This document shows, one piece after another, positions 1-44,581 of a DNA stretch of 44,581 bases; the first letter of the stretch is position 1, and each line of letters starts with the position of its first letter. The position numbers were made by a program, and so were the translations under genes. A model generated the notes under the pieces. That model was not told where the DNA came from. It did no database searches and saw nothing but the letters and a program-made list of their open reading frames with translations. Source of the DNA: Reclinomonas americana ATCC 50394 (lineage: Eukaryota); contig PS015238.1 in NCBI GenBank assembly GCA_048213135.1, positions 2,072 to 46,652 on the forward strand, given 5' to 3'.

Positions 1-62
1 AGCGACACGTACATGTGCACTCGTTGCTCTTATCGCTGGCATTTCTCTCATGTAACTCGCAG

Positions 63-2261
63 GATCTGCAACGCTCACTGGGCATCCTGGTGGCGCTGGT
101 GCTGTTGGACTTTGAGGATGCCACCGAGTTGTATCACACACGCGAGAATGTGCGCATAATGTTGCGGCCTGTGACGGCTCAGAACGAAGGCGAAATCCGC
201 TTCCGTGTCATGAGCTACTGGATGAGGAGACTGCGAAAACTAGAGCAGTTCCACGTGCTGGGCGAGGGCAATCTGGAGGGCTCTGTGCTCGACGCATACG
301 CCGCCGACGAGTTGCACTATCAGGTAAGGCGCGCCGTCATTCAGCCGCGGCATTCGGTCCACTCATCCTGCACCTCTCCCGCAGACTCTGGTGGCCTACT
401 TGCGCGACGATAAGACGCCGGAGGGTCGCGACCTGGCGGCGTCTGCGGCCTCTGCCTTCTACACCTTGCAACTCCAGGTGCCGGCAAAGGATCTGGAAAT
501 CATTCTCGGCCGCGCGCTGGAGGTGAGCAATGCAAAGAGAGATGTGAGAGCGCGACTCGGTGACCAATGATTATCGTCGCAGATTCTGAAGGACTCGCGT
601 GCCGCCGATTCGCACCAGTATGCCAACACCATCAAGTGCTTGGGCTGGCTGTACACGTACAATCAGGAGTGGGAGCTGGCAGTGGCATTCTTGGTGCGTC
701 TCCTGGTGTTGTTGCCTATCTCTTCCCGTGGTGCTCACAATGCTATGGCACAGGAGCGAGCGGTCGACATGTTGGCACGTTTGGTCACCGCCGACACGGC
801 GGCCTCGAGCAAATCTGCGCCATCAAGCACCACACCGTCACCAACACGTGCGTCGAGCGCGTATGTGTGTGTGTGTGTACTCGTGTGGGAAGGAAGAAAT
901 GGTCTCACACACGCACACGCCGCCACAGACACGTCCACCACAGACGAAGGCACGGCAGGTGAAAAGGTCGATGGCGTCACGGCGGGAGCGAACGGAAGCA
1001 GCGCAGATGAGGTTCTGGTCACCAAGGCCATGCGACCTCGACTGATCGATCTGTGCATCGCCAAGTGCCACCTGGCCTACGTGCTGGCCGAGTTCAAGAA
1101 GGATTTCGATCGCGCAGAGTGGGAGGCCAACTCGGCGATGCAAGTGGTGGAGTCAGTAATCACAGCCGAACATCCGTTGTATGCCATGGTCCGAGCGACA
1201 ATGGGTTGCATCATTTGGCGCAAGGTGCGATAACCGCAACACATGTCTTGTTTCTATGTGTGTGTTTGTGTGTGTTGCTTGCTCACGCACAGCGATGGCG
1301 GAACAGGTCCAAACGCACGGAGAGACCGACCAGTTGGTGGCCCGGGGTCGCGAGGCATTTACGCAGGCGATTCACTGCCGTGAGGTGGCGATTGGCCAGT
1401 GGGACCCAGAAGTCGCGTTCTACAAGAGCAACTTTGCTCTCTTCTTGAAGGAGGTCGGGTTCTTGGAGCAGGCCGAGTCGTTGCGTAAGCATGTCAGTTA
1501 TTATCTCTCTGGTGCTGCAGGCATCATCTCACCGTGCACGAGCAGAGTATTCCTCGACTCGCTGTCGGTGATGGAAAACGTGGTGGGATTGGAGAATCCG
1601 AATGGGTGCCGTGCGCTGGAGAATGTGGCCTACTTTTACCAACGCAAGGGCGACATTCCCATGATGATGACGTATTTGCGGCGCGCTCTCATCATGCATC
1701 GAAAGGTGTTTGGCCGCGACTTTTGGAAGAGCAAGGAACTGCGGTGAGTGAGACAGAAGAAGAAGTGGTGTGGTGTGTGAGTGCGAGGGGGGGGAAGCTG
1801 ACAANNNNNNNNNNNNNNNNNNNNTGTCACGAATGTTGCAGTGATGTGTTGTTCGCCTTGTTGCCGTCGAATCACTTGTTGACCGACGAATTCTGCGTGC
1901 GCGCTGGAGAGCTGATGAAGTTCCGCGGCACATTCAAGAGCTGGAAGCCACGCTACCTGCTGTTGGATGGCCTGCTCAACGTTTTTGTGCTGTACCGGTC
2001 AAAAGAAAAGGTTTCGGCATTGCTTCTTGTTTGTTTTTTCCGCCAGTGGCTGACCCAGTTGGTCAGACGGAGTTGCCCAAGTACATTATCCGCCTGGAGA
2101 ACGTGCAGGGAGTGCAATCGGTGGACACGCACAAGCGGCCACACTGCTTCCAGATCAAGGTCAACGAGACGACACACATTTTTGCCGCCGCATCGCAGGA
2201 GGACAAGGAGCGGTGGTTGTTAGCCATTAACGAGCTGCTCTACGGCCTCGGCCATCAGTAA
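63..2261 (+). CDS. TPR-like repeat protein with C-terminal PH domain (multi-exon; 5' end lies outside the window)
   Basis: Helical TPR-like exons (YKSNFALFLKEVGFLEQAESL; ALENVAYFYQRKGDIPMMMTYLRRALIMHRKVFG). PH domain split by an intron: VRAGELMKFRGTFKSWKPRYLLL...HCFQIKVNETTHIFAAASQEDKERWLLAINE, stop at 2259-2261. Confidence 0.75.
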
Positions 2262-3125
2262 GCAGTAGTACTAGTCTTGTTTTTGTTTGTCGTCGCGTCA
2301 TTGGGGGGAAAATTTAAGGAGGTGCAGTGAAGAAAAAACTACCCTCGTACACAGATAACGCAGGGAAAAGNNNNNNNNNNNNNNNNNNNNNNNNNNNNNN
2401 NNNNNNNNNNNNNNNNNNNNNNNNNNNNNNNNNNNNNNNNNNNNNNNNNNNNNNNNNNNNNNNNNNNNNNNNNNNNNNNNNNNNNNNNNNNNNNNNNNNN
2501 NNNNNNNNNNNNNNNNNNNNNNNNNNNNNNNNNNNNNNNNNNNNNNNNNNNNNNNNNNNNNNNNNNNNNNNNNNNNNNNNNNNNNNNNNNNNNNNNNNNN
2601 NNNNNNNNNNNNNNNNNNNNNNNNNNNNNNNNNNNNNNNNNNNNNNNNNNNNNNNNNNNNNNNNNNNNNNNNNNNNNNNNNNNNNNNNNNNNNNNNNNNN
2701 NNNNNNNNNNNNNNNNNNNNNNNNNNNNNNNNNNNNNNNNNNNNNNNNNNNNNNNNNNNNNNNNNNNNNNNNNNNNNNNNNNNNNNNNNNNNNNNNNNNN
2801 NNNNNNNNNNNNNNNNNNNNNNNNNNNNNNNNNNNNNNNNNNNNNNNNNNNNNNNNNNNNNNNNNNNNNNNNNNNNNNNNNNNNNNNNNNNNNNNNNNNN
2901 NNNNNNNNNNNNNNNNNNNNNNNNNNNNNNNNNNNNNNNNNNNNNNNNNNNNNNNNNNNNNNNNNNNNNNNNNNNNNNNNNNNNNNNNNNNNNNNNNNNN
3001 NNNNNNNNNNNNNNNNNNNNNNNNNNNNNNNNNNNNNNNNNNNNNNNNNNNNNNNNNNNNNNNNNNNNNNNNNNNNNNNNNNNNNNNNNNNNNNNNNNNN
3101 NNNNNNNNNNNNNNNGTGGGTGCGA

Positions 3126-3127
<2 letters not shown>

Positions 3128-3174
<47 letters not shown>
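3128..3174. repeat. (CT)n microsatellite next to an assembly gap
   Basis: Uninterrupted CT dinucleotide run. Shorter (CT)n/(CA)n runs occur in many introns of the window. Confidence 0.9.
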
Positions 3175-3176
<2 letters not shown>

Positions 3177-3221
3177 CCACCACGTGTTGTGTTCGGAAAT
3201 CATCACTCACCTGATGTGCAG

Positions 3222-4244
3222 CCACTCGTCTCACCGGCGCTCTCTGCTTCTTCGTGTGGATGTCGGGATTCGCACTGTACACGTTGGACGAGTGGATCAT
3301 TCATCGCGTTCTGTTCCACATGGTGGCGCTCGTTGCGTTTTCGCCCACCACATCTGTCATGCATCCTCGTCGCTGTGACAACTGACGGACGTGCGCACGC
3401 GTGCAGAAAGCCAAGTGGCCCGACCGCATCTACTACATTGTGCACGGGCGGCATCACAAGAAGCCGGACGAGTACGATCGCGTCGTGCTGCCGGTGGCAC
3501 ACCAGTGGGTGCTGGTGTTCATCATGACCACGTTCTTCCACAGTGCGTTCTCACTGCATGAGATGCGATGCGGATCACTGGTGAGGCTGACATGCGTGTC
3601 GACGTGCAGTTGCCTTGATCTTGCCGCTCGGTGGTGTCTTTACGCACACGTGCGCTCTCGGCTCTGGCATGATGGCCGGCTACCTCTTGTACGAGATTGT
3701 GCATCTGTACTCGCACCAGCATCCGCTGATCATGGCGGTGCCATTCTTCCGCTTCCTCGAATCGTCGCGTGATTACCACGGCTTCCACCACCACGGCGAC
3801 TCGTCCAAGGCGTACGGCTTTTGTTGCGTACTTGTGCTATTCACGGTGGCGTGTTCTTTCTCACTCATTCGATGCAACGAATAGGCTCGCCGGTGTGGGA
3901 CTGGGTGTTTGGCACCATTCCGAATGTGCGTGGCCTCTTCCAAGTCATGATAGTCACACGCGACACGCAACTCACTCTCTCTCTCTCTCTCTGTTGCTGC
4001 AGGACCCGCATCTCAATCCGTTCTCCCTGTCGGCCATGAACACAATCCCCGGCTTCCTCGCCGCCCTGCCGCTGCCCATTCCATTCTACCACTGGCTGAT
4101 GATGTCATGGGCCGATGTGCCGGCCACCAAGGTGCCACTGTCCACCAAGTTGCGTCTCTCCACTCCTCTTCACAGTCACCGTGTGTGCACCTGGCACTGA
4201 CTCTTTTTATCCCCTGCACCGAGCACAGATCGGTCACCGAGTGA
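3222..4244 (+). CDS. Fatty acid hydroxylase / sterol desaturase superfamily protein (FA2H/SCS7-like); N-terminus probably in the gap, 3' end uncertain
   Basis: Spliced His boxes: EWIIHRVLFH, VHGRHHKKPDEYDRVVLP, GYLLYEIVHLYSH, YHGFHHH, followed by AYGFCSPVWDWVFGT. Confidence 0.85.
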
Positions 4245-4598
4245 CCCAATTGTTCTGCANNNNNNNNNNNNNNNNNNNNGCACTCTTTCCCTCTCTCACT
4301 CTCTCATATACACACACCTTGATGCCCATGGGAGCTCTCTGCTGCAGAACACGAGTGTCGACAATCACGCGTCCTGCACAACTCGTCACGATTGTCGGAT
4401 GAACTTCATATCAGTTTCGTTTGCAGCTTCAGCTTCGTCTGCTGAGAGGCAGAGCATGCTGACTGAGTACGGCACTCGCTCTTTCTCTCTCCACCTTGCA
4501 CGTCTTGCCTTATGTCTGACGATCAGAGTGAAGCGCGTGGAGCCCATCGAGACACGACTCTCACTTAAGCGCCATACAATAATACAACAACGCGCGCC

Positions 4599-6065
4599 CT
4601 ACAGCACAGCGCAGCAGCCTCCACCACCCACACGACCGGGAGCGGGCCGAGGAGTTGGCATTCGCATGTCGGGATTCAAAAACGCCTGCTTAATAAGAGT
4701 GAGTCGACTAATTGCAATTGAAGCCGCAACAGACACGAGTGGCGACGCAACAAGCACGGCTGCATCGAACACGTCCTTGATGCCCACAAAGTCGAGCGCA
4801 CTGCACTCCACAAACGCCACCGCGCCGATTGCTCGCGCACACTGGTCGCCCTCGGCGGTTTGCACTTGCGGCGGCCTGGGACTGTCGGCCGTGTGTCGCA
4901 AATCGATCTTGGTGGCCACCAGCACCACCTTGGGCGTTGTCGTCCGTTGCTTCAACTCGGGCAACCACTGCGCGATGATGATGAGAAGGGGAGAGGCGAC
5001 GATGATGCGCATAGCAAAACATGCATACCACGTCGGTGATATTGGCAAACGAGGCTCGGTTGTCGACACTGTAGCACAAGACGAACACATCGGCCTCCTC
5101 GTACGCCACTCGCCGCAGTCGAGCTGGTGCGAACAGTGTGTGCGTGAGAGCGAGAGACAAGGAGCGAAATAGGTCCACAAGCGCACACACCGAAATCCTC
5201 TTGCCCTGTGTATGTATGTGTGTGCGCACGCAGCGAGTAAGCAACCACGCAAGCCACTGGTGAGCAGAGAAGACAGAGACAAGGAGGGAAAGCACACTCA
5301 CCGCCCGTGTCATGCAACACAATATCCAAACTATCGGCTGCAGATGTTGGTGCGCTGCGCTCCCACCATCAGTGAGAGAGAGAGAGAGAGTGAGAGAGAA
5401 GCGGGCAGAGAGAGACGCGAGCACACCTCGGCTGCTCGCCCTCTTTCCACGCAGTCATTGGAGGAACTTGCACCGAAGGAGTCCTGATGATAATCATCAT
5501 CGCCGTGAGTGAACATAACGACATAACAACAGCCGTGTGTTGCATGCGCGCAACGTTGCCTCCAGCTCTGTTCTGTTAAGAGGGACGTTGACCGTGTACA
5601 CTGTGTGTGTGGAAGCGCACGTGTGTGTGAGAGAAAGAGATTGCATGCGTGATGATGACAACAATCCAACCACTGCAGCACAGGCGGGAAGTCAGTCATC
5701 TCATCACATGCACACTCACTCTCTCACTCAGACACACTGTGTCGCACGCAACTCGAGCACTGTGGGAGCAAAGGCACGACCGGCGTCGGTGAACTCCTCC
5801 GTTAGGCGACCGCGCAAGTATGACAGCAAGAGACACGTTTTGCCTGCGAGAGCACACGCTGTGTGTGTGAGTTGCCTCTGTCACATGCGCTCTTGGTGAG
5901 CACAGACACAGACCAACAGAGCCATCGCCGACAACAACGCCTGTGAGGAGAGCAGTGTGAGTGAGTGGTGCCCTCTCTGTGCTCTCTCTCTCTCTCTGTC
6001 TCCCTCGTTGTCACCACGCAACAGTTGAATGAGGGCGGAGGCTGAGCAGCAGCTGTTTCTGCCAT
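4599..6065 (-). CDS. Divergent Rho/Rac-family small GTPase
   Basis: Spliced motifs CVVVGDGSVGKTCLL, PTVL, LHDTGGQEDF, ADVFVLCYSVDNRASF, VLVATKIDLR, FVECSAL, and C-terminal CAAX box CCAVL*. Confidence 0.9.
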
Positions 6066-6161
6066 GTTCCGCTCCAAAACAACAGACGGAGGAAGAGTGC
6101 TGGAAGGACGGCGGACACTTTTTGTATGTGTGGTTTGCATTAAAAAGGAAAATCGTCACTC

Positions 6162-9100
6162 TCATGGTCTCTGCCAGGAGGACGGTGTCGGTGCGGAGCC
6201 GACGGAGGCGGTGCCGGAGAGCTGATGAAAGGCGAGTGCCGAAGCGGAGGTGCCGGCGCCGGACGACGTTGTGCTGCTGCACACGGGCGGGTTGAAGACG
6301 GCGACTGGAATACCGTGCTGGAGGTGTAGTGCGCGGACGCAGAACATGAGGAAGCGGTAGACGTTGAAGACGCCGCTGGAGTGGTTCGGCACGGAGGGTG
6401 ATGCAGTGCCTGCTGTTGCTGCTGCCGCTGCTGCTGCGGCTGCTGAGGAGGCGCTGCCAGCTGACGAGTGTGAGGATGAGCCGGTTGACGAAGCAGATCC
6501 ACTGGACATTCCGGTCGGCGCGGCACCGGACTCGCCCGTCAATTGCCCCTTCCGCGAGTACCACTCCTGTGCGCGCATGAGGAACTTAACAGCGTCCTTG
6601 GTCTTGCGCTCGGGCACAAAGAGCAGCGTGCAGTCGGGTCGGTAGCTGTGTGTGTGCACGCAGGCGGAGCAGTCAGCGAGACTGTCTGTCTTCATGCGAC
6701 ACACATGTAAGACACAAACCTCAGCAGCGTGATCAACACCTCGGAGACGTCGATCAGATCGGCCCAGGTGAAGAGGAACACGGGCAGGTTGAAGGATTCG
6801 GTGTTCGAGTCGATTTGCGTGATGACGTCGAGTGGCGACACCTGCAGCTGCCCCACGTCGAGGAAGCGCACGTACTTGTACTTGCGCCGGTAAGACGAGT
6901 CGCTCTTGCCGAGTCGGATCAGCGGCGTGTGGAATGGCGAGTTCGACGAGGCGTCGGTAATGGCGTCGGGCACCTCGTTGCGCAGATGCATGGCATGGAA
7001 GTACAGCTCAGCAATGTCGGCCTTGCGCTGTCGCTCCTGGGCCGCGAACGCCTTGGCATCGGTCACCGACGAGGCGTAGCACGCAAAGTACTTGGGCACG
7101 AGCCAGTTGCCGGACCGCTCCGTTGTCTGTGCCAACGAGTGAGTGAATAAAAAAAGAGTCCACAGCTCATCTCTCCACAGACCTCAGACAGGTGGCGAGC
7201 CAGCAGACTCTCCAGCGTAAACGAACGCGCCAGCAGCGCCTGGAACATGAGCTCCCACGGGAACAGACGCAGCGAGTGGTTCGTCAGCAGGTACAGCGGC
7301 GCTGGTGGCACTCGCGTTGTGTGCAGATCGGGGAACTTTGGCGCATCACTGGTGAAAATGCGCGCCAACAGACCACGCGACTGCGGTGCCTGTGGCGACT
7401 CGCTCGTCACGTCGGCCAGCGCGCACGGCATGCCTTGCGCCTGCATGCCGACATACGCAAATGGACCCGTAAACACCGTGTCGCGCAACACCTCCGCGAA
7501 GCGAACGGCATCCTCCACAGCCGAAGTACCCGCCGCCTTCTTCTCCACACGACCCTGACTGACGAGTGCTCCGAGGAACTCTTGCACCTCACTGTCGAGC
7601 GTGGTCGCCGCTCCGGCCACCAGCGTGTCACCAATCACGTCCGATCCGGTGAGACGCAGTGCCGAGGAGCGACGCATCGATGCGGCGGTCTCGCCACCAA
7701 TCGACGTGGACGAAGATCGCTGACGTCCACTAAACGGATGCACCGAGGTGAAGCCAGTTCCGGGAAGGTAGAACACCACCACGTCGTACAGCTGGATGGC
7801 ATACACCAACTTGCCGAGGAGCCGCGGAGGCGTCCGTGTCACCGGGAACGGACTGGTGGCACTGCTGGCGGCACCTAGTGAGGGCACAGCCAAGCCGCCA
7901 CTCTTGCCGTGGAAGAGGCCTCCGAACTCGGGATCGGCCGACGGTGGTCGACCAGCAGCAGAGGCACCACTCACTGGAGCTGCGGTCGAGCAGGGGCCGA
8001 ATGAGCACAATCGACAAGAGAGCAAAAGGAGGGGAAAAACTGAGTGCCCTCTCTCTCTCCGACTCACCAATGGGGCTGAAGAGGCCACGCACTCCACCGT
8101 CGAACACCGACGATCCTTGCAAGTTGGGCGCACTGGTCATGCTGGGCAGGTGACCACCCAAGCCACCGCCACCGCCACCACCACCGACGCCACCGACGCC
8201 AACGCCAACACCACCACCACCCGACGCAGTGGTGAACGACGCCGCGCGAATGTACTCCATCAAGTTCACCAATCGCCTCGCAATTCTCCGATTCTGCTGC
8301 TGGAACTCCACCTGCACACAAACCCCGAGTGTATTGTGTGAGAAAGAAAAATGGAGGGGAAAGTGCGCTCTTCTCACTCACATCCGACAGTTGACCACGC
8401 GAGTACGACCGCGAAATGAGACGCAGGCGGTAGAAGAGATTCCAGCCGCGCTCGGCGTAGCGTTCCATGTCGAGCGTCAGGTTGAGGGCGTTGGCTTGCA
8501 GTTTCTGCAAGGGACCACCAGTCAGTTATCAGGTGACAGATGCTGGCAGGGGGAGGAGAGACATTGGCTGACCTGCGAGGCCGTGGAGCGCACAGTCTGC
8601 GAGCCAATCATGGAGAACCAAGTGCACATGCGACTTCTCCTCCGCGAACTCTTCCAGCTGCCCGATCCCGACGAACTGCCACTTGAGCTGCCCACGGATC
8701 CATACCGGCGACCATTTGTGGTTCTGTGACACAGCCAGTCAGCGGCGCAACACACACACACACACACAGCAGGGAGAGGGACACGAGAACAACGCAACAG
8801 GCTGCCAACACGCCTTGTCCGCGTCCCCGACGACGAGTCCAGCGGAGTGCCGTGGAAAGTGGAAAAGTAGTTGCGCTGTGGTGTGGAGGTGGCCGTGTTC
8901 TTGGCACGACTGCGACGTGCCTCCAGTGCCTGTTTCCGTCTTTCGTGACTGCGCGTCGTGTATCCCGACATGATGCCGGCACCGCCAGACGCAGAACCAC
9001 CAGGGGCTGCCGCGGTGGTGGTCGACGACGACGACGAAGAGCTGTCGCTGCCACTCACAGTGTCGCGAACGGCAGAGAAACTCGGTCGTGGTCTCCGTCT

Positions 9101-12100
9101 GCACATCACACAAGTGAGCGGTAGGTCGGCGGCGAAGACGGCGGACACAAGTATTCGCGCAACTCGTCAGAGGTCATCACAGGTACTGCGCCATCTTCCG
9201 GTGACTCCTCCACAGGTCGCTTCCTCGCCTGCGTACATCAATCAGCAACTCACGCCCTGCCGTGGCAACAAAAGCATTTGTGTGCATTACGCACCTCGTG
9301 CAGCTCCATCTCCAGCAAGAACAGCGCGTCGAAAATCATGAGATTCTCATTCACCACCTCCCTGTCGAAGCACACGAGTGCACGCGAGAGCCGCAGCAAA
9401 ATGTCGTAAATCTGCCACATTCACACACACGCAGAACGTCAGCGGCTGCGGGCAGCAAATACGTTGCGCATCGCTCCGCACCTTTTCTACAAACGGAGGC
9501 GGGGCACCGCGTGACAGCAACACGGACGTGCCATCCATGAAAAACGAAAACAGCTGATCTCGACATTCGCTCCAAAACGCGCGCGCAGAAGCTGCAGCGA
9601 TGCACATCAGCGGTGAGGAAGCGCATGCAGCAGGGAGAACTTTCAAATTCAAAAAAAAAACTCACCGGTGCGTTCTTGCAGAATGCGCAGCTCGGCCATC
9701 AGACAGTAACAGTGGAGACTCATGAAAATGTCACACGTCCGAGCCGCATACGTCATGGACACGGTGAGCAACCGATCAATGTCCGACATGTGCAGAACGC
9801 GCTCATCGTCACCGCCCTCTGCATGCACAACGATTGAGTTCACAACAACCGAGTGGACTCGTCCAAAAAAAACCGCACCGCAGTGAAGAAGCGCCACCTC
9901 GCCGTACGGTTGCCGCAAAAGTGCGACCGGCACAAACATGTGGTTGAGCATGGTGCGCGCCTGCGACAAGTAGCACTTGCTCACGCGTCGCTCATCAGCA
10001 ACAATGCGGTAGTAGTGTGCGGCAATCTCGAACGTGTCCAGCGCCAGTGCAACAATGCCACCCACACCGTTGTAGGTGTGGATGTTGTGTTCCAGGGCCA
10101 GCAGCGGCTGCGTCAGGTACTTTGGGAAATGTGAACAAAAGAGTCCACCAGTGATCTGCATGCCGCCGCCAAATCCTGCACGACCTCGGCCGAGTCAGAC
10201 ACACCACCGCATGACATCACACTGCACCGCGTCCACGCTGCTCACCCGTCATGCCAGCCATGGTCAACGTGGTGGGGAACTCGAGCAGATGCTGACGGTC
10301 AGCAATGGCCAACAAGATCTTGCCCTTCATGTACAAGTGCCGACCGAGGCCGCTCAGGTTCACGGGCGAGCACATGGAGAGCAGCACGTCAACCCACAGC
10401 AGCGCCTCGACAAAATAGCCCTGCGGCAAACAAAAAATCAATCAATCAACTGCGACTTGTTGCTCGCGTGGAGCAGACGTGTACACACCCCATGGTAACA
10501 ACACCGGCATGCCAACTCAACCACCGACAGGTCGGCGCGGACAAGACTGCACGCAGAATGTGAGACAGAAGACTCCATGGTGTGAACCGCTTTCCACGCA
10601 CCCTGCGTCACTACTTGATCGCTCTCCTGCAGCACGTCGCGGAACAGGCTCATCCAGCGACCGCGCCAACGTCGCCGTCAGACCCACGGCCTGCTGGAAC
10701 AGACGCTTCTTGAGGTACGCCTGCACATACACACACACAGTGGTGTGAGCAAACACGAAGTAAGACAGGACTACTCGCTTCTCCCCCCATCTGTACCTCG
10801 GCCAAGAGCATGAGAACACCGTGCGCCTTTCCACGTGGCAGATCGGCCTCCTTGAGATCCTCCAGCAGGTCGATCGCACGCTCAAAGTAGTACCCGTCGA
10901 GGAACAGACGCGCAAGCTTGACTTGCAAATGGAGGTAGTTGACGTCGATGCGGTACAAGTAGCCGGTCTCCATCTCGTCCAGCTCATCAATGGCACTCAT
11001 GATGAGCAACTCGGCACCGCGCAAGTCACCTCGCTCCAGCGCCATGTCCGCCAGAATCTCCGAAACGTACACAATCTGGCACAAGACATGGAAATGAGGG
11101 GTGGCGAAGTCGACAGCACTACTGCTTCGTGTATTTCACACACCTCGTTAATGTTGCGATCCTCGCGAGCCTTGCGCAGCACATTGGCGTAGTAATCGGT
11201 GGCTCGTTTCGCGTCGGAATGCTCTCGACATATCAACGCCAAGCGCCGTATCAACGTGTGGTCCGTGTGCCCGGGGTGCATCAGTGCATACAACTGCAGC
11301 GAGCTCTCAAAGCACGCAATCGCGTACATGTACTTGCCGTTCGCCAGCAGAATCTCCGCAAACTGATGAAGCGGAGAATACAGGTGAGGTGAGTAGCTGC
11401 AGTAGCAGCAGAAGCGACAGGACTGTGTGTGCTTCACTTACCTCAGCAAGCACTGCTGCTCCGAGATCAGACAACACGGCGGCAACACAGCGCACGTGTT
11501 GTGGCATGTGGTCGACCACAAAGACGGCCTCGAACAGCAGATTTTCTGCCATCATCACATTGCGCTCGTAGTTGCGCAAATGGAGTCCGAGAAGCCACGC
11601 CATCTTGGCCTTGACCTGCACCCACAAGCAGTTAGGTCATGCACAGGTCCCGTGGAATGTAGCAACGACCCACCTCGGTGAACGATGCAATCTTGCCGTA
11701 CAGCTCCCACATTGCTCGGAGACGAATAGTCGGATCTGTGGCATCCATCGCAAGATCAGCGCCACGAAACCCAACAGCGGAATAGTGAGGAGCAACGCTC
11801 GTGCGTACCAAACACAAACTGAGAAATGGAAGAGAACTGCTCGGTGACAATGCGGTGACAATGTCTCAGGCAATCGTCTGCGAAATCCGCCTCCGAGAAC
11901 TGCGCAAATGACAGCGACTACAACAGCACCAGGTGAGCTTCACAGCGCGGCATACAGCGCATGAAAAACACAGATGCGAACGCACCTCGTCGCGCCGCAG
12001 CGGCAACATCGTGAGTGGACTCTTGCCGGTCAAGTACAGATGCAGGACGCACAAGGCGTCGGCACACAGCTCCTCTTGCGGTGTGTTTTCCAGCAAACCG

Positions 12101-15100
12101 CGACTGCGACCCTCCACGTTCGAGGCAGGTCGGGTGGACGACAGGCGAGCACCACTTGCACTGCACGATTCACAGACGTCATCATCCGAACACACACAAC
12201 GCATGCGCCACATCGCCCCGACAACTGACCTCAAGTTGAGGCTGCGCAGCACCGAGAAGGTACTCTGCAGTACCCGACACAGCGACTCGATCACAAGGCG
12301 CTGAACAGTGGGCAAGTCGGGAAACGCAAACGTGTGGTGCGCGAATCGCTCGGCCTTGCTCAAGTGCACAAAGGGAACGTGCTCAGGGAACACGTCAATC
12401 AAAATCTCGCACACTCGTTCAAACGCGTTGTGATTCTCCGGCGCCCAGTCCACCGACATGACACGAAGCAACTCCTTGGATCGATGAAAGAATCCTGTCA
12501 CACGTTCGCACGACTCTTCAGCACAAGCGTTCCTCCGCCTCAGCAGCGAACACAAAACACACACAAACACACCATTGTGATGCTTGTAGTCGTCCTCGTC
12601 CATCACCGTGCGCTTGGCATCGGGTAGCTGCGTGAAATAGTCCAACGTCGCCTCCATGGCCACCTGCTTCTTGGCATGGCGACAGGCGCCAGCCACGAAT
12701 ACGAGATACTCGCTTGTCCATTGAGGTGAGAACTGTGTGACACGAAAGAGTGGGTAAAATAAAAATAGAGGCTACGGGTGTACCACGCAGAAGCGACGGC
12801 ACCTTGTCGACGTAGAGGACTCGTGCGCGCAAATGTGACAGCGAGAACGTGTCCGACTTGATGGTGTCCGCATGTTTGCTGACAATCTTGACGAGCCACT
12901 GTTCCAGTTCCTCCTCGCTCAGTAGCTTGATGCCGTCGCGGGTGAGCAACGTCAGCAGCATGGGCGGCTTGTGGTACTTGACAATGTGGATGTTGTTCAT
13001 CATGGGGTCGTCGGGAGGCAAGAACTTGAAGCGCGACGGGAACAACTCCTCCTCGGCGGCCGTGGACGCGGTACCGCCTGCCGCACCATCTTCGCCGGCA
13101 CGCATGATCGCGCGCAGCATGGCCACCGTTGAGTTGATTGGAGGGTCGGTGGAGTGCGTGTCACGAGGAACCGCCGACGGATTACTGCATCGTGACGAAA
13201 CTCAGCACAACGGAAACTCACGGAAAGCATGCAACTGCGAGAGACAGGTGAGTACGCAACGCTCTGCTCTCCTCCTCCTCAATCTCCAGATCCCAGTCGG
13301 ACTCGCTGGAGTCGTCGGCTGCTGATGAGGCCGCCACCGCGGCTGCCATTGCCACAGCCGCACCCATGGATGCAGCGCCGGTGGCCGCCGACGAACCAAT
13401 CGGTGTTCCATTGCCGCCACGAGCAGAGAGAGCCAGCAGGGGCGATGCAGTGCCGGCCAAGGCATTCAGCGTCGGCTGCATCACCGACGATCCGTCCTCA
13501 GAGTCGAAAGCATCGCTATAATTGGAACCCGTGCCGATACTGCGATGCTTTGCTTGCTGGAGTCCGGACCGGCCGGCCACTGACTTGGCGGTCTGCAACA
13601 ACGAGAGCGCCTCGTGTTCCAGGATCGGATCGTCGATCTGGGACACACACATCGAGGCAATGAGAGTCGATCACACCTACGAACAAGAGATGAGGTGCGG
13701 ACGTGCCTTCCTGGCGCCCACGATGGCGTGCTTTTGGAACTGGAACGACAGATCGTCGTCGCCGAGGTCGAGTGCGATTTGAGCAATGTACAAACACGAC
13801 ATGGCAAATGGTCTGGAAGTATGAAGGTGCGCGTGTGAGACAGTCTCCTCTCACTTCCCTTTTCTCTCCTCCTCCCTCACCTGGGATAAAATACAGCACC
13901 CAACGGCGCAGAAGTACATAGCCTTATGGCGTCCACCAAATGCCGACCTGCCACTGTGGAGCGACCAGCGTCGAGAGCACACCGGCCCAACAACGCCTCA
14001 ATGTGCGCTCTCACCCCCGGCAACTCCACCTGAGCCCACGCACCCACAATTCAGCGACACGCATGAAACAGGCAGGTCTCACTCGATCTTTGTGGCAGCA
14101 GCTAATCACCGTGCTCAAAGCCTCCAACGCCCGCTCCAACATCTCGGTGGCGGCCGTAATGTTCTGCAGCTTGATCAACGCCTCGCTCATGTGAGCCAAG
14201 CACTCGGTCTGCAGTCGGTCGACTGCGGACGACAAAAAAGACGATGAGCGACCCGACCCCTCACGCATCACGCTGAATGAGAGACGAAACAATCGGCTCC
14301 GCTCAGCGTGTCGCGATACGACGAAATGCGACTGTACGACTGCTCCAGGCGCTGGAAGCACTCGGCATCTAACCGCTTGTCGCGAAACAGGAGAGCCGTG
14401 TCCATCGACACGCGACACTCGTTGACCACGTCACCCTGCTCGCGTGCGGCCGATAACCTGCTCTCCAAGTTGCGTACTTGCTGCGACACATCCACATAAT
14501 CGTCCTCCTCTCCCTCGTAGCCAGTGGCGGCCGACGACGACGTGGCCGACTTGCGTGATGGAGATGAGCCGAGGGCGGCCACGGCCTCGAGAAAAGACTC
14601 CTCGTCGACACCTGTGTGACAACATTGGTGAGATGGCCCACATGCGCGACCCCTTCCGCTGTACGCAACGTGGAAGGCCGGGTACCAGATCGGCAAACAC
14701 ACGAAGCAACTCGCGCTCCTCATCCGTGATCTTGTGACCGCCGTTGGCCGACGCTCCCGCTCCTCCACTCCACGAACCACGACGCCGACTCGACAATCGT
14801 TTCCTCACCAAGTCACGCTGTGCTCTCTTGCTGCGCGCCAGTGCCCCTTGCAGGCCTGCATCACGCCAAATAAGCACCTGTCATTCAACAACCCTCACTG
14901 GCACATCCACACGCACCACCAGGCGCTGGTGGAGGTCTCTTGCGCGCCGAGTTATTAAACAAGTGTCCCTGTCCATCGGCAGTGACAGGCGTCGCCGTCG
15001 CCGAGTTCTGCCCACTGCCACCACCACCACTGGCACTGCCACTGGCCGTCGCCGCCGCTGTGAAATGATCGGGGGTGTTGGCAGGCGAGTCCTCAAAGAT

Positions 15101-15316
15101 GAAATCGTCGCCCCAATCCTCCTTTGGTGCATTGTCGGCCGAATGACCGAGGATCCTCAACTGCATGAGCGCGACAGTGAGTGTGGTGAGAAAGAGAGAG
15201 ACTCTCGCTCTCTCAGTCGTTGATCGCACCGGAGCTGGCCTCTGTTGCTTGGCAGCGGCACCGCCCACCACCAAGCCGCCCTCCTCAATATCTGACCAAT
15301 CCTCCGAGTCATCCAT
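6162..15316 (-). CDS. Very large multi-exon TPR/alpha-solenoid protein of unknown function
   Basis: Chain of same-strand GT-AG exons from MDDSEDWSDIEE (15316) to a stop at 6162. TPR-like segments include FAEILLANGKYMYAIACFESSLQLY and LARLFLDGYYFERAIDLLEDL. A C-terminal segment reads LYLLTNHSLRLFPWELM. Treating it as one gene is inferred from exon continuity. Confidence 0.65.
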
Positions 15317-15945
15317 GATGATGATGATGATAACTGATCACTTGTGTTCTCTCGCTCGCTCCCTGAGGAGGAGACAAGACGGGAAACACACACGCGCGCG
15401 CGAGAGAGAGAGGCGTGTGTGCGTGTGTGTGTGGAGGGACCTGAGGCCACTGCGCGAAACCCTGCGTGTGTCGATGCATCATGAGCGAACAAACGAAGCA
15501 CAGAATCATCGCTCAATGACACATACAGAGACAGTGAGCACACGTGTGCGTGTGTGTGTGTCTGTCTATCTCTCTGTGTCACTGCCTGTGCACACGCGCG
15601 TGTGTGCGTGGAAAGAGAGAGAGACACACACAATGGCGCACACACTTCCTCACGCACTCACCACACACAGACTCCAATGCCGCACACGCGCTCACAATGG
15701 AGAACTACACCACAGAGACACTGTGTACACAGGAGAAGAGCACACACAGAGCTCACACTGACGCACACACACACACAAGGTCGTTGCACCAACAATGAGT
15801 CACACACAAAGCGCGCGGACAATCAATCACTCACACAAGTGCGACGAGTGCGTGCTGTCTCCCTGTGCNNNNNNNNNNNNNNNNNNNNGTTACACTAGTG
15901 TGTGCTCACTTTGTGTGTGTGTGTCTGTGAGAAGACAAAAGGAGA

Positions 15946-16255
15946 ATGCCAGTGCTGAAGATCAACGGACGCTACGTGCCCATTCCTCTGCACAAGCTGC
16001 GCCTGGGCAGCCTGGCCGTGCAAGCGTTGCGTGTCATCTACACACATGCACTCACACTCTTCTGTCTCCTCTGCCTCTCTCAGTCAGTGTGTGCGCGTGC
16101 GACATGGCATCTCTCTTTGCAACTCACTCTCTCTCTCTCTCACACACACACACAGTGCGGGTTGGGGCGTTGTTGGTGGCGCCGCGCTGACGTTTGCGCT
16201 GAAGGATCAATGGGCGGGCATTTTGGGCTTGAATCAGCCGGCTGAGGAAGAGTAA
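15946..16255 (+). CDS. Small 59-aa single-TM protein, probably cytochrome bc1 subunit QCR10/UQCR11-like
   Basis: Exons 15946-16025 and 16156-16255 join in frame to give MPVLKINGRYVPIPLHKLRLGSLAVQAAGWGVVGGAALTFALKDQWAGILGLNQPAEEE*. The size and the QAAGWG-hydrophobic segment resemble plant-type QCR10 (from recall, not searched). Confidence 0.5.
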
Positions 16256-16343
16256 CAGCAGCACGCACTGCATCTTCTGTGCATCTCTCTCTGTCTCTTC
16301 TTGCTTGCTGTGTGGAGAGGTAATACAACAAAACAAACGCTCT

Positions 16344-18462
16344 TCACTCGCCTCCTCCTCCTCCTCCTGCTGCTGCGGGCTGCAGCTCGAGCAGCACGTC
16401 GAATGTGGCCTGGCGACACACATGGGAGTGCTGCTGACGCAAGTGTGCCTGTTGCGTGAGCTCAGCGTCGTGTTCCAGCAGTGCGTCCCAGAGCAGGTGG
16501 TGCGCGGCTGGCTGGGAGAAGTGATCGCGGAACCANNNNNNNNNNNNNNNNNNNNCAGGCGTTGCTGTGTGGTGGCCTCAGATTGCGCGGCCTCGCGGAG
16601 GGCTTCGCTGGCCACGCGCTCCAGCATGACGCGGAGAAGGTGTTGCTCCAGGGCTGTGTCGGCTGCACACTCGGCCGCCACGGCGTGTGCGGCGTCGTCG
16701 ACGTAGGCGTCGAGTACCTCTTCGGTGGTTTCGAGAGCGCGGCGGCCGCGGACGTGCTCGTCGGCGATCTCGGCCACGCATTCGGTCACGACGCGGCGAC
16801 ACTCGTTGCGTACGTGCGTGGCCACCACGTGCTCGCACGTCTCCGCCAAAATGAGTGCGCCCTGCATCGACACGTCGTCGTGTCGCAGTGTCACCGTGTG
16901 CGCGACTGCTTGCCGCTTCGCCGCCATGTGCGAGCGCACAATGTCTGACAGGCACTCGCGAACGACCGCCGCCGTCTGCTGTCGCACCACCTCTCCCACA
17001 ATGATGTCGGCCGTGGGTCGAACGAGCGCCAGCACTGCCTCGTCGTTGGCGGTGCTCGGTAGCGCCTGCGAACGTGGATCGGCCAGCACCGACGCCAGCA
17101 CGTCGGGCAGGAACGACTTGCGAATCAAGTGCGTAATCACCATGTCGGCCACCGCATTCGCATTCTTGTCGAGGTATCGCAGTTGGCGACGCTTCAGCGC
17201 CGACTTGCGTCCCAGGTGACCGCGGTAGGTCTTCTGAATGCGAGTGGCGGCTTGATTCCGCCGTGACATTTCTAACGCGAGGGAAAAACAAAAATGAGCA
17301 CGAGGAAACAGTCTGTGAAGCGCATGCACGAATGCACCATCAAACTTGAGATATCTCTTCTGGTCGGCCTTGGCGATTTGCGGCCGCAACGAGGCCGCCT
17401 CGCGCTTGGCCTCCTCCCGTTTCCTCTTGCTCGGCGACGACGAGCGATGTGTGCTGCGTCGCCGATCTCGATGCCGATCTCTGTCGCGATCCCTGTCCCT
17501 GTCCCTGTCCCTATCCCTTTCACGTTCCCGATCGCGGTGCTCCCGATGCCCACCATGATGTCGTCGGTGCGACTCCCTCTCCCGATGCTCACGATGCCGC
17601 CGGTGATTCGAGTGGCGCCGATGCCGCCGATCCTCCGCGTCCCGCTGCCGTCTCCGATGCTGCCGATCATCCGCTCTCCTGCGCCGCTGCTCTGCGTCCT
17701 CACAATCGGAGCACGAGCACGATCCATCATCACCATCAGACGACGACGAGTCATCCTCCGAGTGCGACAGTGGCGGTGGCGGCGTGGTCGACGACGACGA
17801 CGAATCCGACAACGACATCTCATCACTGCGCCGTCTCCTCTCCTTGCGCGCCATTGGCTTCATCGGCGGAAGCACCTCCCCTCGATTACGATAGCGATTA
17901 CGATGCCGTTGCGCGCGGACCTCACTGCAACGCACAGGTCGTGAGCATGTGGTGAGCATGCGCGCGAGACAAGACGAGCGGAACTTGACAGTCTGCGTCT
18001 CACTCGGCGCCGACAGCGCTCCCCGAGACAGCGCCGACAATGGAGTGGCCACCATACTCGGTGTCGCACCAGAGCTCTCTGGTCGTGATGGTCGCAGCGA
18101 CGAGGAAGCCACCTTTCCCACACACACACACAGTCAGAGCGATGGAAGAGAGTGTCTCTCGAGAAACAGACAGACCGAGGCAGCTTGATACGCAGAGACT
18201 TGATGCGCGCCTGAAGGCGTCACATAGTAGTACTGTGATGGATGAACCGCATTCGCCGCGGCCACAGTCACCGGGTATCTGATCACCTATGTGTGAGAAA
18301 GAGGAAGAGGAAAGAGGTGACTAAAGAGGCACTCAACAGTCCATAATAAGGCGGTGCACCCGCGGCCGCCATGTGGTGCTGAGGAGGAGCATATGGATGT
18401 GGTAATGGATGATGGTGGAGAAGAGGGGGAACAGCCGCAGCCGCCGCGGAGTACGGATACAT
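16344..18462 (-). CDS. IQ-motif protein with Ser/Asp-rich and RD/RH-repeat low-complexity region
   Basis: IQ motif AATRIQKTYRGHLGRK, an (RD)n tract near 17465-17530 and a helical C-terminal region. The start (MYPYSAAA) and the stop after a small gap are inferred. Confidence 0.6.
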
Positions 18463-18674
18463 CCCTCCCTCCCACACAACCGATTTTTCGACACACCGTT
18501 AACGTCGCAGTGTCCTCTTCGTATGGTGGCACATGTTAAAACAACCGCAGACAGAGGGAAATGGATTGTGGAGTAACACGGGGGTAATGTGTAATCGTGT
18601 GCACGGGCGTCGCAGTTGTGTTGTTGCGAGGAGTGTCCCGCGACGTTCTCCTTTCAATCACTTTCTCTCACAGC

Positions 18675-21600
18675 ATGCACGGTGTGCGCAAGTCAGATGG
18701 AGCAGCGCGTCAAGCTGCGGCTCGCGCCAAGATTGAGAACTATTGCACCTTGTCAGCGCGCAGTCTTGAGCTTGTGCGTGACATGCTCTCTCTCTCTCTT
18801 TCACACTCTCACTCACTCTTGTCTCTGCGTGCGTGCGTGTGTGTTTGTGTGTGTAGCGCAAGGCCAATGCGCTGACTGCGGAGAGCCTGGAGGTGACTGC
18901 GCAAACGCTGCTCATCAATCCGGATTATTACACATTGTGGAACTTTAGGCGCGATGTGCTCACGCACATGATTGACAGCATGTTGCGTCTCTCTGCTCCT
19001 CTCTCAGTGTGTGTCTCTCTTTCGTGCGCATGGTTGCTCATATGTGGTGCATAAGGACTGATGAGAAGGAGGTTGTGGCGCTCAAGCAGCGCGAGTTGAG
19101 CTTCAACAAGGACGCGCTCAAGATCAATCCGAAGATCTACGCCATCTGGAATCACCGCAAGTGGGTGCGTTGCTCCACCCATTCCGCACAAGTCTCTCTC
19201 ACACACATGCACGAATGAGGAGACGAGACAAGGCGGTGGAGAAGAGCGAACACGTGGGATGTATTTCTGTAGCTGACACCACGTTGCGTGTGTGGATCAG
19301 GTGGTGGAGAAGTTCCCGGCGTGCTGGGAACACGAGCTGTTCTTGTGCGAGCAGCTGCTGTCGCTGGATGAGCGGAATTGTTGAGTGTTTGTGGGCATCG
19401 ACTTGTCTGGATGGAAGATGGATTCGTTGTTGACTGTGTACGTCGCGCCTGTCGCAGTCCACTGCTGGAACTATCGGCGATATGTGTTGTCGCTGGCGGG
19501 AGTGCCGGCTGAGAAGGAGATCTTGTTTTCCAGGAAGAAGATTGACAAGGTGGGTGTGGGTGTTCAATCGTGGCTCTGTCTGTCGTTCAGCAGTTGTGCG
19601 AGACGCATGTTTAGGCCTACTAGTTTACTGGTAGAACCCTACGTTCCGAACGTAGTGGACCGCGTTCGATTCGCGGGTGGGCCTTTCCTTTTTGTTGAGC
19701 GTGCTCACTTTTTTTTTCTATTAGCTGGCTCGTCTCTTTGAAGTCTTCCGGTTGTCTTTGCACGCGTTGTTTTCGTGTTGTGGTTAGAAGTGTATACGAT
19801 AGTAGTAGAGTTCTTCTCTTCTGCCTCTCCTTCTTCGTGCGCCCCGCCCTTGATCTCCAGCAGAGGCTGTCGTGTCCTGTCACCCCCCACCCCATTTGTA
19901 CTATTTTTGACTTTTCATCATATCGACTCTCGATTCATCGCCTCCGTTGCCTTGCGTTCAACCCTACAGCATTCGCATACACCCTATCTTACGTCTTCTG
20001 CATGTTGGGTTCAGAGGTCGTCGTATACTTGCACGCTGGGTTTTCTGCCTGCATTGCATTTCTGAAAGATTTTATTCCCATTCTCTCCCATTTCAAGAGT
20101 GCTCTTTGTCGCCGTACCATAGTGATAAGCAACACATGGCCTGCTAGTTTACTGGTAGAATCCTACGCTACGAACGTAGTGGACCGCGTTCGATTCGCGG
20201 GTGGGCCTTTCCTTTTTGTCGATTTGTCGTAACTTTTCGTTGCATGTCTCCTTTTTTTCCGCGCACACATTCTTTCGTTCCGCAACTTGATCGTGTTGCT
20301 GCAGGGGTGCTGAATGCTTCATATCTCTGTCTCCGCCTGCCTGCTCATCTCCGTTAACCTCTGCAGAAGTTGTCTTGTCCTGTAACCCTGCTCGTACTAT
20401 TTTTGATATCCTTCTTGTCGACACTTGATTTGTGGTTTCCTTTGCCTTTCGCTGGACCCGATGTTGACTGCGTGTTGGGTTCAGAGGTCAAATGCTCGCG
20501 TTCTGGCTATCGTGTGTTGCATTTTCTGTCATTGCATATTTCCACACTTTGCATCTCGCTGTCAAGAATGCTTTTGTTGCCTACCATATTGATGTACGGA
20601 AGCAACACATGGCCTGCTAGTTTACTGGTAGAATCCTACGTTCGGGACGTAGGGAACCGCGTTCGATTCGCGGGTGGGCCTTTCTTCTTTTTTTCTTTTG
20701 TGCCTCTATGTTCCTTTGTGTCGTTTACCATTTGCTCACCACTGATCTGTACTCGCTTGTTGCATGCTGCATGCAGCATCTCCGTTCCCACTCCACCCTT
20801 CGCTCTCTCCCTGCCGTTGCCTGCTGTCACTTCTTGTCGTATTGTCGTGTCCTTGCACCTCCCAACCCTACTGTCCTATTTTTGACCATTTTCAACACGT
20901 CTCGCACACTCGTTCCTCGCTCGCCATCTTCGTATCAACCCCTGGTGTCCGTGTTGTATAGATGCGCGTAGCAGTGTGCATTTGAATACTTGCTGAAGCG
21001 ACACAATGACACAGCGTGCATGACGTGTGCATTGCATTCGGTGCAGCACATTCATTTCCCTTTCATCCCTTGCCTCCCTTTGCCTCGCTATCTCAACCAC
21101 GCCCTCACGTCACCTGTTGCAAGGGTTAGGAGAAGCACTTGACATGGCCTACTAGTTTACTGGTAGAACCCTACGCTTCGAACGTAGTGGACCGCGTTCG
21201 ATTCGCGGGTGGGCCTTTCCTTTTTGTTGATTTGTGATCATTTTTCGTCGACAGTCTTCTTTTTGCCGCGCACCCATTCTTTTGCTCTGCAACTGGTTCG
21301 TGTTGCTGCATGAGTTCCAAATGCTTCGCCTCTCTCCCTGTATCTCTCTGTGCCTGCGTGCCCATCTCCGTTTACCTGTGCAGAGTGCTCGTATTATTTG
21401 ATATCCTTCCTTTCGACTCTTGATTCGTGGTTTTCATTGCCTGTCGTTGGGCCCTATGATTACGAGCTGTCTTGCATCTTCTGCGTGTTGGGATCAGAGG
21501 TCGCATGCTCACACTCTGGCTATCGTCTGTTGCCTTTCCTGGCTCCCTCAGGCATTTCTCTGTCAAAAATGCTCTTGCTGCCTTACCTTAGTGATTCACG

Positions 21601-24113
21601 GAAGCAACACATGGCCTGCTAGTTTACTGGTAGAATCCTACGTTAGGGACGTAGGGAACCGCGTTCGATTCGCGGGTGGGCCTTTCTTCTTTTTTCCTTT
21701 TGTGCCGATTTCTATTTTGCCAGCTCATCGCTGATCTGCACGCGCTTGGTGCTTGCTGCGTGCAGCATATCCTTTCCTACTCCACCCTGCCCTCTCCCTG
21801 CCGTTCCCACTCTACCCTGCCCTCTCCCTGCCGTTGCATGCTGTCGCTTCTTGTCGTATTGTCGTGTCCTTGCACCTCCCAACCCTACGATGTCCTATTT
21901 TTGACCATTTCAACACGTCTCGCACACTCGTTCCTCGCTCGCCATCTTCGTATCAACCCTTGGCGTCTCTGTTGTATGGACGCGCGTAGCAGCGCGCATT
22001 AGAGTACTTGCTGAAACGCAGCGATGGCGCAGCTTGCATGACGTCTGCCTTGCATCCGGTGCACGTGCAATTCCTTACCTTTCTCTCCCTTTGCCTCGCT
22101 GTCTCAACCACCCCCTCGTCACTTGTTGGAAGAGTTAGCAGAAGCACATGACATGGCCTGCTAGTTTACTGGTAGAATCCTACGTTCGGGACGTAGGGAA
22201 CCGCGTTCGATTCGCGGGCGGGCCCTGGAACGCTTCCACTTTTTGTGTTTCTTTTTTTTTGTTGACTCGTTTGTGCTGTCTCCTCCCCGCAGAACTTCTC
22301 CAACTACTCGGCGTGGCACCACCGCAGCAATCTGCTGACGCAAATCATGGCCAGCAAGTCGACAGAGGAGAAGCGCCGCATGATCGGAGACGAGTTCGAG
22401 CTGGTGTCGCAGGCATTTTTCACCGAGCCGGCCGATCAGAGTGCCTGGCTGTATCACCGCTGGCTTCTCGGCAAGGGTGCGTTCCACCGAGTGCTCTGTT
22501 GCTCTTGCCGCCCTCTGAGCAGTCTTCGCCCCGCCCTCATTTTGCAGTGCCCTCGGAGCTGTTTGTGGAGAACGTGGCGCCGTCTACACTGGCAGGTGCA
22601 CGGCAAGTGCTGCTGGCCTTCTCGACATTGGTACAGGTGCGGCTGTGCCCGGGAACTTGAACGCTCCTTTGAGATGCTGAATCCCACTGTAGGGAGTGTC
22701 GCCATCGACCGTGCTGCTGACGGCAGGCGGACACACTGTGGCGGTGACATGGACGCCCGTGTACGAGTCCACTCAGGCCGAGATCGACCGCAGTCCGTTC
22801 GCCAGTGTGTGGCTCGGAGATGTGAGCGAAGAGGTGCCGTTGGGCGAGAGCGGTGAACTGGCAGTGCATGGAGACGGTATTGTTTCTGTGGATGGTGTGG
22901 CACTGTCGATGGGCGGCGTGTGCCGGTGGACTGCGGAGGGCATGGTGCTCTTGCCGCTTCTCAGCAAGGACGTTGTGGATCGAGCCGAGGAGGATCAAGG
23001 TGCTGCTAATGTCTCTTGATGATGGTGGTGGTGGTGGAGCTTCACAATTGTGTCTCATCGCGAATGACATGTGTGTATGTGCAGAGTTGCGCGCCTTGTC
23101 GGTGCTGGAAAAGGATATCGAGCTGTGTCGCGAGCTGCTGAGCGAGGAGGATGGGCTGAAATGTTGAGTGAGATGCCATGGTCTTTGTCCCTCATCGCAT
23201 TCTTTGCGTGGCTACCCTTCTCAACGCCACTGTCCACGCAACGCAGGGGCATCCATCACGCTGGCATTCTCGCTGCGCGAGCGTGACTTGCAGATTGTTC
23301 GTCGTGAGCGACGCCTGAACCCTGCTCTTTCCGGTTCCGTACGCCCTCCCCCCTCAGCTTCGGTATCGGTGTCGGTTCTCGTTGACAAGTGTGCGTGCGT
23401 GCTACAGAGAGCTCGGAGGACTCGCTTGCTTCCTCGCTGGAGGCCATCGAGCTCCTCGGTGGCCTCGCAGCCTCCGACAGCATGCACACACGTTACTATG
23501 ACGATATGCGGAGCGACTACTCGCTGGAGCTGCGCACGCGCCATCCGTTCCCCAAGGACGCAGCTCCTCGCTCACATGTGCACGCCGACGACTGGACGCT
23601 GGATCTGTGTGGCCAGCATTTCACGCGTGTGCGCCACTTGAATAGGTGTGGCGTCGTGCGCCTGCAGTCTTGCATATCGCGCACGCGCAAGTGCTCACCA
23701 TTTCTACAGGATGGTGCACATTCGCCACCTGGACTTGTCTCGCAATGCGCTCGTCTCGCTGGAAGGCATTCAGTTTTTGGCGCTGCTGGAGACGCTTGTT
23801 GCCGACGACAACCAGTTGACGAATCTCGATGTGAGACTGTCGGCGCTGAAGCACTTGCGAGTGCTCTCCGTGGCCAACAATGGTGTGTGTGTGCGCGCCC
23901 ACTTGTCCTTGTCGTGTCTGTGTGTGTGCGCTTGCTTGCACTCAACCGTGGTGTGTGTGCGCGCGCCACGTAGCCATTGCGTTGTTGCCAACCAACGCCG
24001 TGAGCGATGTGGTCACGGAGGTGCGCGGTGGCAGCAATCCGGCCACCACTGCTGCTCTGCTGCGGACTGCTTTTCCGGCAGCCACGACGGTGGTGTGGGA
24101 GGTGACGGAATGA
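18675..24113 (+). CDS. RABGGTA: Rab geranylgeranyltransferase (GGTase II) alpha subunit, long form with insert domain and LRRs
   Basis: N-terminus MHGVRK. Prenyltransferase alpha repeats NPDYYTLWNFRR, NPKIYAIWNHRKW, DERNFHCWNYRR, NFSNYSAWHHR and FTEPADQSAWLYHRWLL. C-terminal LRRs (IRHLDLSRNALVSLEGIQFLALLETLVADDNQL). Confidence 0.95.
19614..19684 (+). tRNA. tRNA with Arg anticodon CCG (array copy 1)
   Basis: Cloverleaf: acceptor GGCCTAC/GTGGGCC, D-arm GTTT-ACTGGTA-GAAC, anticodon arm CTACG-TTCCGAA-CGTAG (CCG at 19646-19648), variable loop TGGA, T-arm CCGCG-TTCGATT-CGCGG, N73=T, T-run downstream. Confidence 0.88.
20138..20208 (+). tRNA. tRNA with Arg anticodon ACG (array copy 2)
   Basis: Same body. 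Loop CTACGAA (ACG at 20170-20172), variable loop TGGA, N73=T, followed by TTCCTTTTT. Confidence 0.88.
20611..20681 (+). tRNA. tRNA with Pro anticodon CGG (array copy 3)
   Basis: Same body. Loop TTCGGGA (CGG at 20643-20645), variable loop GGAA, N73=T, T-run downstream. Confidence 0.88.
21146..21216 (+). tRNA. tRNA with Arg anticodon TCG (array copy 4)
   Basis: Same body. Loop CTTCGAA (TCG at 21178-21180), variable loop TGGA, N73=T, followed by TTCCTTTTT. Confidence 0.88.
21613..21683 (+). tRNA. tRNA with Pro anticodon AGG (array copy 5)
   Basis: Same body. Loop TTAGGGA (AGG at 21645-21647), variable loop GGAA, N73=T, T-run downstream. Confidence 0.88.
22155..22225 (+). tRNA. tRNA with Pro anticodon CGG (array copy 6)
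   Basis: Same body. Loop TTCGGGA (CGG at 22187-22189), acceptor GGCCTGC/GCGGGCC, N73=C (the usual eukaryotic tRNA-Pro discriminator), T-run about 15 nt downstream. Confidence 0.9.
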
Positions 24114-24227
24114 AACACTCGGTATGCAGAGACACACAGTCACTGTGTATATTCGTTGTGTGCGTGCGGGAGAAAATGGACATTGCCGGTGCCGCGCGAC
24201 TCGGTGATCCACGTGCTTGGAGCAGAA

Positions 24228-27200
24228 TTAGCGCACAATGGAGTTGGGAATCGCCGGCTGTGTGCAGATACCGGCCGATGTCATCGCCGGGTTGCCGCGG
24301 AAGTTGCAGATGCCACTTTCGTCGGTCCGCAGGTCCTGCGCGAAGAGTAAGCCGTCAGGAATAACAACGAAGAGGGAGAGAGAGAAAAGACGCAACTGCC
24401 AGAACCACTGGAATCTTCTTGGAGCTGAGGACCTTGTCGGGCGCCGCCTCAAAGCCGGCAAACGACACGCGCTCGCCGATGCGCGATCCCTCTGGCGGAT
24501 TGATAAAGTCGACCTTGCTGTCGTCGGCACTGGCAGCGCACAGGACCATGGCCTCGCTCTTCACGTCGCGCAGCTTGGAGGGCTTCATGTTGCACACGAC
24601 AAGAATGACGCGGTCCTGCGATATGCCGGGCGACAGGTGAGGGAAACGGCACGCTGGGACACGCATCAGCCATGCACAACCAACCTGCATCCTGTCAATC
24701 GGGATGTGTTGCACGAGTCCACTGACCACCTGGCGCGGCTCCGCCTCACCCACGTCGATCCTTTCCACATACAGCCTGCCGACAACAAGAAAGATGAACA
24801 ATGACCGCGATATCGATCGTGCTTATGACAGAAACACAGAGACAACGTACCGATCGGCCGTCGGGTGACGCTCCACATGCACAATGCGACCGACGCGAAT
24901 GTCAAACGCCGAAATGTCTTCCAGATCCACCTTGGGTGGTGGAGGAGGAGCCTTCGTCTTCTCCTTCTTCTCCTTCTTCTCTGTCCGCTTGCCCGCGGCG
25001 GCCGGGGGTGCAGATTCCGCTGCCGCAGCCGCAGATTCAGAGGCAACAGATTCCGCGGCGGCTTCCGACTTCTGTGATGCCGGTGGTGGTGGTGGTGCGC
25101 CACTGCCAGACGCTCCCCCCGAGGCGTCGGCGAATTCCAGCGGCGCCTCCCCAACGCTGCGACGGTACTCGTTGTGCGCCTCCAGCTGCTTCTCCCACTG
25201 CTTCTGCAACCTCTTCTGCGCGGCCTTGGCCACCGGCTTGCCGTCCTTGTCGACGGTTGGCAGACCCCTCTCGTCCCAGGCCGAGTACTCCGCGTCCCTG
25301 AACATGTCCAGCGGCGACTTTTTCGCCGCCTCCAATTTCAACGCTGCGAACGGGCGAACGTCGGCGACAGAATGCGCCAGAGAAATCCGGCCAACAACAA
25401 CAACAACGAACCCTGCGCAGCCTCACGCTCCAACCGGCGCTTCTCCTTCTCCGCCTCACGTGCAGCCTCCGCAGCGCGCTTCTCCTCCAACTCCTGCAGC
25501 AAAACCTCCGGCTTCTCAAACTTCCATGCACTCTTGCCGTCGGGGCGGTCCTCCAGACGCACACCAAGAGGAATCAAGGTGGTGTCACGGATATCGTCAG
25601 TCATGCGCAAAATTACTTGGTAATCTGCGACGAGCGAGCAAGTGCGTGAGCGAGTGAGAGACACAAGAACAGCCATAAGTTCTCCCCCCACGCTCGTCAA
25701 TCCCAACACACCTGCTTTTTGACGAGCCGCCGTGCGCACTTGCTCGCGGAAATCGGCGAGCACGTTGAGGTACGGTGCGATGCGGTCCTCCGCCTGTCAG
25801 CAAGAGACGTTGGTCAGCGCATAGCCATCGAATAAATAAACAAGGAGGCGTCCNNNNNNNNNNNNNNNNNNNNNNNNNNNNNNNNNNNNNNNNNNNNNNN
25901 NNNNNNNNNNNNNNNNNNNNNNNNNNNNNNNNNNNNNNNNNNNNNNNNNNNNNNNNNNNNNNNNNNNNNNNNNNNNNNNNNNNNNNNNNNNNNNNNNNNN
26001 NNNNNNNNNNNNNNNNNNNNNNNNNNNNNNNNNNNNNNNNNNNNNNNNNNNNNNNNNNNNNNNNNNNNNNNNNNNNNNNNNNNNNNNNNNNNNNNNNNNN
26101 NNNNNNNNNNNNNNNNNNNNNNNNNNNNNNNNNNNNNNNNNNNNNNNNNNNNNNNNNNNNNNNNNNNNNNNNNNNNNNNNNNNNNNNNNNNNNNNNNNNN
26201 NNNNNNNNNNNNNNNNNNNNNNNNNNNNNNNNNNNNNNNNNNNNNNNNNNNNNNNNNNNNNNNNNNNNNNNNNNNNNNNNNNNNNNNNNNNNNNNNNNNN
26301 NNNNNNNNNNNNNNNNNNNNNNNNNNNNNNNNNNNNNNNNNNNNNNNNNNNNNNNNNNNNNNNNNNNNNNNNNNNNNNNNNNNNNNNNNNNNNNNNNNNN
26401 NNNNNNNNNNNNNNNNNNNNNNNNNNNNNNNNNNNNNNNNNNNNNNNNNNNNNNNNNNNNNNNNNNNNNNNNNNNNNNNNNNNNNNNNNNNNNNNNNNNN
26501 NNNNNNNNNNNNNNNNNNNNNNNNNNNNNNNNNNNNNNNNNNNNNNNNNNNNNNNNNNNNNNNNNNNNNNNNNNNNNNNNNNNNNNNNNNNNNNNNNNNN
26601 NNNNNNNNNNNNNNNNNNNNNNNNNNNNNNNNNNNNNNNNNNNNNNNNNNNNNNNNNNNNNNNNNNNNNNNNNNNNNNNNNNNNNNNNNNNNNNNNNNNN
26701 NNNNNNNNNNNNNNNNNNNNNNNNNNNNNNNNNNNNNNNNNNNNNNNNNNNNNNNNNNNNNNNNNNNNNNNNNNNNNNNNNNNNNNNNNNNNNNNNNNNN
26801 NNNNNNNNNNNNNNNNNNNNNNNNNNNNNNNNNNNNNNNNNNNNNNNTGCAGCGCCGTGCTGGGCTCCAACATGATGGATGTGCACTCGGGTGGACAAGA
26901 CCTGAAGTTCCCCCACCACGACAACGAGCTGGCACAGTCCGAGGCGTGCTTCTGCCACCACCAGTGGGTGAACTACTTTTTGCACTGCGGACATTTGGGC
27001 ATTGGTGGCCAGAAGATGTCCAAGTCGAAGAAGAATTTCACCACCATCAAGGTCTGTGTCAGCAAACACATGATTCCACCACTCGTGCGTGCGACTCACC
27101 TCCCCGCGTCCATCATGCCTGCAGGAGGCACTGCAAGTGTACACTGGTCGCGACATCCGCATGCTGTGCTTGCTGCACAAGTACAACGCACCGCTGGAGT

Positions 27201-30117
27201 ACAGTGAGAGCGCCATGGAGGAGGCTGTGACTTTCCAGCGCCAGTTCCGCGAGTTTTTCCAGAACATGAAGGTGGAGCTGCGCACGGCGTCGCCACACGC
27301 AGCCACCCGATGGGATGCACCGGAGAAGCAGCTGAAGGATGCGCTGTTGGCAGCGCAGCAGGCGGTGCGCAACGCGCTGGTGGACGACATGGACACCCCG
27401 ACTGCCATTCGTCAGCTGCAGGAGCTCATCTCGGCCACCAATCGCTACCTCATGGACGTGCGCGCCATCCCCGGCCGCGAGCCGCGCGCCATGTCGCTGC
27501 GCGACGTGGCCGCTTACATGACCGACATTTTCACGGTGTTTGGCCTGAACGAGGTCGGCGCCATTGGCTTTGCGTCGGCCGAGGAGGGTGGCGCGGTACG
27601 TCNNNNNNNNNNNNNNNNNNNNNNNNNNNNNNNNNNNNNNNNNNNNNNNNNNNNNNNNNNNNNNNNNNNNNNNNNNNNNNNNNNNNNNNNNNNNNNNNNN
27701 NNNNNNNNNNNNNNNNNNNNNNNNNNNNNNNNNNNNNNNNNNNNNNNNNNNNNNNNNNNNNNNNNNNNNNNNNNNNNNNNNNNNNNNNNNNNNNNNNNNN
27801 NNNNNNNNNNNNNNNNNNNNNNNNNNNNNNNNNNNNNNNNNNNNNNNNNNNNNNNNNNNNNNNNNNNNNNNNNNNNNNNNNNNNNNNNNNNNNNNNNNNN
27901 NNNNNNNNNNNNNNNNNNNNNNNNNNNNNNNNNNNNNNNNNNNNNNNNNNNNNNNNNNNNNNNNNNNNNNNNNNNNNNNNNNNNNNNNNNNNNNNNNNNN
28001 NNNNNNNNNNNNNNNNNNNNNNNNNNNNNNNNNNNNNNNNNNNNNNNNNNNNNNNNNNNNNNNNNNNNNNNNNNNNNNNNNNNNNNNNNNNNNNNNNNNN
28101 NNNNNNNNNNNNNNNNNNNNNNNNNNNNNNNNNNNNNNNNNNNNNNNNNNNNNNNNNNNNNNNNNNNNNNNNNNNNNNNNNNNNNNNNNNNNNNNNNNNN
28201 NNNNNNNNNNNNNNNNNNNNNNNNNNNNNNNNNNNNNNNNNNNNNNNNNNNNNNNNNNNNNNNNNNNNNNNNNNNNNNNNNNNNNNNNNNNNNNNNNNNN
28301 NNNNNNNNNNNNNNNNNNNNNNNNNNNNNNNNNNNNNNNNNNNNNNNNNNNNNNNNNNNNNNNNNNNNNNNNNNNNNNNNNNNNNNNNNNNNNNNNNNNN
28401 NNNNNNNNNNNNNNNNNNNNNNNNNNNNNNNNNNNNNNNNNNNNNNNNNNNNNNNNNNNNNNNNNNNNNNNNNNNNNNNNNNNNNNNNNNNNNNNNNNNN
28501 NNNNNNNNNNNNNNNNNNNNNNNNNNNNNNNNNNNNNNNNNNNTGTGAGAGAGAGGGAGAGCATCGATCAGTGGCCGAACAGGGGGCTTTGTTTTCCCGT
28601 CGAGCACGACGCAACGTGGCCATGGCCGAGCACTCAATGTGCCAACCGGGGCGACCGCGTCCCCACGGCGAGTCCCACGCTGGCTCGCCAATCTTTGAGG
28701 CCTTCCACAACGCAAAATCGGCCGCCGTCTTCTTCTCCGACACACCACCGCACAGCGAACCTGCCAGCGAAGAGGACGACAAAATGTCAGGAGAGAGACC
28801 ACACACCAGCGATTGACAGACTGGACGGACTGACCCTCGCCCTCAGCCATCAGCTCCAGATCATTGTGGCGCTCTGGTGCGAGCTTGGGATGCTCGTGGC
28901 CGGCGGCGAGGTAGGCAGTGGTGTCAAAGTACACCGAACCAGTGGCGCTGGCATACGCAAAGCCATTGTCCACAATCTTCTGAATAAAGGCCACCACCTC
29001 GGGCACATACTCGGTGACGCGCGGCATGGCCTGCGCTGGTCGAACCTGGAGAAAGCAGCGCGGATTGTGAGACCGAGTGCGAGGGGTGGTGACTGGCAAC
29101 TGGTGGGAACAATAAGCAACTCCCAGCGACGCCATGTCCTCGAGGAAATCACGCTCGTAGTGACGAGCGTGGCCCTCAAAGTCGGGTTCACGTGCCGCCG
29201 CCTCAGCACTAATCAGATTGGCACTCAGCGCCGCCTGTTTGATGGCTTGCGCCGCGGCATAGGTGCGCGCCACCTTGCGCGATTCCTCACCATCGGCCAG
29301 CAGCTCACGCGCCTCTGTCAGCGCCTGCTCCAGCGCCGCACTGCACATACGCACACATCAGCGAAAGAAAGAGCGACTAGGATGGGGGGAGGGAGGGAAA
29401 GTGAGGCAGAGACGCAACGATGCAGAAGCGCGTGGAGACAACTCATTCACCAAGTCCTGCAGATGCTTCTGCGAGGAGGCAATGATGATCTTGTCGTCCA
29501 CGTCGGTGATGTTCATGACAAACAGCGTCGGCAGGTGGAAGTAGTCCTCCAGCACACGACGGATAATGTCAAGCGACACGTAGTTGCTGATCCCAGAGAG
29601 CGAGAGATGAGTTCAAGTGTCTCGAGTGTGCAAGCTCTGATTCGCACGCGCGCGCGCGCGACCTCACCGTGCATGACCCAAGTGCGACACATTGTACACG
29701 GTCGGCCCGCACGAGTACCATCGCAGAGGCCCATTGCGCGGCTTGCGAAGAGGCACCTGTCGAGAGCGCAAATGTGAGCAACTGTGAGCGGAGATGGGAG
29801 GAGGTGGGAGGCAGTCACAGTCACTTGGAAATCACAAACAAAGCACACAGTGTGCCTCTCCTACGCACACACACACACACGCGCGCGCACACAGACAATG
29901 GGGCATGCGTGCGCGCGTGCTGGCGACAACTCCCACTCTCTCTGTCACACATGACTGACATGTCCCTCACTGCCACACACACTCTCTCTCTCTCCCAGCT
30001 GAGCACCTTGCTGCGCGTCAACGAGTTGTACACAAAGACTCCAGTCTCCTCGTACTCGCCACTGGCCACACTCGGCTCAATCCACTTTGGCTGATGACTT
30101 CCGCTCGCAGCCGCCAT
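24228..30117 (-). CDS. CARS1: Cytosolic-type cysteinyl-tRNA synthetase with C-terminal EMAPII/Trbp111-like tRNA-binding domain
   Basis: [94 protein letters not shown], the eukaryotic C-terminal extension ([17 protein letters not shown]), then an OB fold ([38 protein letters not shown]). Confidence 0.95.
26853..27595 (+). CDS. CARS1: Internal exons of the CysRS gene on a gap-flanked contig scaffolded in the wrong orientation
   Basis: [52 protein letters not shown] and anticodon-binding helices. Splice phases match the flanking minus-strand exons at both ends. Confidence 0.9.
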
Positions 30118-30128
30118 TTGAACAAGGT

Positions 30129-30140
30129 TTTGGCGCGAAA
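30129..30140. promoter_or_regulatory. E2F-type element in the CysRS/SET divergent intergenic region
   Basis: TTTGGCGCGAAA (reverse complement TTTCGCGCCAAA) matches the canonical E2F site. Function is not demonstrated. Confidence 0.4.
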
Positions 30141-30163
30141 TTATGTTTGTCCCAAATCTTCCG

Positions 30164-31030
30164 ATGTCGAGGCCGCTCACCGCACTCACTCTCCGCCTCA
30201 CTGCTCTCCGCGGCCGCGGTCTGTTCGCTCCCCGCGCGATCACCAAAGGCGAGTGCATTGCCACCGAGCACGCGCTCGTCTGTGCACCGCGTGTCGCTGC
30301 TGCATGCACACACTGTCTGTCGAGGGCGGCTTGTCGATGCAGTGCGGAGACGGGAACGCGTGGGGAGGTGGAGGAGCTGTGTCGACAGTGGGGCGGCATG
30401 CGGTACCCGGTGATGACGAAGCGACTGATGGTGCGCAGTGCACGCGAGGTGGGCTTCTTTGAGGAGGTGCTGCAGACGTTGTGTTTCGCGCGCATGTCGC
30501 CGCCGTATCCGGCCGAGTGGGTGACGTTGTATGAGGCTGCCATGCGTGATTGTGCGAGTTTGGCGATTGATGAGCGGTGGCGCGGGGTGTGGACGGTGGA
30601 GTCGTTTGTGCGGGTGCTGAGTGCGGTGCACATTAATGCGTTTGCGGCGGGCGATGAGTTGCCCGGATCGGTGTTGTTTCACGAGTTGTCCATGCTGAAT
30701 CATGCGTGTCGGCCGAATGCCGAACTGCGCTTCTCTCTTGTCAGCGGTGCGCGTCTCTCTCCCCTCGATCTGCTCATGTGCAGCAGCCTCATCTTCCTCG
30801 TTGCATGTGCAGGCGACAATGTTCCGCATCCACTCATCGGCTCACTGATCGCACTGCGCGACATTGCTGTCGACGAGGAGGTTACAGTGTCGTACACGGA
30901 CGTCAACGCGACGCAAAAGGAGCGACGTGAGGCTCTGCAGTTTGCCTATGGATTCGACTGCGTGGCGACGTGCACGTCCTCTTGTCGAGACGAGAATGTG
31001 GGTACGAAGAGGAGGCCGCATACGAGATAG
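30164..31030 (+). CDS. SET-domain (SMYD-like) lysine methyltransferase
   Basis: RGRGLFAPRAITKGECIATE, a Cys-rich remnant CTHC..C, INAF, LSMLNHACRPNA, ALRDIAVDEEVTVSY, and post-SET YGFDC..TC...C. There is one probable in-frame intron and an alternative ATG at 30143. Confidence 0.9.
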   Translation: MSRPLTALTLRLTALRGRGLFAPRAITKGECIATEHALVCAPRVAAACTHCLSRAACRCSAETGTRGEVEELCRQWGGMRYPVMTKRLMVRSAREVGFFEEVLQTLCFARMSPPYPAEWVTLYEAAMRDCASLAIDERWRGVWTVESFVRVLSAVHINAFAAGDELPGSVLFHELSMLNHACRPNAELRFSLVSGARLSPLDLLMCSSLIFLVACAGDNVPHPLIGSLIALRDIAVDEEVTVSYTDVNATQKERREALQFAYGFDCVATCTSSCRDENVGTKRRPHTR

Positions 31031-31089
31031 CAATGTAGTAGCACAGACGCCTCGTGTACTGTCTGTCGCCACAGCTCTACAAATGATGC

Positions 31090-34000
31090 TCACAGCTCGT
31101 CGTGCTTCCTGCGCTTCTTTGTCGCTTTCTTCTGTGGCTTCTTCTTCGTGCTGCTGCTGCTGCTGTTGCTGCTGGCGGCGGTGGCCTCTTCCTCCAAAGG
31201 CGGCGGCGGCGGCTTCGTGGTGGCTGCCCCGGCCTCGTCCTTCTTGTTGGAGCTCTTCTTGGGCGTGTCGACCGCCGCTGTCGCCGGCGCTGATTTTTGA
31301 CTGACTGGTGCTGCTGCAGCGGCTGTGGTTTCGGTGGTGCCGCGCGCCTTCTCCGCCTCCTCGAATTCGCGCACCACACGATCGTACTCGCTCCATTCGG
31401 GTGCCACGCGACGCGCCACGTCCAACTTGGCCTCCTTGGTCAGCGGGTTGTTGCACTGCGAAACACAACTCGTCAGCTCCTCAACTGCCGGCATCTTCCT
31501 ATCACCGCATAGCCACACACATACACACCAGATCAATTGTCTTGGCGCGTTCCTTGGTCTCATCCGAGCACCACGTCTCACACCACAGCCACTCTTGCGG
31601 CAGAGAGAAAATGCGCACTCCGTGCTGCGCGTAGTTGGGCAGATCCTGATCCAAGTTGGAGAGGCTGTTCGGATCCTGACTGAGGCTGTCGTAGATGGCG
31701 CGATAGTGATCGCCGGCTGCCAGCTTGCGGAAGCGGTACAGGTCAATGACAAAGAGCGCACTAATGTGGTACGGCTTGCCGCGCAGATGCTTCTCCCACT
31801 GAGACAACAGCGATGAGTCACACGCACGCACACACACACGCAAGGAGATGCTCGCCACAACGCAACGTAGCCAGCCTTCCAGAAACGGAAGCCGTCCATT
31901 TCCTTGCGCGAGTCGCAGAATGGCGTGTAGCCGATGGGTGCTCCGTTGAGGTCCATGTTGTACAACTCTGACATGTCGGCGCGCACAATCTGGTGGCACA
32001 GGGGAAAAGTCAGTCGCACGCACCACACTGAACAATGCTGGCAATGCACGACAAGCCTGATCGGCGTCCACAAAGATGATCTTGCGCAGGCTCAGCGGGA
32101 AAATGACGTCCACGAACAGCACCTTGTACCTGCACGGCATGTGTGTGAGTGCCAGAGAAAGAGCCGATTAATGTCGGTGCGCAAACGCACGCCCAGATAA
32201 TGCGCTGCTTCTCGGTCTGCTTATTAAGCCAGGTCGGCCACTTGTAGGCCACCAGCTCGTACTCGAATCCGATTTGCTCCGCATATCTTGGCAGTGAGCG
32301 CTGTGTGGACACGTGTCAGAACCATGCGGCGTCACTCACTTGCCCCCCAAGAGCGTGTGGCGTACCTTGAACTGCGGGCTCAAGAACTGCTTGAGGAACC
32401 AGAACTTGAGCGGTGATTTGGTGTGCCGACGGACAGCCATGATCATGATCTTCAGTAGCCGCTCATACAAATGACCACTGGCCACACTGAAAATGTGCAC
32501 CGTGTCGCCTGCCGAGGCACCGCCGCCACCGCCGAACATACTGTGTGTGAGGTGAGTACAAAAAAAGATAGCAGTTGGCAGATGGGATGCGCGACGACAC
32601 GCACTTGCTCAAACTGTTCCACAACCCGCTGCCACTGTCCTCGCCCTCGCTGCCGTCCGCCTGCACATCCAGCACACTTTCCGCCTCTTTGCCCGCACGC
32701 TTCTGCACCCACAGGAACAATTCATCTCCCTCAAAGTTGTCCATGAGGAACGACTGGTTGTCGGCGTGACCGCCGGTGCGATTGTTGGTGCTGAGGAAGT
32801 GCAGGTTGTTGATCTCGTAGATCTCCGATGCACGGCCTTGAAATTCAAAGAGAAGAGTGTGTGCGTTCAGTACGTCAGATATATCTGTCGCCAGACAAAG
32901 AATACCACACCTTCGGCCAGTCCGAGTGTGAACAGGCCTGGTCGACCCTTCAGCTGGAAGTAGCCATAATTCGCCATCACAATGGTGTCATCCACCAACG
33001 ACCTGTCAGCACCACCACGGAGCTCCAGCTCGAGACCACGCGGTGGAGCATTCGTCTTGTCGTAGCATTGACCTAAAAAGCACAAAGGAGTAAGAGGGAA
33101 ACTGGAACTGCGATGGAAGAGGGCAAGTACCACGCACCCGTGAGCACCATGTCCTCCAGCACAAACTCGGCACTAACGACAGATCTACTCGTGCGATACG
33201 CAAAGTGAGTGAGCGCAAAGCCGCTGCAATAACAGTGGAGCGCATCGCCCACTCACCGTGGCTGCGCAGTCAGGCGGATGTTGTCGAGGTCTTCTTCCGC
33301 AAGCACCGATTCCACCAGCCACGATTCCGGCGGCAACACATTCATGGTCAATACGTAGTGCGTGGGCAGGCCGGCAAACTCCACACGCGGAGCTGACAAG
33401 ACAATTCGGCATGCCACGGATGAGCCAGCGCACGTGCGCAATACAATGTGCAACGAAAGATAAAACGCACTCGAGTTGGAGAACGGCTCGGCCGTGATGA
33501 AGCGGTAGAAGCTGCGCAATCGCGGCGGCAGCGAGAACGACTTTTGCGAAGACAGATACACAGAAACCGCTGCGCCGGCATCGTACAGAGTCTGCGTGCG
33601 ATCCACGACTGAGTGTCTCATTGCAAGATTTCATGTTGAAATGAACAGTTAGCAACCTGCAAAAAGTTGGCCGCCTTGGCTGCAAACTGGGCCAGTGGGT
33701 CCATGACCACCTCAATGCGCACAAATGGCAGTTGGCCATTCGAGTCCAGAGAAATCGAACTGTGCGGATCCGACGAAGAGTGAGGGCGACAGCAAGATAT
33801 GCACAGTGGACGAATGGATGGCAGGCACGCAACGCTCGCTTGTCCAACCCAGGTGGCAGCTCTTCATGCGAGATCTGCTGCTGGTACTGACGGTGCACCA
33901 AGAACGACGACACGCCGAGCACAATCGACGATTGTTCCCTGCACATATCACTCTTCAGACGCGGAACTCTCATCCCCCCTCTTAATTCTCGTGCACGCAA

Positions 34001-37000
34001 CCGTGAGCTTCGCGAGTTCCACGAATCGTCCAAACGGATCATGTCATACACAGGTCGCAGACGCTCATCGTGCTCCTTGCGGTGCAGCAGGTGCCAGTCG
34101 TCGACGGCGAACAGCCCATACGAGGGGAATCGCACCATCTACCACAACAAGCGAGAGTGAGATCAAGCACCTCACAGCACGGCGCATAGCTGACGAAACT
34201 CGTCCATTGACAATGATCGCCGCTTGGCTGTTGGTCTGGTCACGGAAGAAGGCAGACACGGCACTGAACTCCTTCTGGAAGGAGTGGTACTCGGATTCGA
34301 GAATCGCGCGTTCGCCAGCTGCGCACATATCAGCAACAGTCATGAAAAAGGACACTGCATGAAACGCGCACCGTCCGTCAGCACACGATTCACACGGTCA
34401 GCCATGCACTGGTCTGGCACCGGATCGTCCTTGGTCACCGACAGCGCGAAATCGCTTCCGAGCACATCCAGTCCCTCGGCACCAACACGAACATGCTTCT
34501 CCGCGTGCGCCAACTGCACTCGCAGTTTGCGCAACAGATCGAGTCGCTCGTGGCGCGACAGATCGTCCTGTCCGCATCGTGCATCGGAACCCACGAGAAT
34601 GGTGTGCGTCAGCATGGCAATCGCCGGGTTCTGCAGGCACAAGTACATGGTCGGTTCTCCCGACGTCGTGCGCTGAGAAGACTTCTACACACACCTGCGG
34701 AGGCAGGTACACAAAGGAGAGGTTCACGATCGAGTGCGGAGCCCGGGTCTGCATGCACCACCAACAAAAATGTGCGTCAAACAACAATGCGCGCTGAGTG
34801 CAGAACATCACCGACAGCCAGCACTCACAAGGAACTCCAGGCCATCGATGACCATGGTGAGACCGTCGACAGTCGACGGGTCGAAGAGCACCACGGTGGT
34901 CACCGGCACGCGCGACTTTGACTGTGTGCGGGACACAAAGTAGCTCGACGCCTGCGGCAAGCGCGACAGTTCGCCCATCACTGGCGACGATGGCACCGCA
35001 ATCGGCAGCGACACAAACTCGAGGCCAGCGGTCACTGCCAGACTCAGCTTCTGCACTCGTGCACACATTACAGCGCTCGTCAGCGCAAGGGAGAACAAGG
35101 TGCTCACACCTCTATCATACCACCCACCTTGACTGCACTGGACGTGAGGTAAGAGTACACGTTGGTGGAATCATTGATGGCTCCCTCCAGCAGCTTGCCA
35201 ATCAGCAGTCGGTTCTCGCTGGTGACACCAGCAGCAAACAGGTACGCCTCAGGCTGCATGTGAATGTGGGTGTGTGCGTGTCAGACAACACTCAATGTCA
35301 CCCTGATGAAGACGCAGAAAGGAAGATTGCAAACCGACGGATAGTTGATGTGAATTCCGTTCAGCAGCATCACGCACGAGGCGGAGGCGAGGCCGCGGTT
35401 CACTGCAAACTCGTTCGTACGCACAATCGAGCGGACGTAGGAGCCCGACGACAGGATCTCCATCGCGTCAGACCTGGAAGGTCATTAACTCAGACAAGCA
35501 ATGTAAAGAAGTGAACAGGCATCGCTGTCACCACACGCAACTTGGTCGCTTCTCCATGTTGCGGGTGCGCAGCATTCGCCGTCAGCACGGCGTCGTACGC
35601 GTCAAGCACCATGTCCATGGAGAGCGGCAGCTCGACGTTGGCGTTAGCCTGCTCTTGCCACACCACAAAAGCACGATAGTAGAAGAGCAAGCTGGCCGGC
35701 GCACCAAAGTGCTTTCGCACGTGACGGAAGAGTGCATTCAGTGCATACGATACCGACGCTTTGGTGTCGAACGTAAAGGCTAACAATGCACACGCGCACA
35801 CACACAATGAGAGTCACACAAGTAAGAAACAGAGTGCTATCTGGCAAACAGACCTTGCGTGGACACGCTGTCATCATCACCGCCTTCGTCATCGCTACCA
35901 CGAGTGGCCACGCTGCACAAGAACAGTGAGTCACTTTTTGTCGGCGATAGTGGCGTCGATATGGATCGCAGACCTGATGCGTTGCTGCGTCTTGAAAGTG
36001 ACGTACTCGTCGATATCGCCCATGGACACGAGCATTATGCGGACAGGTGCACGCTGGCTGAGCATCATGTACAACGATGCCGCCGTCCGCAAGTCACTCA
36101 CACTGCACGAGTCGCGCCAAGTAAGACGACACTGGAAGAGAAGAAGAAGAAGAAGAAGGGAAATGAGTGCAGCACCGTCCCGGATCCACGGCAGTCACCA
36201 CTGTGTACAGATTACGCGCAATCGGTGTCACGCGGCCTGGATACTGCGGCTTCAGCATCTGGTCGTAGATTGAAGAAGCGCGTCAGTGTTGGAGGACGAT
36301 TCAGAACAACAGCACCACGCTCACCTCCTTCAGTGTCTTCGGCCAGCGAGCGTAAGTCTGATCGGTCTCCAGGTCGTTGATCGTCACAATCACACCCATC
36401 GGTGCATCAGTCACCACATCAACACGAGGACTCTGTTCTTGCACATGAGCCACACGTCGGCACGACGATACGTACTGAGAGGTGCACACACCGGCGAGGA
36501 GAATTTGATGGCCAGCAGCTTGCCGACCACTGCATGCTGCAAGCCGAGTGAAGCCAGCGCCGACCCCGCACCGTGCTCCTCCTTGACAATGCGGAGCGCG
36601 CTGCCGAGCGCACACAATCAACCACAGCGACCAGAACAGAAAGACAAGTGTGATAGGAAGAGGGTACCTGAAAATGCTGGCCACCTCCATGCGAATCGGG
36701 CGCCCGTTGATGTAGAAGCGAATCTCTGTCGAACGACCAAGGTGAGCAAAGGAAAAAGAACAGCAAGTGAATTCACCCACCTTGCGAGGGATCAGCCGGG
36801 GCATTCTGACGCAGAGCATTGGCGACCTTCGACTTGGCGATCTTCGGCATGCGCTTCAGCTGCGGTGCCAGCGCCGGCCAATTCTCCGTCACGTGTCGCA
36901 GCGTGGCGAGCGGGCTCGGGCTGTTGAGCACCACGGCACTGCCACGCATACCCACCGTGGCAACATCGACCTCCTCCCACTTGTGCAACTCGGCCTCCGC

Positions 37001-38393
37001 TGGCGTCAACTCGCACGAAGGCACACTGTCGGCATCGACGCCAGCCTCCGCCAACACGGCCTTGGTCAATTCATACTGGCAGTCCACGGCTGCGAGGGGA
37101 GACAACAGACGGGAAGTGAGCTAGTGACAATCAGTGTCGGGTGAGAAACAGGTCAACTGCGCAACTGTCGTCGGAGCCGGCCTTGCCACTGGCGTTCAGC
37201 GCGCTGTACTCGGTGCTCTTGACCTGCAACTCAACACCGTAGCCAGTGAGCGGCTGCGGCGATGCGGTGCTTCCGGAAGCCGTCGGGGCAAATGGTCGCC
37301 ACACATAGCGAACCGATCCATCGACAGCGCGCCTGTGTGCGCACGAGTGAGCTTCCCCACAGCAAACCACCGGCAGCGCATCATCCTACGCAACTGTCGC
37401 AGCGCAAAGTGCAGTGGGAGGAAGGCGTCGGTCTCGGGCGTTCCGTACAGCACCGCCAGCGGCAACTTGTCACCGGGTGTGCCAAATACGAAACCGGCCT
37501 CCATGCGAGTCACCAGCAACCCGCTGCACGAGCGCAGTGAGAAAGAGAGGAAGCGGAGAACAGCAAGTGGCAGCTGCTTGCAAGACGCAACAGACGCTCG
37601 CTGTCTGTGGAGGTCGCGGCAGGCGTGTTCTTCTGCAACTGGTCGGCACTGACAAACGCCGACGATCCCACCACGACAAACGTGCTGGTCTCTGATACAC
37701 GCCTCGCTCAACAACAAGAATGCAAACCGCAAAGCAGCAGCAGCGGACGCAACCTTCAGGCAAGCCAAACAAGCGCAAGACCTCGCGTGTCGACTCACGA
37801 AACATCTCCACACGTGGCGATTTCTCATGCAGCTGCAACGAGAATTGCAGCAAGGCCGACGAGAAGGCCTGTCGCACACACGCGCGCACACGCACACAGA
37901 GTGAGTGAGAGTCCATGTGCGCACGCTTGTGTCACTGTCACGCAACAGGCTCATTGCCGAACAAGTCCGCACAAAAGCCGACAGTGTCTTCCGCGCTCCA
38001 TTGCACGCGCTCTGCACTGGCAAGCTTGGCGCGTGTCTCCACCAGAGGCCACACCAAGTCGGGGTTCATGTCACCAAGAAACTCGCTGTGTGTGTGTGCA
38101 TTGCGTGAGTGTGCGAGAGCGTGTCCAGTGTGCGTCACGTGCACTCACCATGCCTCCAGAAAGGCAGGCGTGCGAGTCCACTTGGCCACAAGACCGACAC
38201 TGACATCGACAGGAAGCGCGGGCGGTGGTGCTCCGGAGAGAGCGGAGGCGGAGCGCGAGTTGTCGTCATCACTCTCTTCTGTCACGGTGAACACCTCCTC
38301 CGAGACCACTGGCGCCTCATTGCACGTACACAGCAGTGCGGTGGCGATGCTGAGCAGTGCAAGAGCAAGAAGCAGAACTGCGGGAGACCGCAT
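31090..38393 (-). CDS. UGGT: UDP-glucose:glycoprotein glucosyltransferase
   Basis: Signal peptide, [99 protein letters not shown], and C-terminal HDEL. Confidence 0.97.
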
Positions 38394-38441
38394 TCGTTGT
38401 TCTCCGTCGAAAGACGACAGACTGACTGACTTGAGAGGACA

Positions 38442-41152
38442 TCATTCACTGCTTTCGAGAAGCCAAAGGCCCAGCGACTGCATGGTCTGACGTTTCGGTG
38501 GCAGTGTGCCGGCAACGTGAACGATGGCCGGCGAACCTGCATCCCACATGCCTCGGTCGACGACGTCTGGGGTCTTCCAGCTGAGCGTCTCGAAGCCCAT
38601 GGTGACACCGGCCTGCGACACGTCGAGCCAGTCGAAGACAAGGCGGTCGAGACGCACGTGGTATTCGACCAGCAGATTGAGTATGAGCTGCTCGGCGTGC
38701 GTCGACCAGTGCATGTCCAGCAGGCCGAGGAGGTGCGTCAGAAGCCGCAAGGAGTACGCAGTTGGTCGAATGGTGAAGACACCGGCGTTCAACGCGAAGA
38801 AGCGCTGGTTTTCGGCACACGTGCGTGTGACCTGCATCGCGCGCCATGATGGGCGTATGCAGGGTAGAGTGGCAACGGAAGAGATCACACGCACCCACGG
38901 GTCGCTGTGAAGGCTGTTGAGCGGTGCATACGCCCAGGGTGCACGTCGGCGTTGATGCGACGGGGTGTGGAGGAGGGCGGTGAAATCGATCCGATAGTTA
39001 TGCAAGTCGGCCAGCACCAGCAGGTCGGGTGCGGTCACGTTGTCAGCGTCGGCGAGCTGCGGCATGTGTGCCAAGTGACTGACAAACACGGCGTCGACGT
39101 CGGCGTAGAATGGTCGGTAGCCGCAGCGAATCATGAGGTAGGCGTAGAGCCAGCGCGTGTTGACCACGTTGGGAAAACGGAGCGGTACGTCGCCGCGGCC
39201 ACCAACACCGCCGGACCTGCAATGCACGGATCTCAGCCGACAGCTAAAACAACGACATGACAGTCTCTTCTTCCTCTTCTTTGCACGCGGACAAACCATC
39301 CGTAGTCGTCGAGATATGCAGCCGCCTCCCGGTCGGGGCCAAGGATGCTCTTGACGATACGCAGTGTGACTTCGTCTTCGCACACCACCAGCGGCAGCAC
39401 AGCGTCGCCGTGGAACTTCCAAAAGTGGAGCAGCCAGTTGCGCAGCATGAGAGCCCAGTCGCCACCATTGTCATCGTCGTCCGACAACTTGACCGCAGTG
39501 AACACGACAACCGTGTCGCCGCCACCGTCGGGACGAGCCGACAGTGAGAAGGGGTGTGCGGCAAGATGCTGTGCCAGGCGGCGCAGCTTGGACCGGTCTT
39601 CCCGCAGCACTGACCCCTCCACGAACAACGACGAGGGTGCAGGCGCCTGCACATTGCCGACAGCCACCTCGGCCTCCAGCAGCGCCCTCCGCTGCGTGAG
39701 CACTCGCCACAAGTGCTCCTCCAGTCCGCGGCACAACGCGTCCGGATAGAATCCTACGCGGAAGCCAGCAGCCTCATACTCTGGCGTCAAGAGCAGCTGG
39801 CGGTGCGGTTCCTCCAGATCAGGGAGTGGAGGTGCCAGAAGCCACTTGCTGCGCTCCACAAACACGCGCCCATGGAACGGACAGTCTGCGACCGCAGCGG
39901 AAAAGGAAGTCACGAACTTTCCGACTGCAAAGCACATTGGAATAACAGACCAGCGGTGCCCCTGAGCAGGCAGACGAGATCGACACCTGCGGCTGAACTC
40001 TGCAGCGACTTGATTGTGAGCTCCCTCCCGTATCGCCACTCGGCAAACACCGGCCGCGGAAGGTCACTGGTTTCTGGATCATCGACAGGCAGTGGAAGGA
40101 TTGGAGCGCTCGCGTCCACCAGCTCCGGTGGCGGTGGTGGTGGTGACTGGTACCAGAGTGATGGTCGCTGCACGAAAACAACACTTGAGACGGAACGCTT
40201 CGTTCTTCCTCTCAGACCCCAGTTCACGCAACCACTGGCATGAGCACGCGAAAGTCGCAGACAAACTTTCTCAACGCCACCACATCGGGATCGGCGCTCA
40301 CAAGGCTCGTCCACGCGGCCTGCATGGCGGCCGGAAGCGACGACACTGGCAAGCCCCGACGATGGATGAAATCGAGCACTGCACGAAAGACAACAGGTGA
40401 GGCATGCAGCACAAACGCTGCAAGCTCCGCATCCAGCAGTGCGTACCCCCTTCGCGCACAGTCTTCACACTCTCGAGCAACACCTCGAACTGCTGCCCGC
40501 CCACAGTCAGCATAACACCGCGAATGTCGCCGGGAATGGCATCACGCGGTGCGTCCGACAGCAGCTCCCTCTCGTTCTCCCCCGCATACATGAACCCGCA
40601 GCCAATGGCCACTGCTCGCTTCCGCTATCATCGTCGTCAGCAGAGCACGGAGTGAGCACGAGGAACTCGCAGTACAAGAGGACGGACCATCGCATGCGCG
40701 CACACATCCTGCAGCAGTTGCGTCCGCACGGGTGAGTCGGCGAGCCACGGCGTGCTGGATCCGTGTGCACGATGCAGAAAGTCGTCCACTGCCACCAACA
40801 CCAATCATCATCCTCATCATCATGTGATCACATGCACGCAATGCACTCTCCTCCGACCTGCTTCACCAAGTGTCGAGTGACCAGTGAGTTGCAGACTACT
40901 GACACTACCGGAGGCGGTTAACGACAAGGCGGCGGAAGACAGGCTGGCCACACGCCAGTGCATGCTGCTACTGCCGTCGTTGCTGTCGGCTCGAGGCAGC
41001 ACAGTCACCTGGTGAATGCCGGCTTGCAAGAACGGCTGCACGGGTACGCTGCTCATCAGCGACACCGGTGGCAACGTGCAGAGTGTGCAGTGCGCCAGGC
41101 ATAGCACAAGCAACAGTGACGGCAGCAGCACAGAGGCTGCTTGTCGCCCCAT
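38442..41152 (-). CDS. Secretory-pathway nucleotide-diphospho-sugar transferase (GT77-like), paralog A
   Basis: Signal peptide MGRQAASVLLPSLLLVLCL, MLRNWLLHF, GYRPFYADVDAVF (DxD), LNAGVFTIRPT, EQLILN, IVHVAG, and K...MQSLGLW. Confidence 0.75.
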
Positions 41153-41249
41153 CTTGTTGTATTGACACAAAGCAAAACGAAAATGCGATGATAGTTCGAG
41201 CGTTCTTCCGTCGCTCCACCAACCACAAGCACCATTCGCCACGTCTACA

Positions 41250-44233
41250 TTATGCCGCAAAAGTCGCCTCAAACTCCTCTTCATCAACCATCCACATGCC
41301 CAGCTCGAACATGCGGCCGATCTTGCCAATGGCCATGGCTGTCACATGGACCTGTGTGATGCAGAGCACGCATGAGTTGCATTCATGTCGACAGACTGCC
41401 GTCTCAGAACAACTCACCACTCCGATAGAGCCTGCTTCGTGGATCCGCGGTGCACTGCCGTCCTTATTGTAGCCGGCTCGCATCATCAGCAATCCCTGCG
41501 CAGTGTTCACTTGCCACAGGTCGAACCAGTCAAAGAGCAGACGCCCCAGCCGCGTGTGATAATCGAGCAGCAGCTGAAGGAGCAGCTGCTCGTTATACTC
41601 GGACCAGTGCTGATCCAACAGACCGAGCAGGTGCGCGACCAATCGCAGCGAGTATGGCGTCGGGCGCACGCTGAACACGCCGACGTTGATGGGAAGGTAG
41701 CGCGAATGCTCGGCACACGTCAGCGTCACCTGTCGTACGCAGTCACTCAGCACGGAAGACACATACAATAGTGTGTGAAGGCACACGACATCGACTCACC
41801 CACGGCTTTGGCATCAGCGCAGATGACAGTGCAAACTCCCACGGCGACCATCGCCGCTGCGTGGACGGAGTCTCCAACACCGAGGTCACATTCGTCTCGA
41901 ACAAAAAGTAGTCGTATTGCAGAAGAATGTCGGGTGCGGAGCGATCGTCGGCCTCGCCCATTTGCTGCAGGTGGCGCATGTGGCTCATGAACAGTGCATC
42001 CACATCGGTGTGCATCGGTCGATATCCGCAGCGCAGCAGCAGATACGTGTACAACCACTTGAGGTTGATGGCCGCACCGGGGAACCGCATGGGTACGGCG
42101 CCCTTGTCTCGTTGCCTGCGCACAAACGCAGGGGAGAATCAATATCACCCATGCATCCAAACAGACCACAAACGCGCAACGCCGTACCAGCCATACTCGT
42201 CGAGGAACGCCGCAGCAGCGCGCTTCGGACCCAACAGCTGCTGCACCATATAGTACGCGGCCGGCGTCTCGCACACGATGAGCGGCAGTGCTTCGTCACC
42301 ATGGAACTTCCAAAAGTGCAGCAGCCAGTTCTGCAACATGCGCAACCACTCGACACCCGATTCGCGGGTCAGCACAAACACGGTGAAGACAACCACTCGA
42401 TCGCCCGTGTTCTCATCCACGGTCACGGCGAAAGGGTGTGCCTGCAGATGCGCGGCCAGGCGCTGCAGCTGCACCGTGTTCTCCACGAATCGAGAACCAC
42501 GCGGGAAGAGACTGGAGGGCGCCGGTGCACGGGGATTGCCGATCGCCGCCGCCGCCTCAGCAATCGGTCGCATTTCTGTCAACACACGCCACAGGTGCTC
42601 CTCCAGCTCACGACAAAAGTCAGCCGGCAGCAACTCAACGCGCCGAGCCACCGGGTCTATTGTGGGAAGCGGCGCTCGCGCCACGATATTCTGCAGGTCC
42701 GGCAGCGGCGGTAGCTGCATACGTTGACTGCGTTCCACAAAGCCGGGGCCGAGGTACGAACACTCATCGTCGTCTGCAAGTTCAGAGATTAAGAAGCGCC
42801 TTCTCTGCAGCCAGCACCGCCGCACGGAACACACGTACCGGCTCCGGAGGGAGTGAGCAGACACATCATGGTGTGGATTGGGAGTCCGTTGCCGGCCAGC
42901 GTGCGTCGGACCAGCTCTCGCCCGTACGCCCACTCGGCGAACAGTGCACGCTGGTACGCATCCTCCGCAGGCGGCGACGATAGGGGCACAGATGTGGATT
43001 CTGGTCGCTGTGATGGCAGCTGGAACCAACCGGGAGGGCGCTGTGGAGTAGCAACAGAGAGCGCATCAGCAGGTGGGTTGCATAGCAACGTTGCGAACGC
43101 AGCACGAGCGACACGCAACAGCTCTCAAGTACAGCAGACAGTCGCAGACATAGTCGCGCGTGTACTGCTGTTGGTAATCGCGCTGCACCACACAACACAC
43201 ACACACACACGTGAGAGTGAGCATCGGTGGGTGACTTCAATCGAGGAGCAGCAGCAAGACCTCGATGTGTGCCAACCACACTCCGTACATGATGCTCCTA
43301 ACATCTTCCGGATCGCTGTATCGGGCCATCACTGCGCAGCATCATGCCAGTCAGTGGAGGAGGATTTCGTGGCACCCCCGGGCCCAACCCACGATTGAAC
43401 GCACCAATGTCACGCAATGACCGATACTCTGGCTTGATCTCAAGCTCAATGATCTCGTCCGGGAGCGCGCCCCTTCGAATAAGCTCGCCTTGGACGGTGA
43501 GCACACGACTCAGACCACGTACAATCACTCCCGGCAGCGGCGTATCAAAGGCATAGTCGGCATCACCGAGGTCGTATGCGCAGCCGGTTCGCACCACACG
43601 CTCACGCTGCACCTCACTCTTGTCACGAACACGATGCACATCGACGAAACGTGAGAGGCTTTCCGCACACCTCAATGTGCACCGCGATCTGCTCGAGAAG
43701 CTCCGCAGTGACGCCCTCCGCAGCGAACGCCTTGACTGTTGTCGCCACTCAGTTTGCCTCACAGGCACAAGAGGAAAAAAAGAAGAGTGACGCTCACCTG
43801 CATCGCCCAACGTCTCATGTGCATCCAGCGAGAGCAACGAGTCGCATTGCAGACCAGACTGCTCGTTGCCTGCATACACGCTCCACTCGGAATGGCCTTC
43901 TGCCATCACCACCAGCGGCTCTGCAGTCGCCGCAGTTGACATCAGCAGTGGCGCCGACGCATTGTTCCTGTGCGTGCCAGCGGGAGCACACATGCGCACT
44001 GAATGCACACCAGCGAGTCGGTATGGCGCCAGACGCACTTGGGCGGCCGACGATGCAAACAGTGGACCGCGCAGAGGCACATAGGAAATGCGACCGAGGT
44101 GAGTCGAGTAGTCGACTGATGGTGGCGCTGATTCGTTACTTTGTGCGAGTGAGGGAGCGGTGGTGAGGAGGAGAAGGAGAGCGAGGAGAGCGAGGAGAAA
44201 AGAGCCGGTTTGCCATGGTCGGCGCATTGGCAT
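41250..44233 (-). CDS. Secretory-pathway nucleotide-diphospho-sugar transferase (GT77-like), paralog B
   Basis: Signal peptide (FLLALLALLLLLTTAPSLA), MLQNWLLHFWKFHGD, GYRPMHTDVDALF, INVGVFSVRPT, EQLLLQ, and KIGRMFELGMW. Clearly homologous to paralog A. Confidence 0.75.
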
Positions 44234-44581
44234 TGATAACAAAATTGGAGGATTCAAGGACGCTGCGGACGTCGGCTGCACTGAAGGGGGCGAGGTGAGT
44301 GCAGTGGATGTAGGTATTGGGGGTATCGCCCGCTACGAGATGATACCATTTGTGAAGAGTCTGCAGAGTGCGAGGACGTCGCGTTGGATGTCTTTCACTG
44401 TCGACTGTGGCGTACTACGACGGTCCGAGCATCTTCTCTGGTCGCACCCATTCCTGCAGCACGACGGATTGTCTTTTGCGATGAGGAACACACGAAGATT
44501 GGAGACGTCATGAGTGGAAACGAAACATCGAACTGCTCCGCCGTCAGCAACGACAGCGCGAGGCAGGCCTCTTTAAGCGAT

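Follow-up and report, generated by a model that had tools for sequence, protein, structure and literature searches.

Six tandem tRNA genes with one body and Arg- or Pro-type anticodons in an intron of a RabGGTA-like gene: a candidate alloacceptor shift in Reclinomonas americana

Introduction

It has long been asked how a tRNA can move to another amino acid identity without poisoning translation. The nuclear cases known so far are, for the most part, recent single genes that are possibly dead. Anticodon shifts in eukaryotic nuclear tRNA genes have already been described (PMC3923123); in that survey, position 35 is the commonest site of the alloacceptor shifts, 17 of 30 shifts cross the boundary between synthetase classes, and covariation with the shifts is strongest at position 37 and in the variable loop.

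The same question is raised, within a single intron, by a 44,581-nucleotide stretch of contig PS015238.1 from R. americana ATCC 50394 (hereafter the window), in which six copies of one tRNA body carry anticodons of two amino acids. Is this array the product of an identity shift, and are its genes likely to be used in translation? The window itself is eukaryotic, with about 56–60% GC and short introns.

Results

Host gene and intron

The array lies in sense orientation within a gene resembling the alpha subunit of Rab geranylgeranyltransferase (RabGGTA), the relevant features of which are as follows.

19316..19549, + strand: upstream coding exon of the RabGGTA-like host (PPTA repeat), from tblastn of homologues P0128, P0124, P0132 and P0146 and from the translation
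19550..22292, + strand: intron holding the array, 2743 nt, phase 0, GT..AG, from the sequence, the reading frames and the colinear homologue alignment
22293..22469, + strand: downstream coding exon of the host, from PF01239 homologues and tblastn; translation NFSNYSAWHHRSNLL...WLLGK

The upstream exon terminates with ...KKIDK on a codon boundary, and RabGGTA homologues align colinearly at 19316–19573 and 22290–22472, flanking the array. The initial annotation had placed the tRNAs inside a RABGGTA intron, and the colinear homologous exons on both sides, together with the GT..AG ends and phase 0, bear this out. Intron sequence outside the array amounts to only 64 nt upstream and 67 nt downstream. 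Identity of the downstream exon to its homologues reaches at most 68%, with matches across dinoflagellate, chytrid and green-algal entries. Elsewhere in the window, a UGGT exon matched distant animal proteins only (64–69% identity over about 16% of the query), and a 667-aa ORF at 16124–18127 had no protein match at E <= 1e-5.

Six tRNA genes with one cloverleaf

ARAGORN and Rfam located six tRNA genes of 71 nt each on the + strand between 19614 and 22225, separated by five spacers. In the list below, the bit scores are those of the Rfam tRNA model RF00005, and A and B denote spacer classes.

19614..19684, + strand: t1, Arg-type, anticodon CCG, 52.9 bits
19685..20137, + strand: spacer s1, class A, 453 nt, opening with TTCCTTTTTG, T5 run at +5
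20138..20208, + strand: t2, Arg-type, anticodon ACG, 47.1 bits
20209..20610, + strand: spacer s2, class A, 402 nt, 85% identity to s4 over aligned bases
20611..20681, + strand: t3, Pro-type, anticodon CGG, 44.3 bits; G35, G37, G44, A46
20682..21145, + strand: spacer s3, class B, 464 nt, opening with TTCTTCTTTTTTT, T7 run at +7, 91% identity to s5
21146..21216, + strand: t4, Arg-type, anticodon TCG, 54.9 bits
21217..21612, + strand: spacer s4, class A, 396 nt, from the spacer alignment
21613..21683, + strand: t5, Pro-type, anticodon AGG, 43.1 bits; position 34 is the sole difference from t3
21684..22154, + strand: spacer s5, class B, 471 nt, from the spacer alignment
22155..22225, + strand: t6, Pro-type, anticodon CGG, 45.6 bits; sole copy with G6-C67 and C73

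The anticodons called by ARAGORN thus run CCG, ACG, CGG, TCG, AGG, CGG along the array, three copies being Arg-type (t1, t2, t4) and three Pro-type (t3, t5, t6). All six copies matched RF00005 over its full length (model positions 1–71) at 43.1–54.9 bits, compared with a gathering threshold of 29 bits; four scores come from a scan of the intron and those of t3 and t5 from narrower scans. A default-filter Rfam scan of the whole window listed two of the six copies, which reflects filter loss. The bounds of t1 differ slightly between the programs (19613–19685 in ARAGORN, 19614–19684 in Rfam).

Alignment of the copies, read with a column script in standard numbering, placed all variation at positions 6, 25, 32, 34, 35, 37, 44, 46, 67 and 73, with bodies 1–10 bases apart between copies. 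These are exactly the ten positions given in the initial annotation, and its other observations on the genes were equally accurate: the six 71-nt cloverleafs with five anticodons were found in full by ARAGORN and all exceed the RF00005 gathering score, and the anticodon sets and U20 were as claimed in the ARAGORN and column-script output. Base pairing is standard in each of the 126 cells formed by 21 stem pairs (7/4/5/5 bp) in six copies, and it drops to 36–55% in a control in which the 3' partner is shifted by 1–3 columns. In our own numbering of the alignment, the conserved bases U8, A14, G18-G19, U33, G53-T54-T55-C56, A58 and C61 are present, and the 15/48 combination is C/A instead of the usual purine-15/pyrimidine-48. 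The variable loop has 4 nt. The D stem is weak, with two A-U pairs and one G.U pair in t1 and t4 and two G.U pairs in the other four copies; in most copies the minimum-free-energy folds included the other three arms (acceptor, anticodon and T) and missed this stem. Fold z-scores were modest (-1.7 to -2.7), and folding is not counted here as support.

A 25-base core pattern with at most three mismatches matched six times in the window and not once in any of 100 shuffles. The six full-length copies were the only ones detected, with no decayed, truncated or dispersed copies or fragments of the body across the 44.6-kb window, and the scan of the intron at E <= 1 returned no Rfam family other than tRNA in the spacers. 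Outside the window, the 25-base core with a free anticodon loop had no match in metagenome contigs or prokaryote genome contigs. A looser pattern of D arm and T loop had none in prokaryote genome contigs or viral contigs; it matched two metagenome contigs, which proved to hold an unrelated tRNA-Ile(TAT) with only the D arm in common. The exact D-arm and T-arm strings occurred in no paper in a literature search. A nuclear array with an Arg/Pro shared body was likewise absent among the matches listed, which concerned mitochondrial genomes or unrelated subjects; the shift tables of PMC3923123 and PMC4981973 may include an Arg/Pro pair.

Signals for Pol III

A run of T5–T7 begins 5–15 nt past each of the six copies, compared with 5.3% of 20-nt spacer windows, and no T run longer than three occurs within the tRNA genes. 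These terminators are retained in three different flank contexts. In the alignment we also see TAGTTTACTGG and GTTCGATTC, which we take by eye, on the box consensus, to be the A box and the B box core, respectively.

Duplication history

The array is laid out as t1-A-t2-A-t3-B-t4-A-t5-B-t6, and it contains a higher-order repeat of about 1 kb. Class A spacers (s1, s2, s4) and class B spacers (s3, s5) show 81–91% identity inside each class, while spacer divergence over the whole array spans 9–50%. The two classes have a common central block of about 100 nt (z 13–15 against 200 shuffles), as illustrated by the central part of s1, and similarity between Arg-type and Pro-type units extends to about 17 nt upstream of the tRNA and to the T-rich flank behind it. 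A 30-nt tandem duplication (21774–21835) is carried by s5. The last copy, t6, has a class B spacer before it and unique intron sequence after it, with its T5 run at +15.

The second copy is a mosaic. Compared with t1, which has A6-U67, G10-C25, U32, A37, U44, G46 and U73, t2 is Pro-type-like in its 5' part (G6 and U25) and Arg-type-like in its 3' part (C32, A37, U44 and G46). With a class A spacer on each side, this is the expected product of an intragenic unequal crossover. The sequence evidence indicates that a unit of tRNA plus spacer was duplicated in tandem, and that this built the array where it now stands. The initial annotation had described a single tRNA family that radiated through duplication and switched anticodons over the Arg/Pro boundary, in agreement with the homologous spacers, the ~1-kb repeat and the mosaic copy.

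Change has been distributed unevenly over this unit. The youngest pair, t3 and t5, differs at one of 71 tRNA positions, compared with 63 mismatches in 441 aligned columns of spacer (Fisher p = 4.6e-4), and Arg-type and Pro-type units differ at 5–8 of 71 tRNA positions against a spacer mismatch of about 50% (p ~1e-11 to 1e-13). Tested at pairwise spacer rates, the conservation of the body gave binomial p values of 7e-3 to 2.5e-4; gene conversion among copies, instead of purifying selection, could account for this conservation. As judged from these comparisons, the Arg/Pro split predates the spacer divergence of about 50%. Within the body, the seven positions of the anticodon loop take at least five of at least 11 inferred changes (p = 2.6e-3), and each of the three stem changes leaves its bases paired (A-U to G-U to G-C, and G-C to G-U).

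Identity elements of the two branches

Four fixed positions separate the Arg-type from the Pro-type copies: C35/G35, A37/G37, U44/G44 and G46/A46. The NCG and NGG anticodons are one substitution apart, at position 35, and copies of one type differ chiefly at the wobble position 34, where A, C and U occur and G does not.

To evaluate these differences, we compared them with the determinants given in an identity review (PMC9976931). For Pro, the determinants are G35, G36 and G37, with G1-C72 and C73 in eukaryal tRNA-Pro. The three Pro-type copies all have G35, G36, G37 and G1-C72; C73 is present in one of them (t6) and U73 in the other two. For Arg, four general determinants are listed, C35, G/U36, A20 and A/G73 (PMC9976931), of which A20 and A/G73 are among the main ones in E. 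coli, plants and mammals; in yeast C35 and G36/U36 are prominent, position 20 is marginal and m1G37 acts as an antideterminant against ArgRS. The three Arg-type copies all have C35 and G36; at the other two determinants all three depart from the list, carrying U20 and U73. Because the anticodon dominates in yeast, U20 and U73 are compatible with arginylation. The split at position 37 agrees with the identity rules, G37 going with Pro and A37 with Arg. The direction Pro to Arg is the likelier one, judged by the identity review alone, since the body suits the Pro rules (G1-C72, pyrimidine 73, G37) better than the Arg rules.

Use of CGN and CCN codons in the window

Codon meaning was evaluated in the conserved genes of the window at columns of tblastn alignments that held 20 or more homologues and reached a consensus of 60% or higher. 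CGN codons fell at Arg columns in 26 of 42 cases and at Pro columns in none, and CCN codons fell at Pro columns in 35 of 44 cases and at Arg columns in none, in a comparison that is blind to low-level misreading. Where the consensus was at least 80% Pro, CCN was used in all 33 columns. CGN and CCN are read in the standard way. CCA accounts for 11 of the 33 codons at conserved Pro columns and the array lacks a UGG anticodon, so the array is probably less than the whole Pro set.

Discussion

The explanation we favour, with moderate confidence and from the sequence, is that the copies are functional Pol III tRNA genes made by an alloacceptor anticodon shift. Their anatomy, duplication history, non-random pattern of change and setting of standard CGN and CCN use were observed directly. 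What is unusual in the array is that both branches are retained and both have radiated. In the proposed course of events, a unit of tRNA plus a spacer of about 450 bp would have been duplicated repeatedly in tandem within an otherwise short intron, and the middle anticodon base (G35/C35) would have altered in an early duplicate, moving it between the Pro (NGG) and Arg (NCG) families. Such a switch at position 35 would change which synthetase charges the tRNA, because ArgRS and ProRS both read mainly the anticodon, and accompanying changes at 37 (Pro taking G and Arg taking A), 44 and 46 could have adapted the two branches to their respective roles. Further rounds of duplication and unequal crossover, and then changes at position 34, would have given ACG, CCG and TCG on one side and AGG and CGG on the other, and A34-to-inosine editing would let each set read its entire four-codon box. 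All six copies would, on this explanation, be transcribed, processed, modified and correctly charged. Several features count against it: U20 and U73 in the Arg-type copies, U73 in two of the three Pro-type copies, the C/A combination at 15/48, the weak D stem with its modest fold z-scores, and the possibility that gene conversion has kept the bodies alike.

A stronger form of the proposal is more tentative, and we hold it possible and somewhat doubtful: the six copies may be working, possibly sole, decoders of CGN and/or CCN, one isoacceptor family having been taken over by a remolded tRNA of the other amino acid. If so, four nucleotides (35, 37, 44 and 46) would move one body between the class I ArgRS and the class II ProRS, and a persistent functional identity switch in a nuclear genome would have been caught together with its duplication history.

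The initial annotation weighed correctly charged against mistranslating tRNAs and gave too little weight to a third outcome, a short-lived and non-functional shift. The array could be a young cluster, amplified locally, with some or all of its copies unused in translation and the anticodon differences tolerated as mutations; such copies could be silent or weakly expressed pseudogenes held alike by gene conversion, or could have a role outside decoding, for example in forming a chromatin boundary or supplying small RNAs. One survey portrays nuclear alloacceptor shifts as mostly recent, short-lived and probably non-functional, and describes a single deep case, for which a secondary function was proposed (PMC4981973). 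Exchange between genes does occur here, as seen in the mosaic t2 and in t6, a Pro-type copy after a class B spacer, and the Arg-type copies are without A20 and purine 73. Against disuse stand the concentration of changes in the anticodon loop (p = 2.6e-3), the preserved pairing in three of three stem changes with all 126 pairs intact, and the terminators behind all six copies in three flank contexts. The anticodons are exactly the eukaryotic A/C/U-34 sets, G37 accompanies Pro and A37 accompanies Arg as the identity rules have it, and the 44.6-kb window holds no decayed copy; together with the loop, stem and terminator evidence, these observations make unused copies rather unlikely in our judgement.

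We regard as improbable the idea that the genes are expressed and ambiguously charged, with one of the two branches mischarged wholly or partly or charged poorly; the likeliest candidates would be the copies with Arg anticodons on their Pro-like body. The outcome would be Arg/Pro mistranslation at a low level, or else a regulated supply of tRNA with non-canonical charging. The bodies are identical save for the four fixed positions, the Arg-type copies do not have the A20 and A/G73 that are main determinants in E. coli, plants and mammals, and one published survey considers that identity may shift by way of an "ambiguous intermediate" (PMC3923123). Against this stand the reading of the differing position 35 by both ArgRS (C35) and ProRS (G35, G36), a co-change at position 37 that suits discrimination (m1G37 blocks yeast ArgRS), and the conserved columns, at which no Arg/Pro swap was found (0/42 CGN, 0/44 CCN), low-level misreading being beyond that comparison. 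It is highly improbable that the element is a tRNA-derived SINE or a mobile repeat of another kind, or that the array is an artefact of a repeat collapsed or expanded in assembly. The succession of a tRNA head and about 450 bp of repeated sequence has the look of such an element, and assembly gaps (N runs) occur elsewhere in the window, but a Pol III transcript would stop short of the spacer because a T5–7 terminator lies directly behind each tRNA, and the copies stand head-to-tail with none dispersed or truncated in the window. No N run interrupts 19550–22292, and the units are distinct enough to assemble, since their spacers differ by 9–50%.

Returning to the favoured explanation of functional genes made by an anticodon shift, the locus constitutes a compact natural experiment, with one body, two identities, synthetases of different classes and four fixed differences; it has a legible duplication history, and the diversification of each branch has produced a full decoding set. 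Expression of the genes would open the minimal switch (35 plus 37, 44 and 46) to a direct base-swap test. Should the genome lack ordinary Arg and Pro tRNAs, remolding would be shown to be able to replace an entire isoacceptor family. Silent genes, in contrast, would make this an ordinary cluster of tandem tRNA pseudogenes.

To our knowledge, tandem tRNA arrays repeat genes of fixed identity. This array, in contrast, has one body, five anticodons and two amino acids. It resembles the tandem tRNA clusters of plants in that tRNA and spacer are amplified head-to-tail by unequal crossing-over (PMC12652284). With tRNA-derived SINEs it shares the repetition of a tRNA-like sequence that contains A and B boxes; it differs in having a complete cloverleaf and its own terminator in each copy, in tandem at one locus, and no dispersed or decayed copies in the window. 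In the nev-tRNAs of nematodes, a long variable arm reportedly dictates Leu charging whatever the anticodon, whereas the variable loop of the copies studied here has just 4 nt, and ArgRS and ProRS recognise the anticodon itself. The resemblance to nev-tRNAs lies in nuclear tRNAs whose body and anticodon indicate different amino acids (Hamashima et al. 2012).

Mitochondrial tRNA remolding likewise proceeds by duplication and then anticodon mutation and leaves a tRNA nearer to another identity than to its own isoacceptors (PMC4783518), and in the experimental recruitment of E. coli tRNA-Arg as tRNA-Thr an anticodon mutation shifts identity (Saks et al. 1998, cited in PMC3923123). In those organellar or bacterial cases the ancestral gene is usually lost, whereas the present array is nuclear, intronic and multi-copy. 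The array is also like the published nuclear alloacceptor shifts, in which one substitution in the anticodon takes a duplicated gene into a new amino acid family (Rogers and Griffiths-Jones 2014, PMC3923123; Velandia-Huerto et al. 2016, PMC4981973). It changes position 35, position 37 and the variable loop, which are the commonest sites of change in the published set, and, between Arg (class I) and Pro (class II), it crosses the synthetase classes, as 17 of those 30 shifts do (PMC3923123). The published shifts are single genes found by cross-species synteny, mostly recent and often judged non-functional (PMC4981973). In this array, unlike them, both identities lie adjacent in tandem and each branch is wobble-diversified over an entire codon box.

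Six tRNA genes in an intron of the RabGGTA-like gene

ARAGORN, run over the 44,581 bases, detected six tRNA genes, all on the + strand and none beyond the array, with anticodons ccg, acg, cgg, tcg, agg, and cgg (t1 to t6 in order). All six copies scored 43.1–54.9 bits over the full length of the Rfam tRNA model RF00005, for which the gathering score is 29 bits. The two tools thus confirmed that the six-tRNA array noticed in the initial annotation is real. A default whole-window Rfam gathering scan listed two of the six, a loss due to its speed filter; narrower scans gave all six. Further RNA families of the window could likewise be missed by the default filter.

Alignment and a per-column script revealed variable sites among the 71-nt genes only at positions 6, 25, 32, 34, 35, 37, 44, 46, 67, and 73 (standard numbering), in exact agreement with the positions listed initially. 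Cloverleaf pairing was standard in 126 of 126 cells (21 pairs in six copies) and fell to 36–55% in a control with partner columns slid by 1–3. A 25-base core pattern with 3 mismatches allowed matched six times in the window, compared with 0 matches in 100 shuffles. A loose D-arm and T-loop pattern also matched two metagenome contigs, each carrying a tRNA-Ile(TAT) on the minus strand (L001, 1–75; L002, 5879–5954) whose 17-nt D-arm string and T-loop core are identical to those of the window tRNAs. Their stems are otherwise different; we take the match as chance or convergent and rejected these genes as relatives.

The array is located in an intron of a Rab geranylgeranyltransferase alpha-like gene (PPTA repeats, PF01239), in sense orientation relative to this host, and tblastn placed RabGGTA homologues colinearly on its flanks (19316–19573, then 22290–22472).

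19550–22292, + strand: array intron, GT start, AG end, phase 0

The non-array part of this intron amounts to only 64 nt and 67 nt, and the adjacent introns are ~110 nt or less, as inferred from gaps between tblastn segments. The array has thus inflated an ordinary short intron. Three protein searches disclosed no close relatives; the best match of the RabGGTA exon had 68% identity, and its matches were spread over several eukaryotic groups.

Other features of the window

Seven N runs account for apparent low-GC stretches and for long ORFs in all frames at those places.

1805–1824, 4260–4279, 15869–15888, 16536–16555: four N runs of exactly 20 bases
2371–3115, 25854–26847, 27603–28543: three N runs of 745–994 bases
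31090–32073, minus strand: UDP-glucose:glycoprotein glucosyltransferase (UGGT) exon, Pfam Glyco_transf_24, E 6.6e-27
16124–18127, minus strand: 667-aa open frame, Pfam matches weak and under the cutoff, to the SAC3 helical domain (23.9 bits) and IQ motif (17.5 bits)
38442–39422, minus strand: 326-aa open frame, weak match to nucleotide-diphospho-sugar transferase PF03407 (20.5 bits, below the cutoff of 22)

The best named matches of the UGGT exon were animal UGGTs, with 64–69% identity over a short stretch. For the 667-aa frame, a search of proteins 366–1168 aa long turned up no homologue at E ≤ 1e-5.

Duplication history of the array

Two classes can be distinguished among the five spacers between the genes (s1 to s5). 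Class A (s1, s2, and s4) lies downstream of Arg-type genes, with 81–85% identity within the class, and class B (s3 and s5) lies downstream of the Pro-type genes t3 and t5, with 91% identity. No global alignment of A with B was possible; the classes have in common a central block of ~100 nt with ~77% identity (z 13–15, 0 of 200 shuffles as high), ~17 nt immediately 5′ of the genes, and T-rich sequence immediately 3′. The block gave no Rfam match at E ≤ 1.

19868–19941, 20843–20920, 21860–21938: conserved block of both spacer classes (TGTCGTGTCCT ... CCTATTTTTGA ...)
21774–21835: tandem 30-nt duplication in s5, 2.1 copies, 93% matches

The common block and flanks mark the Arg and Pro units as old duplicates that go back to a single tRNA with its spacer. 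The array order is t1-A-t2-A-t3-B-t4-A-t5-B-t6, and a ~1 kb pair, Arg-A-Pro-B, underwent duplication later, making t2-s2-t3-s3 the counterpart of t4-s4-t5-s5; the 30-nt tandem duplication forms part of the s3/s5 length difference. Two genes indicate that exchange between copies occurs. Flanked by class A spacers on both sides, t2 is a mosaic, Pro-like at G6 and U25 and Arg-like at C32, C35, A37, U44, and G46, as would be expected if unequal crossover had taken place between positions 25 and 32, or a short conversion tract had its boundary there. The other, t6, is fully Pro-type, although its place behind a class B spacer would lead one to expect an Arg-type gene; it is the sole copy with G6-C67 and C73. 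The proposed origin by duplication plus anticodon shift, already put forward in the initial annotation, is well supported by the two-class homologous spacers, the 1-kb repeat, and the mosaic t2.

Arg/Pro identity and decoding capacity

Four positions split the two types without exception in the six copies.

Positions separating Arg-type from Pro-type tRNAs
Position; Arg-type (t1, t2, t4); Pro-type (t3, t5, t6)
35; C; G
37; A; G
44; U; G
46; G; A

The excerpted text of PMC9976931 gives the arginine identity elements as A20, C35, U/G36, and A/G73. For yeast, it names C35 together with G36/U36 as dominant, position 20 as marginal, and m1G37 as an antideterminant against ArgRS. In the same excerpt, G35, G36, and G37 serve proline identity, with G1-C72 and C73 as features of eukaryal tRNA-Pro. 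The body shared by t1 to t6 carries G1-C72 and U20, and its base 73 is a pyrimidine, C in t6 and U in the other five. It is therefore closer to the proline than to the arginine rules, which makes Pro-to-Arg the likelier direction of the shift.

Position 34 is A, C, or U across the anticodon sets and never G. Under the established wobble rules, I34 pairs with U, C, and A and C34 with G, so that ACG with CCG (and TCG), and AGG with CGG, would each be sufficient for an entire four-codon box. Codon meaning was evaluated by tblastn of 240 homologues, taken from the UGGT and RabGGTA exon searches, against the window, using columns in which 20 or more homologues aligned and the consensus reached 60%. 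In these uncurated alignments, where some read-through is possible, CGN codons occurred at Arg columns in 26 of 42 cases, at Lys in 7, and at Pro in 0; of 44 CCN codons, 35 fell on Pro columns and none on Arg columns. Columns of ≥80% Pro used CCN throughout (33/33; 17 CCG, 11 CCA, 4 CCC, 1 CCT), and those of ≥80% Arg used CGN in 20 of 33. The commonest Pro codon is CCG and the duplicated anticodon in the array is CGG; the frequent CCA leads us to expect a UGG gene elsewhere in the genome.

Selection or conversion

The tRNA bodies are much better conserved than the spacers. Between t3 and t5, 1 of 71 positions differs versus 63 of 441 mismatched spacer columns (Fisher p = 4.6e-4), and Arg-type and Pro-type units differ at 5–8 of 71 positions versus ~50% spacer mismatch (p ~1e-11 to 1e-13); under lower pairwise spacer rates, binomial values were 7e-3 to 2.5e-4. 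Taken by itself, such conservation could come from gene conversion, as in a silent or non-decoding cluster, a reading we consider possible though unlikely; in the excerpted text of PMC4981973, alloacceptor remoldings are concentrated at the tree tips, apart from one deep case, and most are probably pseudogenes. Without selection it is more difficult to account for the clustering in the anticodon loop, whose seven positions take 5 or more of the inferred changes (11 or more in all; p = 2.6e-3), and for the stem changes, which keep pairing in 3 of 3 cases. The wobble base differs in both pairs from the 1-kb duplication (ACG/TCG and CGG/AGG) and is the only difference between t3 and t5. A T5–7 run starts 5–15 nt downstream of all six genes, in three different flank contexts; the background for such a run is 5.3% of 20-nt spacer windows, and the longest T run inside any gene is ≤3. 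From this pattern of change, we lean towards t1 to t6 being tRNA genes that work and whose products are charged correctly.

That the tRNAs are expressed but charged ambiguously appears improbable. In favour of this reading, the Arg-type genes have neither A20 nor a purine at 73, which would speak against efficient arginylation if the ArgRS here resembles the plant, mammal, or E. coli enzymes. Against it, the split at position 37, G in the Pro-types and A in the Arg-types, is as the identity rules predict for separating the two synthetases, and the uncurated tblastn alignments gave no sign of a swapped Arg/Pro code in the window's conserved columns. A mobile repeat or assembly artefact seems very improbable: an nhmmer profile built from the six genes found no additional or decayed copies in the window, and the tRNA intron contains no N runs. 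The array is of moderate to high interest because it would open to direct test what an identity switch minimally requires.

Comparison with known anticodon shifts

Among the matches listed in a literature search, with published tables and supplements of identity pairs outside its scope, none described an array in which Arg and Pro tRNAs share one body. The excerpted text of PMC3923123, on anticodon shifts in eukaryotic nuclear tRNA genes, reports 75 shifts, 31 of them alloacceptor. There, position 35 is the commonest site of alloacceptor shifts, 17 of 30 eukaryotic ones cross synthetase class, co-changes are most frequent at position 37 and in the variable loop, and position 34 accounts for 39 of 44 isoacceptor shifts. 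The array obeys all these regularities. It stands apart from published shifts in that both identities are retained side by side, the split is older than the heavy spacer divergence, and each branch displays a wobble-base radiation. The array is a fresh form of an already described event, the nuclear alloacceptor anticodon shift.

Follow-up and report, generated by a model that had tools for sequence, protein, structure and literature searches.

Within a single intron of a protein-coding gene, six tRNA genes stand in tandem on the + strand (19614-22225) of the window, the stretch of 44,581 nt that was analysed, and combine near-identical bodies with anticodons for arginine and for proline. The proposal of the initial annotation that the copies are not neutral repeats is supported by the low divergence of the bodies relative to their homologous spacers, by the placement of the changes among the copies and by an excess of changes at position 34, all of which favour purifying selection. 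The copies are probably functional tRNAs under constraint, and we consider it likely that they are six stand-alone Pol III genes, tandem-duplicated inside the intron, which encode working cytosolic tRNAs of anticodon-led identity.

Six tRNA genes within a host-gene intron

The six genes, each 71 nt long, were delineated with ARAGORN, which gave the start of copy 1 as 19613/19614, a spacing of 467-542 nt between genes and, in array order for copies 1-6, the anticodons CCG, ACG, CGG, UCG, AGG and CGG. The features of the array and of its host gene are as follows.

18675-22476, + strand: first six exons of the host gene, putatively of Rab geranylgeranyltransferase alpha-type (spliced open frame)
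18675-18773, 18857-18981, 19056-19164, 19301-19379, 19458-19549 and 22293-22476, + strand: host-gene exons, GT..AG splicing
19550-22292, + strand: intron of 2,743 nt, GT..AG, containing the entire tRNA array (splice check)
19614-19684, + strand: copy 1, anticodon CCG (Arg); A6-U67, G10-C25, U32, A37, UGGA, U73; 52.9 bits
20138-20208, + strand: copy 2, anticodon ACG (Arg, presumably I34); G6-U67, G10-U25, C32, A37, UGGA, U73; 47.1 bits
20611-20681, + strand: copy 3, anticodon CGG (Pro); G6-U67, G10-U25, U32, G37, GGAA, U73; 44.3 bits
21146-21216, + strand: copy 4, anticodon UCG (Arg); A6-U67, G10-C25, C32, A37, UGGA, U73; 54.9 bits
21613-21683, + strand: copy 5, anticodon AGG (Pro, presumably I34); same as copy 3 except at position 34; 43.1 bits
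22155-22225, + strand: copy 6, anticodon CGG (Pro); G6-C67, C73; 45.6 bits
19689-19693, + strand: T5 run after copy 1, Pol III terminator-like
20213-20217, 20688-20694, 21221-21225, 21690-21695 and 22240-22244, + strand: T-runs after copies 2-6

The six exons, joined at GT..AG, gave a single open frame of 229 aa. We read the host gene as that of Rab geranylgeranyltransferase alpha because Pfam PPTA (PF01239) matched in exons on either side of the array and LRR families matched downstream of it, the gene running on to an LRR region at ~23700-24100. The host organism is an intron-rich eukaryote that lacks near kin among the protein matches, in which CysRS relatives came no nearer than 83% and those of UGGT reached 79%. 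The array lies on the sense strand of the host gene; the four introns preceding the array intron measure 74-136 nt, so that the array intron is more than 20 times longer.

All six copies exceeded the gathering score of 29 bits of Rfam RF00005 (43.1-54.9 bits), with copies 3 and 5 matched only when scanned singly and missed in wider scans. The A and B boxes are internal and part of the tRNA body in every copy. Downstream, a run of at least five T (T5-T7) begins 5-15 nt 3' of the body in 6/6 copies, the chance of such a run in a 22-nt stretch being 0.7% outside the array and 9% within it, and CCA is not encoded in any of them. The lack of an encoded CCA together with a 3' T-run is the pattern expected of separate Pol III genes; the copies would presumably be transcribed, charged and used in translation.

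The cloverleaf (7/4/5/5) is fully paired across the array, with 126/126 stem cells (21 pairs in six copies) able to pair, which confirms that all stem differences keep base pairing, and 12 core positions counted as invariant in tRNAs are constant in the six copies. In minimum-energy folds of the unmodified RNAs, the full cloverleaf was not obtained. All copies have C15 with A48, U20, A38, a 4-nt variable loop and C52-G62. The combination of C15 and A48 is a natural one, being present in 64/69 distinct C15 tRNAs with the same D-arm among the matches listed. The C52-G62 pair departs from the metazoan purine:pyrimidine preference and, like the 4-nt variable loop, is atypical of metazoan Arg and Pro tRNAs (PMC9023262). 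The body is not canonical for a eukaryotic Arg or Pro tRNA.

Constraint on the bodies and history of the spacers

The spacers that separate the copies fall into related types.

19685-20137, + strand: spacer 1-2, related to spacers 2-3 and 4-5, 31-33% different
20209-20610, + strand: spacer 2-3, duplicate of spacer 4-5, 18.5% different, 8 gaps
20682-21145, + strand: spacer 3-4, duplicate of spacer 5-6, 13.2% different, 8 gaps
21217-21612, + strand: spacer 4-5, duplicate of spacer 2-3
21684-22154, + strand: spacer 5-6, duplicate of spacer 3-4

Where homology between spacers is clear, 13-33% of the aligned sites are different and there are 6-13 gaps, in keeping with the many substitutions and indels ascribed to them at the outset. 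The spacer pairs indicate the duplication of an Arg-Pro dimer. Copy 6 is a Pro body behind the type of spacer that precedes Arg copy 4, the two upstream spacers being homologous. The idea that the spacers are degenerate duplicates of neighbouring exons or introns was considered and rejected, as z was at most 1.9 in 10/10 comparisons.

When the aligned units were compared, divergence was lower in the body than in the spacers. Outside the anticodon, copies 3 and 5 show 0/68 differences against 13.2% in their downstream spacers (P 7e-5) and 18.5% in their upstream spacers (P 9e-7), while copies 2 and 4 show 2/68 against 18.5% (P 1e-4); with both duplicate pairs pooled, 2/136 differences were observed against 21.6 expected (P ~2e-8). 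Three of the nine body-versus-spacer tests are no more than indicative or were left unused, namely copy 2 versus 3 downstream, where the spacers are not significantly alignable, copy 1 versus 3, where ~95 nt of spacer is alignable, and copy 2 versus 3 upstream, which crosses the Arg and Pro classes. Copies 4 and 6 differ at 8/68 sites, not fewer than their spacers predict (P 0.45).

The shortest trees of the six copies require 13 changes, none of which breaks a pair or alters an invariant base, and 13 changes placed at random spared all pairs and the 12 invariant bases in only 2e-5 of 400,000 trials. Such apparent filtering of changes by structure is not explained by gene conversion. The anticodon takes 4/13 changes (P 0.002), and position 34 by itself takes three of the 13 (P 7e-4; 0.05 with any site allowed). 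Besides, conversion tracts reaching into the flanks, which would have spoken for homogenisation, were not seen: no more than 10-20 nt away from the body, the flanks are already at about background identity, and this rapid drop argues against long tracts.

The initial annotation had taken the pairing-preserving stem variants by themselves as a signature of selection, and this part of its case did not hold up. Pair 6-67 is A-U in two copies, G-U in three and G-C in one, and pair 10-25 is G-C in two and G-U in four, just as had been described; no pair is altered on both sides among the six copies and there is no compensatory change. The stem argument thus comes down to three one-sided changes, with P between 0.007 and 0.065 depending on the transition bias, and the pair-shuffle control was reached in 344/500 shuffles, which makes the stem variants weak evidence when taken alone.

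Some exchange between the copies appears to have happened. In the four-gamete test, site 32 conflicts with sites 6 and 25, which implies that conversion or repeat mutation occurred, and a part of the likeness of the bodies may be due to homogenisation. The filtering by structure, taken with the variety of wobble bases, indicates that inter-copy exchange would be insufficient as an explanation.

Arg and Pro classes, identity elements and codon use

Ten of the 71 sites vary (6, 25, 32, 34, 35, 37, 44, 46, 67 and 73); positions 32 and 73 had not been mentioned in the initial annotation. The two classes are separated only by positions 35, 37, 44 and 46. As first noted, A37 goes with the variable loop UGGA in each of the three Arg-anticodon copies, and G37 with GGAA in each of the three Pro-anticodon copies. 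Arg and Pro copies are 86-93% identical, more than any of the 3,088 pairs of alloacceptors that share a locus in the fetched set (maximum 79%).

The co-variation of these loop bases with the anticodon had been offered as a sign of tuning, which our trees do not bear out. In all 3 best trees of 105, the changes at 35, 37, 44 and 46 fall on one branch, so that the class differences at 37, 44 and 46 point to one event and not to independent co-variation, and the three copies of a class would not be three independent observations. As a proof of tuning this single event adds little alone. Shared ancestry, which had been allowed to account for part of the co-variation, is indeed at work, and statistically it explains all of it.

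Outside tRNAs lend modest support to the loop bases at 32 and 37 being typical of their classes. Among dereplicated tRNAs of the fetched loci, which are mostly bacterial and viral, Arg-NCG tRNAs have A37 in 20/24 and C32 in 20/24, and Pro-NGG tRNAs have G37 in 29/35 and U32 in 27/35. Copy 1 (CCG) carries U32, unlike the C32 mode of Arg tRNAs, and the 32-38 pair may play a part in the tuning of decoding. The E. coli Arg CCG isoacceptor carries m1G37 (PMC6335274), and A37, as found in copy 1, is therefore not a general Arg requirement. That G37 is required in tRNA-Pro for keeping the reading frame was stated at the outset as established; m1G37 in tRNA-Pro is indeed established in bacteria (PMC6335274), but its main effect may be on charging and not on the reading frame (PMC8643618). 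If the body is Pro-derived, the G37 of the Pro copies would have been retained and not newly tuned.

As regards charging, yeast Arg identity is described as C35 with G/U36, with position 20 marginal and position 73 hardly used, and A38 is listed for eukaryotic Arg identity, while in E. coli, plants and mammals Arg identity depends chiefly on A20 (PMC9976931). Copies 1, 2 and 4 have the eukaryotic tRNA-Arg bases C35, G36 and A38; A20 is absent from them, U20 being present in all six copies. For proline, G35 is given as a main ProRS determinant and human Pro identity lies mainly in the anticodon branch (PMC9976931). Copies 3, 5 and 6 have G35 and G36 as in eukaryotic tRNA-Pro, together with G1-C72, and the eukaryotic Pro discriminator C73 is found in 1/3 of them (copy 6, the only copy of the array to carry it), the other two having U73. 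The Pro copies do not show the metazoan Pro stem motifs or a variable loop longer than 4 nt in a table that covers metazoans only (PMC9023262). Bases 35 and 36 are what a ProRS of eukaryote type and an ArgRS of yeast type chiefly recognise, so that one scaffold could carry both identities, if the host organism has an ArgRS of yeast type.

Standard eukaryotic readers of CGN codons are ACG, CCG and UCG, the same three that the Arg copies carry. The anticodons of the array would be able to read the complete CGN box and, of the CCN box, CCU, CCC and CCG; CCG is the commonest Pro codon (36/79) and is matched by two copies (3 and 6). G34 is absent from all six copies. In the exons of the CysRS and UGGT genes, CGN codons face Arg in 16/18 conserved columns and CCN codons face Pro in 25/26, and both codon boxes keep their standard meaning in these nearby genes. 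A role of the array as codon-reassigning tRNAs was rejected on these counts, the columns containing no CGA codon.

Outside relatives, competing explanations and known systems

Among outside sequences, a tRNA-Pro(UGG) from locus L173 comes nearest, with 56/71 bases matching and first place among 748 distinct tRNAs (next score 49). At unconstrained sites it matches 31/45, where the other C15 tRNAs listed average 18.5 (sd 3.6), and it is the only Pro among the 69 matches listed of an anticodon-blind pattern. Six features were scored (GGCC acceptor end, U5-G68, C15/A48, G51-C63, C52-G62 and U73); alone among 166 distinct 71-nt tRNAs it has all of them in common with the array, the others having at most three. 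Five of its stem pairs differ two-sidedly from all six copies with pairing kept. Its 71-nt frame is that of the array, and its bases at 35, 37 and 46 are those of the Pro class, which suggests that the shift ran from Pro to Arg; it differs from the array in being one copy with anticodon UGG and U38 in an AT-rich, viral-type context. A second anticodon-blind pattern gave Pro in 3/4 matches, two of them near-identical. Rooted with this one distant outgroup, the tree takes 28 steps as against 29 for a root inside the Arg copies. Together these comparisons suggest, on a weak root, that a Pro-type body gave rise to three Arg CGN readers.

The relative lies on an AT-rich metagenome contig, in a cluster of 19 tRNAs beside genes for thymidylate synthase and DUF5754, which we take to be a giant-virus family; the cluster includes an Ile-AAU gene, and because of this gene and DUF5754 we read the contig as giant-virus-type. 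It is conceivable, though unlikely, that a giant-virus-type tRNA-Pro came into the protist intron, was taken over by the host and then multiplied, with re-coding to yield the whole CGN Arg set and most of the Pro set; transfer in the opposite direction, to a virus from a host lineage that has tRNAs of this kind, would fit equally well. Searches for further relatives gave 0 matches for the exact family motif in metagenome contigs and 0 for a compact-Pro pattern in viral contigs. In viral contigs, an acceptor pattern hit 49 loci (46 matching tRNA calls) and a T-arm pattern 12 loci (2 matching calls), and neither Pro nor Arg occurred among these calls. When phages were searched by blastn with copies 3 and 1, and plasmids with copy 4, only short partial matches were returned; the best of the blastn matches fell inside a tRNA-Pro(CGG), with the query itself containing the CGG anticodon.

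In the explanation that we favour, a compact 71-nt body, probably that of a tRNA-Pro, would have been copied by tandem duplication inside the intron, and in one copy G35 would have changed to C along with changes at 37, 44 and 46 to give an Arg reader. Later changes of the wobble base would have produced three CGN readers (ACG, CCG, UCG) and two Pro readers (AGG, CGG). Pol III would transcribe the copies and, once they are processed, bases 35 and 36 would decide with which amino acid they are charged, with purifying selection holding the body and preserving the distinct anticodons despite some inter-copy exchange.

A different origin of the body, from an Arg-, His- or Gln-type tRNA with G37 gained by the Pro copies, is doubtful but carries some weight; it concerns direction only, overlaps with the favoured explanation and costs the single additional step noted for an Arg-internal root. 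By an eye count, copy 3 agrees with the metazoan stem motifs of His at 15/21, Gln at 13/21 and Pro at 13/21, and a 4-nt variable loop is likewise found in His and Gln (PMC9023262); the inner anticodon-stem pairs are not Pro-specific either (Pro 4/35, Val 5/30, His 2/18). Against it stand the viral-type tRNA-Pro, as best match and in its Pro-class state at 35, 37 and 46, and the preponderance of Pro in the second pattern. It is also improbable, in our judgement, that only the Pro copies work and that the Arg copies are charged poorly or wrongly, for example with Pro, as silent passengers or a low-level source of CGN mistranslation. Such mischarging would agree with the missing A20 and with a tRNA-Pro as the nearest outside relative, as well as with the NCG anticodon being found in 0/77 viral tRNAs that have the D-arm frame of the array and an NSG anticodon and in 0/69 C15 tRNAs among the matches listed; nematode nev-tRNAs, moreover, are mature and conserved, yet without detectable mistranslation (PMC4300185). 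The Arg copies, however, lack G35, a main ProRS determinant, CGN codons stand at Arg-conserved columns in the nearby genes, and the Arg copies comprise exactly the three standard CGN anticodons and are constrained like the Pro copies.

That the array is a neutral or decaying repeat homogenised by gene conversion, its anticodon variety being accidental, we regard as very improbable. The four-gamete conflict, the Pro-type body of copy 6 in an Arg-type slot and the weakness of stem preservation by itself would suit such a repeat, and five anticodons drawn from eight would avoid both G34 forms with a chance of ~0.11. Conversion is blind to structure, yet 0/13 changes are disruptive; it would erase and not enrich differences at position 34; and the likeness of the copies stops near the tRNA edges, with a T-run behind each of them. 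We give very little credence to the idea that the copies, be it as structured RNAs or as units of Pol III transcription, are selected for a non-decoding job, such as tRNA fragments, a chromatin boundary or control of host splicing or level. The unusual sense-strand cluster in so enlarged an intron and the atypical body would be in line with such a job, which nevertheless predicts no wobble-focused variation within two codon boxes.

Working tRNAs of anticodon-led identity would make the array most likely a compact variant of known anticodon shifts; near-identical bodies, anticodons for different amino acids and duplicate spacers, the marks of an alloacceptor shift, are all present. In eukaryotic nuclear genomes, 75 scattered single events have been described among orthologue sets, 25/30 alloacceptor shifts being unique pairs (Rogers and Griffiths-Jones 2014, PMC3923123). 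As in the array, those shifts concern a duplicated tRNA gene with a changed anticodon, position 35 is the commonest for identity switches and 34 for isoacceptor switches, and positions 37 and 73 are among the co-varying sites; the array differs in showing one local identity switch followed by radiation to five anticodons, the three standard CGN readers among them, on a non-canonical body. Mitochondrial tRNA remolding (PMC4783518) likewise combines duplication and anticodon change and leaves a tRNA whose nearest kin belong to a different family, whereas the array is nuclear and intronic with both identities side by side. Nematode nev-tRNAs (PMC4300185) are a conserved family with body and anticodon from different tRNA classes, but they have a long variable arm and are Leu-charged whatever the anticodon; the array is without a long arm or a G3-U70 pair, so that no identity element known to act independently of the anticodon is present. 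Entamoeba tRNA gene arrays (PMC2652664) are also tandem tRNA genes in a protist nuclear genome, though large, with repeated units and intergenic short tandem repeats, unlike the one six-gene intronic cluster with diverged spacers seen here. No report of an intronic single-body Arg/Pro array was found in the literature searched, from which subscription journals were largely missing.

If the copies are charged according to their anticodons, they would constitute a natural swap experiment between Arg, with a class I synthetase, and Pro, with a class II synthetase, on 86-93% shared sequence, with six natural alleles on which one could test directly how few changes suffice to switch identity and what G37 is worth relative to A37. 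They would also show how local radiation of anticodons can supply a eukaryote with a full isoacceptor set, on a body that may be virus-related. Were the scaffold truly virus-derived, two amino-acid families would be served by one imported scaffold and told apart by four bases.

Apart from these, the body carries U73, G2-C71 and C3-G70, which are Cys determinants (PMC9976931), and a CysRS gene is a neighbour; a link between the two was set aside because Cys identity also requires the GCA anticodon.

tRNA likeness in giant-virus-type clusters and the C15-A48 pair

In the giant-virus-type tRNA clusters of L353, a giant-virus MAG, and L173, a 19-tRNA cluster on a metagenome contig, some pairs of tRNAs for different amino acids are 73-77% alike (His/Cys, Trp/Cys, Arg/Trp and Cys/Tyr), and these pairs rank near the top of the 3,088 within-locus pairs. 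This likeness suggests older anticodon shifts within such clusters. A compact form of tRNA-Pro(UGG), its D-loop 7 nt and its variable loop 4 nt long, was common on viral contigs (loci L011-L087), and G37 was present in 76 of these 77 compact viral matches.

The usual 15:48 pair of tRNAs is purine-pyrimidine. The unusual C15 with A48, also carried by the array's tRNA body, is an alternative to it that was found repeatedly in tRNA-Gly of bacteria and in tRNAs from Nanoarchaeota and phages (loci L088-L317); A48 accompanied C15 in 64 of 69 distinct C15 tRNAs among the matches listed for these loci.

Trailer and C73 of copy 6

The trailer of copy 6, the tRNA-Pro(CGG) gene at 22155-22225 (+), spans window positions 22226-22244 and carries about 8 additional bases, which form a small hairpin ahead of the T-run. 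C73 of this copy lies directly at the edge of the altered trailer and may be a product of the trailer change rather than of selection for the Pro discriminator.

Host gene and neighbouring genes

GTTG donors open two introns of the Rab geranylgeranyltransferase alpha-type gene that hosts the array (window 18982 and 19380). Other genes recognised in the window include the following:

Other genes in the window
4600-5450, - strand, Ras-family GTPase
16556-18133, - strand, SAC3-like protein
24240-29750, - strand, cytosolic-type cysteinyl-tRNA synthetase (CysRS)
30122-31027, + strand, SET-domain protein
31000-38000, - strand, UDP-glucose:glycoprotein glucosyltransferase

The GTPase, SAC3-like, SET-domain and glucosyltransferase genes look ordinary. 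The central segment of CysRS (26848-27603) lies on the strand opposite to the rest of the gene and is flanked by two N gaps, most likely representing a scaffolding inversion. Past the synthetase part, the CysRS reading frame seems to cross a linker rich in Ala, Pro and Lys and to enter an EMAPII-like tRNA-binding domain (PF01588), a domain seen in none of 120 CysRS homologues among the matches listed. A single open exon (24853-25344) covers both a CysRS-aligned region and the apparent beginning of the PF01588 domain.
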